Source: a virus (taxonomy: Duplodnaviria; Caudoviricetes). Taken from it: a stretch of 64,000 nt of DNA. The notes below the pieces were generated by a model that was not told the origin of the DNA, ran no database searches, and saw nothing but the letters and a program-made list of their open reading frames with translations. Shown here piece after piece: positions 1 to 64,000 of the stretch. The DNA lies in IMG/VR virus record IMGVR_UViG_3300025936_000002, positions 1 to 64,000 of that record; one strand, written 5' to 3'. Position numbers and translations under genes: made by a program. Numbering within the stretch: the stretch's first letter is position 1; each line of letters begins with the position of its first letter.

Positions 1-1
1 A

Positions 2-187
2 GCCCGCAGGAAGGTACTTACAGACTGCCCCGCATGTAGCTCGCCACTGATTCGTCTGCCCGGGCGACGCATCAAAGGCGAACCGTTGGAGGCTCGTGGG
101 CGATGCAGTCGCTGCCCGTGGCGTGGCTCGATCGCGCCCCCCAAGGTTGAAGTGCGCCGTGGGCGCCCAAGGAAGGAAAGAAACTAG
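2..187 (+). CDS. 3' end of a zinc-finger-like protein (truncated by window edge)
   Basis: Frame 2 is open from the edge to TAG at 185-187. It contains CPAC...CSRC and overlaps the next GTG start (TAGTG). Confidence 0.5.
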   Translation, partial: ARRKVLTDCPACSSPLIRLPGRRIKGEPLEARGRCSRCPWRGSIAPPKVEVRRGRPRKERN

Positions 188-1089
188 TGCGTCAGATCAG
201 TTTGTACGAAGACGATGATCTCGATCGCCTGCCGATCGATACGTTTCTGATCTACGGAGACACCGGCACCGGCAAGACGACGTGTTCGGGCGGCTTCCCG
301 AGGCCGCTCGTGCTCGCCGACGAAACGGAGGGTGGCTGGAAATCGCTTCGTGGCCTCTCTGACGATCAGCTGTTCGAGCCCGAGGTCAACCCGATCGTCT
401 GGGGTATCAGCGAGATGAGCGACATGATCGCTGCGGTCAACCAAATCCGGCCGCTCGTGGCGTCTGGACGGGTCCTAACCGTCGTCGTGAGTAGTATAAC
501 GTTCTACGCGAATTCGTATCTGTCGCACGTAAATCGCATCAACCCCGGAATCGATACGAGGCAGCTCTACGGCAACCTTGCGACGCACCTCCGCGAGGTC
601 AGAACCCAGGTGCACAACCTCGGCGTCAACGTCGTCTGGGAGGCCCTCGCTGACCATCCCGAGTCCGGCGGCGAAGATCAACCAAGCCGCCCGGGGCGGC
701 CATCCATCCCCGGCAAGTCCGCGGATCAGTTCAGCGCTGGCGTAGGCTACCTGTTCCGCGCAGCCCTCGACGATACCAAGAAGGACGGCAAGATCGTTGA
801 TCGGACCTTGAAGCTCTACACGCAACCGATGGGGGGCTACTTATCGCGTTGTCGGATCGGCAAGGAACTCAAGCAACTGCCGAATCCGCTGCTCGGCGGT
901 TACAAGGGCTTTCTCGAGGCCCGCGGCTACGACGTCGCGCGGCTGCGCAAAGGGCTGCGCCCGATCGACAAGTCGATCTCTATCGCGCCAGCGGCGATGG
1001 CGCTACCTACCAAGCCTCCAATCATCTCCAAACCAAAGGCGGTTTCTCCGCCGGCGGCCATTACCAAACCAGCAACAGCAACCAAGTAG
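187..1089 (+). CDS. Sak4/AAA_24-like phage ATPase (recombination/annealing)
   Basis: Walker A IYGDTGTGKTT near the N-terminus, hydrophobic strand VVVSSIT, and position next to an SSB-like gene as in phage Sak4-SSB pairs. Confidence 0.78.
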   Translation: MRQISLYEDDDLDRLPIDTFLIYGDTGTGKTTCSGGFPRPLVLADETEGGWKSLRGLSDDQLFEPEVNPIVWGISEMSDMIAAVNQIRPLVASGRVLTVVVSSITFYANSYLSHVNRINPGIDTRQLYGNLATHLREVRTQVHNLGVNVVWEALADHPESGGEDQPSRPGRPSIPGKSADQFSAGVGYLFRAALDDTKKDGKIVDRTLKLYTQPMGGYLSRCRIGKELKQLPNPLLGGYKGFLEARGYDVARLRKGLRPIDKSISIAPAAMALPTKPPIISKPKAVSPPAAITKPATATK

Positions 1090-1113
1090 CATCTAGGAAG
1101 GCATCCAAAACAA

Positions 1114-1701
1114 ATGAGCAACGAGTATCAACCGTTCGAAGTAGACCTCAACCTCGAGCAGGTCGAGACCTGGGACGGCCAACAGCGGCCCCTCCTTCCC
1201 GTCGATGCGGGCTACCATTTCAAGGTAGTCGGCGTCGACAACGACGGGAAGCAGATCACGATCCAGTCGGAGGTGATCGAGGGCGGTGCGGGCGAGACGG
1301 ATAGCCAAGTCGGCTCGTACTGCTGGAACAACTACAACATCCAGCACAAGGTGGGCCTGAAGCGCCTCAAGTGCTTCATGGTCGCGATCGGCGCCAGCCT
1401 CGGCAAGTTCAACTCCGACGAGGTAATGGGTCAGGCGTACTACGCCGACATCGTGCACAACCAAGGCAAGGCCCAGGTCGATCCGACCACCGGACAGACC
1501 ATGGAGCCGCGGATGTTCGCCAACGTCATCAACGAGCGCGGTGGTCTCGGGGATGAAGGCGGCACCACGGAGCCCGAGAAGCCGCCCATCACGCGCTCGG
1601 CCGCGCCCGCTACTCCGGCGGCTACCACGGCGCCAGCGGGCAACGGGAACGCCACGGCGAACAGCGGCAACAAGCGGCAGGGTGGGGCTCGTCGAGCCTA
1701 G
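1114..1701 (+). CDS. Probable ssDNA-binding protein (DUF669-like)
   Basis: Follows the Sak4-like gene. Beta-rich core (GYHFKVVGV...FANVI) with a low-complexity P/A/T tail and strong GC3 codon bias. Confidence 0.6.
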   Translation: MSNEYQPFEVDLNLEQVETWDGQQRPLLPVDAGYHFKVVGVDNDGKQITIQSEVIEGGAGETDSQVGSYCWNNYNIQHKVGLKRLKCFMVAIGASLGKFNSDEVMGQAYYADIVHNQGKAQVDPTTGQTMEPRMFANVINERGGLGDEGGTTEPEKPPITRSAAPATPAATTAPAGNGNATANSGNKRQGGARRA

Positions 1702-1812
1702 GTGGTTTGACCCTCGAACCAACGAGCTACTGTTCGTCGGCTCGGAGATCATCGATCACCTACGCGGTTAGGATCTGCCAGGAGGCTTCGCACGAAAAAT
1801 TGTTGATGAACG

Positions 1813-2355
1813 ATGGAGGCTCGGCGTAAAGCTGTGATCCACCGTTTTTGGGCCGAGAGGCTCAGCCAGGGGGCTGGCATCATGTTTGATGACGAAGCAG
1901 AAGTTATCTGCAGAGACGAACTCTGCAGATTGGAGCACGTGCACCCGCCGCACCTTTTCGGCGTTGGATCGACCGAGACGATCGGTCCTCGACGAGGACG
2001 GCCGGCGAAGCCATGGTGGCTCAAGCGCGATCCGACGGCCTACCAGCGGCCAGATCCGCGGGGGCTCACCGAGTGCATCCGGGCGTTGTTCAATCGCACC
2101 GAGCGGCCGATGGCGTTCAACGCGGTCCTGAACCACGTCCGCAACGACTATGGCAAAGTCTCATCTCGAACCGTCCACCGTCACCTGGAAGATCTGATTG
2201 AGGACGGATGGTTGGTGGCGATGGATCTCAACCTCACCTACTTGACGTATTTGCGTGCTGCGTCGTCTTGGGTTGTCGATCCAATCGCGATCCGCGACTA
2301 CATGATCGACAACTATGGCACTCGGCGCGACCAACGCGCCTTGGTGGAGGTCTAG
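1813..2355 (+). CDS. Hypothetical protein with C-terminal winged-helix-like segment
   Basis: 180-aa ORF. VSSRTVHRHLEDLIEDGWL resembles an HTH recognition helix plus wing. Confidence 0.5.
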   Translation: MEARRKAVIHRFWAERLSQGAGIMFDDEAEVICRDELCRLEHVHPPHLFGVGSTETIGPRRGRPAKPWWLKRDPTAYQRPDPRGLTECIRALFNRTERPMAFNAVLNHVRNDYGKVSSRTVHRHLEDLIEDGWLVAMDLNLTYLTYLRAASSWVVDPIAIRDYMIDNYGTRRDQRALVEV

Positions 2356-2643
2356 ATGTTATCTTCATGGCAAATGCTGCGGCGCTACGGGGTACGTCGT
2401 TGGTTAGGCGAGTATTGGCCTGATACGTTGCTTGTGGCGATCGTAGCTGCAGTGGTAGCTGGTCTAGTAGCATATGCAATAATAGATCATACAGATCGTG
2501 AGGAATGCACCTCGTCGGGTGGCCACGTCGAAGAATACAACCGCCGAACGATTATGGTTACCCAATCATGCGGTAGCGGTTGCTTCATTACGGTCCCGAT
2601 CGAAATCAGCGCTTGGCGCTGCATTTACGCGGAGAAGCCGTGA
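2356..2643 (+). CDS. Small membrane protein with Cys-containing ectodomain
   Basis: One hydrophobic helix (LLVAIVAAVVAGLVAYAII) followed by four Cys; abuts both neighbours. Confidence 0.5.
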   Translation: MLSSWQMLRRYGVRRWLGEYWPDTLLVAIVAAVVAGLVAYAIIDHTDREECTSSGGHVEEYNRRTIMVTQSCGSGCFITVPIEISAWRCIYAEKP

Positions 2644-3119
2644 TGCCTCTCGACCTCGACAAGCTCGAAGTCATCGCGCGTGCGGCCACGCCCGGCAAGC
2701 GCGAATGGATCGACCATTACGGCTCGGTGAAGCTCGACATCGTCAACGGCGACCACATCCTGATGGCCGAGCCGTGCGGCGATATGAATTCGAGCGTGAT
2801 CGTCGCCGACGCCGACGCCGCGCTCATCGCCGCGTGCGACCGCGAGACGGTGCTCGAGTTGATCGCAGCGGCTCGGGCCGCGCCGCAGTGGCGCACGAAT
2901 ACGCCGCCGCGCGGCGTGCGCTGTCTCGTGACAGCCCCGCACCCGAAACACGACGGAGCGTTGCGTGTGTTCGTGGCAACGCTCTCGCCCGACTACGACG
3001 GCCACTGCTGGTTCGGCGATGGAGTGCGGATCCATGGCGTCATCGCCTGGATGCCAGCACCGGAACCGGCGGTGAGGCCAGAAGAGTTTCTCGGCGAGAA
3101 GGAGCGAGTAGATGAATAA
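2643..3119 (+). CDS. Ead/Ea22-like protein with DUF551-like C-terminus
   Basis: LDKLEVIARAATPG...DAALIAA and IAWMPAPEP motifs. ATG at 2643 overlaps the upstream stop. Confidence 0.55.
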   Translation: MPLDLDKLEVIARAATPGKREWIDHYGSVKLDIVNGDHILMAEPCGDMNSSVIVADADAALIAACDRETVLELIAAARAAPQWRTNTPPRGVRCLVTAPHPKHDGALRVFVATLSPDYDGHCWFGDGVRIHGVIAWMPAPEPAVRPEEFLGEKERVDE

Positions 3120-3372
3120 ATGGTTGATGAGGAATGTCGGCTTGACTCTTAAACAAGCCGTGCCGTGGGCGATTACCTACATATCGTTGTTGTCGTTAAC
3201 GACGTTGGTAGTTGCTGATCTAACAGGCCTTAGATGGGCAATCGCCATCGTCTGGGGAGGGGCAACAGCTATCGTTGTGGGCCTCGCTATGTGGGTATGG
3301 ATCGATGATAGACGTCTCCATCGCAAATGGCGTCGTGATATAGAGAACAGCGAGACCAGGCCCAAGCGCTAG
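3112..3372 (+). CDS. Two-TM membrane protein
   Basis: Two hydrophobic helices and a basic tail; ATGA-type overlap with the upstream gene. Confidence 0.5.
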   Translation: MNKWLMRNVGLTLKQAVPWAITYISLLSLTTLVVADLTGLRWAIAIVWGGATAIVVGLAMWVWIDDRRLHRKWRRDIENSETRPKR

Positions 3373-3373
3373 G

Positions 3374-4021
3374 ATGAAAATGCGACTTCGAGCGCTAGAT
3401 CTGTTTTGTGGCGCAGGGGGCATTAGCGTTGGACTGTTTCGCGCTGGATTTGACGTTGTTGGGATAGACATAGAGCCGCAGCCAAACTATCCGTTCAAGT
3501 TTATCCAAGCTGATGCGTTCAAATGTTACCTTACGGGCTATGACCTAATTTCTGCCTCTCCGCCCTGTCAAGGCAGAACAGCCTATAAACGTCGTCCCAA
3601 TCACGTTCGATCAGTAGATACCGACGGATCTATAGTACGCGTTCGCGAGCGGTTGATGGTGTCGAATACCCCATACATCATCGAAAACGTCGTGGGCGCT
3701 CCGTTGATTTCACCGATCAAGCTCTGCGGCTCGATGTTCGATGAGACAACAAATATTAGACGTCACCGCATTTTTGAGTGCTCATTTCCAGTAGTTCAAC
3801 CTAGCTGTCGACACGAGCTACAACTAGGCTCGTTTCCACAGGCTACTAATAGGAAAAATCGACGTAGAACTGTCGAGGTTGGCGTTTGGCGCATACCACT
3901 TAAGATACAGCAAGAGGCGATGGGGATTGATTGGATGTCGTTGGCCGAATTGAGTCAAGCGATTCCTCCAATCTACGCTGAGTATTTGGGTAAGGCCGCT
4001 CGTGAATCGTTTAGACGATGA
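3374..4021 (+). CDS. DNA cytosine-C5 methyltransferase (short phage type)
   Basis: Motif I LDLFCGAGG, motif IV SPPCQ, motif VI IENV. Confidence 0.85.
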   Translation: MKMRLRALDLFCGAGGISVGLFRAGFDVVGIDIEPQPNYPFKFIQADAFKCYLTGYDLISASPPCQGRTAYKRRPNHVRSVDTDGSIVRVRERLMVSNTPYIIENVVGAPLISPIKLCGSMFDETTNIRRHRIFECSFPVVQPSCRHELQLGSFPQATNRKNRRRTVEVGVWRIPLKIQQEAMGIDWMSLAELSQAIPPIYAEYLGKAARESFRR

Positions 4022-4140
4022 GCTGATGCGTTTTTAGCCGCTCGTCCCAACTGAGGAGAGCGATGGCGTATGGAGGACGGCTCGACCAGCTCGAGCCGCG
4101 CTCCATGCGGCACAGAGCCGCAATAGAGGAGGGTATGGAT

Positions 4141-4374
4141 ATGAAGACGATATTGTTGACCGTACTGGTAGTGATTTCAGGGTGCGTCGATATGGACGCT
4201 GACGTCGAGCCGTCGCCGGCCGATGTGGTCCAGCCTACTTTTGGACTGGATCCCGACCTGAGAAACGAGTGTACGATAGAGGCAGAATACAGTGTCTGCT
4301 GTATATACGCCAACGGCTGTCAGTTTTGCACTTGGTGCTTCCCCGACCAGTGTTTCATCACCGGATCTTGCTAG
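4141..4374 (+). CDS. Cys-rich lipoprotein
   Basis: MKTILLTVLVVISG|C lipobox-type signal, acidic linker and a C-terminal cluster of 8 Cys. Confidence 0.6.
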   Translation: MKTILLTVLVVISGCVDMDADVEPSPADVVQPTFGLDPDLRNECTIEAEYSVCCIYANGCQFCTWCFPDQCFITGSC

Positions 4375-4415
4375 GGGTGTCCTGGTCTGCCGATCACGCT
4401 AGTCTATCTAGGACG

Positions 4416-7400
4416 ATGAGCGAGCATTCGTACCTGCCGCTCCTACGTGGCACCGATGAAGGTGCAGACTGCGCCAATTGCCCGTTTAGCAAGAATGGAC
4501 TACCTAACAATCCGGTCTATGGCGAGGGCCCCGAGAATCCGAAGTGGATTATCATCGGCGAGGGCCCCGGGCACAACGAGGTCCGCCATCAGCGGCCGAT
4601 GGTTGGAGCCACCGGAGACGTCGTTAATAAGATCTTGGCCAAGATCGGCCTGCGGCGCTCGTTCAACGAGCCATCCCAGGATGTTTGGGTGGGTAATAGC
4701 ACGCTGTGCATCCCACCGATGGGGGCGAATGAACAGGAGCGTGATCGGGCTGCAGCGGCTTGCAGCCATAGGCTGAAGCTAGAACTCGCCCAGTTTCCCA
4801 ATAAACCAATCTTGACCTTGGGGGCCGTTGCGGCGAGAGCCGTGATCCCCAAGGCGACGCTTGATGCGATCGATCCGCCGGATACGCCCAAGTCGATTCG
4901 CAAGGCGCAGAAACTGCGCCAGCAACCGACGCTGAAGCTCGAAGCAGCTAGACGCAAGGCCATCGACAAGCTAGCTGAGAAGCGCTTGGCGCGGTCTCTC
5001 AAAGCCTTCCGCACGAGGCTCATCAAGGAGGCTAAAGCCAAATACCGTCGTATCCCCGACGATCATTTCCTGGACGTCGAGGTATTGAAGGTCCAGGCGC
5101 AACTGGAAGTCAAAGCTCGCGCAGAGGCTGTCAAGGAATACGACGTCAAGGCGCAAGAGCGCGAGCTACGCAAGCTGGCAAAGGCAAGCCAGCCCAAGAA
5201 GCCGAAGAAGCCCAAGAAAATAAAGATCACGGACATCTGCGGATCGCTGTTTGATGTCGACGTCGACGGTACTGGGATTAGACCGGTCATCCCCGCGATT
5301 CATCCTGCCGCGCTCCTCCGCGGCGGCGGGGCTTCGATCGCGGGCAGCCATACGCCGGATATGGCCTTCGTCAACTTGGTCTACGACGCGGGCAAGGTCC
5401 ACGCGCTCGCCCGGGGCGTCGATATCCGCCTCAAGCTAAACGTCGAATACGAACTATTCGATCAGGATCGCGCCGCCGAGCTGTTTTTGGGGATATGGCG
5501 CGCAGCCCTCGACGAGGGCGCGTGCTCCTTGGACCTCGAGACCTACATTGACGACGTCGATCGGCACTCTGCCCTGATGTCATACGTCGCCAAGATCCGC
5601 GTGATCGGGCTTGCGACCAAAGATCTCACGGTATCGCTGGCGTGGGATCTATTGCCGGATTGGACGATGCCGCTCCTGCAGCTGCTCTTGGTACTAACCA
5701 GGGTTGGCTATCACAATGCGCTCTACGATCGGACGGTCCTCCAAAATCAGTTCTACGGCTTCGAGCTGAGTAGTGACTTTGACTGCACGCTGTTGGCTCA
5801 TCATGCGGCGTTTCCTGGGAACTCGCATCGATTGCAGGCTGTCACGTCGCAATTCTTCGGCGTAGCACCATGGAAAGCTGAGTTTCGCAATGCAGGCGAC
5901 GACTCCTCCTTGGAGGGCTTGGCAATCTACAACGCCAAGGATACCGGTGGCACCCACGCGTTGCGTGGTCCGCTACTATTACACGTCAAGAAAACCAAGA
6001 CAGATCGAGTCTACGACGTCGATAAGAAGATGTCGATCATGGCGAGTCGAATGCACCTCGCCGGGATGCCCGTCGATCGCGAGATCAACGCCGAGCTTGT
6101 TAAGACCTTCGGCAAGGCCGTGCGCGAGGCTCGAGACGCCGTCGAGAGTGTGGCCCGCGATCCGGAAAACCGCGAGCAGATCTGGCACTACTTGGCGATC
6201 GGCCAGGCCGAGAAGCGCCGCAAGCTAGATCCGAAAGAATTCGAGGAGCGTTATCAAATACGCCTGTCGACCCTGAAGCTAGATCCAGATTGGAAATGGA
6301 AGATCGGGTCAGGTAAGCACATCGCGGCTTTGCTGCAGACGATGGGCATCGCGTTGCATCAGCGAACCCAAGATGGTCGGGGGGCGCTCTCGACGAAGAA
6401 AGACATCTTGGAAGGCCTCACAGATTATCCGATCGTCAGTGAGATCCTGAACTATCGCGAGGCCGAGAAGCTACTATCTACTTTCGTACTGCCGATCTTC
6501 GATCGTCGAGATCAAGCTGGGAATGTTGTTCAGTACGGCTACGCCGACGACAACAGCCGCATTCATCCGATCTGGAAGGTCCATTTGATCTCCGGTCGAT
6601 GGGCTTCGACGTGGCCGGTTGTGTCAAACGTTCCCAAAGATAAGTGGAAAAAACTGCTGGGCGATGCCCTGATGGTGCTGTTAGGGGTCAAGGTGCCGAC
6701 GGAGCCCCGCGCGACGTTCAAGCTCGGCGATGGCACCTGGTGCCGCGTCAACAAAGACAAATCGATCAGCAAGTTGGTTCGGCCCAATCTGCGACGGCAG
6801 GTGCAGTGTCGCCCCGGTCGTGTCATCGTCGGATTCGACTACGAACAGATCGAAGCACGGGTGATCGCCTTGATCTCAGGTGACCCGTTTTTGTGCGCAG
6901 TGTTTGCTGATCCAAGCCGCGACATCCATACCGAGGTCGCGGCAATCATCTTCGATGCGTTCGCTAAACTGGACGCCGATAGCCAGGCGCAGATCCGCGA
7001 GCAGACCAAGCCGATCGAATACGGCTGGATGTACTTGGCGCGGGCCGAGACGTTGCATAAACAGCTCCTCAAGGAGGGCTTCCACATTAAATTCGTCGAC
7101 CTCCTCAAAGCCTACAAGCGGCTCGAGGAGCTCATGCCGGGCGTTCGGCGCTGGCAGAAGCTCTCCGAGGCACGAGCTTCGCAGCCGCCCTACGAGATCC
7201 GCGAGCCGATTTTGAATCGCCGTAGGGTTTGGCCGTTGGGTCAAGCCGAGCCAAGTGAAGCCTGCAACGCCGGCGTTCAACCTACCGCCGCCGGGATCAT
7301 GAACATGCACATGGCCCTCTTCATGGAGCACTCCATGGATAGCTATAAGGGGTTGATGCCCCTAGCCCAAGTCCACGATGCGGCCTACTTCGAGGTCTGG

Positions 7401-7526
7401 GAGGACGATGTATCGAGGTTGGAAGCTGACATCGAGCGCGATTTCACGCATGAGGAGACGATCGATGGGCGTACATTACGCTTCCCGGTCAAGGTCAAGC
7501 ATGCCACCTCGTGGGATCGTGTTTGA
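4416..7526 (+). CDS. Family A DNA polymerase with N-terminal UDG-like (SPO1-type) domain and 3'-5' exonuclease
   Basis: CANCPF and GEGPG (UDG family 4-like), IHPAALLR, ExoI SLDLET, motif A DYEQIEARV, motif B REQTKPIEYG, motif C QVHDA. Start placed at ATG 4416 rather than 4269. Confidence 0.92.
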   Translation: MSEHSYLPLLRGTDEGADCANCPFSKNGLPNNPVYGEGPENPKWIIIGEGPGHNEVRHQRPMVGATGDVVNKILAKIGLRRSFNEPSQDVWVGNSTLCIPPMGANEQERDRAAAACSHRLKLELAQFPNKPILTLGAVAARAVIPKATLDAIDPPDTPKSIRKAQKLRQQPTLKLEAARRKAIDKLAEKRLARSLKAFRTRLIKEAKAKYRRIPDDHFLDVEVLKVQAQLEVKARAEAVKEYDVKAQERELRKLAKASQPKKPKKPKKIKITDICGSLFDVDVDGTGIRPVIPAIHPAALLRGGGASIAGSHTPDMAFVNLVYDAGKVHALARGVDIRLKLNVEYELFDQDRAAELFLGIWRAALDEGACSLDLETYIDDVDRHSALMSYVAKIRVIGLATKDLTVSLAWDLLPDWTMPLLQLLLVLTRVGYHNALYDRTVLQNQFYGFELSSDFDCTLLAHHAAFPGNSHRLQAVTSQFFGVAPWKAEFRNAGDDSSLEGLAIYNAKDTGGTHALRGPLLLHVKKTKTDRVYDVDKKMSIMASRMHLAGMPVDREINAELVKTFGKAVREARDAVESVARDPENREQIWHYLAIGQAEKRRKLDPKEFEERYQIRLSTLKLDPDWKWKIGSGKHIAALLQTMGIALHQRTQDGRGALSTKKDILEGLTDYPIVSEILNYREAEKLLSTFVLPIFDRRDQAGNVVQYGYADDNSRIHPIWKVHLISGRWASTWPVVSNVPKDKWKKLLGDALMVLLGVKVPTEPRATFKLGDGTWCRVNKDKSISKLVRPNLRRQVQCRPGRVIVGFDYEQIEARVIALISGDPFLCAVFADPSRDIHTEVAAIIFDAFAKLDADSQAQIREQTKPIEYGWMYLARAETLHKQLLKEGFHIKFVDLLKAYKRLEELMPGVRRWQKLSEARASQPPYEIREPILNRRRVWPLGQAEPSEACNAGVQPTAAGIMNMHMALFMEHSMDSYKGLMPLAQVHDAAYFEVWEDDVSRLEADIERDFTHEETIDGRTLRFPVKVKHATSWDRV

Positions 7527-7978
7527 ACAGGTTTGACAGCGCGGTCGGCTAGGATCGCTGGATGGCAGCAAAGAGCGAACGTCCTCGTAATCGTCGGATC
7601 CGTCTCGTTGGGGGCGGGTTTCGTTGGACCCGTGAGGTCAACGCCAAAAGCTCTGGCGGCTCCATGAAGGCCCAACGCCGACGGATCCGGAAGGCTGAGA
7701 AAGCCAAGAAGGGCCACCGTCGATCGGCTAGAGGATGACAGATCGGCTTGGTAGGCTTGGATCGATGCAAGAAAGCACGATCTATGTCGATGCCGAGCCT
7801 CTAGCTCGTGAAGGTGAATGGGCCGTATGGCGCGCGTTAGATATTCCAAGTGGAGTTGCCAGGGGCTTTTGTTATAGCATTCTTGGCTGTAGCCAAGACG
7901 AACTCGATGCGCTTATCGTCGATATACTAAAAGTTGAATGTTGTAATACTCGATACCTCCGTATTCACACTTTAATCG

Positions 7979-8317
7979 GTGTTTAAACCACATTATGTCG
8001 CAGTCGTACATCGAGCCAACTTGGAATCAAGATCGGCGGCCTACAAACTGCCGCCGCTGATCAACGCGGAGCCGTTGTATCGTGATGGCGACGAATTAGA
8101 ATCGGTTAATCCACTGATCTATGATCGAGAGATGGATGCGATGTATGCGCATATCATGTCGGCCGCATTCGAGGAGCGTACAGCGTGGGGCGATAATGGC
8201 CCTGCAGAATATATGCAGGCGGCATGGAGCCGCGAGCTTCGTCGGCGTGTCGAGGAGAGCAACGAGCGCGAACGGAATCGCGTCTTGGTCGATCGCGAGT
8301 ACGAGGACTGGGAGTAA
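7979..8317 (+). CDS. Hypothetical protein
   Basis: 112-aa ORF co-oriented with the replication block; protein-like composition. Confidence 0.45.
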   Translation: MFKPHYVAVVHRANLESRSAAYKLPPLINAEPLYRDGDELESVNPLIYDREMDAMYAHIMSAAFEERTAWGDNGPAEYMQAAWSRELRRRVEESNERERNRVLVDREYEDWE

Positions 8318-8549
8318 AATCAACTCTGACAGCCTGGCTTGCTAAGCTCGATCTTGATGATGACCAAGGCTCAACGGAATCCCGGTGGTAGCAGTAGGAT
8401 GGGCAAACAGCGGCAGTGGTTCCTCGATGCAACCATGTTCGTGGACGTCCAGCGCAAGATCGAGGCGTTGCGGATTCAACGTATACACGCGGAGGCTGAG
8501 CGCATCATACGCGCGGAGGCTGAGCGTAGGAAGACCAAAGGAAAGTAGT

Positions 8550-8801
8550 ATGCCAATGGTACGGACGCAGATCATCGTGACCAAATGCAGGGAATGCCCG
8601 TTCTATGAACGAGGTGCTGCGAGCATGGTCGCCGATTTCTTCTTGAAGCGCACGACAGCGAGTGGCACCTGTAAATACGGCGTTCATGACCAGCCGTTCC
8701 CGATGGGGCGTCGGCAGATCTTGGATGAGCAAAGCGTTCCGTCGACGTGTCCGCTCAACAACGGCGATTGCTCGATTCAGCTAGCGCGAGATCTGCCGTG
8801 A
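8550..8801 (+). CDS. Small Cys-rich protein (CxxCP...C...CPL)
   Basis: ATG at 8550 after a GGAAAG/AAGGA-like RBS. Same Cys spacing as 36590-36850. Confidence 0.5.
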   Translation: MPMVRTQIIVTKCRECPFYERGAASMVADFFLKRTTASGTCKYGVHDQPFPMGRRQILDEQSVPSTCPLNNGDCSIQLARDLP

Positions 8802-9319
8802 TCGATCATGGGCTCTGCACTCCGCCCCGTGGGGTGGCTATTTGCAAAACACTTAACCGATTTGGCCGTTGGCAGCTGGACGACAATGATCGTAAGCCTG
8901 CCTTGGCTTTCCTTAGCGAGGATCCCGAGGACGACACCGCTGCGATCATCTGGATCGTCGACTGCAAGTGCGTCGGTCCAGGCGGTAACTGCCCACGAGC
9001 TAGGATGTTCCGTGCTGCAGGCGCCAAGTACGACAGCGCTAGCGTCAAGCTGCGTCCAGCAGTAGCCGCGGCTAGTAGCTCGAAACCAGCCAAGTCGCAT
9101 TCTGGTGGAGCTTGGACCAAAGGGCAGTCAGTCGAAGTGCAGCCCGAAGCCAAGGCTCCATGGGAGCCGGCCATCTACGTTGGCAAGGCCAGCATTCGTG
9201 GTTGGCATACCGTGAAGCTACGTGGTTTGGATGTTCAGGAGGACACCTGTGAGATCACCCTGGCCATGCGGCCAGACACCTTCGTAACCATCCCAGCGCG
9301 CCGTATTCGCCAAAGGTAG
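8798..9319 (+). CDS. Hypothetical protein
   Basis: GTG start overlapping the upstream stop (GTGA); coupled to the next ORF. Confidence 0.45.
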   Translation: MIDHGLCTPPRGVAICKTLNRFGRWQLDDNDRKPALAFLSEDPEDDTAAIIWIVDCKCVGPGGNCPRARMFRAAGAKYDSASVKLRPAVAAASSSKPAKSHSGGAWTKGQSVEVQPEAKAPWEPAIYVGKASIRGWHTVKLRGLDVQEDTCEITLAMRPDTFVTIPARRIRQR

Positions 9320-9321
9320 AT

Positions 9322-9546
9322 ATGCCTACTGCAGAGTACACTAAGGGTCAAGTAATCAGGATCAAGGCAAAGGCAGATACTCCGTGGATATTTGCTTTGT
9401 ACGAGACCCCAGTTGGGAATCAACACAAGGTCAGAGTGCCGCTCAAAGCAGCAATGTATCTGGGTTACGATCCGATCGTCCCAGCCGACGACGATCTATT
9501 TTTAACGCTGCCTGCGAGGCAAGTCAAACCGAACGGTGTTAAGTAA
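9322..9546 (+). CDS. Hypothetical small beta protein
   Basis: 74-aa ORF whose stop overlaps the MTase start (TAATG). Confidence 0.5.
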   Translation: MPTAEYTKGQVIRIKAKADTPWIFALYETPVGNQHKVRVPLKAAMYLGYDPIVPADDDLFLTLPARQVKPNGVK

Positions 9547-10376
9547 TGGAGCCGTTCCTGAAGGCTGTTGGCGGGAAACGTTGGATCAGTACGAAACTGG
9601 CCGACGAGATCATGGCAACTAATCCAAATCTCTACGTCGAGCCATTCGTTGGGGGCGGGGCGGTCACGTTGGCGCTTCCGCCGAGTATCCCCAAGATCGT
9701 CTCCGACATCAACAGCGGCTACATTGCGGTGTGGCTAGCACTCAAGAGCTACAAGCCGGAGGAGATGTTGGCTGCAATCGCCGACGTCCAACGGGAATAT
9801 CCAAACACTGCTTTTGGCTACGCCAGAGCCCGTGATGCGCTGAATGGACACCTAGCTGCAAAAGATAACACTGGAGTTCTCAAGCTCGCCGCGTTGGTGC
9901 TCTATATCAACACCAGATGCTTCAACGGCATCTGGCGCGTCAATCAAAGCGGCGAGTTCAACGTGCCATGGAACAAGACCAATAACCCACGACGCTTTTC
10001 CATCGGCGAGCTCAAAAGCTACCACGAGGCGCTCGCCGGCGCGGCGATCATGGATTGCGATTTCAGATCGACGCTTGATATCGTCGGTAATCGCGAGCTA
10101 CCGAAGACTGCGATCTACATCGATTCGCCCTACGATGAAACGTTCGACGGCTACGTCTCCGGTGGATTCGATGAGGTCGACCAACGAGACCTAGCGAAGT
10201 GGCTTCGGTGGCTTTCGGCGCGTGGCGCCAAGGTCTGGGCCACCAACTCCGATACGCCACTGATTCGCGAGCTGTACTCGGGCTGGGCAAAAATCGAGGT
10301 TATCGATGAATATCACTCGGTCGGGGCCAAGGCGAATCGTCGCGGGCAGCGGCAATGCCTGCTCATCCGTGCATGA
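9546..10376 (+). CDS. dam: DNA adenine methyltransferase, Dam/D12 class
   Basis: FLKAVGGK, YVEPFVGGG, FNGIWRVNQSGEFNVPW, catalytic DSPY (DPPY variant). GATC specificity is assumed, not shown. Confidence 0.85.
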   Translation: MEPFLKAVGGKRWISTKLADEIMATNPNLYVEPFVGGGAVTLALPPSIPKIVSDINSGYIAVWLALKSYKPEEMLAAIADVQREYPNTAFGYARARDALNGHLAAKDNTGVLKLAALVLYINTRCFNGIWRVNQSGEFNVPWNKTNNPRRFSIGELKSYHEALAGAAIMDCDFRSTLDIVGNRELPKTAIYIDSPYDETFDGYVSGGFDEVDQRDLAKWLRWLSARGAKVWATNSDTPLIRELYSGWAKIEVIDEYHSVGAKANRRGQRQCLLIRA

Positions 10377-10494
10377 TGGTGGTTGCATGGCCTAGAGCTC
10401 GAAGCCAGGCAGGCTGCAAGCTGATCGTCAACTTGACGCCTAGGACGAGTTGTGGGACGCTCGGCCCACACCCAGGTATTTAGGAGTCAAGAAA

Positions 10495-10602
10495 ATGGCC
10501 CGTAAGAAGAGAGCCGCCGCCCACTGCAAATTCGGTCGAGTCACCCGCGGGCGCCGCAAAGGCCAGTGCCGGAAGTCTCGCAAGCGTCGTACCAAGCGGT
10601 AA
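10495..10602 (+). CDS. 35-aa Arg/Lys-rich protein with 2 Cys (candidate DNA-condensing core protein)
   Basis: Not in the ORF track. Translated by hand: MARKKRAAAHCKFGRVTRGRRKGQCRKSRKRRTKR. TAGGAG RBS upstream. Confidence 0.7.
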   Translation: MARKKRAAAHCKFGRVTRGRRKGQCRKSRKRRTKR

Positions 10603-10632
10603 ATCCTCCATCTACCCACGGAGGAGGACATC

Positions 10633-10926
10633 GTGCAGATGAGCACCACGTGGGAGCAGACGGCGGTCTGGAACCCACAGGATCCGACGCAGCGTAACCG
10701 CGTGGTCTACGCCAGCCCTGGTGGCTGGGCATCGTTCTATTGGAACCGCATGCCGCCTGCCGGTGAGCTCAAAGGCCTTGGCGTCGGGTTCAGCGGCCTA
10801 CCACAAGCCGCCCAGATCGCTCTCGTCGTCTTGGGCTCGGCCGTCGTCGGCTACGTCGGCTACGCCAAGTTCGGCGACAAGTACATCCGCCCGACCCTCA
10901 AGAAAGTCGGCCTGGTGAAGCGGTAA
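10633..10926 (+). CDS. Tail-anchored membrane protein with LKGLG motif
   Basis: GGAGGAGG RBS, ELKGLG motif, one TM helix and a basic C-terminus. Confidence 0.7.
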   Translation: MQMSTTWEQTAVWNPQDPTQRNRVVYASPGGWASFYWNRMPPAGELKGLGVGFSGLPQAAQIALVVLGSAVVGYVGYAKFGDKYIRPTLKKVGLVKR

Positions 10927-10935
10927 AGGATTGTC

Positions 10936-11148
10936 ATGGCCAAGCATCGAAAGCCCGTGGGCCGCGCCAAACGCTGCAAGCGTGTAGCGACGCATGGCAC
11001 CAAGCGGGCAGCTAACAAGCTCGCAGCCAAGCTCAAGCGGGATGGATTTCGGCCGCTGGTGTCTAAGACCTACGGTGGAGCCCGGGTTGGGTGGGCGGTG
11101 TTCTCATGTCCGCCAGCAACCAAACGCCGCAAGCGCCGGCGGAGGTAG
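10936..11148 (+). CDS. Arg/Lys-rich small protein
   Basis: AAGGA RBS; very basic, two Cys, ends KRRKRRRR. Confidence 0.7.
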   Translation: MAKHRKPVGRAKRCKRVATHGTKRAANKLAAKLKRDGFRPLVSKTYGGARVGWAVFSCPPATKRRKRRRR

Positions 11149-11153
11149 CTTTC

Positions 11154-11513
11154 GTGGGCTTCTTTGATGATCTTCGCTACGACGCGGCTGCTATACAGCT
11201 CGCTGCGTTGTACCCGGCTGGCTCAGCGCCGACGTTCTCGGCAGCCGCCGCCGAGCTCCTAGACCCGTTTGACGCCGACGAGCGGAGCTTGATCGGCGCC
11301 AAGGCGATCGAGCACGGTGCCAACCCGCAAAGCGTGGCCAAGACCGTCGAGGCCCTCAACTACGGCGGCGCCACGCAGGGCTCGGAGGTCGTCGAGGTAT
11401 CAAGCAAGGCCCCCAAGAAAAGCGGTATGCCATGGGCGTGGCTCCTCGGTGGAGCCGCAGCGCTTACGGCGCTCGTTGCCTACAGCAAGCATCGGAAGGC
11501 GAAGCGTAGGTAA
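11154..11513 (+). CDS. Tail-anchored membrane protein
   Basis: GTG start after GGAGG; C-terminal TM (PWAWLLGG...) followed by KHRKAKRR. Confidence 0.65.
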   Translation: MGFFDDLRYDAAAIQLAALYPAGSAPTFSAAAAELLDPFDADERSLIGAKAIEHGANPQSVAKTVEALNYGGATQGSEVVEVSSKAPKKSGMPWAWLLGGAAALTALVAYSKHRKAKRR

Positions 11514-11518
11514 CGGCG

Positions 11519-11749
11519 ATGGCTCGGATCATGACCCTAGACGGGCTCGATCAGGCGAGGATCGCCGAGATTCGTGCGCAGCTGAGCCAGCCCGAGCTGT
11601 CATGGTGGAACCGCCCGATTGGCCTTGGTGGCGTCTTGGATCCGATCACGGCCAACCCCATCTGGGCCCTCGGCGGGGTTCTGCTCGGGGCGTGGCTCGC
11701 GGGCAGCGCCAAGGGCCGCAGCTTGGTTCGTCGGTTTGCCAAGAGGTGA
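11519..11749 (+). CDS. Tail-anchored membrane protein
   Basis: LDGLD and IGLGG motifs, C-terminal TM and basic tail. Confidence 0.65.
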   Translation: MARIMTLDGLDQARIAEIRAQLSQPELSWWNRPIGLGGVLDPITANPIWALGGVLLGAWLAGSAKGRSLVRRFAKR

Positions 11750-11752
11750 ACG

Positions 11753-11944
11753 ATGCTACGTCGAGACGTCACCAGGAATTTCATCCGCGAGCGGCAGTTC
11801 CCGCCGAGCAGATGCGATCGCCGCTCGTTCCGTACGATCAAGCGAGGCAAGGTCAAGATCGTCATCTGTTGCCCAAAAGGTCAGTGGCGCCGTGGGCGGT
11901 GCAAGGTCGGCACGCGCGCTCAATCGATCCTCAAGCCACGATGA
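11753..11944 (+). CDS. Arg/Cys-rich small protein
   Basis: CCPKGQWRRGRCKVGTRAQSIL; basic; translationally coupled. Confidence 0.65.
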   Translation: MLRRDVTRNFIRERQFPPSRCDRRSFRTIKRGKVKIVICCPKGQWRRGRCKVGTRAQSILKPR

Positions 11945-12234
11945 GCCGCAAACGCTTCAAGCCATCGCTAGCTTCGATCTGCGCGGTCAGTGCCGCCGGT
12001 CTCGATCTTCGCCTCACGCCCGGCGGCAAGGAGGCAACGCGCAAGGCGTTCACTGAAGCCGATCTCAAGCGGGTTTTGGAGCGGGGGGATAAGAAGGCCG
12101 CCGGGCACCTAGCTACTTGGCTACGCGGCCGATCAATCGTTCGTGGACCCGAGAAAGGCCCGTATGCGTTGACTGATAAAGGGCTGCTCGTCGTCGCGCG
12201 TGCTTGTCGCGTCTGGGCGAAGCGCGGGCGCTAG
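11941..12234 (+). CDS. Basic hypothetical protein, possible winged helix
   Basis: ATG at 11941 overlaps the upstream stop. YALTDKGLLV resembles a wHTH wing. Confidence 0.55.
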   Translation: MSRKRFKPSLASICAVSAAGLDLRLTPGGKEATRKAFTEADLKRVLERGDKKAAGHLATWLRGRSIVRGPEKGPYALTDKGLLVVARACRVWAKRGR

Positions 12235-12304
12235 AAGCTGGGACGATCACCGTTGAATGCAGGACAACCGGCGCGCCTGCAGCCGTTACCTTCGCTGCAA
12301 TACC

Positions 12305-12721
12305 TTACGTGTCCAAGCACCGTGAGATAGCCATGCACGGCTGGGCGCCTAGCTGCGCGCGGACAAGCTCGGTGATTGCATTTGGGGTCTCGACTGGGAG
12401 CTCGTCAAGCTCTCCTGCCACCCAGCGTTCGACGAGGCGCCGTGCGAGGGTGAGTACCGCGAGCTCGTTAGCGTTCATGGCCCAAGCACTGCGGGGATCG
12501 GTGCCTTGAGGACGTGGATAGGCTACGACTCCGACGTTGACCGCAACTTCGCCATTAGCCCATTTGAACGTTTCGATCTTTACGTCGATTCGTAGACCAG
12601 GATAGAGGTTTTCAGCCCAGTGAACATGCCACGAGCGGTTGGTCTTCTTGATCAGATCATCAGAGGCCTCTACGAGGCGAATTTTCTCAGCTTTGACGTC
12701 GGCGAATTTCATCGCCGTCAA
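12305..12721 (-). CDS. Hypothetical protein
   Basis: 138-aa ORF with protein-like composition; last gene of the leftward block. Confidence 0.5.
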   Translation of the reverse strand: MTAMKFADVKAEKIRLVEASDDLIKKTNRSWHVHWAENLYPGLRIDVKIETFKWANGEVAVNVGVVAYPRPQGTDPRSAWAMNANELAVLTLARRLVERWVAGELDELPVETPNAITELVRAQLGAQPCMAISRCLDT

Positions 12722-12742
12722 GCTTACGCCGATGGGCTGCCA

Positions 12743-13216
12743 CTACAGGCTGGTCGAGAAGTCGCCGAGGAAGTAGAGGCCGGCGAAGACGTTCCGCAGC
12801 GTCACGTGCTGGTAGGTTGCGCTCGTGAGCGTCTCGACTTGACCACTTGGACAAAAGTCGGGATCTACCCCCGGCGGATACAGGACCAAGGTGCCAGATA
12901 CGTTGCCGTTACCATCGTTCGCGAAAACCCCACCAGCAACCACGGGCCCGGCCACCACGGTCTTCTTCGGATCCTTAGGCGTGTTGCCGGACTTGGTCCG
13001 ACATTCCCACACGGCGGTAGCGTTGGCTGTCACATCGACCTCGGTATCGACGAGGGTGTTGCCCAGCCCCGCCAGCGCGAAGTCGACGGTGAGGCTCCAA
13101 TCGGCCTCTAGCGTCGCGCTAGTGGGCCCCGCGAGCCAATGGGGGCTATCGGCGTTGGCGGGGGTTGCGAATGAGATGCTGAGGGCAAACAGGACTAATA
13201 CGATGAGCTTCTTCAC
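12743..13216 (-). CDS. Secreted beta-rich protein
   Basis: Signal peptide MKKLIVLVLFALSISFATPANA|D, AGAGG RBS, two Cys. Confidence 0.7.
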   Translation of the reverse strand: MKKLIVLVLFALSISFATPANADSPHWLAGPTSATLEADWSLTVDFALAGLGNTLVDTEVDVTANATAVWECRTKSGNTPKDPKKTVVAGPVVAGGVFANDGNGNVSGTLVLYPPGVDPDFCPSGQVETLTSATYQHVTLRNVFAGLYFLGDFSTSL

Positions 13217-13263
13217 GGGGCCTCTTTAGCACTGTTGGGGCGATCCTGCCAAATAGAAACCCC

Positions 13264-13992
13264 TCAAAACATGGGTGAGCGACGGATGCCATGGGATGGG
13301 TTCATGGTCGAGACGTCACCGCGGTGGTCGACGTAGCTCGGAATCGAGATCGCTAGGCGGCATTGGGGATGCGAGTCGATATAGTTTTTGACGACCCCAT
13401 CAAACGGCGATCTCATGTTAGGCGGGAATGGATTGGTAGGGACGATTTCTAGCATGGCGTTATTGGCCAACTGTAGACGATGCGCGGCCGGGATGAACAA
13501 CCCTAGCGTCCCATAATATCGATCTTTGATCGGCCCATCCAGCCACACTGCTGGACAATGTAGGTTATTGCGCCTAGTTGTTTCAATAATTGGAAAATAT
13601 CTATGGCTGTATAGACTGATGAAGGTGTGAGGGGAGCCATAAATCTTGTGGAGCGCCTCAAGCCAACCGGGCTTGATCGCGATGTCGTCCTCGAAGATCA
13701 TTAGATCGTCATCGCCAGAGCGTAGGGCTGCTACGAAGTTGCCGACAGCGCGGAGCCGTGGAGGCAACGGCTCGATCAGCTGCCACAGGCCATCTGAGAT
13801 GCGATGGACGTGGAACATCGACGATAATCGTTCAGCGATCTCCTCGAAGTCGGGTGTACCGACGAAGACATCGACACCGGTGTTGCCTTGCTTTCGTCCG
13901 ATCGTCCATTCGGGCGTGGCTAGCACTAGGCTATCGATCGTGTCGTAGAGATACATCGGCTCGCGCTTGACCGTGATGATCGCAATCTGCAT
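13264..13992 (-). CDS. Glycosyltransferase-like protein (GT-A fold)
   Basis: YLYDTIDSL, LMIFEDDI (DxD-like) and PSYVDHRG motifs typical of GT2/GT25-like enzymes. Confidence 0.6.
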   Translation of the reverse strand: MQIAIITVKREPMYLYDTIDSLVLATPEWTIGRKQGNTGVDVFVGTPDFEEIAERLSSMFHVHRISDGLWQLIEPLPPRLRAVGNFVAALRSGDDDLMIFEDDIAIKPGWLEALHKIYGSPHTFISLYSHRYFPIIETTRRNNLHCPAVWLDGPIKDRYYGTLGLFIPAAHRLQLANNAMLEIVPTNPFPPNMRSPFDGVVKNYIDSHPQCRLAISIPSYVDHRGDVSTMNPSHGIRRSPMF

Positions 13993-13995
13993 TTT

Positions 13996-14223
13996 TTAAT
14001 GCTCCTCAGCTCTGCGTTTAATCTCGGCGTCTACGAGCTGCAAGCACAGCGCGTTTAGACCGCGATCGGTCCGCTCGGTGCCTGGCGCGGCCAGCATGCC
14101 GCGCAGTAGGCCCAACGTTGCGTCTGTGGCCTCTGTACGATCTCGGATCATGTCGACGAAGTCGCAAAGGTCACGAGCCGCCACCGCATAGAGGACGACC
14201 GCTTTGTTATCGATCGAAGTCAC
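13996..14223 (-). CDS. Hypothetical protein
   Basis: Likely GTG start overlapping the upstream TGA; the track's longer N-terminus overlaps a better ORF. Confidence 0.4.
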   Translation of the reverse strand: MTSIDNKAVVLYAVAARDLCDFVDMIRDRTEATDATLGLLRGMLAAPGTERTDRGLNALCLQLVDAEIKRRAEEH

Positions 14224-14597
14224 GAGGGCTTCCAGCCCTTCGGCTCTTTCCAACCCTCGGACTTGGCTTTGATAGCCCATTCCGGCCAAGGCGTGCCTCC
14301 GTCGTTCTTGATCGCAAGGTTGATCACGCGAAGGGCGGCTGTAGCCTTGGACCGTGAATCCCAGTAGAATCCGTGGTGATCTCGCTTGACGTTGCTTGTC
14401 TTGGCTGCAGCCATGCATGCGATGATGTGATCTCGCGCGGAGGCGTCCGCTGAGTTGAGATCGGCCTCGGTGTAGGCCCGGTCCCCGTCCCCAAGTGTGC
14501 CGCCTACATCCTCCTCAACCCACCAGGTGAGTCGATAGTAATCGTCTGCGTCATCAACGAACAGCTTGTCTTTGGCCATCACCGGCAAGTCTAGCAA
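14220..14597 (-). CDS. Hypothetical protein
   Basis: 125-aa ORF ending in the W-rich motif PWPEWAIKAKSEGWKEPKGWKP. Confidence 0.55.
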   Translation of the reverse strand: MLDLPVMAKDKLFVDDADDYYRLTWWVEEDVGGTLGDGDRAYTEADLNSADASARDHIIACMAAAKTSNVKRDHHGFYWDSRSKATAALRVINLAIKNDGGTPWPEWAIKAKSEGWKEPKGWKPS

Positions 14598-14606
14598 GCT
14601 GCGATG

Positions 14607-16043
14607 TCAGTAGGCCCGCTCGTCGGGTAGCACCACAAAATGGAATTGAGCCCCGTCGGCCTTGGTCTCTGAGGCTTTTACCTTGGCCGGGTCCATCGCC
14701 GCGACCAGATCGGCACGAGCCAAGACAACGTTTTCATCCTGGTGCATACGCACGAGTTCGCGCTTGAAGTCATTCAATGAAATGTCGATTGTTTTGGGGA
14801 GATGGCGATAGACGTCGGAGATGAATGCTTTGTACCCGAAACGGTCACGTTTAGGCACCATCGCTGCAGCTCGTTCAACGATGAACGTGGCGCCTGGCGG
14901 CAGGCTTGTTGTTGTTGCACCGAGGCCGCCTCTGGACCAACACCGCGCGGTCCCTTTCTTGTCGAGGCCGGATTTGCAAGGGGCTACTCGGTAGCCCGAG
15001 CGGATGAGTTCGTTCGTAGAGCCGCCCCAGCGCTTGCCATCGACAACCTCTACTGTCCCAAGGGAACCCTGGGCGCGGAGCGATCGCCGCAACCATCGTG
15101 CTCCTGCGCGGTAACGCTTGGCGTTGAGGCGTTTATTGCTGCTGGCTTGGCCAGCCTTTTGTCGAACAAGCAACGCAAGCGCATGGTGCTCATCCGTCCA
15201 CAACGGATACCCCATGCGTCGAGCGACATCATCGATAGTTGTCGGCTCGTCGGCGTCGAGCGCATCAGCCGTTTTATCGAGTATTTCTGCGGCCTGCTCA
15301 AAACGCTGAGTTTCGCGGCGTTCGTATGCCGTCCCGGGCTTGGCGAAAACCCCAGGTCGCGGAACACCCGCAAGCCCTCGGTGCTTGCTCTTGACATGTG
15401 TGTAGACCAGGGCGACGCCGACCACGACCATCATTCCGATCGCGACGCCCATCCAGGACTTTAGGGGTCCTGCCGAGAGCAGCGCATCGGCCATGTTCAA
15501 GGCCAGGAGCCGCGCCGAGGTCGGCGTATAGTGAATGCCGTCCGGGCCAGGGGCGATCATGGTCGAGATCGGCCGCCCGTCGATGAACCGCCAGCCAAAC
15601 AAATTTTTAAGGGTTCCTGCGACCACGTCCACCTGGGGGGTAGGTAGGCGATTCGTGAACGGTCCGATCGCCCACAACTCGGCGCCGGCATTCTTGTACA
15701 TCCCCACGAGCCGTTGGAACGCCTCGGCGTCGGGGGCCGCAGCCAACCCTACATCGTTCGTTCCCAAGACGAAGATGATCTTGGTCGGCCGCCAAGCTAG
15801 ATCGTCTTGGATCAACTGTTGCGCCGGCTCTCGAGACCAGAAGTTGTAGGCCGATCGCGAGACGAGCGCATTCGTCCGCACAGCCGCCGCGCCTTGCTCG
15901 AGGAGCAAGCTGGCGAGCAGATCGCCGGGCGCCGAACTTGAACGGTTCGAGCCTGCATTCACATCCCAGACGGGGTTTCCTCCGCTGGCATGCTGCGTCA
16001 AGCTGTCACCGAAGATCAGGATCCGCTCGCCTCGGGCGTTCAT
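14607..16043 (-). CDS. SGNH hydrolase + TM + basic/helical C-terminal domains (multidomain, possibly processed)
   Basis: IFGDSL, GTND and DGIH blocks (S-G-N-H), then a TM helix and segments delimited by GLAG, GSLG and GGLG. Confidence 0.75.
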   Translation of the reverse strand: MNARGERILIFGDSLTQHASGGNPVWDVNAGSNRSSSAPGDLLASLLLEQGAAAVRTNALVSRSAYNFWSREPAQQLIQDDLAWRPTKIIFVLGTNDVGLAAAPDAEAFQRLVGMYKNAGAELWAIGPFTNRLPTPQVDVVAGTLKNLFGWRFIDGRPISTMIAPGPDGIHYTPTSARLLALNMADALLSAGPLKSWMGVAIGMMVVVGVALVYTHVKSKHRGLAGVPRPGVFAKPGTAYERRETQRFEQAAEILDKTADALDADEPTTIDDVARRMGYPLWTDEHHALALLVRQKAGQASSNKRLNAKRYRAGARWLRRSLRAQGSLGTVEVVDGKRWGGSTNELIRSGYRVAPCKSGLDKKGTARCWSRGGLGATTTSLPPGATFIVERAAAMVPKRDRFGYKAFISDVYRHLPKTIDISLNDFKRELVRMHQDENVVLARADLVAAMDPAKVKASETKADGAQFHFVVLPDERAY

Positions 16044-16129
16044 AGCTTGGCTAGGATACAGCGAGCAGCGCGCTGCGACCAAACCTAGGACGAGGACTGT
16101 TTTAGGCCACAGGCGGATTATGGCACTGC

Positions 16130-16174
16130 ACGTTTCGTCTTGTCTCGCCTCGGATCGAATCGTATCGCATCGTT
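16130..16174 (-). repeat. Pentamer array 1 (NN-CGA units; candidate guide ncRNA)
   Basis: Plus strand acgtt tcgtc ttgtc tcgcc tcgga tcgaa tcgta tcgca tcgtt: 9 in-phase units, with more degenerate units to about 16195. Intergenic. Confidence 0.75.
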
Positions 16175-16408
16175 ATCCTCACGGTTCGGATTCGTCAAAG
16201 TTGACGATGAAGCCTTCCTGGATGAACTCGGCCGCGCAGCTGGCGCAGACGCGACAACCGCCGTCCGAAACCGTACCGATCGCAGGCTCGTAGCAGTGGA
16301 CGTCGCGGTAATCCTCGGCGTCGCCGGCATCGCCGCCTTCTACCAAAAAACGCCCGGACCTCGATCGTTTCGCAGCGGCCCTCGCGGGGTGGCGCGGGCA
16401 GCATTTGC

Positions 16409-16678
16409 CTACTCGTCCGAGTCGGCGTCCTCGTCCTCGTCGGAGGCTTCCGCTGCACGGGCCTCCTTGAGGGCGGCGAGAACCTCGCGGCCATTCATCA
16501 CCTTGACCTTGAGGGCATCGAGGACGATGTCTCTGGCCGCCGTGGTGACCTCCTTTACGGAGGGCTTGTCGCTGAGGGCGATGTTGGTCGGATCGAGCTT
16601 GATCGTGGCACCGGTGACACCATCGGCGCGGGGGAGGGTGATTTCGACTTCGACAGACACGGTTTTGTTCTTGGGCAT
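16409..16678 (-). CDS. Hypothetical protein with acidic tail
   Basis: AGGAGA RBS, strong GC3 bias, ends DEDEDADSDE. Confidence 0.7.
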   Translation of the reverse strand: MPKNKTVSVEVEITLPRADGVTGATIKLDPTNIALSDKPSVKEVTTAARDIVLDALKVKVMNGREVLAALKEARAAEASDEDEDADSDE

Positions 16679-16719
16679 CGTTCATCTCCTTACTGCATTC
16701 GGGTGACAGGTTTGGTTGT

Positions 16720-17202
16720 TTAGTCGTGGTCGCAGGCGGAGGTCGCCCACTTACCCTCTGGGAGGATACGTACGACGATGTGATCGCCGAAAGCTTGGCA
16801 CATGAAATAGTCGAAAGCGGCGGGTTCACTGGTGACGTAATCGCGCTTGTCGCCACCGGCCTGCTCGACGAGATCTTTCCAAGCTTTGGCGAGCACTCTG
16901 ATCTGAGCTTGGGTGCAACCGTCTAGGTTGGCGTTGTTACCCAAAAACTCTATTGCGAGGCCTTGCTCCTCCAGATCGTATAGCGATTCGTTGATATCGG
17001 CCTTTGTCGATACCAGGTATGGATCGCGTACGCCGAATATGCATGGATCGCCATCGTTGAAATACGGAGTATATTGCTTCCAACGCAGCTCGAATCCCTC
17101 GGGCAGAACCGCCTTGAAATGGTTGGTGACTTCTTGAGCCGCTTCGGCTTTGATTTGTTCCCGAGCCCGTTTGATGTTGTCTAGCATCGTCTTTAGAGCC
17201 AT
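16720..17202 (-). CDS. Hypothetical phage protein (usual neighbour of DUF6915)
   Basis: WKQYTPYFNDGDPCIF and FGDH motifs, recognised from the gene pair with DUF6915. Confidence 0.65.
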   Translation of the reverse strand: MALKTMLDNIKRAREQIKAEAAQEVTNHFKAVLPEGFELRWKQYTPYFNDGDPCIFGVRDPYLVSTKADINESLYDLEEQGLAIEFLGNNANLDGCTQAQIRVLAKAWKDLVEQAGGDKRDYVTSEPAAFDYFMCQAFGDHIVVRILPEGKWATSACDHD

Positions 17203-17205
17203 AGA

Positions 17206-17694
17206 CTAATCTTCTCCTGTGGATATGGGTTGGATGTTGTGGATTGCGGCCATAAGCACATCGCGCTCGCTACGTGTTGTGGTGTGGCCGAGACGCTCTA
17301 GTGCTTTGTGCAGGCGTTGATCGAGATGCTCGCGCACCTCGGCAGGTGTTGGTGGACGTTGATCCTTGGGGATCCTGTGGATACCGCCATGCCATGTTTG
17401 TTGTGGCAACTCCTCAAGCCAGTCTTCTAGGCTTGGGATGAATCCAAGATCTTCGATGATGTGCTGTTCAGCGATATCTCTCGTCGAGACTTCGCGTCCA
17501 TCGCTATTGATCAACGTCCGACCGAACACCCGCTCGACTGTGAAGCAACCAAGTGCATGATGGTGCGCCGCTCGATGTCTGAGATCGGGCATCGCGGCTT
17601 TGCTGCCATCGATGAAGTCATGGATTGCAATGTAGTCATCAGGCTTTCCGCCCCAACGAGCTACCGACCCTTTGGCGTGTTGGAAGGGCTTCAT
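17206..17694 (-). CDS. DUF6915-like protein
   Basis: HAKGSVARWGGKPDDYIAIHDFIDGSK, HRAAHHH and IAEQHIIEDLGFIPS. Confidence 0.7.
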   Translation of the reverse strand: MKPFQHAKGSVARWGGKPDDYIAIHDFIDGSKAAMPDLRHRAAHHHALGCFTVERVFGRTLINSDGREVSTRDIAEQHIIEDLGFIPSLEDWLEELPQQTWHGGIHRIPKDQRPPTPAEVREHLDQRLHKALERLGHTTTRSERDVLMAAIHNIQPISTGED

Positions 17695-17712
17695 TTGTTT
17701 GCGAGGATCGAA

Positions 17713-18108
17713 TCAGCGATCGCGATCGGCGAGATAGCTTTCGACCGTCGCGTAGCCCTGTTGAGCTGCAACGGCGGCATCGTCCGGGCGGCCGAGTACG
17801 ATGGCTTTCAGCTCGTGGCTCTGCGCGTATTTATATACGTTACACAGCATCTTGTGTGTCTTGACGTTTGTGAAGTCAACGCCATCTTCAACCCATTTCG
17901 TGTTGATTCCGACAGCAATAAGCCACCAATAGAAACCATCGCTATCGGGGTTCGGTTGGGACATGCGCTCGATCAACCCGTCTAGTTGGGCCAACTGCGT
18001 GCGGACTGCAGCGACGGTAGGTAGAGGGGAATCCTCGATGCGGCTCAATGCTGCAATCGTCTGCCGCACGGCGCTCAGCTCTCTTACGATGTCATTGTGA
18101 AAGGCCAT
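17713..18108 (-). CDS. Hypothetical protein
   Basis: Start moved to ATG 18108 (MAFHND); the track's upstream extension is pentamer array 2. Confidence 0.55.
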   Translation of the reverse strand: MAFHNDIVRELSAVRQTIAALSRIEDSPLPTVAAVRTQLAQLDGLIERMSQPNPDSDGFYWWLIAVGINTKWVEDGVDFTNVKTHKMLCNVYKYAQSHELKAIVLGRPDDAAVAAQQGYATVESYLADRDR

Positions 18109-18120
18109 TGTTTTCCAATC

Positions 18121-18200
18121 TCGCTTCGTTACGTATCGGTTAGCGACGTCTCGTCTCGTGGCGATTCGGTTAGAGTTGATTCGTCTCATCTCGAATCGGC
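18121..18200 (-). repeat. Pentamer array 2 (16 NN-CGA units; candidate guide ncRNA)
   Basis: Plus strand tcgct tcgtt acgta tcggt tagcg acgtc tcgtc tcgtg gcgat tcggt tagag ttgat tcgtc tcatc tcgaa tcggc; 13 nt downstream of the RAMP-like stop. Confidence 0.85.
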
Positions 18201-18213
18201 GACGGTAAAAAAT

Positions 18214-18798
18214 TTAGCTCATCTGGATGTTGATGAGCTTGAAGCGGCCGTAGAATCCGCCGTTGGCCGGGCGGAAGCGGCCGAGCCCTACGAAGGTGCC
18301 GGCATCCTCGAAGGCCTTGGCTAGCACGTCGCGATTGATGACCTCGTCCAAGACGTAGATCGTCGAGGTTGCACGCCACGGATTCAAAATCCGGGGCATG
18401 CAGCGCTTGACGCGGGTCCCGCCGGGCTTGCCGTTGGCGTCGAGGAACAGCCATTCACCCTCGAAATCGTCGAGGGTGGCCGGGCGCCATCCGTTCTTGT
18501 CGTTCGACTTGAACAGCGGAAGCTCGTCGGTGATCAGGATCCCCGACTTGAAGCGCTTGGTGTAGGTAGCATTGCGCTCGCCCGGGATCTTCCCGAGGTA
18601 GGACGACGCCGACTCGAGGCACTTCTTGAGCATCATCGGTGGAATGAACGGAGCGCCTGCGGCGTTGACGTGGATCCGTTGCCTCCACGTCCGCTTCTCG
18701 AGTTCGTCGGCGGTCTCCTTGCCCTCGCGCTGCGGATCGTAGAATCGCGATGGGCTATGTGGACTGATTCCCTCGATCGTCACATTGGCTGTCTTCAT
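18214..18798 (-). CDS. Stand-alone Cas7/RAMP-like protein
   Basis: N-terminal strand NVTIEGISP, PFIPPMMLKKCL helix, and C-terminal G-rich loop FVGLGRFRPANGGFYGRF followed by a final beta strand. This is the RAMP motif order. Confidence 0.72.
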   Translation of the reverse strand: MKTANVTIEGISPHSPSRFYDPQREGKETADELEKRTWRQRIHVNAAGAPFIPPMMLKKCLESASSYLGKIPGERNATYTKRFKSGILITDELPLFKSNDKNGWRPATLDDFEGEWLFLDANGKPGGTRVKRCMPRILNPWRATSTIYVLDEVINRDVLAKAFEDAGTFVGLGRFRPANGGFYGRFKLINIQMS

Positions 18799-18811
18799 TT
18801 GTAGTTACCTC

Positions 18812-18871
18812 TCGTTACAACTTGTATCGGCTTGGTTAGCTTCGTTACGTGTTGATTCGGCTCGTGTCGGG
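18812..18871 (-). repeat. Pentamer array 3 (12 NN-CGA units)
   Basis: Plus strand tcgtt acaac ttgta tcggc ttggt tagct tcgtt acgtg ttgat tcggc tcgtg tcggg; directly upstream of the RAMP-like RBS. Confidence 0.82.
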
Positions 18872-18891
18872 AAAGACTACTTCTCGCTGAG

Positions 18892-19395
18892 CTACTTCTC
18901 GCTGAGCGCTTCGAGGGTGGTTCCGAGTTCCAAACGTGAGTTGGCAACCTCGACGGCTCCACGGATCTTGCGTTCGGCCTTCGGCGTCGCGAGATGGTGG
19001 AGCGTTCCAACGACGGCAAGCTTGGTGTTGTACTCCACCTGCTCTGCCGGCTGCAAGGCATTGTAGTTCTTGACGCCGTAGACCAAGGCGGCGGCGGCTT
19101 TCTTGGTCTCGCGGCGGACGTGCTTGATCGTTCGATCTGCAACCGTAGGTACTGCAGCATCGGCGACGTGACGCCACCCTTGGTTGCGTTCGCGGACGAT
19201 CAAGATTTTGTGCTCCTTCAGGAGCACGTTCTTGACCGTCCGCATGTATTTGTACCATACAGCTCGTTGCGCTTTGGTGGCCTGATCGATCTGTTCATCG
19301 GTAATGAGGCCGCCTACGGGCACAGCTTTGATCAACTCGACGATGGAGTTGGTGTAGGCATGTCGATTTCCATGTATTAGCAGTTCTGTCGTCAT
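18892..19395 (-). CDS. Partner protein of the RAMP-like gene (helical, possible winged helix)
   Basis: 167-aa ORF flanked by arrays. KILIVRERNQGWR resembles a wing; the C-terminus is helical. Confidence 0.65.
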   Translation of the reverse strand: MTTELLIHGNRHAYTNSIVELIKAVPVGGLITDEQIDQATKAQRAVWYKYMRTVKNVLLKEHKILIVRERNQGWRHVADAAVPTVADRTIKHVRRETKKAAAALVYGVKNYNALQPAEQVEYNTKLAVVGTLHHLATPKAERKIRGAVEVANSRLELGTTLEALSEK

Positions 19396-19410
19396 CGTTT
19401 AAATGGCCTT

Positions 19411-19475
19411 TCGTTACGTTGTGGCTCGCCTCGTTTCGACACGCTTCGGGCCGCATCAGCTCATCTCGTGGCGAT
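19411..19475 (-). repeat. Pentamer array 4 (13 NN-CGA units)
   Basis: Plus strand tcgtt acgtt gtggc tcgcc tcgtt tcgac acgct tcggg ccgca tcagc tcatc tcgtg gcgat. Confidence 0.82.
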
Positions 19476-19489
19476 TAATGGTCTGCTAC

Positions 19490-19650
19490 TGCTGAAGCCT
19501 AGTGGATGTACTAACCAGATCGGCTACTAGGATGCTACTAGGATGCACCGTGGTTGGTCCAGCTGAGCGCTGCAGGAGTGCCCCTGGATCTAGTGGTGGC
19601 CCAGATCGCGTTTTCGACAGATTGGTTAATACATCCACTACGCATCAGCA
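19490..19650. repeat. 28-bp imperfect inverted repeat enclosing 105 nt
   Basis: 19490-19517 tgctgaagcctagtggatgtactaacca against the reverse complement of 19623-19650, tgctgatgcgtagtggatgtattaacca: 25/28 identical. Confidence 0.8.
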
Positions 19651-19655
19651 TCCTT

Positions 19656-19746
19656 TCGTTACGTTACGATGCGCCTCGCCTCGTATCGACTTGTTTCAAG
19701 TCGGCACAAATCGACTTGTTTTCGCTTCGATTCGCATCGGCTCGCT
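19656..19746 (-). repeat. Pentamer array 5 (18 NN-CGA units, one 1-nt phase slip)
   Basis: Plus strand tcgtt acgtt acgat gcgcc tcgcc tcgta tcgac ttgtt tcaag tcggc acaaa tcgac ttgtt t tcgct tcgat tcgca tcggc tcgct; 18 nt downstream of the recombinase stop. Confidence 0.85.
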
Positions 19747-19764
19747 AACCACAAACAACCTACG

Positions 19765-20736
19765 CTAGCGGTCTGACATTCGTCGATGGACCAGATCGGC
19801 CAACCAAGGTGGCGTCGAGTTGCGGACCCGGCCGCCGATCTCTCGGGCATCCATGTAGCCGCCGAGGGCGCCAAGCTTGCCCAAGCTGTGATGGGTGATC
19901 GCTGCGATCTCTTGGGGCTTTTGGCCCATCGCCTCGCGCCAGGTCACGAACGTATGGCGAAGCAGGTGGGGGTTGATGTGTCGGAGGCCGGCGAGCTTGG
20001 ATCGCTCTGAGAAGATCTTGGCAACTCCAGACATCGATAGCACTTTGTCAGTCGGCCTAAACGGGGTTGAACTGATGGCAGATCGCCGCAGAGGACAAAA
20101 CACCGGACCCGTTAGCTGCTGATATCGATCAAGAACAAGCAACCATTGGTTTAAGGCTACGAGCGAAATATCTGAGAGGGGTACCCAATCTGGATCTCTA
20201 CCTTTGAGCGGCACAAAGGCAGCTGGATAAGGCCAGGGGCCCAGAGCGTTCAGAGTTAGACCTTCGCTGCGTATCCCCAGCAGCGACATGCAGCGCATGC
20301 CGGTCTCGAGGCCGACGACGATCAGCGCAAAATCACGGATGCCAGCGTAGCTGTGATCGCAAGTATCGAGGAGCGCTCGGGCCGAAGCCTCGTCGAGGGC
20401 CAGCTGCGGTTTTCGATCTTTGGCCTTGGCTGTAGCCACCCGAGCGAAGTCCAGATCGTCGTTGTTCTCGTAGTGGGCAAACCATCGACTGGCGTAGCCA
20501 ACGGACTGCATCAGGCGATTGGCGCTCTGAGGTTTCATCCGCTTGAGGAGCTCGTCGTAGAACACGGCGGCGGCCTTGCGGGTCCAGTTGATCGGGTTGC
20601 TACCGACGAAGGCAATCCACTGATCCAGATCGCGGAGATAACGGCTCTTGGTCGTCTCGGCGATGTTGTGCGCCGAGATCACGATCTCGTGCAGCTTGCT
20701 TTGGGGGACGGGGGGGCTATTGCCAGGCGATTTCAT
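19765..20736 (-). CDS. Tyrosine recombinase/integrase
   Basis: RDFALIVVGLETGMR (Arg I), PHLLRHTF (HxxR), ITHHS (His) and GGY (Tyr); N-terminal SAM-like domain TKSRYLRDLDQW. Confidence 0.88.
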   Translation of the reverse strand: MKSPGNSPPVPQSKLHEIVISAHNIAETTKSRYLRDLDQWIAFVGSNPINWTRKAAAVFYDELLKRMKPQSANRLMQSVGYASRWFAHYENNDDLDFARVATAKAKDRKPQLALDEASARALLDTCDHSYAGIRDFALIVVGLETGMRCMSLLGIRSEGLTLNALGPWPYPAAFVPLKGRDPDWVPLSDISLVALNQWLLVLDRYQQLTGPVFCPLRRSAISSTPFRPTDKVLSMSGVAKIFSERSKLAGLRHINPHLLRHTFVTWREAMGQKPQEIAAITHHSLGKLGALGGYMDAREIGGRVRNSTPPWLADLVHRRMSDR

Positions 20737-21337
20737 CGAGCTTCTTCCGCGCGCGTTCGCCAAGCGGCAAAAATTCGATTGCCTCGGTCAGTAGTATCCA
20801 TGGTAGTTCCTTTGAGATCCGACCGGAATCAGGTCCGATGGTAGCTACCTCGTGAAGCGTATTAGCGCCATTCCATGACCAAATGCGCTTAGCGGCGGTC
20901 AAAATGGCCTCTTTGCCGTCTCGACGAAACAGGCGGCCATAGTGAATCCCAGCAGAGTAGGTACGGACTACAACCCATTCGCCGATGTCTTGTTCGATGC
21001 TTGAAATAGAAACCACGCTAGTCTCCTTATTTGTTAGATCCCCGTCCCCGGACCCGGACCCGTACCCGGACCCGGACCCGTCCCCGTCCCCGTCCCCGTA
21101 CCCGGACCCGGACCCGGACCCGTACCCGGACCCGGACCCGTCCCCGTCCCCGTCCCCGGACCCGTCCCCGTACAGAAAACCTGCAAGCGATGGCGCCCGC
21201 CAAAAGGCGGCCCCTTGATCTCCGGCCCCTTCGTACCAATCGGCGGTTGTTGCTCGTGCGTCCAGCGAGTCGACCGACTCAGCAAGCAATGCGGCTAAAC
21301 GCACAGTGGATTCATCCCCGCCATGATAGCAACCCAC
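20717..21337 (-). CDS. G/S/D/Y low-complexity linker + DUF6948-like domain (start uncertain)
   Basis: GDGSGSGYG repeats, then VVVRTYSAGIHYGRL...AKRIWSWNGANTLHEVA. Confidence 0.65.
   Translation of the reverse strand: MGCYHGGDESTVRLAALLAESVDSLDARATTADWYEGAGDQGAAFWRAPSLAGFLYGDGSGDGDGDGSGSGYGSGSGSGYGDGDGDGSGSGYGSGSGDGDLTNKETSVVSISSIEQDIGEWVVVRTYSAGIHYGRLFRRDGKEAILTAAKRIWSWNGANTLHEVATIGPDSGRISKELPWILLTEAIEFLPLGERARKKLDEIAWQ
21042..21172. repeat. Hexamer tandem repeat (cccgga/cccgtc/cccgta) with 60-bp higher-order duplication
   Basis: Lines 21061 and 21121 start with the same 38 nt; encodes alternating Gly-X. Confidence 0.9.
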
Positions 21338-21648
21338 TCTTCGGCGGTTGGCGGACGGAAGACTCCGACGGGCTCGGTGTAGTGCTCGATTCCGTTTGCG
21401 GTGTCGTACGTACGATAGGCATATTCGCCCTCCCAGATGGAGATGCCTTCGGGGGCATCGCCCAATCCAAGATCGTCGAGCTGGTTACCGCTTGCAGAGA
21501 TCTCGAATTCGATCATCGAGTCGTCTGAGCACCAGACGACGCAACCGCCGTGATCGCCCCTGGCGACGACCGCTCGTGAGGGCTTCTGGTACGGTTCTAC
21601 TTCAGGCGCGTCGATGTCAACCTCAGTCGATAGGGCGACGTTCATCAT
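21295..21648 (-). CDS. Hypothetical acidic protein
   Basis: 117-aa ORF containing LGLGDAPEGISIWEG; ATGA overlap with the upstream gene. Confidence 0.55.
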   Translation of the reverse strand: MMNVALSTEVDIDAPEVEPYQKPSRAVVARGDHGGCVVWCSDDSMIEFEISASGNQLDDLGLGDAPEGISIWEGEYAYRTYDTANGIEHYTEPVGVFRPPTAEEWVAIMAGMNPLCV

Positions 21649-22106
21649 GATAGGCCATCCGGGTTGGTGAGTGCGTTGCGTAGGGAGCTGATTGCAAGGT
21701 TGATCAGCGACGCCGCGAGATGACGATCGTACACGCGACGCATGGAGCCGCTGATACCTTTACCTGAGGCTTGGAGTGCGGCTTCTCCTGCGTGGCGCAA
21801 GGCGACGAGCGCTTGGTGGCAAAGGCAGTATTCGAGGAGCATCGCAGCTGCGCGGAGGATTTGCGTCGCGTGCGCTTGAAGCAATGGGGCATCGTAGCTC
21901 CGTAGGCGATCGACGTCCGGCGCGGTATGGATGATCGCCTCAACGTGTTGCCGGGCAGCCTGCGCGAGAGACGTCGACGAATAGGCCGATTTCGAGCTTG
22001 GCTTGCGCTGTACGCGCTTTTTGAGGCGTTGACGGTCTGCGGGCGCAGATCCGAGGGATGGCCGCGTGGAGCGGCCCACACGGCGTTGGGCGATTCGTCT
22101 GGACAT
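21645..22106 (-). CDS. Hypothetical helical protein
   Basis: GGAG RBS, basic N-terminus, Ala/Leu-rich helices. Confidence 0.5.
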   Translation of the reverse strand: MSRRIAQRRVGRSTRPSLGSAPADRQRLKKRVQRKPSSKSAYSSTSLAQAARQHVEAIIHTAPDVDRLRSYDAPLLQAHATQILRAAAMLLEYCLCHQALVALRHAGEAALQASGKGISGSMRRVYDRHLAASLINLAISSLRNALTNPDGLS

Positions 22107-22137
22107 GGCTGGAAGGCTCCTCAGGCCTGTGTCTAGC

Positions 22138-22152
22138 TAACTACTTGTAATC
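22138..22152. promoter_or_regulatory. Candidate operator, variant TAACTACTTGTAATC
   Basis: Intergenic; matches the dyad motif at 28438 and 45478 with a different central dinucleotide. Confidence 0.45.
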
Positions 22153-22210
22153 ATTACGTTTTACATAGGTATGGCATATTCCCAATATGCCGTACCACAG
22201 GAGATTGAGG

Positions 22211-22468
22211 TCATGGCTTCCTTGGGTAGTCAGGATCGTCGGTGAAGATGAACACGTGACAGCCGCTGCGATCGACATGGCGACGGTTCACGCCACTCCG
22301 ACCGACAACCTCGACGATGGCCGACGCAAACACCCGGAGCCTGCGCTCGGAGGTGATCCGGATCGGGCGCAAGTCCATCATCGGTGCGGCCCGCAGACTA
22401 GCGCCGAGTCCGAGGAGCTTGCGCCAGGCCGTCCGTTCGTGATCGTTCATACGCAACGTCTTGCTCAT
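22211..22468 (-). CDS. Hypothetical protein
   Basis: ATG at 22468 overlaps the upstream stop. Confidence 0.4.
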   Translation of the reverse strand: MSKTLRMNDHERTAWRKLLGLGASLRAAPMMDLRPIRITSERRLRVFASAIVEVVGRSGVNRRHVDRSGCHVFIFTDDPDYPRKP

Positions 22469-22875
22469 TGTTTGGTCGCTTTGACAGCCAAGGCCGCGAC
22501 GACCGGACCGTGCTGACAGATCATGATGTGTCGACGGATCTCCTCGAGCGACATCATCGGGATGGCTTCCCAGGCCTCTTGGGTGTCTCCGGCCGCTTCG
22601 AGACACCACATGCATTTCGCCCCGACAGGTTTTTGCGTGAGAGCCCAGTCGAAGCGCTCGGTGAGGATACCGAAGGCGCGTGCGAGGAGTGCGCAGTTCT
22701 CAGCTGCGATAGTCAATGCAGAGCGAGCTTCGTGATGCGTTTTTGCCGCCCACGTTCGTTTCAGGCCGACGCAGGGCGTACAAATATCCTCAGCGAGGTC
22801 TAGCGCGCGATCGAGGAGCGCATTCTCCTCTTCCTCAGTTTTGGGGGCTGGAACCTCCACCGTAATATCGTCCAT
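22465..22875 (-). CDS. Hypothetical protein with Cys/His motifs
   Basis: MDDITVEV start after AGGGGAAG; CTPC, CMWC and HIMICQH motifs. Confidence 0.5.
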   Translation of the reverse strand: MDDITVEVPAPKTEEEENALLDRALDLAEDICTPCVGLKRTWAAKTHHEARSALTIAAENCALLARAFGILTERFDWALTQKPVGAKCMWCLEAAGDTQEAWEAIPMMSLEEIRRHIMICQHGPVVAALAVKATKQ

Positions 22876-23181
22876 TTTATCTTCCCCTCGATTCCCAGAT
22901 ATGCACATCGCAGTACGTTCGACGCGAAGCTCAGTTGTGCCCTCAGTGGTGCCCCGTTTGGGTCGAATCGCGCCTGAAGTTATGCGATAGCCGCGCTGCT
23001 TGAGCGCCCATTCGACCCGGCAATACTGTATTTCATCAGCAGACATCAATTCTGACATACGTGGGTCTGGTGCCGCAGCGCTAGGTAGCTCTGCGATCTC
23101 ATCAGCGCTCCAAGTACGCGTGCCCTCTGTGATGCGGATGCGCGTGATAGTACGGATGCGCGTGATGGGCCCCATGATGAT

Positions 23182-24192
23182 CTACTGGCCGTTGAACTTC
23201 TTGAGGATGCTCTCTAGGCGCTGATCACCGGGCTTGCCGGTGGTGACGAGCTTGAGGGCGGCCATGACGCCCTCGAGATACGCCGTCGTCTTGTCAGAGC
23301 GGGCCTTGGGGAGCTCCTGCTCTACGATGTAGGCCTCGAAGCGGATCTGATCCTTGCGTAGCATGGCCTCGACGCCCCGGGCTGTCTTCTTGCCCTTGCC
23401 CCGCTTCATGAGCTTGATGACCTTTTTATCGGTGGGAGGCCCATCCCAGGACAGACAGGTCGCCAGAAACTCATTCTGCTTCTCTGGATCTTCCTCGCGG
23501 CAGAGCATTGCCGCCGCCGAGAGGTTGATTCGACCTGCCGCCACCATCTCCTTGGTTTTGTCGGTGGCGACCGTTACGTAGCGTGTGAGGTCGCGGACAC
23601 GTTGCTCGGTCAGGCCGACCTGTTGCCCAACCAACGCGTAGTCGTTCTGCGTCGCATCGAGCAACTGGGTCATGAGCGTCAACGCCGTCTCCATATCATC
23701 GGGGTGGACCTGATGATTTTCAGCGAGGAGACGTTGCAGCGCGACCGCCGTACTGTACTCAGCCGCCTTGCCCAAGCAAGGCAACTGGATCAGCGGGAAC
23801 CCCCGCGCGAAGCATGCCGCGTTCGCCTCGCGATCGCTCTGATCGGCCACGCCGCAATGACGCTTGCGGGCGGCATTGGCCCGCCGGGCCCCACGTGTCC
23901 GCATTTGGCCGGTCTCGACCGTCGGCACGCCGTTGCGACGGACGATCGTGATCGCCTTGATCACGCCTTGTGCGTCGATGCTCTCGACGAAACCATCCTT
24001 GAAGATCTGCTCCAGCCGCTTTGGCCGGAACAGTGGATCGGCGGTGGTGGGCGCCGACGTGTCGAGCGGACCCCGCTCGTCGGGATGCTTGACGTGATCC
24101 TTTCCACCCACGAGAGAGACCTCGTCGGGGAAGAAGATCGGGATAGAGCTGTGACGCGTGTCGAATGCCTTTTTGCTGGTTGCTTCGCTCAT
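23182..24192 (-). CDS. ParB/Spo0J-like protein
   Basis: FVESIDAQGVIKAITI and TGQMRTRGARRA (degenerate GxRR box), ENHQVHPDD, then HTH YALVGQQVGLTEQRVRDL. Confidence 0.7.
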   Translation of the reverse strand: MSEATSKKAFDTRHSSIPIFFPDEVSLVGGKDHVKHPDERGPLDTSAPTTADPLFRPKRLEQIFKDGFVESIDAQGVIKAITIVRRNGVPTVETGQMRTRGARRANAARKRHCGVADQSDREANAACFARGFPLIQLPCLGKAAEYSTAVALQRLLAENHQVHPDDMETALTLMTQLLDATQNDYALVGQQVGLTEQRVRDLTRYVTVATDKTKEMVAAGRINLSAAAMLCREEDPEKQNEFLATCLSWDGPPTDKKVIKLMKRGKGKKTARGVEAMLRKDQIRFEAYIVEQELPKARSDKTTAYLEGVMAALKLVTTGKPGDQRLESILKKFNGQ

Positions 24193-24546
24193 GGTTTCCC
24201 TTTGGGGTATCTTGGATCTATGCACCCGCGGCATGACACGCGGCGCGCAAATTATAGGCCAGTTGGTACTTTATCGTTGTAGATCAAACCGATCGGCTCA
24301 ATGGGGCTGGGCGAACTCGGAGTCAGGCGGGGAACGGACGGTCGCCCCGAATCAGCGGATGCGCCCAGCGGATCGCTTCCCGGGCCGAGTTGTCGCCGTG
24401 GCGACTGGTGCGGACCACGCGTGGTTTGCGAGCAGCCAACCGACCACATTCGCGAAGTACCCACTGCCCCGAGACCAGCTCGAGGACGAAGCGCCAATCG
24501 CCCGTCGCGTACATACCGCGGCGCACGCGTTTGAGGGTGCAGCGGA

Positions 24547-24852
24547 TCATGCGTCGTCCAATCTATCGACGTTGACAACGCGCGTCATCGTTGGTGCGTC
24601 CTCGAGCGCTTGGCGCAGCCCGACCGCTTCGGCGCACGCTCGGCGTGCCTGTGCCACCGTCTCCGGGCCGTGCTTGTCGGGGTTCCTGGCGATGTTGCAC
24701 TGCACCGCCAATTCGTAGTCTTTTTCAGCCCAAGCTGCATCGTGGAGAGCCGCAAGGTCATCGTCGCTGAGGCTTCCAGCTGTGACCATCTGCCTCGTGG
24801 CATCTGGATCGTCAATAACAATAATGATTTCGTCATCCATCGTTTTCGTCAT
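24547..24852 (-). CDS. Hypothetical protein
   Basis: 101-aa ORF in a tightly packed leftward run. Confidence 0.45.
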   Translation of the reverse strand: MTKTMDDEIIIVIDDPDATRQMVTAGSLSDDDLAALHDAAWAEKDYELAVQCNIARNPDKHGPETVAQARRACAEAVGLRQALEDAPTMTRVVNVDRLDDA

Positions 24853-25156
24853 CCAACGTTAGAAAATTAGGGTGCTTCGGGACCAAGGCGGTTGCGGCGC
24901 TCCAACCGCGCTGCCTCGACGACTTTTCGCATGTAATCGGCACTGGCGAACAGCCCGCCGCCGACGTTGCGCGGCTCGATGCCATCGTCCTCGAAAGGGG
25001 CCTGGAGGATCGGCTCGGTGGGCCGCTCGATCGGCAAGGTCTCGATCAGTTCCTCGTTGTAGATCAAGATTGTATCGTCGTCGTCGGGCACCGTTCGCCT
25101 ACCTTTTATGGGTTAGATACCCTACAACGTATTGCAGTGAATACGCTCTAGGGAGT

Positions 25157-25495
25157 CTAGCTCCGCTCCGCCCGCCCCTCGAACGTCATCGTAGGCTTGG
25201 CGAGCTCCGCCCGAACGGCTTCGAGCACTGCGCGACCCTCACCAGAGCGCAGGGGCAGCGCGTTGCGGAACTCCTCGACGACGCTGACCGTATCGAGGCA
25301 GCAAGCCCCGACAGTGATCTCCCGAACGATCTGCTTCCCGATGCCGCCCCGATCGGGGCGCCAGGAGCCCCCACGTGTCGGGGGCGGATAGGCCCGCGGG
25401 CGCTGCGGATGCTCTACGACCTTATCCTTGATGGGAACCCGGAACGACTTCTCTCCGGGATCACTGACCTTCTTGCATTTCTCACAGATGAACAT
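25157..25495 (-). CDS. Hypothetical zinc-binding protein
   Basis: MFICEKCKK and GACCLD motifs; GAAGGA RBS. Confidence 0.55.
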   Translation of the reverse strand: MFICEKCKKVSDPGEKSFRVPIKDKVVEHPQRPRAYPPPTRGGSWRPDRGGIGKQIVREITVGACCLDTVSVVEEFRNALPLRSGEGRAVLEAVRAELAKPTMTFEGRAERS

Positions 25496-25677
25496 GTGTC
25501 TTCCTTCGGCTAAACGTTGGAGGGTACGAGCGGGACAGAGCGGGGATTGCCGCGTCCACGATGGCGTCTATCCAGGCGGGCGTCCTCATGCCGGCACCGA
25601 GAGCGAGGCGACCCACGCCATCGCAGCAAGGTGGCGCACGTACGCCGCCACTATTGTCATTTCGGGGTGTCATCCCA

Positions 25678-26346
25678 TCACTCCTCCGATCTGTTCGGCC
25701 CGGGCGAAGGGTTGCGCCACCTCTCGACCGCCCGCTCCTCCCATCCAGGCTCAGGCTCGACCTCGGGCAGGTCGCGGATGCGGGCAGCGACGGCCCGGTC
25801 TGCCTCGTCGAGGTCGTCCTCAGTGGCCATCGCCTCGCCCATCGCGAGCCGCTCGAGGCACGTCTCGATCTGCGCGCGCCACGACGGGTCCAGGATCGTC
25901 ACCTGGAGCCCGGCGCGGATCTCCTCGGCGGTGCGGCCGGTGCCCGGGTCGATCACCACGGCCACGATGGAGACCTCGCGGAGCGTGCGCAACCAGAGGC
26001 GCGAGGGGACGGCCTCGAGCTGGACGTCATCATCGAGGGCGCCCTCGGAGGGTCGCGTGAGCGCGTAGGCCTGCGGGACGCGGGTCACGAGACGCGCCGC
26101 TCCTGCGTCATATCGAGACCCACTCCGGCGCGGGCGCCTGCCCGCTCGTACGAGCGACGGATCTCTACCTCGTTCCTTGCCGACTCCCATGCGGCGGCGA
26201 CATCGGCGACGACGCCGCGGAGCGTCCGATGAATGGGACGCGTCAGGGCGATCGGGCCGATCACGAGGAGGCCGGGGTGGCGTGGATTGTTCCTGCCGTG
26301 GCCATGGTAGGCGTACCACCGCAGGTCGGATGCCCACTGGCGGCAC
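25678..26346 (-). CDS. Hypothetical protein (true start probably near 26100)
   Basis: Only the C-terminal part (LVTRVPQAYALTRP onward) is protein-like. Confidence 0.4.
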   Translation of the reverse strand: MPPVGIRPAVVRLPWPRQEQSTPPRPPRDRPDRPDASHSSDAPRRRRRCRRRMGVGKERGRDPSLVRAGRRPRRSGSRYDAGAARLVTRVPQAYALTRPSEGALDDDVQLEAVPSRLWLRTLREVSIVAVVIDPGTGRTAEEIRAGLQVTILDPSWRAQIETCLERLAMGEAMATEDDLDEADRAVAARIRDLPEVEPEPGWEERAVERWRNPSPGPNRSEE

Positions 26347-26580
26347 AGGCTGACGGTGGAGTGCTCGAGGCGGTCGGCGACGAAGAGAGCGGCAGAGCGA
26401 ATGATGTCCATGGTCATGGTCGGTGTCCTTGCTGGGCCGCGCGTGCGGCCCTGTATCTAGAGATCCCTTTCTGGGGCGGATCGATCGTCGAATCGATTAC
26501 GACGCGGCTCGCTGCGAGAACGTCGTCGTCGAGATCGACCTCGGCTGGGCGCGTGAGCGCGTAGGCCTGTCGATGGCGGG

Positions 26581-27228
26581 TCACGAGCGGGCGCTGACCT
26601 GGCGAGCAAGCTCGGCCTGCTGCCTCATGATGGTGGCATCCTGCGCCTCGCGGACCCGCGTGAGGCTGGTGATCGTTTGACGGGCCTCGGCGAGCCGCTC
26701 ATGGAGTGCCGACACGGCCGATCGGCCCATCGCGATCAGCCGCTCGGCCATGGGGGTCAGCAGGGCGCTCGCCGGCGCGAGGCCGGTGGCGCCGATGATG
26801 CGCCCGGAGGCGTCGCGCACCTGGCCCATCGGGATCAGGAGGTCGACGATTGGGCGGCCCGCGGCGAGCGCGCCGATCGCGGTCACGATCGACACGATGC
26901 AGAACGTGGTGCAGCCGAACGCCTGCTCGTCGGCGGGGATGTCGGGGAGGTTCTCCACGCCGGAGTAGCCGGCGAAGTCGACGACGCCGCTGTGGACCAT
27001 GCTCCAGTGGTTCTCGTAGGCGTCCTGGGTGTCTCCGCTGACGGAGAGCTCCATGCACCCGGCGCCGGCCATCGGCGTCTCGACGGCGCGCGGCAGATCC
27101 GCCGGCGCGCATGCCGGATAGGTCACCGGCGGCAACGGCTCGCGATCGGCGGGCGCGCCGGTGTCGGACGGGCGCGTGCGGTAGATGGTGACGGGATGCG
27201 GGGTAAGATTGACGATCTTGATAGACAT
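26581..27228 (-). CDS. Hypothetical phage protein (IVNLTPH family), probably frameshifted at the 3' end
   Basis: KIVNLTPHPVTI N-terminus and a C-terminal coiled coil; a second frame continues with LVTRHRQAYALTRP. Confidence 0.55.
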   Translation of the reverse strand: MSIKIVNLTPHPVTIYRTRPSDTGAPADREPLPPVTYPACAPADLPRAVETPMAGAGCMELSVSGDTQDAYENHWSMVHSGVVDFAGYSGVENLPDIPADEQAFGCTTFCIVSIVTAIGALAAGRPIVDLLIPMGQVRDASGRIIGATGLAPASALLTPMAERLIAMGRSAVSALHERLAEARQTITSLTRVREAQDATIMRQQAELARQVSARS

Positions 27229-28437
27229 GAGAGATCTTTCTTTCTGCCGCACTCGGCGGCCTGCTCGTAAGACGTTCGTGGGGTCGCCGATCGAACACCG
27301 ATCGGCTCAAAGGGACCGGGGCGAGCCCGGAGTGGTCAGCTATTCGTCGCGCGTGGTGATCTGGATCCCGTCGACGCCATCGAGACGGTCGATCATGGCC
27401 GACTGGTCACGCAGGATCTCGCGGGCCCTGCGCGCATGCTTGGTATCCTGCGCCAGGACGACGCGCACACCACCGTCGACCTGCGGGATGCGAGCGACGA
27501 CGCGGCTCACGACCGCACCGCCCTGATCCGCGCCGCGTAGTCCGCTGCGTCCGGCTCGTCGAGCCGCGCTGCCAGCGTCTCGAGCCTGGTCGCGATCCGC
27601 TCCGCGAGCTCGGGCGACACCGCCGCCTGTGCCTCGTCCCAATCCGACGGGACGAGCGCGAGCAGCACCGGGCCGAGCGCGCGAGGGACCGAGTCGTCGA
27701 CGACCGCGCGGACGGCAGACGCCGTCGCGATCCAGCCACCGGCGACGTGCGCGGACATGCCGAGGTGCCGGGCCTGGTGCAGGGTGACGAGGCAGAGCGT
27801 GTAGGGGCTCACGCGCGACCTCCGCCCATCGACCGCTCCTGCTCGCGGCGCATCCTGGCGGCCACGTCCTCCGCCGTCTCCGGCTCGGGCAGGCGCGGCA
27901 GATCCGTGCGGCTCTGGTACCGGCCGCCGACGGATGACGCGCAACTGACGTTTGGTCTCGCGCGGCGTCACCTCGTGATATCCCATGCGTATTCGATAAG
28001 CCGCCGCGCGCTCCATCGTTACGCCCAGGTAGAAGTCCGACGAGCGCTGATCGATGTGCGTACCCTCGACGGTGCCAACCGCATGCGAGTCGACGCGGAT
28101 CCCGCCGTCGACGGCGGTCAGAGTCTCGGTGATCATAGTGCGGACGGCGCCGAAGTTGCCGTCTTGGGTGGGGCGGATGTTCTCGGTGCGGCAGAAAGTG
28201 CGGGTCGTGCCGTTCGAGAGGACCGCTTTGATGGCGGGACTGCTCTTAATTTCGGTCACGGTGAGAGAATATCCAAAAGGGGCGCCAATTCCAACACCAG
28301 AGCTAACTACGCGAAAGCACTAGAAATGCCACAGCACCTACATCAGGCACCTGTAACCGAAACGCCACAGGTACCGTCCGCTACCCGTGTAAAACAAGCC
28401 ACGCCTAGAAGGCAAGATCTTTCGCTGGGTTAGGACC

Positions 28438-28453
28438 TAACTACGCGTAATTT
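28438..28453 (+). promoter_or_regulatory. Candidate operator TAACTACGCGTAATTT
   Basis: Identical 16-mer in opposite orientation at 45478-45493, partial copy at 28304. All lie in divergent intergenic regions. Confidence 0.6.
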
Positions 28454-28539
28454 ACCGTAAATTTGACCGATCTAGCTCCGTATGACAGGGTGGGTTGACC
28501 TCAACCGGCCCCACCCATCCCCAGCAAGGACCCTATCAA

Positions 28540-28854
28540 ATGGCCCCGAAAATTGACGCTATGACTTGCTTTCGCTTGTCGCCTGAGGTTCGAGCGGCGG
28601 TAGATGTCTACTGCCATGAAAACCATCTGAGCATCACGGAGCTCTACCGAGGGCTTACCGAAACGATCTTGAACGGGGAGATGACGGGGCTCAATGAAGG
28701 CTTCCGCCAAGGTCGACAACTTGGCTTGCAGCTAGCCAAGGCCGCCCTCCAAAGGGCACACGACAGTCTCCCCCAAAACATGGAGGACGCCTTGATCGAG
28801 TACGGATCCATCAACGCGGCCGGTCCCATGAACAGCGTCACCCGAACAGGCTAG
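28540..28854 (+). CDS. Ribbon-helix-helix transcriptional regulator
   Basis: TCFRLSPEVRAAVDVYCHENHLSITELYRGL has the RHH strand-helix-helix pattern. Confidence 0.65.
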   Translation: MAPKIDAMTCFRLSPEVRAAVDVYCHENHLSITELYRGLTETILNGEMTGLNEGFRQGRQLGLQLAKAALQRAHDSLPQNMEDALIEYGSINAAGPMNSVTRTG

Positions 28855-28856
28855 GC

Positions 28857-29078
28857 TTGATCAACATGAAAGCGATCGTCTCCTGCCCTAACGATGGGCT
28901 TCCGCACGTTGTTTACTGGACCGGCCAAGTTCTGCTCCACGTTGGGGCAATCACCTACTGCAACGAGGAGATCAAGGTCAAAACCGGCGTTTTGCAGGTC
29001 CCCGACGATGTCGAAACCTGCAAGCGCTGCAACGACGCTATCGCAAATCACCGCTATCCCAAGCCACGCAAGACATGA
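28857..29078 (+). CDS. Small Cys/His protein
   Basis: CKRC plus further Cys/His; coupled to neighbours. Confidence 0.45.
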   Translation: MINMKAIVSCPNDGLPHVVYWTGQVLLHVGAITYCNEEIKVKTGVLQVPDDVETCKRCNDAIANHRYPKPRKT

Positions 29079-29278
29079 CCGGGGCGCTCGATCCGAGGAC
29101 CGACGACGGGGCTGAGTGCGATCACGGCGTCGTCTTCGATGCGGCAGCCGCCAAAGGTAAATCGGCGGGAGAAGTCAGACGACGATGGCCGCGGCTATTC
29201 GGCGTTTGTCCCAAAGGCTGCGGCTTCACAGGTATTGCCTACGCAAGCACGTTGCACTACGTATCTGGGAGCTGGTAG
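29075..29278 (+). CDS. Small Cys-rich protein
   Basis: ECDHG and CPKGCG motifs; ATGA overlap. Confidence 0.5.
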   Translation: MTGALDPRTDDGAECDHGVVFDAAAAKGKSAGEVRRRWPRLFGVCPKGCGFTGIAYASTLHYVSGSW

Positions 29279-29284
29279 CCAAAA

Positions 29285-29890
29285 ATGAATATCGCTTTCC
29301 TCGATTTCGATGGCGTATTGAACAACATCAAGATGAAACGGCAATCGAGCCGTGGTTGTTCTAGGCGGATTCAAGGTAGGCCGCCCAACTACGACGAGAT
29401 CGAGCCCTGTGGTTGTGAGCAGATCGTTCAGCATTTCGATCGGGCCAATGTCGAACAGCTCAACGAGCTAGTTGAGAAAACCCAAGCCAAGATCGTGCTC
29501 AGCACCAGTTGGCGTAAGATCTACGATGTGCCCTCGCTGGGGCATGTCCTCGAAGAGGTTGGCTTCAAGGGTGAGGTCGTCGACGAGACCCCCGATCTAC
29601 CGAACGATGAGCAATGGAAGGATTCGACGCGAGGTCGCTTCTGGATCGACCGCATCCAGCGGGGACACGAGATCGGCGAATGGCTCCTCCGGCATCCCGA
29701 GGTAACCAACTGCGTCATCCTAGATGACGCTATTGACATGTGGCAATTGACGTTTTGCCACGTCCAGACCAACGATATGGTCGGCTTGACAGCGGCCGAC
29801 GTTGGTTGCGCGGTCGACCTCTTAGCTAGCTCAGCGAGGCCGCTAGCGGCCTTCAGAGCGCGTTTTGGGATTCACCGGATTCATCGATGA
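29285..29890 (+). CDS. HAD-superfamily protein (RNA-repair-associated HAD type)
   Basis: FLDFDGVLN, IVLSTSWR, RGHEIGEWL and VILDD. Confidence 0.82.
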   Translation: MNIAFLDFDGVLNNIKMKRQSSRGCSRRIQGRPPNYDEIEPCGCEQIVQHFDRANVEQLNELVEKTQAKIVLSTSWRKIYDVPSLGHVLEEVGFKGEVVDETPDLPNDEQWKDSTRGRFWIDRIQRGHEIGEWLLRHPEVTNCVILDDAIDMWQLTFCHVQTNDMVGLTAADVGCAVDLLASSARPLAAFRARFGIHRIHR

Positions 29891-30031
29891 GTTCCATTGA
29901 GATTGAATGGCTACTCGAGGATGCATTCAAGCATCCATGTAAACATATCCGCCGAAGCGCTGCTCGGCGACTCGGTGAGATCTGGGCTCAACCAGCGCTT
30001 GAGGAGATCGAGCGCGCGCTAAATCGGAGAA

Positions 30032-30478
30032 CTAGGCCCCGATCGAGCCCAGGATCTCGACGTCCAGGTAAACCTGGACCCCGCCAGAAGCGATAACGTT
30101 CGAGATCAGGAGCGAAGGGGTAGTAGGATCAACGGTCCCTTGGATGGCATCGACCGTGAAGGACGAAGCATGACGCCGCTCGAGGCGGCAGATCGCCGTG
30201 GGCTTGTTGGGGTTGCCGACCAAGGTTGCGTTGTCTTCGCTCTGTAGGAGCGCGCGGGCCTCAGCCTGGGACGAGATGCCTCCCACCGAGATCAAACCGT
30301 AGCCTTGCGTCTTGACGCGAGCGATTTGCTTGAGCGGACCCGCGAGCGAGTCGGTCAAGAGATCGGGGGATGGGCCGCCTACGCACTGGATCTCGACCGA
30401 TTCGGACCCGACAGTCGAGTTGATCAGGTAGCGGAGCCGATTGTGGCCCGCGAATACAAGGGTTGCTGTGATGGCCAT
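30032..30478 (-). CDS. Putative virion protein, paralog A
   Basis: MAITATLV..GHNRLRYL, QGYG, AEARAL and YLDVE are shared with the two upstream ORFs. Confidence 0.7.
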   Translation of the reverse strand: MAITATLVFAGHNRLRYLINSTVGSESVEIQCVGGPSPDLLTDSLAGPLKQIARVKTQGYGLISVGGISSQAEARALLQSEDNATLVGNPNKPTAICRLERRHASSFTVDAIQGTVDPTTPSLLISNVIASGGVQVYLDVEILGSIGA

Positions 30479-30480
30479 GG

Positions 30481-30924
30481 CTACGCTCCAACTGCTCCGC
30501 CCTCGAGCTCGACGTCGAGGTATGCGACACCTGCGGCGGCGGGGGCCGTGATGGCGATAGTGGGATGACCCGAGCCATCGACATTGGCATCGACGATCCA
30601 GATCGGCGCCGTAGTTCCCGTGCGAGGCGTGAACTCGCAACGACCAGTCATCAGGAGCTGACCCGGGTTGGCCCCAGATCGATCGCTGAGCCACAGCGCG
30701 CGCGCCTGCGCCTGGGTCAAGGCGCCCGCAGGAAATGCGCCGTAGCCATCCGTGAACGTCTTGGTTAGCTGGCGGATCTTGCCGGGCGCCGAGTACGTAA
30801 GGAGGTCGTTGGTCGGCTGACCTGTCGTGGTCAGCGTGATCGTACTGCCCGCGTTCCCATCCTGCGTCAGGATCCAACGTTGGCGGTTGGGGCGAAATTC
30901 ACACACTACTGCTGTAACGGCCAT
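30481..30924 (-). CDS. Putative virion protein, paralog B
   Basis: DGYG..AGALTQAQARALWLSDR and VDANVDGSGHPTI are shared with paralog C. Confidence 0.7.
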   Translation of the reverse strand: MAVTAVVCEFRPNRQRWILTQDGNAGSTITLTTTGQPTNDLLTYSAPGKIRQLTKTFTDGYGAFPAGALTQAQARALWLSDRSGANPGQLLMTGRCEFTPRTGTTAPIWIVDANVDGSGHPTIAITAPAAAGVAYLDVELEGGAVGA

Positions 30925-30926
30925 GG

Positions 30927-31415
30927 CTAGTCTCCGATCGTATCGCCGACGTAGATGTCGAGCTCGCAAGTCGCCGAGGTATCGCCGTCGGAGACGGCGA
31001 CCGAAGCGACGTTGATCGTTGGGTGCCCCGGGCCGTCAACGTTGGCATCGACGAACCAGGCATCACTAATCCCCGTGCGGGGCGTGAGCCGGCAGAGCGC
31101 CGTAGGAACGATATCGAGTCCCGCCAACGCAGCATCCTCGGTAGACGGGTTCTGCGAGCCGATCCGGTCGGAGAGCCATAGCGCGCGGGATTTGGCCTGC
31201 GTCAGGGCCCCGGGCGCGTACTTCCCGTAACCCTGCGTAAAGGCCTTGGCGAGGAGCATCACCGGCCCTTGATTGGTGCCGAGGTCAGTCAGGATATCTG
31301 GCGTTGCCGCACCAGTCGTCGTGATGACACCCGTGTCGGCCCCCGTCGATAGGGTCGACAGGAGATACCGCAGACGATTATGCCCGGAGTGGACGAGCGT
31401 TGCCGTGATGGCCAT
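30927..31415 (-). CDS. Putative virion protein, paralog C
   Basis: MAITATLVHSGHNRLRYL, QGYG..PGALTQAKSRALWLSDR and VDANVDGPGHPTI. Confidence 0.7.
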   Translation of the reverse strand: MAITATLVHSGHNRLRYLLSTLSTGADTGVITTTGAATPDILTDLGTNQGPVMLLAKAFTQGYGKYAPGALTQAKSRALWLSDRIGSQNPSTEDAALAGLDIVPTALCRLTPRTGISDAWFVDANVDGPGHPTINVASVAVSDGDTSATCELDIYVGDTIGD

Positions 31416-31645
31416 GACGATGACCATACACGGCGATTCTACAATGATCAAACTAACTTGAGCGGAGTTCTCGGCCTGATCAGATCGCAGCGCACAATGT
31501 CCCGAAAACTTGGGGTCGGCCATCTTGTTCATCTGATCAGACGTGAACCCCAAGATCGCCTCGGAGTCGATCTGCCAGTTGCCTGGATCCAAGGTGGCGC
31601 CCTCACGGCGGTTGTAGCCGTACCATCCTACATGGCAAGCTCTCT

Positions 31646-31933
31646 TCATTGATGCCGACGATGCCCACCATCGGTAGCATTGCAGAGACTACAGAGTATC
31701 CGTAACTTGATCCCAGCTTTGTACTCACGCCAGTAGCGCGCAACCCGAGCGCTCGACGATAGTTTTCTCAAATTCCAGCTGCGACCGTTGACGTGATCGA
31801 TCTCTAGTTCGGTGGTATCCTCGACGAGCCGCAGACACTCAAGATTTTGACACCGCAGATCTGGCGCCAGAAAGTAGCACCAAGTCGGTGCGGCGCTTGG
31901 CAGCATAGTAGGCGTTCTCTCTAGTCCGCGCAT
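31646..31933 (-). CDS. HNH-type endonuclease-like protein
   Basis: CQNLEC, LEIDHVNG and LCSLCN. Confidence 0.6.
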   Translation of the reverse strand: MRGLERTPTMLPSAAPTWCYFLAPDLRCQNLECLRLVEDTTELEIDHVNGRSWNLRKLSSSARVARYWREYKAGIKLRILCSLCNATDGGHRRHQ

Positions 31934-32019
31934 TCGCCGTCATCTTGGCTCGGCGACGACGAGATCGAAGCGTCGATGGGTTAACCTTTGCGGGGTTCAC
32001 GAAAAGTAGGCTACCGGGT

Positions 32020-32949
32020 TTATCCTCGTAGCTTGTTCAGCAAAGCAGTTGCAGTTGCCGTGAACGAGCGGTTGCGTTGATGGTTCCAATCTCGCGCCTT
32101 GGTCCCCATGACATCGAGCGTATCGTCGCTCAACGAAGATAGCTCTTGCAGCGCAGCAACGATCGCCTGCGGCTCCACAGCCCATCGACGACCAAATACC
32201 GTTTCAGCGGTCAGCCTCGGTTGGAGCAGGCGGCCGAAGGTGGGCAGTACGTGCTCGTTCATCGGACTAGCATCGGTTGTAATGACGATACAGCCGCAGG
32301 CAGTAGCTTCAGTAATGTAGTGGCCCCAACCTTCAACCTCACTCGGGCAGAGATGGAAACGATGATGGCCGATCACCGCATCAAGCCCGAGGCGGGCCAT
32401 CCAGTCAAAACGAGCCACACGGGGCGGTAGGGGCCAGATCGGCAGCTTCGATACGATTGCAAGTATAGGTAAACGAACGCCAGCAGCATGGGCATCCCAA
32501 TAGGCGCGCAACACCGCTTGCGTACCTTTGGCGTTTGACCGTCCGGCGATATGCAATGCCGCATGCTGTTTGTAGACGTCATATCTAAAAGGATTCCGTG
32601 ATAAGAACCCGGTGAAATGGGCGTTATCGCAGCCGTGATCCATGAACCATTCATGCGCACCGGCGCTCTTGGTCCAGATCTGCGTCAGGTCGTGCAGGTA
32701 GATCATCCAATCTGAAGAGAACCACTCCAGATTGAAGATGCCGATGTTATGACGCGCACGGCGCAACCACTTCGGGTTGAATTTCTCGACGAAAAAGTTG
32801 ACGTCTGCGGGCTCCATAGGCTCGACGTTAGAACGCCAATCAACCTCGGTTACTTCATGCCATAGATCGCGAAGGAAGTCGCCGAGCAGCTCGCGATCGG
32901 TTGCCAAGCCGACATCGTTGTCGAGATCCGTGATCAAATTGCAGCGCAT
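32020..32949 (-). CDS. Glycosyltransferase, GT-B fold (GT4-like)
   Basis: FHLCPSEVEGWGHYITEATACGCIVITTDASPMNE contains the EX7E motif. Confidence 0.82.
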   Translation of the reverse strand: MRCNLITDLDNDVGLATDRELLGDFLRDLWHEVTEVDWRSNVEPMEPADVNFFVEKFNPKWLRRARHNIGIFNLEWFSSDWMIYLHDLTQIWTKSAGAHEWFMDHGCDNAHFTGFLSRNPFRYDVYKQHAALHIAGRSNAKGTQAVLRAYWDAHAAGVRLPILAIVSKLPIWPLPPRVARFDWMARLGLDAVIGHHRFHLCPSEVEGWGHYITEATACGCIVITTDASPMNEHVLPTFGRLLQPRLTAETVFGRRWAVEPQAIVAALQELSSLSDDTLDVMGTKARDWNHQRNRSFTATATALLNKLRG

Positions 32950-32981
32950 CGTAGATCGGATCAACCTACCAAGGCCGCCTG

Positions 32982-34646
32982 TCAAAGCTGAGCGCTGATC
33001 ACAATGCCAGCACCACCATCGCCGCCGGCGGCTCCGTTGCTGCCCGTGCCGTTACCTAACCCACCTGATCCACCTAAACCACCAGCGGCTGTAGTTGTAG
33101 GTGCTGAGCCGCTCGCTCGTAGGGCAATAACGATTCCGCCGCCGCCGCCGCCGCCACCCCCACCACCGCCACCGTTTACAGCCGCCGCCGCGCCACCGTT
33201 ACCGCCTTTGCCCCCTTTGGCTTGCAGCACTCCGGTACCTACAAACGCTCTAGCACAAACCACCAACATCCCGCCGCTACCGCCACCACCGCCGCCACCG
33301 CCGTCCGTCGTAGCCAAGGCGCCGCCCGCCCCACCACCACCGCCGCTTCCAGCTGTCCATGGAGTACCGACGTCCGATCGACCACGGATCGCCGAAATCA
33401 GGTTATGGATGTCGCCATTCGCGGCGTCTAGTAGCGTCACGGTTCCACCGTTACCACCTGCACCGTTTGACGACAGGATGGCGTTGCTGCCACCACTGCC
33501 GCCGCCCCCACCTTGGCCTGCAGCCCCAGCACCACCAACGTTTGGTGGTGCTGTAGCAGCGGCTTGAGCTCCACCGGTTGTCGTGCCCGCAACAAAGCCG
33601 CGGGGTGCATCTGTGCTGACATCACCATCGGCAGGTAGCGCGACGTCCCCGTTGCCGCCCGCTGCTGAGCCGGCGAGAACCTCCGCAGAGATTGCAAGGC
33701 CGCCTGTACCGGCGCCGGATGCGCCGACCTTGCCGTCATTACCGTTGAACGAGACGACGCCATTGCACGTAAGCGTCCCGTAGACGAGGAGCCGCCACCC
33801 TTGCATCTTGAGCGTCACGCCTACATTGATCGTGCCATCATTCAAAAACAGATCGCGCGTCGCGGTGTAGGTGTTTGACGAAGGGACCATACCTAGGATC
33901 GTGGCTGCACCGTCGAACGTTTGGTTCCCGTCGCTGCCGTCGCCGAGCAATCCAAGCGCCCCCGAGATGGTAATCTGTGCAACGCCGCCGCCGGCGTCGG
34001 TCGCAGTTACTCCAGGGCCAACAAAGTTGTGTGTTGTATGGGGGGCTCCAGCAAGAGCTACACCTTCATCTTGGACTATGACGCCTGGAATCGTCACCGT
34101 TGCGACACCGCCACCTGCATTGGTGGCTGCAACGCCCCCGCCGACAAAGTTCAGGCTGGTATGAGGTGCGCCGGGAACAGCCACACCTTCATCCAAAAAG
34201 GTAACTCCGGGGATCGCAATGCTTGCAACACCACCACCTGCATTAGCGGCTGTAACACCAGCCCCTGTGAAGTTGTGTACCGTGTGCGGTGCGCCCGCGA
34301 GCGCGATCCCCTCATCTTGGACTACTACACCTGGGATTGTAATGTTGGCGGCGCCCGCCCCGCCATCAGTCGCCGCAACTCCACCACCGATGAAGTTGTG
34401 AATGGTGTGCGGAGCCCCCGCCAGGGCCGCCCCCTCATCTTCAACGACGATCCCAGGGATCGTAATCGTCGCCACTCCACCGCCCGCGTCGCTAGCAACA
34501 ACACCTCCGCCAACAAAGTTGAGTGTCGTCGATGGAGCGTCGCTGATCGGGGTACCTTCATCCTCGACATTGACGTCAGGTTCGCCACCGCCGCCTGGAG
34601 TTGCGCCGCCAGCACCACCAAATCCACAACAATCGCTGCCATTCAT
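32982..34646 (-). CDS. Gly-rich fibre/spike protein with five 41-aa repeats
   Basis: Five DEG...GAPHT.NF.G.GV.A...GGG.A.I.IPG repeats, then a Gly-rich GGxGGxGG domain. Confidence 0.75.
   Translation of the reverse strand: MNGSDCCGFGGAGGATPGGGGEPDVNVEDEGTPISDAPSTTLNFVGGGVVASDAGGGVATITIPGIVVEDEGAALAGAPHTIHNFIGGGVAATDGGAGAANITIPGVVVQDEGIALAGAPHTVHNFTGAGVTAANAGGGVASIAIPGVTFLDEGVAVPGAPHTSLNFVGGGVAATNAGGGVATVTIPGVIVQDEGVALAGAPHTTHNFVGPGVTATDAGGGVAQITISGALGLLGDGSDGNQTFDGAATILGMVPSSNTYTATRDLFLNDGTINVGVTLKMQGWRLLVYGTLTCNGVVSFNGNDGKVGASGAGTGGLAISAEVLAGSAAGGNGDVALPADGDVSTDAPRGFVAGTTTGGAQAAATAPPNVGGAGAAGQGGGGGSGGSNAILSSNGAGGNGGTVTLLDAANGDIHNLISAIRGRSDVGTPWTAGSGGGGGAGGALATTDGGGGGGGGSGGMLVVCARAFVGTGVLQAKGGKGGNGGAAAAVNGGGGGGGGGGGGGIVIALRASGSAPTTTAAGGLGGSGGLGNGTGSNGAAGGDGGAGIVISAQL
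33960..34574 (-). repeat. Five coding tandem repeats, 123-bp period
   Basis: Residues 25-229 of the fibre ORF. Confidence 0.85.
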
Positions 34647-35182
34647 CCGTTGTAATCCTTGTGACGAATAGGCCGGGCAGTCACCGAAATCTGGAGGCCT
34701 TCAGGCAGAGTAATATCTGCCAAGACGCCACCGATCGAGAGCCGATCATAGCAGGCAATGTTGCTGAACACCTGTGAGAAGCCAACGCGATCGCTCGCGG
34801 GCCCCGCCTGCTGAACTATCGGGATCTGCGGCGCGTTGTTCCCTAGGTTGATACCGATGATCCCCAACAAGGCGCGGTTGCGCTCAGCTGCGATCGTCGG
34901 AGTCTCGACGAGATCAATTTCACCGTAGAGGCCTACAAGATCGGTGGTTCCATTACCGATCGTCCCTACCCCTGCGTCGGCACGAAATTCGATCACGATG
35001 CAGACGTAGGGCGCCTCGCGGCCCTCACCGGCGATCCAAAGTGGTCGAATGCTCGTATAGGCTTGTTCACCGCCAAGCTTCAGGCTGGTGAGGCCAGACG
35101 CAATCGTGATGAGTTGTGAACGCTCGATCGATCCGACGTTCGGGATGTTGCGGTTGAGGGGGAAACGGACGGTGCTTGACAT
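34643..35182 (-). CDS. Beta-rich putative virion protein
   Basis: 179 aa with alternating hydrophobic strands; ATGA-coupled to the fibre gene. Confidence 0.6.
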   Translation of the reverse strand: MSSTVRFPLNRNIPNVGSIERSQLITIASGLTSLKLGGEQAYTSIRPLWIAGEGREAPYVCIVIEFRADAGVGTIGNGTTDLVGLYGEIDLVETPTIAAERNRALLGIIGINLGNNAPQIPIVQQAGPASDRVGFSQVFSNIACYDRLSIGGVLADITLPEGLQISVTARPIRHKDYNG

Positions 35183-35686
35183 CTAGCGCCCCTTTTTGGT
35201 CTTCGGCGTGGCCCTCAGCCGATTTGAGATCCAAATCAAGCCGAGCGCGGTCAAGGCACCGAGCGCCAACTGTTGCCAGAAGGGAAGCAGCCTGAAGCGC
35301 ATAAATAGGCTTGTCTGCGCGCCGTAGGGGCTGTGCACAACTGAAATTGGGGGCACCCCGCCACCACCTCCGGGCACTGGGGCTGCAACGTGAGGGAGGC
35401 CGACCTCCTCAGCCACGCCAACTAGAAACTCGGCGAGACCCTTAGCAGACGTCACCGAGCTGTCTTGCTGGCTCCATTGAGCCATGACTCCTGTAGCCGT
35501 ACTGGAGGTCTCAGCACTAGGGCAAATGGATTGATAGCATTTACCTGTGGCCACCCACGCCAAGGAGGCGTAGGCCCCTTGCTTGGTATTGGCGCCCCAG
35601 AGGCCGTCTACGGCAACCCGCGGAAAGCCTCCGACCGCTGCGAAGCGGTTGATCACGTTTTGTAGGGCGGTTACGGCGGGATCCAT
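35183..35686 (-). CDS. Peptidoglycan-binding-domain protein with C-terminal TM anchor (start uncertain)
   Basis: VTALQNVIN...VDGLWGANTKQG is a PG_binding_1-like signature; TM and basic tail follow. Confidence 0.65.
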   Translation of the reverse strand: MDPAVTALQNVINRFAAVGGFPRVAVDGLWGANTKQGAYASLAWVATGKCYQSICPSAETSSTATGVMAQWSQQDSSVTSAKGLAEFLVGVAEEVGLPHVAAPVPGGGGGVPPISVVHSPYGAQTSLFMRFRLLPFWQQLALGALTALGLIWISNRLRATPKTKKGR

Positions 35687-35730
35687 CGCACCTAAGACCC
35701 TACCAAAATCCTCTGGTAGACTCGAGAAAA

Positions 35731-36606
35731 ATGGCGCCCGATTGTTATCCGTGGTGGCACGCAAAGTTTGAGCCGTTCCGGGCTCAACCGATCTACGTTA
35801 GCTCAGGCTGCGCGATCAATGCGATCGGCAACGTCGCGTGCGAGCCGGAGAGGATGCGCGCCGACGCCGAGGCGTTCCTCCGCGCCCATGGATTTCTCAG
35901 CTCGCTATCGCTCGAGGCTTACACCCTCGCGCGGTACATGCAAGGTGAGGTCGGTGGGGGGCATCCGCCGGGAACGCTGGAGGAAGCCGTTGCCGTCGGT
36001 GAAGCGGCAGTAAATCGAGCCAAGCTCGAAGGCAAACGCGATGCAAACGCGATTCTACTGTATCGCCAGAATCCCTCTCACCCTAACTACGGTTGGTATG
36101 GGCCGATCCACGGCGGGACGGGAACCACGACGGCGCCGTATGGTCGATGGGCCACGACCGGGGTTGACCCGACGGTCTTATCTTGCCTCTTGGCCGACTT
36201 GATCGTATCCGGCCAAAGCGGCAACTTTTCCAAGGGCGCCGACGATCAAGCCGGCATCCAGTACACGGCCAATTTTCCGTCGCTGCCAGCCTATGTAACG
36301 TATCTTGCCAACAACCACGGGTTTTGGGTTGGCCCCTTGGTTGGCGTGGACCACTGGCGAACCTTCTTGGTTCGCAACCAACGAGGCGAGACAGCGAGCA
36401 CTCCATGGGGCGCCGAGCGGGTCAAGTTCACCCTCGACTACCTGAACATGGACATGGCTGCCTCCGGCGGCCGGAAGATGCCCCAGCCTTGGTCAAAGGA
36501 TCTTCCGATGTGCCCTCGAAGCGGCGCGTTGTGGATCGCCGGGCTACTTGGCCTCACGATCGGTGCCTTGGCCTTTAGCCACGGCTGGATCAAGACGCCG
36601 ATTTAG
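35731..36606 (+). CDS. SleB/Hydrolase_2-like cell wall hydrolase with C-terminal TM anchor
   Basis: YTLARYMQGE...AVAVGEAAVNR, with the putative catalytic Glu in GE; C-terminal TM. Confidence 0.6.
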   Translation: MAPDCYPWWHAKFEPFRAQPIYVSSGCAINAIGNVACEPERMRADAEAFLRAHGFLSSLSLEAYTLARYMQGEVGGGHPPGTLEEAVAVGEAAVNRAKLEGKRDANAILLYRQNPSHPNYGWYGPIHGGTGTTTAPYGRWATTGVDPTVLSCLLADLIVSGQSGNFSKGADDQAGIQYTANFPSLPAYVTYLANNHGFWVGPLVGVDHWRTFLVRNQRGETASTPWGAERVKFTLDYLNMDMAASGGRKMPQPWSKDLPMCPRSGALWIAGLLGLTIGALAFSHGWIKTPI

Positions 36607-36850
36607 ATCGTGGTCGAAGGCGAAGCAGTAAATCCGCCTCCTTTAGGGGGCACCATTTAGGTACTGGTGCATTTGACGCCCCTAATAGGTAAGGCGTTCG
36701 CATTATTCGATAGCCGTCCTCGCTAGCATCGTCATGCGTACATGCCCATTGCATGGTCTCTTCGTCTGAGGTAGCAAACGGACAAAACACGCAATCGCGG
36801 ATTATCTTGAGCTTAGTTAACCGTCGCTTTTTCAACGCGTCATCTCCCAC
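36590..36850 (-). CDS. Small Cys-rich protein (CxxCP...C...CPL)
   Basis: DCVFCPF, WAC and VPKWCPL; similar to 8550-8801. Confidence 0.5.
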   Translation of the reverse strand: MGDDALKKRRLTKLKIIRDCVFCPFATSDEETMQWACTHDDASEDGYRIMRTPYLLGASNAPVPKWCPLKEADLLLRLRPRSKSAS

Positions 36851-37175
36851 GACGCAATGATCGTCGGGAAGATCGGTCGCAGTAGCTCTAACATCGCTTC
36901 GGCATAGACGCGTATTTCATATTGCGCATGACGACCCATCGCCGCCTAGCATACGTTGACGGTCTGCCACCTTGGCTGCTAAACCTAGAAACCAACATGT
37001 CCCGCAACCCGACCAAGCCATCCTGCTGCACGCGGCCGATCGTTCGGCCGGCTCCGACCATGCCCAAGCGGCCCTCCTCGCCGCGGCCTATCGCGCGGCC
37101 TCGATAGTTTCCGCGGCATGCTGAAACCATTACGTTGGTGGTCTGCCACGAACCTGTGATAGCCTCGAAAGCGCC

Positions 37176-37424
37176 ATGGCAAAGAAGAGACGCGTCAAGT
37201 GGAAATCGGAGCGTATCTCCGACAAGCGTGGTTTTCGTGAGAGGGCGGTGGTAGGTCGCTGCCGATTGAGCGTGGTTGCTTACCCGAACGAGGCTGCGCC
37301 GTTTTATTGGCGTATCAGCCGAGGACGAAAGACTACCGCAATCGCTAGCGGCTCTACGAGAACCATGAACGCAGCCAAGATCACCAGCGTTCAACGCGCG
37401 CGAGTATTATGCGGTCGTCGCTAG
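37176..37424 (+). CDS. Arg/Lys-rich small protein
   Basis: MAKKRRVK start; basic; two Cys. Confidence 0.6.
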   Translation: MAKKRRVKWKSERISDKRGFRERAVVGRCRLSVVAYPNEAAPFYWRISRGRKTTAIASGSTRTMNAAKITSVQRARVLCGRR

Positions 37425-37446
37425 AAAATGGTAGATTGATCTGACC

Positions 37447-37683
37447 ATGGCGAAGAAAGCAGCCGGCTGCGCACGCAAGACGATCCGATTCAAGACCAAG
37501 CGGGGCAAGGTCATCCAGTTCTCAGGCCACAGCGGTAAGGCCTGCGGTCCTCGGCCCAAACCCAAGACGGGACACCTCAAGGTGTACCAAAACGCCTTGG
37601 CTTCAGCCTCACGAAGCTGCAAGCGCAAGAACCTGAAGCGAGGCGCGTTCCTCAACTGCGTCGCCAGCGCGATGCCTCGTTAG
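37447..37683 (+). CDS. Arg/Lys/Cys-rich small protein
   Basis: MAKKAAGC start; four Cys; strong codon bias. Confidence 0.7.
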   Translation: MAKKAAGCARKTIRFKTKRGKVIQFSGHSGKACGPRPKPKTGHLKVYQNALASASRSCKRKNLKRGAFLNCVASAMPR

Positions 37684-37714
37684 TCGCGTCATGCTGTAGC
37701 GGTACAATCACCAA

Positions 37715-37942
37715 ATGATGTGGTTGTGGATCGTTGCAGCTATATGCCTCTACGCATTCATCGGCGGGGCAACCTTTGGGGTAGCAAAGCGTCTCGATCT
37801 GGGGCCCGACTACTGCACGGCCGGCGTAGTTATGTGGCCGCTCGCGTGGATAGCTTTATTGCTTTCGCTGCTCTTCTACCTCGGCATGCGCTTGGAGTAT
37901 GTGTTGCCCGCAATGATCGCGAGACGGAAGCAGCGCCCATGA
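37715..37942 (+). CDS. Two-TM membrane protein
   Basis: Two hydrophobic helices with the motif VVMWPLAW. Confidence 0.55.
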   Translation: MMWLWIVAAICLYAFIGGATFGVAKRLDLGPDYCTAGVVMWPLAWIALLLSLLFYLGMRLEYVLPAMIARRKQRP

Positions 37943-38088
37943 CCGCCAAAAAGCGCCGAGCGATCAAGCTCAAGGCGGAGCAAGTCCAGAGGATCGAGGC
38001 CTACTGCAAGGCTCGTGGCATCTCCACGCGTAGATTCCTTGAAGATCGGATCGACGAAGCCATTTCGGATCTAGAGACCACTAACTAG
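37939..38088 (+). CDS. RHH/CopG-like regulator
   Basis: RAIKLKAEQVQRIEAYCKARGISTRRFLEDRI. Confidence 0.55.
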   Translation: MTAKKRRAIKLKAEQVQRIEAYCKARGISTRRFLEDRIDEAISDLETTN

Positions 38089-38324
38089 GCAGACCGAGGC
38101 GCCGTTGCGCGCGCTCGATCACCAGTACGATCGAATCGTCGCTAACCTCGATCCCTTTGGGCGGGAGCGACGAGTCGTCCAACGCTGCGGAGACCGCTCC
38201 GGCGGCAGCTTGGACCTTCAGGTGAGCATCTACGGCCTTCACGGCTGCAGCTTGGAGGGCCTGCTCTCCAGTCGAGCTGCCCTGCGCCAACCGCCGGCGT
38301 GGTGTTGCCATGATCATCTCCCCT

Positions 38325-38744
38325 TCACCGAGGCGATCGAGGCCCCGTGAACCGATCATGCAGCTTGCCTAGCACCTCCGTCAACACCTCTGCCGACTTG
38401 CTTGTCTGCTCGCTGATCGTGCCAACGACGGCAGTGAACTCCTTGCGCATGGCGTCCTCGTGGACGCGGTTGTCGCTGTAGATGTGCCGCAGTGCCTCAG
38501 CGTGCTCCTTCGCCTGTGCGGCGATTTTAGCTTCGCACTCGGCACGAATCGCCACCTCGCGTGCGTTGCGCTTCTCGAGTTCCACAGCGTTGGCCTTGTC
38601 GGCATCCGCTTTGGCCCCCTCCGCTTTGCTGATGCGCGTATCAGCCCACTTGAACAAGAACGCCACGACTGCAGCCAACACGCCCACCGCCGCCATGCCC
38701 TGCCATGGCTCGACGTTCGCAGCGACGGTAACGAGGCTCACCAC
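38325..38744 (-). CDS. N-anchored membrane protein with coiled coil (holin/lysis-like, unproven)
   Basis: One TM (VGVLAAVVAFLFKW) followed by a long charged helix. Confidence 0.5.
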   Translation of the reverse strand: MVSLVTVAANVEPWQGMAAVGVLAAVVAFLFKWADTRISKAEGAKADADKANAVELEKRNAREVAIRAECEAKIAAQAKEHAEALRHIYSDNRVHEDAMRKEFTAVVGTISEQTSKSAEVLTEVLGKLHDRFTGPRSPR

Positions 38745-39026
38745 GCCATCATATCAAGTCGGGGTTGAGATGCGCTAATCGTGCATGCACACGTTTAGGC
38801 AAAGCTATAAAAATGTTGACATTTTAGTCAATTTACAATATCGCGCTCTCGACGAACAGGGCCAAAGCCATCGGCGGCAGTATCGATGAGGATCCGAACC
38901 ACCTTACGTTGCCTTAGTCGTTCTGCAATTTCTCGTGTGTACTTACCGAAGCCGGCGCCGGCACCAATGGTGCAATCAGCCTCCATGGCCCTCGCGGCAT
39001 CTAGTTCATCGCGGCGCTTCATCGCT

Positions 39027-39377
39027 TTAGGCCTCAACGGCTGCGCGGAGAATATCGTAGAGCTGCTGATCGCCTACAGCACCCTCATACTTGACCGGAT
39101 GTTCGTAGCGCCTAAACAAGACGGTGGTGGGCAGCCCAACTACTGCCAGCTCATCTGCCACCTTGTTGATCTGCGGATCTGCGCTCTGAGCATCCAAGAG
39201 CAGGATCGGAATTTCGTCCTCGGCGAAGGACTGTCCCTTATCACCGAAGACGAGGCGATGGCCGTAGCCTTGCCACCGCTTCACTTGATTCTCGAGCCGC
39301 GGTTTGAACTCTTCGCAGGCAGGACATCCCCGCATCGCAAAGACTACGATCACGGCTGGGCAATGCTCGAAGCTCAT
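39027..39377 (-). CDS. Thioredoxin-fold protein
   Basis: VVFAMRGCPACEEFKP (CxxC) and VGLPTTVLF (cis-Pro loop). Confidence 0.78.
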   Translation of the reverse strand: MSFEHCPAVIVVFAMRGCPACEEFKPRLENQVKRWQGYGHRLVFGDKGQSFAEDEIPILLLDAQSADPQINKVADELAVVGLPTTVLFRRYEHPVKYEGAVGDQQLYDILRAAVEA

Positions 39378-39661
39378 GGCATTTCTTCCCAAAGATGCTT
39401 CAGGCTGCCTAGAAGTTCATACAACTCTTTGGCACACGTGAGAGTCAATGCACGCCAATTGACATCAGCCCACGTTCTGCCGTTGGGTGACCACGCGCTA
39501 CCGTCGATATCTACAACACGATCAACGATTTGCGTATTGATCGGCGTACCCTCGAGGGATACACAAATACGAGGAGAATCGTTTGGGTCATCTCCTACAC
39601 TGACACCAACGCAGTCAGGGTTGGTGACATCGGCAATGCTGAATTCGTAGTAGTTGGCCAT
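39374..39661 (-). CDS. Hypothetical protein
   Basis: 95-aa ORF, ATG-coupled to the thioredoxin gene. Confidence 0.45.
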   Translation of the reverse strand: MANYYEFSIADVTNPDCVGVSVGDDPNDSPRICVSLEGTPINTQIVDRVVDIDGSAWSPNGRTWADVNWRALTLTCAKELYELLGSLKHLWEEMP

Positions 39662-39696
39662 AGATTGCCCTATCAGCTAACCACGGTGGGCTGCCA

Positions 39697-40155
39697 TCAT
39701 CTGATCTTAGGGCGTCGTCTACCACGAATGCGATCAATTACTTCTTGCGGACGGCCGTCACGTGTGGCGTCACGAGCTACTTGCTCTGGGCCGGAGATGA
39801 CGCATCCACGTTTCATCTGCATCTCCCAGATCAACCGCTCCTTTCGATCTGCCTCACGTCGATTTCCAGCTACAATTTCCGTAGTAGGCATCGGATCCTC
39901 GCCGTACGTACGTCGATAGGCCTCAACGCTTCGTGGATCTAAGTCGCGTTCTGTTTTAGCGTTGCGCAAAACAGCAATGAATGAAGAGAGAAGCCACCTT
40001 GGTTTGGTTTCTCCTTGCTGCTTTTTAGGGATCTCATACAGCCTACCGACTCGTGCAGCAGCTCGATCCAGCTGTTTAGGAGTCATGTCACGTAGACGAT
40101 CTGTCCGTACGCGACAGATATTTATTTCTGGCTTGTTTTTTCGTCCTCGTGCCAT
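39697..40155 (-). CDS. Hypothetical basic protein
   Basis: 152-aa ORF; GGAAAG RBS. Confidence 0.45.
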   Translation of the reverse strand: MARGRKNKPEINICRVRTDRLRDMTPKQLDRAAARVGRLYEIPKKQQGETKPRWLLSSFIAVLRNAKTERDLDPRSVEAYRRTYGEDPMPTTEIVAGNRREADRKERLIWEMQMKRGCVISGPEQVARDATRDGRPQEVIDRIRGRRRPKIR

Positions 40156-40164
40156 CTTTCCACC

Positions 40165-41049
40165 TCAGAATTGCGGCAGATCGAGGATAGGGCGGCCTTG
40201 GGCGCGGCGTTGGATGGCCTTCAGGACCACGAGCGCTCCGACGCCAGCAACCACCGTGAAACCGGTCCACTGCAGCCATCCCCACGGCTTGTTTTGGCCA
40301 GGCAGCGCAAACTTGGGCTTGTCGACGATCTTGTTGCAGGTGGCAACGCACGCATCGGTTTGGCCACCTTGACCAGTGCAGGTTTTGAGGCATTCGAGAC
40401 GAGCGGCGGTGTAATTGGCGAACGCGTTGGCTTGCTCCGCGACTTGCTTGGAGTTGGATTCTTGGACCGCGCTCGTCTCGAGGTAGTGCATGATTGCGAC
40501 GATCGCTACGGATACAGCAATAGCGATACCGGCAATTGCGATCAGGACTATCGGCAGAACACCCAAGCCGTTCGTGGCGGTTTGGCTTCGCGCCGCTTGA
40601 ACCTGCAGGAGCGTCGAAAAGCTCGGCGCCCGTTCAGGATTCAACGCAAATTGATCTTGGGTGACGATCTGGATCTCGTTGGTCGACAGCCGCTGCGCCT
40701 TCTTGGTTGGCGTCATAGCCGCCCTGAGCGCCCCCGAGAGTGAGTTTCCACCCCCCTCGCAATTCATTTGCCAGGCAGTTTCGCCGGAGACGCCCTTCCA
40801 AGCGAACAGGGTCGGCGCTGTAGGTAGCTCGGGCACACCCTGCTCGCCGTTGGCCCGCAGCGTCGCCAGCATACCCGCCTGCGTGTTGTAAGTGGCCAAG
40901 GCCCACAGGTTGTAGGCCTTTACCTCGTCGCAGGTAGCCTCGCCGACTTGGAGCAGGCCAGCGATGTTGCCTGCCGCCCTCCGCATCGCCTGGTAGAGGC
41001 GCTCGATGTTGTCGGCGATCGTCTTGAGCCTGGTGGCGTCGTCGGCCAT
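40165..41049 (-). CDS. Two-TM membrane protein with Cys-bridged loop
   Basis: TNGLG precedes TM1, loop has CLKTC...CVATC, then TM2 and a basic tail. Confidence 0.75.
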   Translation of the reverse strand: MADDATRLKTIADNIERLYQAMRRAAGNIAGLLQVGEATCDEVKAYNLWALATYNTQAGMLATLRANGEQGVPELPTAPTLFAWKGVSGETAWQMNCEGGGNSLSGALRAAMTPTKKAQRLSTNEIQIVTQDQFALNPERAPSFSTLLQVQAARSQTATNGLGVLPIVLIAIAGIAIAVSVAIVAIMHYLETSAVQESNSKQVAEQANAFANYTAARLECLKTCTGQGGQTDACVATCNKIVDKPKFALPGQNKPWGWLQWTGFTVVAGVGALVVLKAIQRRAQGRPILDLPQF

Positions 41050-41285
41050 GCCAAGGAGCTTACCACAGGTGCTAGGCGTCTAGTCATCCTCCAGTAAGCA
41101 CAGCGCGGTTTGAAGCATCTGCCTCAGCTTGGCCTTGACGAGCGGCACGGTCGATTCATGGACGCCGATCGAAATACGACCCCGCCAAAGATGCTCCCAA
41201 TGCTCAACCTCAATATTGATTGAGCCATGGTCCTCAGAATGATCGGCTTTGAACATCATCGGTTGGAGCGGCATCGCAGACCAAG

Positions 41286-41594
41286 CTACAGCTTTGATCT
41301 GACAAGTGCTGCCACGCCAATCACGCCTATCCCCAAGAGGCTCCAAGTCCACCACGGCCAGCCACCAAAACCAAAACCACCTAGGCCGGATTCCACCCGT
41401 CGAAGGCGTGTATAGTAGTCGGGCACCTCGTAGAGATGATCGAGAGCGATCTCATACGCGATTTGCGGATCGCGCGTGTGTTCCATCTCGACGCGGATTC
41501 CCTCTTGGATCTGCCATGGATCGACATCGATCGGCCCCATGCCAGAGGATTTACCTCCAGGGATGCGTTCAGGTCGCGGCGGCCAAACCAACAT
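41286..41594 (-). CDS. DUF5661-like domain with C-terminal TM anchor
   Basis: GIRVEMEHT.DP.IAYEIALDHL.E.PDYYTRL, then SGLGG and a TM helix. Confidence 0.72.
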   Translation of the reverse strand: MLVWPPRPERIPGGKSSGMGPIDVDPWQIQEGIRVEMEHTRDPQIAYEIALDHLYEVPDYYTRLRRVESGLGGFGFGGWPWWTWSLLGIGVIGVAALVRSKL

Positions 41595-41596
41595 GT

Positions 41597-41962
41597 CTAG
41601 AGCTGGGTTGCCATCCCAACTTCGGCCGGAACGTTTTGGAAGACTTGGTAACTGATCTCGACACCTGAGCCATCGGCACCCCCAGAGGGGGTGGAGACGA
41701 AAAGGCTTTGGCCCTTGGCCAAGACGAAGACGTCGACTTGACCGGCGGGAAGCTTCCAGGTGTCGATCTGAGTCGGGAAGGTCTGCAGCGTCGAAGCGTC
41801 GAACGCGATCAAGACATATTGCCCATAGGCGTTGTTACGCACCCGGACAACGCAATCGTATCCGACGCGATCGACGATCACCGCAGGTGTAATTGGCGTC
41901 GGCGTCGCCGGTGGGCCGGATATGATCGGAACCTTGAGCGTATTTACGCGGCTAGCAAACAT
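41597..41962 (-). CDS. Small beta-rich virion protein (penton/spike candidate)
   Basis: 121 aa, all-beta pattern, immediately after the small capsid candidate. Confidence 0.5.
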   Translation of the reverse strand: MFASRVNTLKVPIISGPPATPTPITPAVIVDRVGYDCVVRVRNNAYGQYVLIAFDASTLQTFPTQIDTWKLPAGQVDVFVLAKGQSLFVSTPSGGADGSGVEISYQVFQNVPAEVGMATQL

Positions 41963-41981
41963 GACAGATCAATTCGCTAGG

Positions 41982-42479
41982 CTAGCGGTTGTTCGTCGCA
42001 GGAGCGATGACAATCAGGAAGCCTTCGAAGGTAATGGCCACCAAGATCGATGCCATATTCGTAACAGCAGGGAACGTGTCCGCTTGGACCGTGACTTGGA
42101 ACCCCGTCGAGCACTGCAGATACTCCGGATCGGCCCACTCCCAGGTCCGCTCCGACGAGCCTTTGGTGAGCGTCCCGATGCGGGTCGGGACACGCGTCAT
42201 GGCCTGCTCGCGGTTGAACACCTTGATCGAGACCTTGATCAAGCCAGCAAGTAGCTCCTGGTCGGGCTGCGTGGGGAGCATCACGCCTTGAGAGTCAAGC
42301 GCGTAGAGCCGCGGGATCATTCGATGGACCTCGAACGGCTTATCCGTCTGACAACTAAAGGTCGCCTGCGGGAAATCGGTCGCAACCTGTGCTGTAATGA
42401 GCAAAAGCTCGCCGAACAGCGAGTAGGGATCCCGATCGGTGATGACGCGGTCAGCGTAGGTATTTGGCAGACGACCCAT
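41982..42479 (-). CDS. Candidate small single-jelly-roll major capsid protein
   Basis: 165 aa, all-beta pattern (DPY...DKPFEV...ITFEG), AGGAG RBS, strong codon bias. Confidence 0.55.
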   Translation of the reverse strand: MGRLPNTYADRVITDRDPYSLFGELLLITAQVATDFPQATFSCQTDKPFEVHRMIPRLYALDSQGVMLPTQPDQELLAGLIKVSIKVFNREQAMTRVPTRIGTLTKGSSERTWEWADPEYLQCSTGFQVTVQADTFPAVTNMASILVAITFEGFLIVIAPATNNR

Positions 42480-42607
42480 GACGTTTGGACTCCTGCCGCA
42501 TTGATGCTAGCGGCCTATCTAACGTCCACGAATCGTTACATAAAGTCAAAAAAGACGCAGATTTACGGCGGGGAGATCATCCAAACCAATAAGCCAATCG
42601 AGACAAG

Positions 42608-42952
42608 GTGATGGCCAAGCCGAAGGAGGTGGTTTTCTTCGAGCGGCCCACCGTGACCGGTCGGCTTTACAGCGCCAAAGGGCCCTCAGGCTGGCTCGAG
42701 ACGTTCCCCCGTAAGCAGCTCGATCTGCAGCTGCAAGCCTTCCTCGGCTTGGCTCCGATCGATCAAGTCGTCGCCACCTTCATCACGCTGCGCGAGGTCG
42801 ACGATGACGAACCCACTACGTGGCAAACCGTCATCGGCTACCTGGGCCGAATGGTCGGCTTGTCGCCCTTAGAAGTCCCGCCAGAAATCGGGCTCGCCTT
42901 TTGGGGGCGAGTCGAATTGGAGTTAGCTACCAGACAAACACAAACAAATTGA
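42608..42952 (+). CDS. Hypothetical protein
   Basis: AAGG RBS; 114 aa; opposite strand to the capsid genes. Confidence 0.55.
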   Translation: MMAKPKEVVFFERPTVTGRLYSAKGPSGWLETFPRKQLDLQLQAFLGLAPIDQVVATFITLREVDDDEPTTWQTVIGYLGRMVGLSPLEVPPEIGLAFWGRVELELATRQTQTN

Positions 42953-42958
42953 AAAGCC

Positions 42959-43294
42959 ATGACGTTAGACGATCTTCCAAAGTTGTTCGCCACCGCACGA
43001 ATCGAAGCCTCGACGTCTGCGAGGTATGTTACTGGAGCGGCGCCCCATGGTGTATGCCGCTATTGTGGCGAAGCTCTACAGTTGTTCCAGTCACACGGGC
43101 TAGATGGACATGCCCGTTGCTGCGTAACCATTCAATTTCAACGGGCGGTATACATGCTTTATTGGAATACGCCTAGACTCAATAAAACTAGTATCGCCAA
43201 GGCTTGTGGAGTTAGCATTACTGCAGTTAGCAAATGGATTGACCGTGTAGTCCACGAACGCAAAGCGCCACCATCCGAAGATGGTGGCGCCTAG
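42959..43294 (+). CDS. Zn-finger + HTH regulator
   Basis: CRYC...H..C and KTSIAKACGVSITAVSKWI (HTH). Confidence 0.6.
   Translation: MTLDDLPKLFATARIEASTSARYVTGAAPHGVCRYCGEALQLFQSHGLDGHARCCVTIQFQRAVYMLYWNTPRLNKTSIAKACGVSITAVSKWIDRVVHERKAPPSEDGGA
43265..43290 (-). terminator. Intrinsic terminator hairpin downstream of the large capsid gene
   Basis: Perfect 11-bp stem gcgccaccatc with loop cUUCGg on the minus strand followed by TTT; a T-run also lies on the plus side. Confidence 0.75.
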
Positions 43295-43320
43295 TTCTGG
43301 TTTTTTGAAACCGAGAACTA

Positions 43321-44028
43321 CTAGGTCACGTTGCGCTTGATCAGGCCGTAGAGATAGCTCTTGATGTCGGCAAACGTCAAGTTATCGCCGCCATCCGAGG
43401 CGGGCTGGACGATGACCGGCGGCGCCTCGGGGTTGAACTCGAGCCGATACGCGATGTTCTCGCGCATCCAGATCGGCAGAACGAGCGCGTTGCGATCGCG
43501 GGGCGACGGAACGCCGTTCTGCGCGAGCTCGAAGTTGGCGTTGGTGCTGAACACGTTGAAGCCATGCCCCTGCGGGTAGTCCTGGATCACACCGGACGTG
43601 TACACCTTGTCGTTGTACTTGAACTCCAGGTAGGTCACGCGATCGACGTTGAACAGCGTCCGCAGCGTGGCCGGATCCGACAGTGCACCGTTGGTGTCCG
43701 GGAACTGCGGCTGCGTCGCGTTCTCGGCCGGGCGCTCGACGCGGACCATCTTGATCCCGATGCCGTAGATGAACATCTCCCACGACATCGGCAGACCGGT
43801 ATCACCGGCGCGAGCGAGGTTGCTATCCACGCGGGTGCTAGTACGTGTGCCGCCGTTGATCGGCTGCGCGCGACCGTTCACGAACGCCTGCAGACCGAAG
43901 GTCTGCCCGTTGGTGAACTGCACGGTGCTATACAGCTTGTCATCGATCCAGTCTTCGATCTGGATCGTCTGCCCGCTGGGCAGGGTGAACGTGGTGGTTC
44001 CTGGTGCTACTCCGACAGTGCCGGCCAT
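43321..44028 (-). CDS. Candidate large single-jelly-roll major capsid protein
   Basis: 235 aa, beta-rich, extreme GC3 bias, AAGGAG RBS and own terminator. Motifs T..DSN...G.LP..WE..IYGI, NGVP and YLYG...R.V are recalled from jelly-roll capsid proteins. Confidence 0.62.
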   Translation of the reverse strand: MAGTVGVAPGTTTFTLPSGQTIQIEDWIDDKLYSTVQFTNGQTFGLQAFVNGRAQPINGGTRTSTRVDSNLARAGDTGLPMSWEMFIYGIGIKMVRVERPAENATQPQFPDTNGALSDPATLRTLFNVDRVTYLEFKYNDKVYTSGVIQDYPQGHGFNVFSTNANFELAQNGVPSPRDRNALVLPIWMRENIAYRLEFNPEAPPVIVQPASDGGDNLTFADIKSYLYGLIKRNVT

Positions 44029-44096
44029 GGTGGCTTCTCCTTGCGATGTGATGAGTCATGAACGGCGCCGAACGAGCGCCAAGGAAGACGAGGTGA

Positions 44097-44717
44097 CTAG
44101 CGACCGGCCCCGAGGAGCGTGGCGCCGTAGGCGGCGGCGAGGTTGTGCGTCGGGGGACCGCCGGCGCCGAGGAGCTGGATCGATGCTGCCGACGGAGTGC
44201 CGAGCAGCGAGATGGGCGGAGCGCCGCCGCCGGGGCCCGCGAGGTGCGAACCCGCAACGCCCGGGATTGCACCCTGAGCATGCGAGACCGGCGAGAGCTC
44301 GGGGAGCCCGAGACCGTTGAGCGCCCGCGTGGCCGGATAGCCCAGCCCGTTGAGCGCCCGCGCCTGCGGGAACCCGAGACCCTTGACCTCAGGCGGCACG
44401 ACCTTGGCCGGCACCGTCGCTTCGCCCATCATCCACTTGCCGATCAGAGGCAGCCCCGCGACGAGGAGCGCCGTCACCGTGCTGGCAACGGCTGCGCCGC
44501 GGGTCGACTTCATCGAAGCCAGCACCGCAGATGTCGCGAGGCCGAGACCAAGGCCGATCGCTTCGGCATGCTGAGAGCCGCCGATGTGGCGTGCCGCAAG
44601 CGTACCGACGCCCGCTACGCCACCACCGATCAGAGCACCATACGTCGGGTTGAGACGCCCGCCCTTGAACATCCCGAGCCCCAGCAGATCGACGCCCGAG
44701 GAAATCAGCTTTGCCAT
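44097..44717 (-). CDS. Membrane-associated virion protein with four xxGLG motifs
   Basis: LLGLG, VKGLG, LNGLG and LNGLG; Gly/Ala-rich hydrophobic helices; directly upstream of the capsid gene. Confidence 0.75.
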   Translation of the reverse strand: MAKLISSGVDLLGLGMFKGGRLNPTYGALIGGGVAGVGTLAARHIGGSQHAEAIGLGLGLATSAVLASMKSTRGAAVASTVTALLVAGLPLIGKWMMGEATVPAKVVPPEVKGLGFPQARALNGLGYPATRALNGLGLPELSPVSHAQGAIPGVAGSHLAGPGGGAPPISLLGTPSAASIQLLGAGGPPTHNLAAAYGATLLGAGR

Positions 44718-44754
44718 TTGAAAATTCTCCTGATCTTGATCTTGGGAAACGGGA

Positions 44755-44922
44755 TCAGCAGCCGCCCTTGACGAAGGTCCAACCGCTGCGGTGTTTCTTC
44801 GAGCGACCGACGAAGCAGAGCTTCACGCCGCGTCCACGCTTGGTGCGAACGCACTTGCACTGCTTATGCTTGGACGCGCCGAGACCCCCACCCGGGCCGT
44901 CTAGACTCATGATCTTCGCCAT
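44755..44922 (-). CDS. Lys/Arg/Cys-rich small protein
   Basis: MAKIMSLDGPGGGLG followed by a basic segment with four Cys. Confidence 0.65.
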   Translation of the reverse strand: MAKIMSLDGPGGGLGASKHKQCKCVRTKRGRGVKLCFVGRSKKHRSGWTFVKGGC

Positions 44923-44938
44923 GTTGATTGACCCCTGA

Positions 44939-45442
44939 TCAGCGGTACCATTGGCGTAGAGGACGATCGATGAGGGCTTGTGCCTGCGCGGCCGGGAATG
45001 CCACGCCGTAGCGATCCTTTTGGATCGCCATGAGTCCCGCCATCTGCGCGGCCAGCTGCGGCGCGATTTGCTGCGCCATACCCGGAGCCGGGCCGGGCAT
45101 ACCCAACCCATTCATGGGTTGAGGTGGCATCCGCGGCACACCACTTGCCGTAGGTGGCATCGGATGTGGAGCAGGCATCCCAGCAGACATCAGCTTCTTG
45201 GCTCGACGCTCGGCGATCCAAGCTCGGAGCCGAGCGAGGAACCGCTCCACGGGGGCCGGCATCGCGCCGAGACCCTGCAGCATCATGCCGCGCTCGGCAC
45301 CCTGCGTGAACGCCATCGCCACCGCCTCGACGTCCGCCGGCGGCTGATAGCCCACCATCGGAGCCAGGACGCTGGTGCGATACACCCGATCGGGACGCAT
45401 GAAATGCATCCCGTCGCCGTGCCTGTTGGTAAAATCAGCCAT
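44939..45442 (-). CDS. Pro/Met-rich virion-associated protein
   Basis: LQGLG and MNGLG motifs; first gene of the capsid operon. Confidence 0.65.
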   Translation of the reverse strand: MADFTNRHGDGMHFMRPDRVYRTSVLAPMVGYQPPADVEAVAMAFTQGAERGMMLQGLGAMPAPVERFLARLRAWIAERRAKKLMSAGMPAPHPMPPTASGVPRMPPQPMNGLGMPGPAPGMAQQIAPQLAAQMAGLMAIQKDRYGVAFPAAQAQALIDRPLRQWYR

Positions 45443-45477
45443 GTATGCAACATCGAACGTTGACGGATTTTTGTCAA

Positions 45478-45493
45478 AAATTACGCGTAGTTA
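45478..45493 (-). promoter_or_regulatory. Candidate operator abutting a TTGACA -35 box of the capsid operon
   Basis: Minus strand reads TAACTACGCGTAATTT TTGACA N17 GATGTT, then 6 nt to the ATG at 45442. Confidence 0.55.
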
Positions 45494-45595
45494 TACAGAC
45501 TCAAGGCGAGGCTAGATCAAAGCATGCTATACAAGTGCTCAAACCAAAACGGATCGGGGGCGATTCGTAGTGGCTAATGCAGATCCAACGCAGCC

Positions 45596-46168
45596 ATGCT
45601 CATCGCCCACCATTCAACCGCCGCGGCCATCACGCCGCATGCCGCTGATCGCTCTTGGGTGGTGTTCTTTCAGACTGCCTTGCCCGCCAACGTGGTCTCA
45701 CCGATTCGGATCGTCGGAGTCAAAGGCGCCGATATCAATAAAGAACTTCGTCGGACTACCGAACTCAACGCCTACGATATCCAGATCGTAGGCTTGATCC
45801 AGACGCAGCCCGGCCTAGACGCCGACGAGCACGCCAAAGCAATCGCCGAGCAATACGCGGGGGCACACCTGCATCACGGTTGGTACCTGCCAACGGGTGA
45901 TCTGATCGCCTTCATCCAACATCACGCCAAACGAGAGCTACAGGCGCTGCTCAACCAAGTCCATCCAGGAGCAATCCACGAGCACGTTGTCGACCTCCAC
46001 GAGATGGCCAAGGTGCTTGGCTGCGCCGAGGTCACGATCCGCCGGATGATCGCCCGTAACGAGATTCCGTTCATGCGCGCCGGCCGCGAATACCGCTTTC
46101 AACCCGTCGAGGTGATCGCCGCCCTTCAACGCCAAGGCGTCCTCAAGGTTGGCAGATCGGCAGGTTAA
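45596..46168 (+). CDS. T5orf172/GIY-YIG-like domain fused to excisionase-type HTH
   Basis: VVFFQT...IRIVG...HLHHGWY (degenerate), then LHEMAKVLGCAEVTIRRMIARNEIPFMRAGREYRF. Confidence 0.6.
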   Translation: MLIAHHSTAAAITPHAADRSWVVFFQTALPANVVSPIRIVGVKGADINKELRRTTELNAYDIQIVGLIQTQPGLDADEHAKAIAEQYAGAHLHHGWYLPTGDLIAFIQHHAKRELQALLNQVHPGAIHEHVVDLHEMAKVLGCAEVTIRRMIARNEIPFMRAGREYRFQPVEVIAALQRQGVLKVGRSAG

Positions 46169-46178
46169 GGTTCGACGT

Positions 46179-46694
46179 ATGACCCATCTAATCGACGGCG
46201 AGTTTCAGAGTGATAAGTATCCCACCTGCCCACGCGGCAAGGTGCCCTTGAGCTGCAAGGATCCGATGGCACAGGATCTACTTTGGGAGTACGCGAAGCG
46301 TCGGGCGGTTGTAGATGCAGAGTTTTCTAACGACCTCGAGACTGCGCTGATCACAGCTGGGTTCAAAGTTGTAGTTTGCGAGTGGTGCGGCTCTCGGCAT
46401 CGTACAATCTTCGACGACAACACGATCCAAGGCATCGACTGTGCCGCAAGCGTCGACTTCGACGGCGAGCAGTGGTTGGTACATGGCCATTATGGAAGTG
46501 CCGTCGATACGCTCGTCTTCCGGTTTGTTGCCAACGCGCCCTCAACTCCAACCAAAACCGTATGTGACGCCTGCATCAAGGCGCGGTTCGACGGCGGAGA
46601 TCTCGTAGAGATTGATGATCCAACCGAAGCGGACGATCCGGTCGAAGCCGCGCTTGGATTTGAGCTGGCAACCGAGCCCTTCGATAAAAGCTAA
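46179..46694 (+). CDS. Hypothetical phage protein
   Basis: HLIDGEFQSDKYP...LSCKDPMAQDLLWEYA, then a CEWC...CDAC region. Confidence 0.55.
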   Translation: MTHLIDGEFQSDKYPTCPRGKVPLSCKDPMAQDLLWEYAKRRAVVDAEFSNDLETALITAGFKVVVCEWCGSRHRTIFDDNTIQGIDCAASVDFDGEQWLVHGHYGSAVDTLVFRFVANAPSTPTKTVCDACIKARFDGGDLVEIDDPTEADDPVEAALGFELATEPFDKS

Positions 46695-46725
46695 ATGTCA
46701 GATCGACGAGCTAAGCTCTGCTTCG

Positions 46726-47253
46726 ATGAAGATCGAAGTTGAAATCGCAGATATCAGCCGTCAAGAAATCGTCGAGGCAGTCGCCCGCCGCGTGTTAGGC
46801 CAAGACCGACGAGACGACGAAGGGCCGCAGCAATCGTCAATCGAGATACTGTTTCGTCGATTACTAGAGTCTCAAATCAAGGGGCTCGCCGAGAGCCTCG
46901 TGAGAGAGAAATTCGACGAGGTGATCGCCAGTCGAATCGATTATGCAGTCGATACTGTCCTCTCCGAGGGTTGGGCGTGTACCGACGGGTACGGCAACGT
47001 CCTCCTCCTCGGACAGAAAGTCGACCTCAAGGGTAGGATCGCACAGCAGCTAGAGAAAATGTCCGGTGAAGGCTATAGCAAGCCACGCCTGAAGCACATC
47101 GATCGACTCGTAATCGAGACCCTTGAAAAGACACTCCAAATGGAGTTCAAGCCGGCGATCGACGCTGCGCGCAAAGCACTCCGCGACCAACTCGATACAG
47201 CCGTCATGACCAAGTTCGCCGAGGCCGTCAAGAGCGCGCTCGGAATTCGATAA
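46726..47253 (+). CDS. Hypothetical helical protein
   Basis: Acidic/basic helical 175-aa ORF containing TDGYG. Confidence 0.55.
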   Translation: MKIEVEIADISRQEIVEAVARRVLGQDRRDDEGPQQSSIEILFRRLLESQIKGLAESLVREKFDEVIASRIDYAVDTVLSEGWACTDGYGNVLLLGQKVDLKGRIAQQLEKMSGEGYSKPRLKHIDRLVIETLEKTLQMEFKPAIDAARKALRDQLDTAVMTKFAEAVKSALGIR

Positions 47254-47266
47254 AGGACACCAACCA

Positions 47267-47497
47267 ATGCCCACGTTACCGCGAGATTTGACCGACGAGG
47301 AACGCCGCAAAGCCATCCAAAGGACCCAAGTCATCGTCGGGGAGCATCTTCGAGCGTTCTCAAAAATACTTGCCGTTGAACTTGGTCTACGAACGACTGG
47401 ACCGATAGGTACAGATCCAGTGGTGAGGTTTGCGGCCGAAATGTACGCAGACGTTTGGCTTGATGAAGCCACCAAGATCGCCGGTGGCTGGGAGTGA
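47267..47497 (+). CDS. Hypothetical protein
   Basis: AAGGA RBS; coupled to the next ORF. Confidence 0.5.
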   Translation: MPTLPRDLTDEERRKAIQRTQVIVGEHLRAFSKILAVELGLRTTGPIGTDPVVRFAAEMYADVWLDEATKIAGGWE

Positions 47498-47790
47498 TCA
47501 AATGCCCCAAGTGCCTCGCCGATGCTGAGGCTATGGAGACCCGCGACGTCGGCAAGGGGCCCCTGACCTATGTCCGTCGTCGTCGTCGTTGTACGCAATG
47601 CGGAAAGCGCATCACGACCTACGAAGTGATCGTTGATGAAGGCATCACGGGCGATGTCATGGTCGTCGGGCGCAAAGAGATGATGGACGTTCTGAGGGTA
47701 GCGGTAGCGGCGTTCTCGTCGCGCATAGACGATGACGGTGTATCAGCCAAGCTCCTTGAGCAACTCCTTGGGGCGGACGTTGATCCATGA
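47494..47790 (+). CDS. NrdR-like zinc-ribbon protein lacking the ATP-cone
   Basis: KCPKC...ETR...VRRRRRCTQCGKRITTYE matches the NrdR N-terminal signature. Confidence 0.72.
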   Translation: MIKCPKCLADAEAMETRDVGKGPLTYVRRRRRCTQCGKRITTYEVIVDEGITGDVMVVGRKEMMDVLRVAVAAFSSRIDDDGVSAKLLEQLLGADVDP

Positions 47791-48029
47791 TTAACGGAGA
47801 TCTACATCAATCGATCTTGGCTATCCTACAGGCTGACAAAGCAACATGGCTCAGACAGCTGTGCGAAGCGCTTGGGATCAAGCGGCAACGACAGGGCTAC
47901 TCCAGGGCGAGCTATCGCCGACGAGGGGAGGTTGAAGAAAGCCTGCAGGAGCTCGTGAAACGAGGTCTCGTGATCGGTGGTAGACGGAGTGGATGGCGAC
48001 TCGCCGCACCAAACCCTAAAGACCCGTGA
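47787..48029 (+). CDS. Winged-helix protein
   Basis: VEESLQELVKRGLVIGGRRSGWRL. Confidence 0.5.
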   Translation: MINGDLHQSILAILQADKATWLRQLCEALGIKRQRQGYSRASYRRRGEVEESLQELVKRGLVIGGRRSGWRLAAPNPKDP

Positions 48030-48041
48030 TAGGCTCTCGGC

Positions 48042-48395
48042 ATGGCCCAGCTTGCCGCCCGCAGCTACTACGACGAGACCGGAACCTACGAGGGCGGATC
48101 TGGCCGAACGGTCGATACAAGCCCAATGCCGCCGACACCACTACCGCGGCCCGTCACGAGCCCCAACCCAGTGCCGTCAGACGGCCTACCGCCACCCATC
48201 AATCCAAGCGACGCACCGATCGTGACGCCATCTATCCCGCCTGCACCCTACCCGACGAACACAGGCATCGTCCCGCCGCATCTACAGATGACTTGGATCC
48301 AAGCCCATCCGATGGTGATCCCGGTTGGGATCGGCTTGGCTGGGCTCCTCTTGGGCCTCACCATCGGCATCGCCGTTGGCAGCCGCAAGCGCTAG
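48042..48395 (+). CDS. Pro-rich tail-anchored membrane protein
   Basis: P/T-rich linker, C-terminal TM and SRKR. Confidence 0.7.
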   Translation: MAQLAARSYYDETGTYEGGSGRTVDTSPMPPTPLPRPVTSPNPVPSDGLPPPINPSDAPIVTPSIPPAPYPTNTGIVPPHLQMTWIQAHPMVIPVGIGLAGLLLGLTIGIAVGSRKR

Positions 48396-48784
48396 CGAAG
48401 TAGCGCGCCGGCGCCGCCGAGGACGGCCAATCCGAGCAGCGCGACACCACCGATGACCAGCCACTTGCGGTTGGTCCAGGCCCACGAGTCGAAGCCGAAG
48501 CCGAGCCCGTGAGGCGGATCTATCCACCGCGCCTTGGTGATGCCTAGACCAGTGAGGCTCGTGCAGGGTAGACCGGGGCAACACGGCGCTTGGCCGTTGG
48601 TGCACGCCAACGGATCACCTTGGATGCGTTGTGGAACGTAGCTGAGCGGCTGGATCGTCCGCTGCCCGTTGGTCCAGTCGCCTGGAATCTTGCAATGCGG
48701 ATTGAGCTTGATGTTGATTGCAGGATCCTCAGAAAATTGCCAATCAGGGATCAACCCGAGTCCATGTGGTTGCGCAAACATCAT
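48392..48784 (-). CDS. Tail-anchored membrane protein with three GLG motifs
   Basis: PHGLG, LTGLG and PHGLG; Cys cluster; C-terminal TM. Confidence 0.7.
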   Translation of the reverse strand: MMFAQPHGLGLIPDWQFSEDPAINIKLNPHCKIPGDWTNGQRTIQPLSYVPQRIQGDPLACTNGQAPCCPGLPCTSLTGLGITKARWIDPPHGLGFGFDSWAWTNRKWLVIGGVALLGLAVLGGAGALLR

Positions 48785-48791
48785 AGTTGTT

Positions 48792-49103
48792 TTATCTCCT
48801 CGTTCGACGCAGCGGTCTAATCTGCCAGCCAGACAAACGACGATTAGCCGCCGCGAAGTCGGCAATGTCGGAGCGCGCAAACGAAATTGCAGCATGCGCC
48901 GCATCGCGCATAGCGCGCGGATCGTCAACAGCAAGACGACGGCCATGGACGCTACGAGATCCTGCCGCCGGCGGCTTCACCGAAACCGTTTCACAGCGTT
49001 CGCCTTTGACGGTTGGGCACATCTTGACTCGATATTGATCTGTTCGATCGTTGAAGCTAACTTCGAGCTTCAAGCTACCACTCTTGAATCGCTGCTTTGC
49101 CAT
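48792..49103 (-). CDS. Basic small protein
   Basis: MAKQRFK start overlaps the upstream stop; ends RRTRR. Confidence 0.6.
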   Translation of the reverse strand: MAKQRFKSGSLKLEVSFNDRTDQYRVKMCPTVKGERCETVSVKPPAAGSRSVHGRRLAVDDPRAMRDAAHAAISFARSDIADFAAANRRLSGWQIRPLRRTRR

Positions 49104-49543
49104 TACGCAACCCTCCGCTTGCCGAAGCCTTGGGCGACGCCGATGACCGGCGTGATCACCGGGAAGGTCAAACCCATTAAGGCCCACCAGAGGGCCCAAC
49201 CGATGGACTGATTGCGCCTGTAGCCGTGGTAGGCGCTCGCCGCCATGCTCGCAGTCGACAGGATCCCCCAAACCAGCCCCCAATTCACCTTGGAGCTCGC
49301 ATCGAGCCACGTGAGCGCCCCCGCGACAGCCTTGCTATCCACCCCACGAGCGATCAGCGCTCGGGCTGCATCGGTACGGGGCCCGCCGGAGGCGTAGAGC
49401 TTTAGGAACTCAGCCACCTGCGTAGACGACGGATTCGGCGACTTGAGGAGGAATCCATCGATCTCGTTGTCGAGGCCGAGCAGCTGGATCGGCGGACCTA
49501 GCAGTTGGACGGGGGCTGGCATGGTTGCTTCCGAGCCTACCAC
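49103..49543 (-). CDS. Two-TM membrane protein
   Basis: LLGLD motif; TM-AYHGYRRNQSIGWALWW-TM; basic tail. Confidence 0.7.
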   Translation of the reverse strand: MVGSEATMPAPVQLLGPPIQLLGLDNEIDGFLLKSPNPSSTQVAEFLKLYASGGPRTDAARALIARGVDSKAVAGALTWLDASSKVNWGLVWGILSTASMAASAYHGYRRNQSIGWALWWALMGLTFPVITPVIGVAQGFGKRRVA

Positions 49544-50003
49544 CGTTTGGCCTCAGGTCGGTAACCGTCATGCTACCTCGGTAGCCTCGACGTCCGATGA
49601 ATGGATGCTGCATGGCGAACTCTGACAGCACAACGCACGACTTGACTTGCTACTGGTACTGGCCGTGCGGTTGTCGCAAAGAGCGCGATTCAAACGAACA
49701 CGCCGTAGCCCATACGCATACGTACCGAGAACCGCCGCAGAATGATCGGCCGATCGATCCATCTCAAGATAATCGGCCGATCGATCTGCCCCCAGTCTAC
49801 AGGCTGCTTAACTTCAAACCATATCGGAGACACAGATGACCCTCGAAGAAGCCAAGCCAAGTTACAGCGGCGACTCATGGTTACTCAGACGCCACCGCTC
49901 GATCCGGCTCTCGTCGATACGATCGCTGCCCTTTTAGTCGACGTCGACGACGAGGCCTACACCAAAGGCCATACAGACGGCGTCGCCGATTGCTCGTGAC
50001 CGA

Positions 50004-50759
50004 CTACGCGTCGAAGTCGATGAACTTGGCGTAAGTCGGCTCGCGGCCGAAGTGATCGTTGCCGGGGAGAGTCGTGTCCAGGGCGACGAATTTGTCTCCG
50101 CCACCCTTCGGTAGAAGGGCCCCAGGGAAGATATGCTCCCAGTCCTCGGCGCCCTTGGTCTGGACTACACGAAGCCGCGGTGTAATGCCGTTTTCCGCGA
50201 GCATCGTTGCCGCCAAAATGTTGTGATCGTCGCAATCGCCGCCACCGAACTCCAACGTTCGATGGGCAGCTTGGAAGAGGTCAACCCCCTCTACTTTCCC
50301 ATCGTGCCAACGGATTGGTGCAATATCGCCTGTATAGCGAACGCGAGCCTTGATGAAGTCGTAGATTGCTTTGGCTTCACACATCCCGTCTCGCTCTGGG
50401 CAATGGGCGGTTGCCTGCAACGAGATCTTTCGCATCCGTCCATCTTTGATGGATTCACGGACGCGCTCTTGGATCGAAGCTACGCGGACCTCGATCGGCA
50501 TGTTGTCCATCTCACGAAGTGTTGTAGTATACCCACCGGCTGTACGCTGATCGACGATCGGCGCCTCTTGAGCCTTACCTAGGAACCGCCGACCTTTTCG
50601 CCCCCATCCAAGGCCGGAGATCGGGGTTGGAGCCCCCTGACGGCTGTAGGCAATCCCCCCGAGGATGAGGAGACCCAGCCCCGTAAGACCTGAGATCCAA
50701 GCGAGCGTGGTTGGCTTCTTCACGGTGCCTTGGATGCTAGCACGGCTTTGGCAAACCAT
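50004..50759 (-). CDS. Transglutaminase-like cysteine protease with N-terminal TM (probable GTG start 50723)
   Basis: Triad GDCDD (Cys), WEHIF (His), ALDTT (Asp); VRYTGD upstream; TM then ISGLG. Confidence 0.8.
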   Translation of the reverse strand: MVCQSRASIQGTVKKPTTLAWISGLTGLGLLILGGIAYSRQGAPTPISGLGWGRKGRRFLGKAQEAPIVDQRTAGGYTTTLREMDNMPIEVRVASIQERVRESIKDGRMRKISLQATAHCPERDGMCEAKAIYDFIKARVRYTGDIAPIRWHDGKVEGVDLFQAAHRTLEFGGGDCDDHNILAATMLAENGITPRLRVVQTKGAEDWEHIFPGALLPKGGGDKFVALDTTLPGNDHFGREPTYAKFIDFDA

Positions 50760-51062
50760 CGAGTTAGGCTGCTTTCAATGGTCCGCATTCCATCTACATG
50801 CATCAATAACGTCGTAACTAAGACCGCAGCAGTGCGTGACGGCCTGCGCCGTTTCGGCGATTTTCCTGGGATGGATGAGCTGTATCGACGTGGCGCATTC
50901 CGCCACATCGAAGACGTGGCCTACGCACGTATTGCCTTAGAGAAATTCAAGTCGACTGTCGATAAAATAGCTCGAGAACTAGATGAGTCATACGTAACTG
51001 ATATTCCATTCGGCCATCGCTGCGATCGCATCTATCCGCCCACCTGAACATCGGAACCAGAA

Positions 51063-51395
51063 ATGCCCTTCCTCCAACCGCCACACATCCCAGCCTACGT
51101 GATTGATCTAGTTGTGGTGCGCATCTACGTAGGCACAAGGGATGCTGTTGAGGTCTTACCGAAGGAAGGATTGGAGGCTGCGCAACGACTCCAAGCTGAG
51201 GCTTGGTGCCGAGCAATCGTAAATCTACTTGCTGCAGAACTCTCGTTGCGGATTGCGTCTGCGACTAGCGTCGTTCGCGTTTTGTCTGGAAGCGGCGAAG
51301 GGTCGGAGCTACGGTTGTTGCCGGCGGCTCAGACTGGTTTAGTCGCCTTGATGGACGAGGAGCCTTGGCGCCGTCTACCAAGACGCGACGGATGA
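51063..51395 (+). CDS. Hypothetical protein
   Basis: 110-aa ORF; no recognisable motif. Confidence 0.4.
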   Translation: MPFLQPPHIPAYVIDLVVVRIYVGTRDAVEVLPKEGLEAAQRLQAEAWCRAIVNLLAAELSLRIASATSVVRVLSGSGEGSELRLLPAAQTGLVALMDEEPWRRLPRRDG

Positions 51396-51681
51396 CATCC
51401 GATCGAGCTAGGCTTTGGCTATGTCCTTAGGCCTATCGTTTCCGCCGTTGTATCTCTGCCCTGACTGCGAAGGTAACGGAGTGATCATGTACGCAGGCAA
51501 GGTCGTCCTCAAGGTCTGCTCGGTCTGCGAGGATCGACGCCGTACCGCCCGAACCGGCTTTGATCGAGCAACGACTGGCGCCGATCGACACCGATCACTC
51601 AAGGCTCTAATCGTAGAAAGGTGGCTTCGTGGCCTCGGCAAGACCTAAACCGAGGGCCTACCCGTGATAGGCTAGCCACCT

Positions 51682-53178
51682 ATGCACGTGTTTCGAGCGC
51701 GAGGTCTGCACGGTCAGGGGCTATGCGGCCTCGGCGACTATCCAGCTAGCAACGGATTCTGTTGGGTCCCCGCTAGCGGGGACATCCCGGGCCACTGGGA
51801 GCGGCCATGGGCTGGTAGCAACCCAACGACGCCGTGCAAGTATCCGCCACCTGATAGCGGTGGAGCGATCGTACGTGATCATACGAGCGGCGGGGGCGGA
51901 GGTGGCGTAACGGTGACCGAGAGCCCCAGCATCTTGGACGTCGCCAAAGGCACCATTGTCAACTTGGCGATGGTGAACCGCCTCTTCAACGCGACGCTCA
52001 AGCAATACACAGAGCGTGAGGCGCTAGCGGTCAAGGCGCTCATGGTTACGGGGGAGGGGTTGCCCGCATGCCCACCCGAGAGCCAACAAACCATCGACGG
52101 CAAACCAACTTGTTACGGGTTCACGCCGCGTACAGCAGCTGCAGCACTGCCTGGAGGGTTTGAAGTCCTCGGCGTCCCGTTCAACGTGTCTGAAATCGGC
52201 ATTACCAAGAAGCCGCAATTCGAGCGCGTATTCACGCCAAACAATGAACAGCGGATCATGATCGAATCGATGATCATTCGTCGATCTGATGATCTACTAC
52301 TTGCTGCCCTCGGAGATGCGTTGGATCGTGCAGTCGCTGCGAGCAGTGGGGGCGTCATGACCCCCAATGATCGAGATCGAGCGATTGCCAAGCTGTCGGC
52401 GGCGCAGGCATTCGCGTTGCTGCCCGATTGGCAAACGGTGATCCCAGGAATGGCACTGCGTTCGGATCCGCCGCGAAGCTATGAGCTAGATGTCGAAGGT
52501 GGATTCAGTAAATGGCACGATCGGGGCGGATTTCTGATCTCACGCGCTATCGCTACCGGTCAATACTTCATCAACGTCCCTCAACCGGATCAAGCGCGCC
52601 AGGCGGGAACCATCTCGCCACGGGTGTGCACGTCAATTCTGTGCGCCTGCAGTCCAACCGGTACACCATCGTGCATTGCCGATTGGATCCCATCATCAGA
52701 TGGGGGGCGCGTTCGACTTTGGGTCCATGTTGCAATCGATCCTAACGGATCGATGAAGATGACTCTGAAGCATGATGATCCTAGTTGGCTAGAGAAGGCT
52801 GGTGGAAAAATCCATGCCTTCGTGGATGTCTTGAACAAAGCAATATGCACAGCGGCCCCAGCCATCAAAACGCAAACAACTTCGGTCATCGCCGACAAGT
52901 ACGTCGACGCCAACGGCAAGGCGTGTACTAAAGGCGCGACGGGCTGCAACCTTGTTCAGGCCTCAGCCGCGGCAACGGGGGGCGTTGGCCTCCTGAATTT
53001 TGCGGTAGGAACGTACTGCAGCGTCATTGCGAGCAACCAACAAAACCCTAAGGAGCCGGTGCCCCCAACCCCGACTCCGGCCCCCATCACCACAACTCCA
53101 CCGTGGTTGCATTATCTGCCCTGGGTGATTGGCGGCCTGGCACTCGGTGCCGGAGCGGTAGTTATCACGCGTCGCTAG
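51682..53178 (+). CDS. Large Cys-containing tail-anchored virion protein
   Basis: N-terminal GLHGQGLCGLG, many Cys pairs, P/T linker, C-terminal TM and RR. Confidence 0.75.
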   Translation: MHVFRARGLHGQGLCGLGDYPASNGFCWVPASGDIPGHWERPWAGSNPTTPCKYPPPDSGGAIVRDHTSGGGGGGVTVTESPSILDVAKGTIVNLAMVNRLFNATLKQYTEREALAVKALMVTGEGLPACPPESQQTIDGKPTCYGFTPRTAAAALPGGFEVLGVPFNVSEIGITKKPQFERVFTPNNEQRIMIESMIIRRSDDLLLAALGDALDRAVAASSGGVMTPNDRDRAIAKLSAAQAFALLPDWQTVIPGMALRSDPPRSYELDVEGGFSKWHDRGGFLISRAIATGQYFINVPQPDQARQAGTISPRVCTSILCACSPTGTPSCIADWIPSSDGGRVRLWVHVAIDPNGSMKMTLKHDDPSWLEKAGGKIHAFVDVLNKAICTAAPAIKTQTTSVIADKYVDANGKACTKGATGCNLVQASAAATGGVGLLNFAVGTYCSVIASNQQNPKEPVPPTPTPAPITTTPPWLHYLPWVIGGLALGAGAVVITRR

Positions 53179-53405
53179 TTGAGGATCGAAGCTCGATCGG
53201 GGAGGGGATACATCGCCCGCAGGTACACGGGCCGAGCGCCACCCCCACAACGGGCAACAACATCTCGTGGCGCTTATGGATGATCTGATCTGTATCCATT
53301 TGTTGCAGAATTTCGAGCGATCGCTGAAGTAGGTGGTTGACGGTCATTGCCCTGCGATCGTAGCAGGCTGCCCTGTCGCGCGAAAATCGCGGCTGAGGGG
53401 AACCC

Positions 53406-53891
53406 GTGGTAGCGTCAGGACCAAGTCCTATGATCCATCGCGGCGGAACCCTCCTAGGAACCAACGAGATTGAGAACCTCCAGCGAGCCTTGAGCAATCT
53501 CGCCGTGGCCACACAGCGCCCGGCGATCAACGCCAAGGTTACCGGCGTCATGGATGATCAGACCATGACGGCCTTGAGCGCTGGGCTTGGCCTGCTTACC
53601 GAGCAGTTACCGAAGTGGCTCTACCTTGGCCTGCAGGGTGTTCTGATCCTAGGTGTTACGAGCTCGCAGGCGAAAAAGTACGCCGGCGAGTACGCAGCGC
53701 AGCTCACGCTCGCGGCGAACACCGCCGCGGTCAAGTTCAAAACGACACCTCCAGTAATCGCGCCTGCATCTCAACCTCAAATCGTCGGATTCTTTGCGCC
53801 GGGTTGGTACAAGACGCCGATCGGATTGGGCTTGATTGCTCTGGCGTTATTCGTCGGATACAAGATCTTCATCGCCCCCAAGGCAGCCTAA
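53406..53891 (+). CDS. Membrane protein with PG-binding-like N-terminus
   Basis: IENLQRAL...VTGVMDDQTMTAL resembles PG_binding_1; C-terminal TM. Confidence 0.55.
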   Translation: MVASGPSPMIHRGGTLLGTNEIENLQRALSNLAVATQRPAINAKVTGVMDDQTMTALSAGLGLLTEQLPKWLYLGLQGVLILGVTSSQAKKYAGEYAAQLTLAANTAAVKFKTTPPVIAPASQPQIVGFFAPGWYKTPIGLGLIALALFVGYKIFIAPKAA

Positions 53892-53900
53892 GGAACAAAC

Positions 53901-54194
53901 ATGAAGCGCATCACGTTGGGCGCCCTCGGCGCGTATCCTCAAACGGACGGAAAATGTTGGATGCCGCCGGGGTCAATCTCCGCACCAAGTGGCGGTTGGG
54001 TTGCAATCAATGATCCACTTACACTATGTACCTACAAGGGTCCTGCTGCAGGCGTAGTATCAACGCCGGGAGCTACGACGCCGACCCTACCGAGCGTGAT
54101 GCCATCTTGGTGGGATCGCATCCCGACTTGGCTCAAGCTCGTGGGCGGCGTGGCGGTGGCCTATCTTGGCTACACGTATTTCATCAAGAAGTAG
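53901..54194 (+). CDS. Tail-anchored membrane protein
   Basis: AAGGA RBS, TLGALG motif, C-terminal TM and KK. Confidence 0.7.
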   Translation: MKRITLGALGAYPQTDGKCWMPPGSISAPSGGWVAINDPLTLCTYKGPAAGVVSTPGATTPTLPSVMPSWWDRIPTWLKLVGGVAVAYLGYTYFIKK

Positions 54195-54569
54195 ATGAGT
54201 CTAGTCGACGATATCGTAGCGCTCGGGACGCAGGCGCCGGCCGTCGTCGGGGGCCTAGTACGCGTCGTCAAGGCCGTCGGTCCAGTCCTGCCGACGATCC
54301 AGTTGGTATTCGATGATCCGGCCTTCCCACGGGTCATCGCCCAGATCAAAGAACTTCACGAGATCGAGGCGGCCAAGGCGGGCCCATCGACCCCTGAGGC
54401 TCCAACACCCCCCGCAGCCAAGGCGGGGATCGGCCTCAATAAGGCCGTGCCGTTCCTGGATGCCGTTATCTACGCACAGCGTAACCCGTGGGCGCCTTGG
54501 GTGGCTGGCGGCTTGGTTCTGCTCCTGATCGGCGGGGTTGGCTACAAGCTTGGCAGACGGCGGCGGTAG
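54195..54569 (+). CDS. Tail-anchored membrane protein
   Basis: Amphipathic helices, C-terminal TM and RRRR. Confidence 0.7.
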   Translation: MSLVDDIVALGTQAPAVVGGLVRVVKAVGPVLPTIQLVFDDPAFPRVIAQIKELHEIEAAKAGPSTPEAPTPPAAKAGIGLNKAVPFLDAVIYAQRNPWAPWVAGGLVLLLIGGVGYKLGRRRR

Positions 54570-54580
54570 AGTGGCCCTCA

Positions 54581-54961
54581 ATGGGCTACTCAACTAAATA
54601 CTCGATCGATCTTCTTGCCGCGCCGGGCTCGATCGATCTTCTTGCCGCGCCGGATCAAACCAAGGAGGCTTTCCGACGAGCCTTCGATACGCATAAATCC
54701 GAACGCGGTATGCGCTTCGCAAATCTTGGATCCGGCGATGGATTCAAGTGGTATGAACATGAGCTACACATCGTCGACGCCATGCGCGAATCCGGCGTGA
54801 CTGCTGTTGATCTCCACGGCGAAGGTGAGGTGCAAGGTGATGTCTGGGACAAGCAGTTCAGGCTCAAGGGCGACAAGATCATCGTCCTCAAGTACGCATA
54901 CAACCTGACGCGGGATGATCAACCAACGAGCGAAACCACCTACGCCGCGGGGTCGCAATGA
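54581..54961 (+). CDS. Hypothetical phage protein with a 9-aa in-frame duplication
   Basis: KWYEHE...GEGE..GDVW motif; SIDLLAAP occurs twice. Confidence 0.6.
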   Translation: MGYSTKYSIDLLAAPGSIDLLAAPDQTKEAFRRAFDTHKSERGMRFANLGSGDGFKWYEHELHIVDAMRESGVTAVDLHGEGEVQGDVWDKQFRLKGDKIIVLKYAYNLTRDDQPTSETTYAAGSQ

Positions 54962-55152
54962 TCGATAAAGACCTTGTGCTGGCAATCGCCCGTAAAGCGT
55001 TTGATGCAGGTGGCGATCCAACAGAGCCAAAATTTGATCTTTGGTGGGCCAAACAGATCGAAATTGCTGGGCTCTGGATGGACTTCTGCCCGAAGGTTGA
55101 GCCAAGCGCTGAGGCTGGTGGTGGGCTGACTAACGTCGCCACCGACTAATCG

Positions 55153-55476
55153 ATGGATCTCGCCGCGATGTTCGTGTCTCAGCGAAAGCTGAGAGCGCCC
55201 GCGCAGCTACACCGGCTTGTTGAGAGCATACAGCGCTATGATCCCATTCCGCCTGTGCTCCTCAGCGAGGACGACGATGGCTCGGTGCAGATCGAGGACG
55301 GCCACCACCGCGTCACGGCGTACTGGCTTGCGGGACGTCACACACTCTGGCCGGATGAGTACACCCTCACGGCGCGGAGGGGAGTCCCGGCCGCGGTTCG
55401 GCCACATCTGCGATCTGATCGCACGCGTCCGCGCACTCGGTGCCGCCTTGCCGTAAGGCCCTCGGCTTTGTGGTAG
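55153..55476 (+). CDS. ParB/Srx N-terminal-domain protein (possible 3' frameshift)
   Basis: LVESIQ...IPPVLL...IEDGHHRVTAY. Confidence 0.68.
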   Translation: MDLAAMFVSQRKLRAPAQLHRLVESIQRYDPIPPVLLSEDDDGSVQIEDGHHRVTAYWLAGRHTLWPDEYTLTARRGVPAAVRPHLRSDRTRPRTRCRLAVRPSALW

Positions 55477-55486
55477 CCTCAAGGGC

Positions 55487-55729
55487 ATGACCGTCGGTGT
55501 TGCGCCTGGAACCACGACCATCCACCTTGGCTTGGGCGAACCCAACAAGCAGTTGGTGCTGCACAACCCATGGGTGTCTGGTGACGTCGCCTTGGGGGCG
55601 ATTCAGACCAAGGCCAAGATCCGATGGGACATCATCGGGGTCATCGGCGGAGGATCCCTGATCATAGCCCTTGCAGCCGGCCTTATCGCCAGCGCATTCG
55701 AGGCGGGCTCTGACAGACGGACGACGTAA
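55487..55729 (+). CDS. Tail-anchored protein sharing its N-terminal decapeptide with the large capsid protein
   Basis: TVGVAPGTTT is identical; HLGLG motif; C-terminal TM. Confidence 0.7.
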   Translation: MTVGVAPGTTTIHLGLGEPNKQLVLHNPWVSGDVALGAIQTKAKIRWDIIGVIGGGSLIIALAAGLIASAFEAGSDRRTT

Positions 55730-55739
55730 ACTTGGAGCC

Positions 55740-56108
55740 ATGAATGAGCACAGAGTCAAGGTCGATGGTGGAAAGTACGAATTCGTAGAAGGCTATGTGA
55801 TATCCGTGCTCAGGCACGGCAAGCCTTACGTCGATGACCTCGCAGCACCCAACGCGATAGCAGCGATGATGGCTGAATTGGACGCCGCGCGGCTAGTCCT
55901 CGAACGGGTTAGCGACTTTGTGGTAGTCGAGACGCTCAATGGACGAGGAGGGGGCTTGGCACCGCTGCGCCAAGTCCTCGCTCGGCATGAGGCGCTTGTC
56001 GGCCAACCTATGAAGCCGAGCCCTTGGGCTCGGCCGGAGTGCCTATGCGCAGGTGGCGATAGCGGCTGCCACGAGCCGGATTGTGATCGTCAAGGGGGCA
56101 AGAAATGA
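55740..56108 (+). CDS. Hypothetical phage protein
   Basis: DGGKYEFV...LRHGKPY N-terminus; GGAG RBS. Confidence 0.55.
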   Translation: MNEHRVKVDGGKYEFVEGYVISVLRHGKPYVDDLAAPNAIAAMMAELDAARLVLERVSDFVVVETLNGRGGGLAPLRQVLARHEALVGQPMKPSPWARPECLCAGGDSGCHEPDCDRQGGKK

Positions 56109-56809
56109 GTGATCAGAGGGCAGCGCCTGATTGCGCTGTGCCGACTCAGCTCGACAAGCCAGGGGCGGCAGACGTGCCGTTCCCGGTCACCGTGCTGGCG
56201 ACGTCGGACCTGTCTGCACCCGAGACCGAGCACCCCTGCTGTCGTGGCGTCGGCGGGCACGAGACATGGTGCGACATGCCGACGTCGCTCAAGGTCGCCA
56301 CCCCCTCGCTCGACCCACCCAAGATCACGCCCGAGCTTGCCGCCCAGCTGGCCGACGAGGGCGCGCGGGCCAGCAACGAGTACCTGCGCCGGACGCGTCT
56401 GATGCTCGGGCCGCCGCAAAGCTTGGCTGAACTGCAGGCTAGGATCGCCCTCGAGCGAAAGGTTGAGATCGCCGCCCACGATGCTGAAGTGGCGCAGCTC
56501 CGGGATGCGTTGGACAAGGTCCATGCGTTGCTCCGCGAAGCTGACAGCCGCGCCGTCGAGTGGGCACGCTTGATCAGCTTGCTAGGTCAGCAGGCCAAAG
56601 AACTGGTCATGTATCTTGGCGGCGCTACGTGCGGTAGCGCGACTGGCGACCTCCAGGAATCGGTGCACCTCGTAGGTGACCTAAAGCGCGCGCTGGCGAA
56701 GATGGATCGAAGCCGCGATTACTGGGCTGGCAAGGTGGTAGCGCTGCAGGCGCGTCTGCCGCACAAGGCGAAGAAACCAGCGCGCAAGGCAAGGCGTGCA
56801 AGGAGCTAA
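56105..56809 (+). CDS. Hypothetical coiled-coil protein
   Basis: ATGA overlap; heptad-rich C-terminal half. Confidence 0.55.
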   Translation: MSDQRAAPDCAVPTQLDKPGAADVPFPVTVLATSDLSAPETEHPCCRGVGGHETWCDMPTSLKVATPSLDPPKITPELAAQLADEGARASNEYLRRTRLMLGPPQSLAELQARIALERKVEIAAHDAEVAQLRDALDKVHALLREADSRAVEWARLISLLGQQAKELVMYLGGATCGSATGDLQESVHLVGDLKRALAKMDRSRDYWAGKVVALQARLPHKAKKPARKARRARS

Positions 56810-56950
56810 AAGATGCCATGGTGTACCACCTGCAATTTGGCCAAATCGGCTGCACCTGGTTTCAACTTGGTTGCCGTTGCGCACGTCGATCTATCGGGGC
56901 GAAAGCCGAGCGGCGGGCTGTGGTCGGGGTCGAGATACTACGCTCACAAA

Positions 56951-57211
56951 CGATGCACCTGATGAGGACCACCGTTCGGAACGGGCGCATCGTCGTTGGC
57001 GAACCCACCCACCAGGTTGCCCGAGGGGTACGAGTTCGAACTCTGCGTCCTGAACGACGACGGCATGAGCGAGGAGGAGCACCAGCGCCTGCATGCATCG
57101 ATCGCACGCGGCATCCGTGATGGGCGCGCCGGGCGTGAGGTGGACCTCGACAGCTTCGTGGAGCAACTCGACGTAGAACCCGTGAAGGTTGTCATGACCG
57201 AGGAGGCCTAG
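56951..57211 (+). pseudogene. Frameshifted antitoxin remnant
   Basis: RTTVRNGRIVVGEPT in one frame continues as LPEGYEFEL...EEHQRLHASIARG in another; resembles antitoxins paired with RelE/ParE. Confidence 0.55.
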
Positions 57212-57480
57212 CGCCAGGCGCGCGCCGAACGCAAGCGGTGGCGCAAACCGGACGCCAAAGCAGCTCTTCACGCAAGAGCTGCGGTCAGCGCGGCACATCT
57301 CGCGCGCGGACCGCAGCACGAGATCACGGTCCCTTCGACGGTCAGCCCGTGCGGCGGCCATTTGCTCGAGAAGACGCGCTGCCACCTCTACTGCCGTCAT
57401 GTCGAAGTAAGAGAAATTCGTTCGGATCTTCGCTGTCTCGGGCGCGATGAGACGGGGCCCCTGGTCGATCGAGCCGCTGA
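57182..57480 (+). pseudogene. Decayed RelE/ParE-family toxin
   Basis: VKVVMTEEA*RQARAERKRWR...QLFTQEL...GQPVRR...LLEKTRCHLY...VRIFAV spread over several frames, with an in-frame TAG. Confidence 0.55.
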
Positions 57481-57817
57481 GCCGCGTGTAAGCTGATGAC
57501 ACCTTGGGTAGCTAAGTAGCTGAAAGGAGGGCCAAATTGAATTTGAAAGTTTGGTCCCTAGGACGCCTGAGAACGCTAACTATCTCGTGCACTTGCAACG
57601 ATCACATCCCGGTTGCGCGGGTGGTTCGTTCTGGTTGGTCCTCGCTGACCCTGGCACTCTTGGTTGTCGTGGCAGCTACGTGGCAGGGGGAGGGGAAGCA
57701 CCGACCACGTTTGTATTTACGGTTACATCTGTAAGGCTGCGCCGATGGATGTAACCCGGTCGCGCTGAGTGTTCCAGCGCGCCCTTACCGCGCTGATCTA
57801 CGAGGCCCGAAAAACAA

Positions 57818-57843
57818 AGGGTCGCTTCATCGGAAGCGACCCT
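57818..57843. terminator. Bidirectional intrinsic terminator
   Basis: Perfect 10-bp stem agggtcgctt/aagcgaccct with an A-rich left flank and T-rich right flank. Confidence 0.75.
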
Positions 57844-57931
57844 GTTTGTTTGATTAATTTGCGCTTCTAAGGGGAGCGCTACCCATTCATATCAGTATCG
57901 TGGTCTCGTGTGATGACGTTGTCAACACGCC

Positions 57932-58400
57932 TCACGTCATTCCCGCCCAACCAGCGATAACTCCAAACTTTTCTCGGGGTACAGCCTCGATCGAGGAACG
58001 GCCGTCGTTACCGCGACGCACAAGCCGAACCGACTGAGGGCTGACAGTTTGGACTCTGTCCAAGAACTTCGCCGAGTGGGTACAAACCACGACCTGCGCC
58101 CCCGGGTGATCGCCGTGCGGCTTCGACAGGTCGTGGACCGCCGCAACGAGGTTGCTGATGCTTGACGGGTGGACGCCGTTTTCGGGCTCTTCGACGCACA
58201 ACAAACTGTGCGCCGTGGACCCGTAAACGAGCGACATATACGCGAGCAACAAGATCGTCCCATCGCTTTCAAGGTCTGCAGGAATAGGACTACCCGACGA
58301 GGACATAACTAGATTGATGCGCTTGCGAAGGTGCTCTCCCTCGGGACCCTCCATGCGCTCAAGCGGTAGAAGGATATCCGTCACATGCGGGCATGCAGCC
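57932..58400 (-). pseudogene. C-terminal fragment of an ABC/AAA_21-type ATPase
   Basis: ESDGT signature, Walker B CVEEPENGVHP and H-loop CTHS; no Walker A upstream. Confidence 0.7.
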
Positions 58401-58460
58401 CGGAAGCGATCGAGGAGGTAATCCCTGCGTCGATCGCAGGCGCTCCGACGGCGCCCTCTA

Positions 58461-58823
58461 CTATGTAAACAGAACGAAGAAGGCCGCAGCCATACGCGCA
58501 AGACGCTTGGTTTGGGCTACGTTTACTCGCCGCACCAATTCCTCCGACATCTGTAGTCCGCAGCGTCCGTCTGGTAATAGATCGAATCGACCAATATAGC
58601 ATCCATCTTGAGGCGGTAGGGCATTGAATCCTTGCATGAAGGCTTGCAAGACACCCTGCAGGCTTGGTTGATCGATCCACGTCGATGGATCTTCGGCTAC
58701 CCATGTTGCGCCATCGCGTCTCTCTAGGTTGAAGTTGGAGGCTGCTTTGATGATGCGGTAGTCGCCGTGGATTTCACCGGGATGCCGCTGAATTTTGAGG
58801 GTTACGATTTGTTGCTTGGCCAT
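58461..58823 (-). CDS. Hypothetical protein
   Basis: 120-aa ORF divergent from the next membrane gene. Confidence 0.5.
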   Translation of the reverse strand: MAKQQIVTLKIQRHPGEIHGDYRIIKAASNFNLERRDGATWVAEDPSTWIDQPSLQGVLQAFMQGFNALPPQDGCYIGRFDLLPDGRCGLQMSEELVRRVNVAQTKRLARMAAAFFVLFT

Positions 58824-58871
58824 TTCGAGCCCGAGTTTAACGCCTAGGCCTGTCGTGGTACGCTCTTAGAC

Positions 58872-59414
58872 ATGGCGCTCGGCGTTGTTTTGACTCCCTA
58901 CGGACACATCCCAGGATCGTTCCCGACAGCCGTAGACTTCGATCACAGAAGGGCCGAGACGTTCAGGTCTCCCTTCGATCCTAGGTGGTACGAGCGAGGC
59001 GAAGCCGGTATGTACTACGATACGCAGCTCGGAGCGACACCCACTGACTTCGAGCTCTCGCGGAAGATCGGCTTCATGCCGATCAAGACGGGATGGGTCG
59101 TCACGAAGCAGGGCTACCTACCCGGTCGGTGGTATCCCCCCGATGGGGGTTGGCCGGGCCAGCCGGCCCTCACTCGCTCCAAGGTGGTCCCCTTCGACCG
59201 CTACTCGCTGCGGGGGCTCGGCGAGCCCGAGCCTCAACCGATCCCACTACCGCCGCCTGCAACCGCGGATGACGTCTTGGCCGTGATGGCAGCCCATAAC
59301 GATCGCGTCTTCGCCTTGGCTTTGGTCTCCACCACAGCCGTGACCATCTCTGCCCTGATCACGCTTCTACGGACGCTCAAGCTCCTACGAGAGGGTCGCT
59401 CACGTGGCGAATAA
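58872..59414 (+). CDS. Tail-anchored membrane protein with LRGLG motif
   Basis: SLRGLG, Pro linker and C-terminal TM. Confidence 0.7.
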   Translation: MALGVVLTPYGHIPGSFPTAVDFDHRRAETFRSPFDPRWYERGEAGMYYDTQLGATPTDFELSRKIGFMPIKTGWVVTKQGYLPGRWYPPDGGWPGQPALTRSKVVPFDRYSLRGLGEPEPQPIPLPPPATADDVLAVMAAHNDRVFALALVSTTAVTISALITLLRTLKLLREGRSRGE

Positions 59415-59653
59415 CTCAATTCCAGGACGCGAAATCAGTCGGCAAATCAAGGCCGAATACACGCTAATCGAGCACGCACCTGCCGGCCATCAAACCGAGG
59501 GCTGCAAATTCCTCGAGACCAGTTGCGTCGACAGTTGCCCCAGGATGTACCGCATCGACAACGCACATCCTAGCTTCGCAGAAGTCCAAGCTGGATTGGA
59601 CTGCGGCGATCGATCGGTCATCTTTTGTTACCATCACGTTGACGCTCAAGCTC

Positions 59654-60397
59654 CTACGTGAGGGGTCGCGCTACAGAGTACCTGCATATCGGTCGAGACA
59701 TATGGCCCGTAACAACGCGGGTATCGCAGGCGATCTTCCGTCCCTGCGCTTTCATCTGGCGGCAGAATTCAACATCTTCACTGCGGCCTTGCTGATTCGG
59801 TCCGGCCTCGACAAAACGAAACGAAGCCTCCCCGACGGCATGAAGGTTGATTGCCATAATCGCCGTTGCTGCGGCATCGATCGGGACAAGACCTCTAGGC
59901 TCGGGCTCTAGATCGATCTGTTCGATCGGCAGTAGCCAATTATCTGCTACACGCAGACGGTAAACCATTGGTAATGTCGCGTTGAGACGCCCAACGACAG
60001 GAGCTGCGACGACGTCGAAGCCTGCAGCATCGGCATCGTCGATCATGCTGAGAAGCGCCCAACCACCAGATTGACCACTCAGGTCGCGTTGGACGAAGAC
60101 GTCTGCGTCGAGCATCAGGAGCCAATCGGCATCAGCAGTCATGGCTGTAGCCAAGGCCATGTTCCTGGCGCGGTCGACAGGGTTGATATCCCACGTGTTG
60201 ACTTGAATCAACCTGAAGCGCTCCTTGCGATCTTGTAGAGAGCCGCCGAGCGTGAGCCACATCAAGGCTTGGTTGGAGGTGACTTGACCGCCATAGGCGA
60301 TCAAGGCGATAGCGAGATCGATACGCTGCGATTCCATTATCGTGTCTCCATAAGCATTTTGACCCATCCCAACGAAGGTCTGTAGTGCGCCGTGCAT
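59654..60397 (-). CDS. Glycosyltransferase family 2-like protein
   Basis: ARNMA, WLLMLDAD (DxD), SEDVEFC and DTRVVTGHM. Confidence 0.8.
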   Translation of the reverse strand: MHGALQTFVGMGQNAYGDTIMESQRIDLAIALIAYGGQVTSNQALMWLTLGGSLQDRKERFRLIQVNTWDINPVDRARNMALATAMTADADWLLMLDADVFVQRDLSGQSGGWALLSMIDDADAAGFDVVAAPVVGRLNATLPMVYRLRVADNWLLPIEQIDLEPEPRGLVPIDAAATAIMAINLHAVGEASFRFVEAGPNQQGRSEDVEFCRQMKAQGRKIACDTRVVTGHMSRPICRYSVARPLT

Positions 60398-60723
60398 GAA
60401 GTGATCGCCCGCCGAAGATCGATAGCCAGTGTTTCAGCTTTTTCGCGACCTCGACGAAGATTTTCTCTGCGACGAGAATCTACTAGGGCCTCTGTAATAG
60501 CATAGTTAGCTCTACCTTGTAGTTCCCATGTAGGTTCGGTTACGTCCATATCGACGGCATCCAACGTGCGTAGAGTGCCTTGAAAGCACTTTGTTTGCGC
60601 CGTAATCGCAAGCCGCCAAATGCGATCTCTATCGTCGCAATCAGTAGCTCGAATAGCCGCCGCAGTAGCATAGATCCCGATGAGACCCGAACACGATCGA
60701 TAGATTGATGTACTCGCGATCTG

Positions 60724-61285
60724 TCACAGCGCGGTTCCAACGAATGCATCTTTGACGATGCCAAACAATTCTGCAGAGGACAACTGAAACCGATCGAAGC
60801 CATAATGAAAGTCTACTCCGCGTCGACAAACGCTGTTTGCATGAATCGCCGATTCCTGAATCTTACGTATCACTGTGATGACTATACCGCTACAAGGTGT
60901 GTGATGATATTCGAGCGCCGGCATCGTGTACTCGTCGCCGGCTGAGTAGCGCTCCACGCCTCGCATGTAGACGTTGACGTCTGCGACCGGATAGCTCTCT
61001 CGGCCACCCTTGTCGCTGCGTGGTCCGTTGTGGCTGATCAGCACGTGGGATCCGGTGCCTGGCTTCACGACCTCTAGATCGCATCGCTGGTTGACCTGGA
61101 TGCCCTTTAGAACGCGCGAGGTGAACGAGAACCTGTGATTTGTGGATCGCCGAGTGCTCGTAGCAGTTTCGACGCGGCAAGTCAGGGTGCCACACGTGCA
61201 AGCGCTGATTGCCGTCGAGCTTGACTTGGATTAACCCAAGCCCATGGAGCGAGATCGTTTCAGCAGTAGGGGTGAAATCTTTCAT
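60724..61285 (-). pseudogene. Cupin-fold protein split by a 1-nt frameshift (or a sequencing error)
   Basis: Removing one T at 61139-61141 joins RLHVWHP...AIH to NHRFSFTSRVLKG...YH, a cupin His motif. Confidence 0.65.
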
Positions 61286-61321
61286 TGCTGCACGATACCT
61301 CCCCTTGGTATAGCTGTGGCT

Positions 61322-61627
61322 ATGGCCACGGCTGCGCTCCCCACTTATAAAACGGCTGCCCACGTCCTCGAACGAGACAAGGGATCCGGTGTGCGGCTCC
61401 TGGGATGGACTGTGGCCCGAACGCTACTGATCGCTCCGCCGTTCATGGTCGTAGGCGTTCCTGCGAAGCAGGCCTTCATTGGGGCCGGAATCGCGAGTGG
61501 CTTGATCAGCTTGTTCACGCTGCTTCGCATCTTCGATGCGCGGCAGACTGGCTTAGCTGGACTCAGGCGACCGCAGGCGGATCGCCACGGTCGCCGTCGT
61601 CTGCCCCCGCGTCCCGTCCGAAGGTAA
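61322..61627 (+). CDS. Membrane protein with GLAGL motif and basic tail
   Basis: Two hydrophobic segments, then TGLAGLRR and an Arg-rich end. Confidence 0.6.
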   Translation: MATAALPTYKTAAHVLERDKGSGVRLLGWTVARTLLIAPPFMVVGVPAKQAFIGAGIASGLISLFTLLRIFDARQTGLAGLRRPQADRHGRRRLPPRPVRR

Positions 61628-61886
61628 ACCAGGCGAACGTCAAGAATAGGGCCGCCGGCCAAACGGCGCCCGCCGCGGCTCCAACAAGCATTCCAAGCGC
61701 CACCGAGAAGGCTAACGGCGCATGTTCTCGCCGCGCTGCGGTTGCTACGACAGCCCCCGCGACAAGGCTAGTTAGGCCTCCGATGATCGTATAGTTGTAT
61801 GCCCCTACATCAGGACGTACGCCGAAGATCGAGCCGTAGACGGAGGCAGCTAGAATGCAGACGATGGCTATAACCTTGAACCACAT
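61563..61886 (-). CDS. Three-TM membrane protein
   Basis: Three hydrophobic helices; overlaps the convergent gene. Confidence 0.5.
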   Translation of the reverse strand: MWFKVIAIVCILAASVYGSIFGVRPDVGAYNYTIIGGLTSLVAGAVVATAARREHAPLAFSVALGMLVGAAAGAVWPAALFLTFAWFTFGRDAGADDGDRGDPPAVA

Positions 61887-61912
61887 GCAGCCAAAGCTAG
61901 CATCCTAGGCTG

Positions 61913-63919
61913 TCAAGCTCGCGCACGACCATTCTTGGCCGGCTTGGTTGACGGTTTGGCGCTCGGAGGTGGGGGCGTCTCCTCTTCTTCATCGCCGTTG
62001 TCATCGTCGTCATCCTCGTTCTCTTCCTGCGGCCCTCGCTTCAAGATCTCGACGACGCCATCTCGGTACTTCTGTGGCGCATCGGGAACCAAGACGGAGA
62101 CGAACTCGGCAAGGAGACCCTGACCAAGCAGCTCGATCATGGCCGGAATCGGGATCTGTCGTTGCTGCGCCATCGTCGCGGCGATGACGATTACCTCAGC
62201 TGCACGATCGGGATGGATCCCAGGGACGTCTGTCGTCTTCTCGACGATCTTGCCGCTGGAGAGCATCTCCTCGGCTGCGTGGACAAACTCGGCAACCCCC
62301 TTGCGGAGATCGAGGACATCATCCAACGCAGGCCCAAACCACTCTTCGTCAGTGCGACCCCACAGCCGCGTCGGCTTGGTCGGTGGTTGGGGTGTTGCCT
62401 TGGTTGGCTCGGTAGGCTCCATAACGGGCGGCCCCGCCAAGGCCGGCGGCTGCGGGAACGCTGCGGGGTTGGCCGCACGCGCCTGGACTTCCATCACGTG
62501 AGCCTGGGCTTGGGCGATCGTGGCCTGCGCCTGCGCTTGCGCCACGGCCTCCTTCTGCTTCGCACCCACGAAGCGCTCGAGGAACTCCTTGACGTTGTCC
62601 ATGCCCTTGGTCACGGCATCGATCACACCACCGCCTTGCGGTTGCGTGTTGAGGGCAGTCTCCAGCACGCGTTGCTGCATATCGAGGACCGTGCTCGTCA
62701 TGCGCGTCGTCCGCTCGACGGCCTGCTCGACGCCTTGCTGGCTTTCGCGGGCGAGGGCAACCATCTCCCTCGGATTCATCATGAAGGCCTGGACGCGGGC
62801 CATGGCCGCGCTGTTTTCGCGAGCCATCTCCTTCAGAACCTCAGCGTGTTGCCGTTGATTCTCCGTCATCAACGTGATGAACGGGTCGGCCTTGCTCGAT
62901 GCATTTTGCATCTGCGTCATCATGTTCGTGATCATCGTCTGGAACTCACGTTGCATCGTCTCGATCTGGCGCTGAGTTGCCTCGTAGGCCCGCTTTGCCT
63001 CCTCGGCTTGGACGCGCATCTGCTCGCGGATCAAGGTCTCACGGCGTTCGGCCTCCTGCTCACGACGTTGGTTGTCTGTGTTGGTCTCGAGTCGACGATT
63101 GTGCTCCTTCAGCTCGTTGAACTGGGCTTGCATCGCGAGTAGCTCGGGCGATGGCCCCTTGGGTGTTGCAGCCTCTTTGAGGCTTGTCGCCAGGCTCGTC
63201 ATCATCGCTTCAAGCCGCTGGAAACGATCGTTGTTTGCTAGCCGCTCGCGTTCGAGCTCGGCCTTGTGTCGAGTCTCCAACGTCTCTCGCTCACGTCGCT
63301 CGTTCTCGTCGCGGAGCTTCTTGAGCTCCAACTCACGTTCACGGCGATCTGCCTCAGCCTGCCAAAGCGTATATTGCTGCGATCCAACCTGTGGCGGTGG
63401 TGGCATTGGGTAGCCGCCGGGGGCAGTTGGCGCGAATGGCGGCTGCGGAAACATGGGCGGCATGCGAGATCCCTGCGGTTGGGGGTTGGGGGCAGAAAAG
63501 ATGGTTGTGGTCTCGGGATTCACCGCGTCTTGAAGCGGTGGAGGAATCGTCTCTGGATACGTGTTCGTCGGGTAGAATGGCCGCCAAGTCATCTTCTGCG
63601 GCTGCTCGGACGAATCGACGACGCTGATCTCATAAAGGCCGCCGCCTGACCACTGTGTGACGAGGTAGCCCTCCAAGCGTCGAATCTCTTCCTTCGTGAA
63701 GCCCTCACCATTCTCGTGATTCGAGTCGGAGGGCCAAACTGGAATCGGCGATCGTTGATTGTTCTTGAGCCGATCGATCCGAACAGTTAGCGGCTCGTTC
63801 ATCGCCGCCAACTTCGCATCGTCGAACGTACCGTGGTTCTGCCGTGGTGCTGCAGCCATTGTTGGACGATGGTGGTCACGCCTCCAAGACGTGTCAAATT
63901 TGACGGTTGTAATCGTCAT
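61913..63919 (-). CDS. Large coiled-coil protein (Q/E/M-rich), possible scaffold/tape-measure
   Basis: Globular N-terminus, Pro-rich linker, roughly 300 aa of heptad-like helix, helical C-domain and acidic tail. Confidence 0.8.
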   Translation of the reverse strand: MTITTVKFDTSWRRDHHRPTMAAAPRQNHGTFDDAKLAAMNEPLTVRIDRLKNNQRSPIPVWPSDSNHENGEGFTKEEIRRLEGYLVTQWSGGGLYEISVVDSSEQPQKMTWRPFYPTNTYPETIPPPLQDAVNPETTTIFSAPNPQPQGSRMPPMFPQPPFAPTAPGGYPMPPPPQVGSQQYTLWQAEADRRERELELKKLRDENERRERETLETRHKAELERERLANNDRFQRLEAMMTSLATSLKEAATPKGPSPELLAMQAQFNELKEHNRRLETNTDNQRREQEAERRETLIREQMRVQAEEAKRAYEATQRQIETMQREFQTMITNMMTQMQNASSKADPFITLMTENQRQHAEVLKEMARENSAAMARVQAFMMNPREMVALARESQQGVEQAVERTTRMTSTVLDMQQRVLETALNTQPQGGGVIDAVTKGMDNVKEFLERFVGAKQKEAVAQAQAQATIAQAQAHVMEVQARAANPAAFPQPPALAGPPVMEPTEPTKATPQPPTKPTRLWGRTDEEWFGPALDDVLDLRKGVAEFVHAAEEMLSSGKIVEKTTDVPGIHPDRAAEVIVIAATMAQQRQIPIPAMIELLGQGLLAEFVSVLVPDAPQKYRDGVVEILKRGPQEENEDDDDDNGDEEEETPPPPSAKPSTKPAKNGRARA

Positions 63920-64000
63920 GGGCTACTAAACAATGCTAGGATGCCTCTACCAAGAGTTAAAAGCAGTCTTTTTGAGTCGTTACACGGCGTTCAGCAATCA

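Follow-up and report, generated by a model that had tools for sequence, protein, structure and literature searches.

The genomes of the known tailless, membrane-containing phages are about 10–44 kb in size, and almost all of the large bacterial viruses described to our knowledge are tailed. The Sphaerolipoviridae and Matshushitaviridae (SH1, HHIV-2, HCIV-1, and P23-77) belong to Helvetiavirae, now placed in the realm Singelaviria, and in this sphaerolipovirus type of shell the barrels stand vertically and pseudo-hexameric capsomers are formed from major capsid protein (MCP) dimers. In the shell of Sulfolobus polyhedral virus 1 (SPV1, Portogloboviridae; PDB 6OJ0), hexamers are formed by VP4 and pentamers by VP10. 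The virus combines two shell proteins of the single jelly-roll type with an internal membrane and a circular dsDNA genome of ~20 kb; its host is an archaeon, and neither a packaging ATPase nor replication genes have been identified in it (PMC8459092). The FtsK/HerA (A32-like) packaging ATPase is among the most conserved core genes of the sphaerolipovirus-type viruses (PMC5332951).

The locus described here lies in a 64,000-nucleotide window of an IMG/VR virus record (IMGVR_UViG_3300025936_000002), which is complete at 85,269 bp with a circular map. Three genes in the window encode proteins of 235, 165, and 121 aa, and we consider it likely that they are the conserved three-gene capsid module of an uncultured, tailless, probably membrane-containing dsDNA bacterial virus. 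Based on their modeled folds, these jelly-roll genes are the best candidates for the virus shell, and the virus looks like a member of a widespread, undescribed family.

Predicted folds and conservation of the three-gene module

The 235-aa protein (43321..44028, minus strand), a candidate major capsid protein with a predicted single jelly-roll fold, shows the strongest conservation of all proteins in the genome, with 72% and 46% identity to its counterparts in the related genomes G002 and G004, respectively (58% and 36% for PolA), and has at least 429 homologues. Its start is preceded at 7–8 nt by an AAGGAG Shine–Dalgarno (SD) site, and its codon score of 0.32 per residue is among the top three of 128 genes in a codon model trained on the 85-kb genome. 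The AlphaFold2 model is beta-rich with a pLDDT of 66, the low confidence falling on the most conserved segments of the protein. An unbiased VIA-align structure search of 48,161 chains returned SPV1 (6oj0_A) as the best match (Z 8.2, 136 aligned residues, rmsd 3.3), approximately 2 Z above the next, with a sequence identity of ~10% and no profile match. Virus structural proteins made up 32 of the top 50 entries. All VIA-align Z scores reported here are at most 8.2, a range that VIA-align calls “middling”, and Foldseek gave no match to the 235-aa model at E ≤ 0.001.

The 165-aa protein (41982..42479, minus strand) has 276 homologues and is, from its predicted structure and co-occurrence, a candidate for a second jelly-roll capsid protein, either a second MCP or a vertex protein. 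Its AlphaFold2 model (pLDDT 91.4) matched double jelly-roll capsid proteins (EhV, PBCV-1, Faustovirus, and PRD1 P3) together with HHIV-2, HCIV-1, SH1, and SPV1 at VIA-align Z 6.8–7.7. Virus structural proteins accounted for 27 of the top 50 entries, with the PHM enzyme, nucleoplasmin, and GOLD domains scoring on a par with capsid proteins. Foldseek matched the model to bromovirus coat proteins at E 5e-4. The VIA-align matches of the 235- and 165-aa models include SPV1, HHIV-2, HCIV-1, P23-77 VP17, PRD1 P3, and PBCV-1. Tailed-phage jelly-roll cement and decoration proteins (KHP40, Pam1, and HFTV1) were also among the matches, an observation that runs against a capsid-module assignment. Profile searches gave no match at E ≤ 10 among all PDB sequences, and no similarity in sequence or profile connected the three-gene module to a known capsid protein.

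The 121-aa protein (41597..41962, minus strand) is a small jelly-roll/cupin-like protein and, judging from its ESM Atlas model (pTM 0.69) and synteny, a candidate penton or cement protein. The nearest named folds were Ena and cupin jelly rolls (TM 0.5–0.56), and Ena fibres were among the structural matches of both this protein and the 235-aa protein. The ORF starts 19 nt past the 165-aa stop. The first-pass annotation, made from the sequence, had noted three beta-rich ORFs with strong ribosome-binding sites or codon bias and proposed two candidate single jelly-roll capsid proteins. The ORFs are real and conserved, with SD sites for the 235- and 165-aa genes (CAGGAG precedes the latter, as it does the 206-aa gene described below) and codon bias for the 235-aa gene, whereas the 121-aa ORF has no SD site. 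The proposed fold agrees with the models, since a jelly-roll-type beta-sandwich was predicted for all three proteins (AlphaFold for the 235- and 165-aa proteins, ESM Atlas for the 121-aa protein).

The 235- and 165-aa genes occurred together in all 20 related loci examined, and the order 235, 165, and ~110 aa was likewise kept throughout, with a longer ORF in the third position of two loci. In the other 18, the 165-aa gene was followed within 13–50 nt by a conserved counterpart of ~105–123 aa, and this family aligns; in the remaining two the longer ORF lay directly past the 165-aa gene. The family forms 88 clusters at 50% identity. Two opposite-strand ORFs of 114 and 111 aa (42608..43294, plus strand) make up a spacer between the 235- and 165-aa genes that locus comparison showed to be variable: the two genes were 60–170 nt apart in four loci (L009, L020, L021, and L023) and 0.5–3 kb apart in the others.

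Genome content and neighboring genes

The comparison set consisted of the 85-kb genome (G000) and four relatives with genomes of 102–138 kb; three of the five genomes have terminal repeats. Replication genes in the 85-kb genome comprised a PolA-UDG, a primase-helicase, an SNF2 helicase, and an exonuclease, and Pfam also identified a tyrosine recombinase and a ParB-like protein. The virus’s own DNA polymerase is a 1085-aa UDG–PolA fusion (4269..7526, plus strand; Pfam DNA_pol_A 6.9e-39, UDG 2.1e-14). A 300-aa Sak4-like RecA-type ATPase of the replication module (187..1089, plus strand) matched Pfam AAA_24 and PHROG 124 (Sak4-like ssDNA annealing protein, 2.9e-23) and, as annotated, would not be a packaging ATPase. 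The only Walker-A proteins of the genome were this protein, two helicases, and the primase-helicase. All ORFs of at least 400 aa were accounted for, namely PolA, the two helicases, the primase-helicase, a lipase-domain protein, a beta-helix spike, a Gly-rich fibre, a coiled-coil protein, and a TM-anchored protein. About 30 genes encode TM-like segments, mostly within 35–66 kb. The large genome, own PolA, and many membrane proteins to which the first-pass annotation had pointed are thus all present.

Several genes near the module encode membrane-linked or conserved proteins. A 206-aa Gly/Ala-rich membrane protein with a TM-like segment and four [LV]xGLG motifs is encoded behind an SD site just upstream of the 235-aa gene (44097..44717, minus strand) and was kept in 16 of the 20 loci as well as in G002 and G004. 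An 80-aa protein anchored in the membrane by a C-terminal TM-like segment (55487..55729, plus strand) has an N-terminus, TVGVAPGTTT, that reproduces the 235-aa protein’s N-terminal arm; the local alignment scored 57, against a maximum of 48 in 200 shuffles. A 251-aa membrane-anchored transglutaminase-like (papain-fold) protein (50004..50759, minus strand; Pfam Transglut_core) is a core gene with 59% and 39% identity in G002 and G004, respectively. A 294-aa protein with three TM-like segments (40165..41049), encoded downstream of the module in its minus-strand gene run, was kept in nine of the 20 loci and in G004. A 121-aa thioredoxin-like protein (39027..39392, minus strand), a core gene of the module, was kept in 16 of the 20. 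Its counterpart in L004 had a weak Thioredoxin_2 match, and among the remaining genes Pfam reported Thioredoxin_2 and Thioredoxin matches without naming the member gene.

Larger proteins are encoded on the minus strand on both sides. A 668-aa coiled-coil protein (61913..63919), rich in Pro and acidic in its tail, with high codon bias and a conserved C-terminal part, might, as guesses, be a scaffold, tape-measure-like, or core protein. A 554-aa protein (32982..34646) that is rich in Gly, contains five ~35-aa repeats, and from its sequence is a fibre- or spike-like candidate had no Pfam or PHROG match. A 449-aa beta-rich protein was a tailspike-like beta-helix and not a double jelly roll, and the relatives carry PHROG matches labelled “tail spike” and “virion structural protein”. 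The tailspike-like beta-helix and the fibre-like protein are features of this genome that count against a tailless virus.

Packaging genes and comparison with known systems

Scanning all 125 genes called in the complete genome with Pfam and PHROGs gave no terminase or portal, no HK97 capsid, and no tail protein. A six-frame search of G000 and its four relatives for Terminase_6N, TerL_ATPase, Terminase_6C, Phage_portal, and Phage_capsid was negative, and the positive controls worked. Tape-measure, baseplate, and sheath proteins had no match in the 85-kb genome, conjugation and relaxase families had none either, and no called gene matched a Pfam double jelly-roll or other capsid family at the profile level. 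The lack of terminase, portal, and tail genes noted by the first-pass annotation for the window therefore extends to the whole 85,269-bp genome, and because an HK97 capsid, portal, or terminase did not come up in profile searches of the complete genome, the tailless reading is not contradicted there. Since the head, portal, terminase, and tail genes of an ordinary phage are missing and jelly-roll candidates are present, the genome looks like that of an unusually large tailless virus. In the five genomes, Pox_A32 and FtsK_SpoIIIE were without a match over the cut-off. The first-pass annotation had suggested searching the rest of the contig for an FtsK/HerA-type packaging ATPase versus a terminase, and neither was detected. 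Because a packaging ATPase was not found, a hallmark of the known tailless dsDNA phages is missing.

The closest structural neighbor was SPV1, which matched the 235-aa model best and also matched the 165-aa model, at Z 6.9–7.0. SPV1 is a 20-kb virus of an archaeal hyperthermophile with no polymerase of its own, whereas the present genome is 85 kb in size and has bacterial-type SD sites, a PolA, and a primase-helicase. With Helvetiavirae it shares, at the fold level only, two separate single jelly-roll proteins (165 and 235 aa, compared with 173 aa for VP16 and 291 aa for VP17 of P23-77), the fold matches being at Z 5.2–7.3; small membrane proteins are encoded nearby, and the P23-77 genome is also circular. 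The gene order differs, however, being large, small, and mini here and ATPase, small, and large there; the FtsK/HerA ATPase was not found here, and the genome is 3–5 times larger. The hhalign probabilities against P23-77 VP16 and VP17 were below 1%, tblastn was negative, and no homologue of the P23-77 ATPase was found in the genomes searched. A large tailless jelly-roll virus, as the first-pass annotation read the locus, is supported, but its kinship with SH1 and P23-77 is not shown: there was no sequence or profile link and no packaging ATPase, the gene order was different, and the large protein was closest to SPV1.

The cultured phage SSIP-1 is bacterial, tailless, and membrane-containing with a large circular genome. 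Its virion protein gp34 matched the 251-aa protein (BLASTP E 1e-7 in a small database of 275 ORFs), and both matched Transglut_core; no other gene common to SSIP-1 and the 85-kb genome was found. Among the SSIP-1 ORFs, the 235-aa profile ranked the structural protein gp45 first, but with an E of 0.35, and with E 0.35–2.4 and an hhalign probability of ~2% for the capsid-size proteins gp45 and gp46, capsid homology was not significant. The structural ATPase gp40 of SSIP-1 has no counterpart here, and the present genome is 2–3 times larger. The double jelly-roll phages (Tectiviridae PRD1, Corticoviridae PM2, and FLiP) have tailless, membrane-containing particles. The 165-aa model aligned to single barrels of the capsid proteins of PRD1 (P3), FLiP, PBCV-1, Faustovirus, and ASFV at Z 6.3–7.7, and the PRD1 penton P31 (126 aa) is similar in size to the 121-aa protein, without profile similarity. 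Unlike these phages, the 85-kb genome had no double jelly-roll gene or A32/P9-type ATPase that could be found, and it is 6–9 times larger.

A proposed particle and alternative explanations

In the proposed particle, the 235-aa protein would build the bulk capsomers, and the 165-aa protein would be a second shell protein located either in pseudo-hexamers, as in SH1 and P23-77, or at the vertices or close to them, like VP10 of SPV1. The 121-aa protein would serve as penton or cement. Beneath the shell there would be an internal membrane, filled with the numerous tail-anchored proteins whose genes surround the module, and the 80-aa membrane-anchored protein with the copied 235-aa arm may tether shell and membrane to each other. 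As no packaging ATPase is detectable, the genome would either become enclosed while the particle assembles, as in SPV1, or be packaged by a motor that escapes recognition. A more specific version of this is speculative and, in our estimation, doubtful: the virus might represent a widespread 85–138-kb lineage, at the family level or above, that is a bacterial large-scale counterpart of the SPV1 build, with a single jelly-roll shell over a protein-rich membrane closed round the genome without a packaging motor, tethered by the shared N-terminal arm peptide, and with particles matured by the membrane-bound transglutaminase-like protein acting as a protease at [LIMV]xGLG sites.

Metagenomes contain hundreds of members of this family, with genomes of 85–138 kb; they carry jelly-roll shell candidates and a replication machinery of their own, and a packaging motor is not recognisable in them. 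If the tailless reading is true, the size limit of the tailless jelly-roll build would be raised two- to three-fold, and a sizeable share of “unclassified phage” sequence would not belong to Duplodnaviria. The family would also provide a bacterial system for how a jelly-roll shell and membrane enclose ~100 kb of DNA, and the 235-aa protein a marker that virus classifiers now lack.

The virus could be tailless with the three jelly-roll proteins as minor parts (penton, cement, or spike base) and another, unrecognised protein as the true MCP. Single jelly rolls do form the pentons of PRD1-type viruses and also cement proteins (matches 4ind, 7dou, and 7eel), and many ORFs of 230–300 aa lie outside the set of structure models. 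We nevertheless regard this as unlikely, given that no other G000/G002/G004 core gene of suitable size is without another assignment, that the 235-aa gene is the most conserved and among the most codon-biased, and that no gene matches a Pfam double jelly-roll or capsid family, the 449-aa beta-rich protein being a beta-helix. It is quite unlikely that the genome belongs to a highly divergent tailed phage whose HK97 capsid, portal, and terminase escape the profiles and whose jelly rolls are decoration, cement, or receptor-binding proteins. Such decoration and tail-fibre domains are among the structural matches (7dou, 7eel, 8qpg, 9rkv, and 9f4b), the beta-helix is tailspike-like, and related Atlas clusters are auto-labelled Uroviricota. 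However, six-frame searches of five genomes for the five terminase, portal, and capsid families gave nothing while the positive controls worked, no tape-measure, baseplate, or sheath protein was matched, no ORF of at least 400 aa is left for a terminase large subunit or portal, and the Walker-A proteins are confined to the Sak4-like protein and the helicases and primase-helicase.

A large plasmid-like or integrative element, in which the jelly rolls serve, for example, Ena-like fibres or surface adhesins, would agree with the tyrosine recombinase, the ParB-like protein, the own replication genes, the Ena matches of the 121- and 235-aa proteins, and the binning of some relatives into MAGs. This seems very improbable to us: conjugation and relaxase families gave no matches, matches in prokaryote genomes fell only on short MAG contigs and not on chromosomes, and the gene density and content are phage-like in records that IMG/VR classes as viral. 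Capsid proteins dominate the structural matches, and the virion-type transglutaminase-like protein is common to the cultured phage SSIP-1.

Predicted folds of the capsid candidates

The first-pass annotation had pointed to beta-rich capsid candidates in this region, and four co-oriented minus-strand ORFs were confirmed there. They encode proteins of 206 aa (44097–44717), 235 aa (43321–44028), 165 aa (41982–42479) and 121 aa (41597–41962). CAGGAG precedes the starts of the 206- and 165-aa ORFs and AAGGAG that of the 235-aa ORF, while no obvious SD site is seen for the 121-aa ORF, which starts 19 nt past the stop of the 165-aa ORF. Scored by a codon model trained on the complete record itself (G000), the 235-aa gene reached 0.32 per residue and ranked in the top three among the 128 called genes. 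Pfam and PHROG families were matched by none of the four proteins. Directly 3′ of the 121-aa gene lies a gene for a 102-aa protein (41286–41594, minus) with a DUF5661 domain and a C-terminal TM segment, which is placed elsewhere within the module in relatives.

AlphaFold2 models based on family alignments reached a pLDDT of 91.4 for the 165-aa protein and 66.5 for the 235-aa protein. The latter had a confident beta core; its N-terminus and two long loops were poorly modelled, yet the sequence is very conserved there. We compared both models with 48,161 PDB chains in an unbiased VIA-align search. The 235-aa model matched SPV1 (Z 7.7), HCIV-1 (6.0), P23-77 VP17 (5.8) and HHIV-2 (5.7), as well as satellite panicum mosaic virus, nodaviruses and PBCV-1, with virus structural proteins making up 32 of the 50 top entries. 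For the 165-aa model this share was 27 of 50, led by the barrels of EhV-201 (7.7) and PBCV-1 (7.6), with HHIV-2 (7.3), Faustovirus and PRD1 P3 (7.0), SPV1 (6.9), HCIV-1 (6.8) and also FLiP among the matches. In a second comparison, the SPV1 chain 6oj0_A aligned to the 235-aa model with Z 8.2 over 136 residues (rmsd 3.3 Å), about 2 Z over all others, and the 165-aa model gave a tie at Z about 7 among chains of sphaerolipoviruses, double jelly-roll (DJR) viruses and SPV1, together with PHM, a jelly-roll enzyme.

Foldseek matched the 165-aa model to bromovirus coat proteins at E 5e-4 and, in BFVD, showed generic jelly-roll similarity only (TM 0.3–0.5). The Atlas shape search returned only unnamed viral clusters for it, probably the protein's own family. 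The 235-aa model had no PDB match at E ≤ 0.001 by Foldseek, and the list below significance consisted almost entirely of capsid proteins. The 121-aa protein had an ESM Atlas model (pTM 0.69) whose named neighbours were Ena and cupin jelly rolls (TM 0.5–0.56). At the sequence level, profiles of the 235-, 165- and 121-aa families gave no matches or chance-level ones against all PDB sequences, and hhalign found nothing significant for PRD1 P31, P23-77 VP16/VP17 or SSIP-1 gp45/gp46. Judged by these models, the 165-aa protein has a well-supported place in the jelly-roll fold class; support for the 235-aa protein is fairly good, and for the 121-aa protein the assignment is plausible. The Z values are only middling and do not establish kinship with any particular capsid family.

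Conservation of the module in related genomes

At least 429 homologues of the 235-aa protein, nearly uniform in length (the best 120 at 68–86% identity), form 88 clusters at 50% identity and come from contigs of up to about 180 kb. For the 165-aa protein there are 276 homologues. A word-index search found two for the 121-aa protein, and its family was therefore rebuilt from synteny. In IMG/VR, a single-sequence scan gave no matches and an alignment-based scan gave 14 loci. The order 235 aa to 165 aa was kept in all 20 related loci fetched, and an ORF of 103–123 aa followed the 165-aa gene after 13–50 nt in 18 of them. The 235- and 165-aa genes lie 60 nt to 3 kb apart; in the window, two opposite-strand ORFs occupy this space. 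Paralogy among the three families was undetectable by family-against-family hhalign. No homologue of the 235- or 165-aa protein was found by tblastn among 50,697 phage records, so no cultured relative is known, and no description of a family like this was found in the literature searched.

The IMG/VR record, of which the window covers the first 64 kb, is 85,269 bp long with a 127-bp terminal repeat; terminal repeats also occur in two larger relatives, G002 (137,914 bp) and G004 (123,913 bp). G000 is cut upstream of the Sak4-like gene and G002 between PolA and the methyltransferase. Because these cut points fall at differing places in a common gene order, the maps are circular and the genomes complete, and the repeat of G000 does not count as a sign of true genome ends. 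The 235-aa protein is the most conserved of the whole genome, at 72% and 46% identity in G002 and G004, respectively; PolA reaches 58% and 36%, and the primase-helicase 50% and 31%. The remaining genes common to the three genomes encode replication proteins, small membrane proteins, thioredoxin-like and transglutaminase-like proteins and the C-terminal part of a 668-aa protein, and none is a better shell candidate.

Some features vary within the group. G002 and G004 (L026–L039) encode homologues of the T4 lysis-inhibition proteins RIIA and RIIB, HNH endonucleases and a thymidylate synthase, as well as members of the PHROG families 'virion structural protein' and 'tail spike'; all of these are absent from G000. 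Two adjacent, overlapping ORFs of 162 and 240 aa (30481–31649, minus) match one and the same region of G002 and G004, and are either tandem paralogues or a single gene split by a frameshift. A distant branch, with the 235-aa protein at about 46–49% identity, is very GC-rich and has one member in an actinobacterial MAG bin, a hint that the host of this branch is actinobacterial; G004 has 68% GC, and locus L008 is a 78,656-bp Tessaracoccus MAG contig from a long-read assembly. The bins of other members conflict (Polyangiales, Alphaproteobacteria and Actinomycetes).

Gene content and comparison with tailed and tailless viruses

We scanned 125 of the 128 genes called on G000 against Pfam and PHROGs. 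The matches included a PolA-UDG fusion, two SF2 helicases, a D5-like primase-helicase, an exonuclease and a topoisomerase-like protein; further matches were a Sak4-like ATPase, a D12 methyltransferase, a tyrosine recombinase, a ParB-like protein, a GDSL-lipase-domain protein, a glycosyltransferase, thioredoxin-like and transglutaminase-like proteins, and sigma and HTH regulators. No tRNA genes were found in the window, and a promoter/terminator scan of it gave chance-level results.

The 125 genes gave no match to terminase, portal, HK97 capsid, tail, tape-measure or baseplate families, and six-frame searches of G000 and four relatives (102–138 kb) with Terminase_6N, TerL_ATPase, Terminase_6C, Phage_portal and Phage_capsid were all negative, with control genomes positive each time. 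The ORFs of at least 400 aa encode PolA (1085 aa), a coiled-coil, Pro-rich protein (668 aa), a protein with Gly-rich repeats (554 aa), the helicases (550 and 502 aa), the primase-helicase (530 aa), a Cys-rich protein with a C-terminal anchor (498 aa), a lipase-domain protein (491 aa) and a pectate-lyase-like beta-helix (449 aa); with all of these accounted for, no terminase- or portal-sized gene remains. The absence of terminase, portal and tail genes reported for the window extends to all 85,269 bp.

A packaging ATPase of the FtsK/HerA type, which the first-pass annotation had set against a terminase, was likewise not detected. The Pox_A32 and FtsK_SpoIIIE models and the P23-77 ATPase used as queries gave nothing over threshold, and Walker A motifs occurred only in the Sak4-like protein, the two helicases and the primase-helicase, plus one tiny doubtful ORF. 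The AAA_24 ATPase was rejected as the packaging enzyme: it is Sak4-like, and its gene lies within the replication module in G000, G002 and G004. At the sensitivity used, the hallmark ATPase of the SH1, P23-77 and PRD1 groups thus appears to be missing.

In its general build, G000 is similar to three known systems. Sphaerolipoviruses have a conserved core made up of membrane proteins, an ATPase and two capsid proteins with a single barrel each (PMC5332951), but G000 shows neither their sequence similarity nor that ATPase, leaving the proposed relationship to SH1 and P23-77 unsupported. In SPV1, the shell over the membrane is formed by two single jelly-roll proteins, the genome is 20 kb and no ATPase is identifiable (PMC8459092); SPV1 resembles G000 in build and in its undetected packaging ATPase, but G000 does not conform to it in genome. 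SSIP-1, also alike in build, has a 44-kb genome, T=49 and two MCP types (PMC6356626, PMC6260650). Its virion structural protein gp34 was matched by the 251-aa transglutaminase-like protein of G000 (50004–50759, minus) at E 1e-7 (BLASTP against a 275-ORF database from JN880423), with Transglut_core in both. This was the sole significant match: with the 235-aa profile, structural protein gp45 ranked first of the 275 SSIP-1 ORFs at E 0.35 (hhalign probability about 2%), and the structural ATPase gp40 had no counterpart in G000. Because of this, kinship with SSIP-1 is put as only possible. The predicted folds, the conservation, the gene order and the absence of HK97 capsid, portal and terminase genes together make a large tailless virus with a jelly-roll capsid, as the first-pass annotation had proposed, the best explanation and a probable one.

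Membrane-anchored and spike-like proteins

The many membrane proteins noted earlier amount to about 30 genes with TM-like segments, grouped at 35–66 kb around the candidate capsid module; in most, the segment is a single anchor at the C-terminus. An 80-aa ORF (55487–55729, plus), which starts with MTVGVAPGTTT, has a TM helix at its end. The 235-aa protein (43321–44028, minus) has the N-terminus MAGTVGVAPGTTT, and the two share TVGVAPGTTT (alignment score 57 versus a maximum of 48 over 200 shuffles). A weaker internal copy of this peptide lies in a 97-aa anchored ORF (53901–54194).

The 449-aa protein (73036–74385, minus; 10036–11385 of piece L002) had Atlas features at 0.86–0.88 to Pect-lyase_RHGA_epim clusters, varies among relatives and is probably a depolymerase spike. 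It was rejected as a DJR capsid protein, for which there were weak picornavirus VP3 matches (E about 0.1), since it is beta-helix-like and a non-core gene. In the 554-aa Gly-rich protein (32982–34646, minus), adjoining the glycosyltransferase, five repeats of ~35 aa (IPG..V.DEG.AL.GAPHT.HNF.G.GV) precede poly-Gly tracts, and the protein is fibre- or spike-like in appearance.

We counted 14 [LIMV]xGLG motifs in the proteome, against 4.2 ± 2.0 when residues were shuffled within proteins (at most 11 in 300 shuffles). The motif is absent from the 235-, 165- and 121-aa proteins and is found mostly in the structural module's membrane proteins (44097–59414), chiefly those at 44097–44717, 44939–45442 and 50004–50759. 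The last of these is the transglutaminase-like protein, a papain-fold, membrane-anchored core protein with 59% and 39% identity in G002 and G004, respectively, which, lying near the [LIMV]xGLG proteins, could be a maturation protease.

Follow-up and report, generated by a model that had tools for sequence, protein, structure and literature searches.

An 80-amino acid membrane protein and a 235-amino acid capsid protein candidate encoded by one virus genome open with the same ten residues, and the question raised by this locus is why a small membrane protein should begin like the protein of the shell. The window (the whole stretch of DNA analyzed, 64,000 nucleotides) covers the opening 64 kb of an IMG/VR virus record that is complete at 85,269 bp and has direct terminal repeats of 127 bp. 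The 80-amino acid protein is termed the anchor, and the features referred to below are as follows.

55487 to 55729 (stop codon included), + strand: anchor gene, encoding an 80-amino acid tail-anchored membrane protein (ORF, homologues and syntenic partners)
55490 to 55519, + strand: anchor decapeptide TVGVAPGTTT, residues 2 to 11, with the core 9-mer starting at 55493 (ORF translation and BLASTP)
55520 to 55573, + strand: anchor residues 12 to 29, a putative strand-turn-strand with a P-W end (sequence comparison only)
55631 to 55699, + strand: predicted single C-terminal transmembrane helix of the anchor, residues 49 to 71 (hydropathy maximum of 2.38)
43321 to 44028, - strand: 235-amino acid protein with a single jelly roll, candidate for the major capsid protein (AF2, VIA-align and Foldseek)
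43990 to 44019, - strand: decapeptide TVGVAPGTTT of the capsid protein, residues 4 to 13 (ORF translation)

The Shared Decapeptide

The anchor begins M-TVGVAPGTTT-IHL and the 235-amino acid protein MAG-TVGVAPGTTT-FTL. An earlier, sequence-only reading of this DNA had described the decapeptide at the start of both ORFs, which is borne out by identity at 10/10 positions with both ORFs located where it had placed them, and had put the genes 11 kb apart, in agreement with the 11.4 kb that separates 44028 from 55487 on opposite strands. A BLASTP alignment of the two proteins contains 12/17 identities with an E value of 7e-5, which refers to a single comparison. The codons quoted in that reading are correct, and its view that selection acts on the peptide fits the synonymous differences present at seven of the ten decapeptide codons (six of nine in the core plus that of the preceding Thr). 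The strict motif occurs exactly twice in a six-frame scan of the entire 85,269-bp genome, in these two genes. Composition-preserving shuffles of the 146 ORFs of the genome (n = 200) give a longest shared word of seven residues in 139 cases, eight in 11 and nine in 2, and none yields a 10-residue word shared between ORFs.

Peptides of the xGxxPG type favor a turn. The hexapeptide VGVAPG (window positions 55493 to 55510 and 43999 to 44016) is presumably also the repeated elastin hexapeptide of vertebrates, a likeness that is almost certainly coincidental. Elsewhere in the window, the adjacent ORFs at 30032 to 30877 and 30927 to 31649 (- strand) have two exact 8-residue words in common and are probably tandem paralogues.

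Fold of the 235-Amino Acid Protein

The AF2 model of the 235-amino acid protein calculated with a 56-sequence alignment is a single jelly roll with a pLDDT of 85.5 and a pTM of 0.80, and it supersedes an earlier model from 22 close homologues with a pLDDT of only 58. Residues 1 to 10 are of low confidence (mean pLDDT of 54), and residues 13 to 15 and 21 to 23 pair as a hairpin. The model has the eight strands and a length within the range of about 150 to 250 residues that define the single jelly-roll capsid protein class. A VIA-align search of 48,161 chains places three capsid proteins at the top, those of SPV1 (Z of 7.9), HHIV-2 (Z of 7.4) and HCIV-1 (Z of 6.7), values that are middling by the tool's own note (Z < 8). 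The superposition with SPV1 VP4 (PDB code 6oj0) has an rmsd of 3.5 Å over 141 residues with 9% sequence identity, and the same structure is the best Foldseek match (probability of 0.99). The nearest named clusters in the ESM Atlas, PM2 P2 and PRD1 P3, score 0.76 to 0.77 and are a lead at most. The protein matches no Pfam or PHROG family at E ≤ 0.1 and has no detectable homology to a described capsid family. The jelly-roll fold and the nearest structures support the assignment as a capsid candidate made by the sequence-only reading; with matches of Z < 8, the description as a capsid protein, used below, is a strong inference from the model and not proof.

More than 429 homologues of 234 to 238 residues with 68 to 86% identity occur on contigs of up to about 180 kb, and wider relatives form 88 cluster representatives with identity down to about 25%. 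The motif is nearly invariant among the 120 capsid protein homologues listed. In the distant homologues P0178, P0198, P0209 and P0222 it is preceded by a Cys-rich, zinc-ribbon-like extension of 40 to 90 residues, and thus the motif need not form the extreme N terminus.

Architecture of the Anchor

Hydropathy analysis of the anchor defines one transmembrane helix at residues 49 to 71 followed by a 9-residue tail with no N-terminal signal, consistent with its earlier description as a small membrane protein. No family in Pfam or PHROGs contains it. A database search returned 26 homologues of 73 to 137 amino acids, with the motif present in 26/26, behind a leader of 1 to 14 residues, and exact in 24/26; this search seeds on shared 5-residue words and may favor motif-bearing proteins, and a search by synteny was therefore added. 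In this family Val-3, Gly-4, Ala-6, Pro-7, Gly-8, Thr-9 and Thr-10 are invariant at a mean column identity of 29%, as are Arg-46, Trp-47 and Asp-48, which form R-W-D just before the transmembrane helix, and Gly-54 and Gly-55. Outside the motif the identity between homologues drops to about 35% with a several-fold change in length.

The layout consists of a short leader (1 to 15 residues), the motif, a strand of the pattern hydrophobic-x-hydrophobic, a linker that varies and is often rich in Pro, the C-terminal transmembrane helix and a short, usually basic tail. The C-terminal placement of the helix without a signal peptide is found in 18/18 complete partners and in the long forms of genomes G021 and G023. 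The middle part has about 30 residues in the shortest forms and over 200 in the longest, and the conserved parts are only the motif, a short element before the transmembrane helix and the helix itself. Residues 12 to 29 of the window's anchor appear to resemble the first β-hairpin of the capsid protein, ending in P-W compared with D-W. Longer homologues have a Pro-rich linker in place of these residues, so only the motif and the next three residues are universal in anchors.

The element before the transmembrane helix is composed of P-[YW], 4 to 8 residues and [LM]-x-G-L-G, with the window copy at 55568 to 55606. The strict form [LMIV]xG[LTM][GR] is present within 30 residues before the helix in 17/44 anchors; the window's anchor has a weaker P-W...A-L-G-A, and its nearest relatives likewise lack the strict form. 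The mean charge is +1.6 for the C-terminal tail compared with +0.9 for the N-terminal flank of the helix, and individual tails reach +5.

Two variants of the anchor are distinctive. In genome G003 (IMGVR_UViG_3300043395_003089) a near-identical second copy (L020:1501-1725) lies about 0.9 kb from the first with its 5' end replaced, such that the motif begins VAPGTTT with no nearby in-frame ATG, forming a natural arm-damaged duplicate. In a large-genome clade (L012, L075, L113 and L028; 91 to 221 kb) the anchors have 165 to 190 amino acids and contain an internal second arm-like segment, G-L-P-G-T-A/T-x-I-x-L, which is a separate profile match; a helical stretch rich in Gln then leads up to the transmembrane helix.

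Paired Genes in Related Viruses

Capsid protein alignments, together with a DNA pattern for the conserved segment DWIDDK, located about 90 loci in IMG/VR, in metagenomes from JGI and in GTDB genomes. A second motif-bearing gene is found wherever enough sequence is available, usually 8 to 11 kb upstream of the capsid gene and on the other strand. There are 27 distinct pairs, with identical 9-mers in 17, and the partners agree at 232/243 residues. In the 20 pairs compared for codon use within a genome, 123/172 identical residues (72%) are encoded by different codons, which indicates that the likeness is upheld by selection at the level of the peptide and not by gene conversion. A DNA-level cause for the shared motif, either a regulatory element or gene conversion, is rejected by this codon divergence.

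Single-sequence IMG/VR searches with the window's capsid protein and with the variant-motif proteins P0150, P0151 and P0153 gave no usable locus. At nine loci the upstream flank is available over its full 10 kb and contains no anchor, and no tail-anchored ORF in these flanks resembles the capsid N terminus; this absence is uninformative, since the anchor gene is 10.9 to 11.4 kb away in the window and in G010.

The sequence-only reading had proposed checking whether the two N termini co-vary across relatives, a check that the pairs pass, since the peptide is common to all 27 and its rare changes mostly affect both genes. Substitutions in the motif were placed by parsimony, which leaves some placements ambiguous, on a tree of the capsid protein calculated without the motif. 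The capsid protein accounts for five of them and the anchor for 11, and 4/5 of the capsid-side substitutions are matched in the anchor at the same position on the same branch. At position 6 in the large-genome clade the capsid Gly is changed to Ser, with Ser or Ala in the anchor, and at position 7 in G012 Thr is replaced by Ser in both proteins. Position 8 has two changes in one clade, with Ser accompanied by Ile (L005 and L007) and Tyr by Tyr (L008 and G012). The counter-example is G021 with GTST in the capsid protein and GTTT in the anchor, and several changes at positions 3, 4, 6 and 7 are confined to the anchor. A simulation in which anchor changes are placed according to branch length gives a probability of 3e-5 for at least four matches in five, a figure drawn from few events, three of which share a clade. 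An independent-pairs test on the tree provides one informative pair per position, with the same direction throughout, and has no power below six pairs.

The motif is carried by more than two proteins in the larger genomes G022 and G023 (124 to 127 kb), where it heads three or four, so the presence of two per genome is not universal. Its bearers are the capsid protein, a second jelly-roll paralogue and a long anchor, with one further protein without a transmembrane helix in G022. The motif behaves as a module common to several lattice proteins. The second paralogue has about 250 amino acids with its own versions of the motif, VGIAPGTTT and VGVAPGVST (L138 in G022 and L141 in G023), and the match of several representatives of this class is limited to about the first 90 residues of the query. 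The G022 ORF without a transmembrane helix (L140:1156-1992, - strand) opens with VGTAPGTTT followed by a strand and is a possible third motif-bearing class.

A Deep Sister Lineage

A capsid homologue with about 39 to 46% identity, which starts NTGTLTV and is without VGVAP, is encoded by seven IMG/VR genomes (L118 to L124; 89 to 121 kb). A search of these genomes with the anchor profile found no homologue, its sole match being rejected as internal and non-membrane. A tail-anchored protein of 64 to 71 amino acids, encoded 4 to 8 kb upstream of the capsid gene, starts NTRTLTL or a variant and is also without VGVAP. This small anchor ranks first in likeness to the N terminus of its own capsid protein in 5/6 genomes, each with 11 to 27 tail-anchored candidates; the five agreeing genomes are close kin and amount to one or two independent observations. 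All four protein sets contain [G/R]-T-x-T and, after it, a strand of alternating hydrophobic residues; this element matches the first β-strand of the capsid model. The rule that the anchor begins like the capsid protein thereby appears to extend, on those one or two observations, to a lineage with a different sequence. In the most divergent genome a different, 114-amino acid tail-anchored ORF (L123:14665 onward, + strand) ranks best and the usual small anchor eighth. This ORF resembles the second strand of the capsid hairpin, with P-Y-G-I-K-F-A compared with P-F-A-I-Q-F-A.

Genomic Context

The anchor gene lies within a block of unannotated, mostly tail-anchored proteins. A comparison of 40 proteins of the genome with Pfam and PHROGs identified replication, recombination and modification genes, and HK97 capsid, terminase, portal and tail families were absent from these 40. 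Further products of the genome include a transglutaminase-like protein with a papain fold and at least two proteins resembling glycosyltransferases. With many tail-anchored proteins encoded nearby, we infer that the virion has an inner membrane. Contigs with the capsid gene have been binned in metagenome-assembled genomes of Actinomycetes (L091, 28 kb) and Polyangiales (L092, 10 kb), short contigs whose assignments conflict.

Proposed Role of the Anchor

The predicted anatomy of the anchor is that of a tether, with a conserved arm, a linker of variable length and a membrane anchor. The 80-amino acid protein would be a tail-anchored protein of the virus inner membrane with a free N terminus that copies the capsid arm, comprising the VGVAPGTTT turn and the first β-strand. 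The copied arm would dock at the lattice site that normally receives the arm of a capsid subunit, or would pair with those arms, and with the C-terminal helix remaining in the membrane the shell would be fastened to the membrane or its assembly started there. Docking of the arm is proposed because of the tether anatomy and the precedents of HCIV-1/HHIV-2 and SPV1, and a tether or nucleator with a capsid-like arm docked into the lattice is given a probability of about one-half. The sequence-only reading had suggested mimicry of the capsid N-terminal arm that tethers the shell to the membrane; that suggestion has gained the peptide pairs, the co-change, the tether-like architecture and the jelly-roll fold, and its inner membrane, its shell-facing arm and the docking of both arms at a common site are presumed.

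The co-change comes from few events with a counter-example in G021, and it would be equally expected if a third factor were to read both peptides. The shared peptide would then be a recognition or assembly-targeting tag for a glycosyltransferase, maturation protease or chaperone, with the capsid-arm site not occupied by the anchor, an explanation that is unlikely although a co-evolving reader would account for the changes in both genes just as well. The motif is rich in Thr in a genome that encodes glycosyltransferase-like and papain-fold proteins, tolerates the leaders in anchors and the zinc-ribbon-like leaders in some capsid homologues, and is present on three or four different proteins in the larger genomes, all of which would suit a tag. 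However, conservation of the anchor only at the motif, the element before the transmembrane helix and the helix would leave a tagged protein devoid of any other function, the residues before the motif vary too much to define a cleavage site, and the difference between Ser and Ile in the position 8 partners of one clade is odd for a single reading pocket.

The evidence for a tether is shared by a rather improbable variant in which the anchor is a regulator, its arm competing for the capsid-arm site and holding subunits at the membrane or delaying closure until it is later displaced or cut. The sequence data cannot distinguish such transient binding from permanent binding. A precedent is provided by adenovirus, where N-terminal peptides of the virion proteins pVI and pVII are accommodated in one pocket (bioRxiv 10.1101/857581). 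The [LMIV]xG[LTM][GR] sequence of some anchors fits the pattern of an adenain-type site, but the window's anchor and its nearest relatives are among those without its strict form. A more far-reaching version of the tether, held with equally little confidence, would make the arm a general, evolvable address code carried by every protein that joins the lattice and received by one common socket, with arm and socket co-evolving by lineage and the anchor arm later being cut off at the GLG-type site as a bacterial-virus counterpart of adenovirus pVI maturation.

The orientation of the anchor in the membrane bears on a further alternative, in which its N-terminal part is lumenal on the genome side, or outside the host membrane, and unrelated to the shell, the peptide being a product of common descent of a stable β-hairpin module. 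The C-terminal tails are often strongly basic and on average more so than the N-terminal flank, which by the positive-inside rule would favor a lumenal N terminus in some homologues and would break the tether model, and the likeness of the window's anchor to the capsid hairpin over about 28 residues is consistent with a partial gene duplication. Tail-anchored proteins with the transmembrane helix at the extreme C terminus, however, normally have a cytoplasmic N-terminal part. Common descent alone fails to explain nine near-invariant residues beside about 35% identity elsewhere and leaves the same-position co-change without an explanation, which makes this alternative very improbable. A coincidental match between low-complexity sequences, or an ORF called in error, as might be suspected from a peptide rich in Gly, Val, Ala, Pro and Thr and from longer antisense ORFs that overlap the 80-amino acid ORF, can be dismissed given the absence of shared 10-mers in 200 shuffles, the conservation of the ORF family with an invariant transmembrane region and the recurrence of the gene pair in 27 genomes.

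Significance

The co-evolving peptide pair suggests that, in a widespread group of large tailless viruses that has not been described, a protein shell could be fastened to an inner membrane by simple means. Shell-to-inner-membrane linker proteins are already known; registration of the shell onto the inner membrane has been described for a handful of cultured viruses, with the linkers each found by cryo-EM. Here a linker candidate, together with the peptide through which it probably makes contact, is picked out directly from DNA, in a group that has no cultured member and hundreds of relatives known from the environment. A literature search returned no paper containing the 9-mer, and none of the papers searched describes a linker whose arm is copied from the capsid protein and co-evolves with it. 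If the copied-arm proposal is true, it would add evidence that these tailless viruses of 77 to 221 kb build membrane-containing particles, and it would provide a rule for uncultured jelly-roll viruses, in which lattice-binding proteins could be sought among tail-anchored proteins whose start resembles that of the capsid protein. The natural matched peptide variants (T/T, Y/Y, S/I and SY/SY) are available for tests of specificity.

Comparison with Known Systems

PRD1 P16 is a small membrane protein that links vertex to membrane and locks the shell to the inner membrane as proposed for the anchor; it differs in having an N-terminal transmembrane helix and is not known to share a peptide with P3, the capsid protein.

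In adenovirus the N-terminal peptides of pVI and pVII compete for one hexon pocket, and one of the two proteins is membrane-active (bioRxiv 10.1101/857581). The likeness lies in two different proteins having a similar N-terminal peptide, which in the present virus is identical at all ten positions and remains nearly so across the 27 pairs. The adenovirus bearers are two minor or core proteins whose peptides are freed by a known protease, whereas here they are the capsid protein itself and a membrane anchor. A release site of the (M/L/I)XGX-G type may have a counterpart in the 17/44 anchors with the strict sequence, a group that does not include the window's anchor.

SPV1 (Portogloboviridae) has an inner lipid layer, with subcapsomer proteins that span shell and membrane (PMC8459092). 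Its VP4 is the best structural match of the 235-amino acid protein; the virus differs in its 20-kb circular genome, its archaeal host and the lack of a described membrane protein that shares the capsid arm.

HCIV-1 and HHIV-2 are internal-membrane archaeal viruses with vertical single β-barrels, and their capsid proteins are structural neighbors of the 235-amino acid protein without sequence similarity to it; their genomes are about 30 kb compared with 85 kb here. The N-terminal residues of their capsid proteins dock under the base of the neighboring jelly roll, and the small proteins VP13 and VP10, each with a C-terminal transmembrane helix, are placed under pentons and capsomers and position them (PMC6414509). 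VP13 and VP10 have not been reported to have a peptide in common with the capsid protein, unlike the anchor. In its other traits, a small size, a single C-terminal transmembrane helix and the absence of a signal peptide, the anchor resembles a linker of the VP13/VP10 type.
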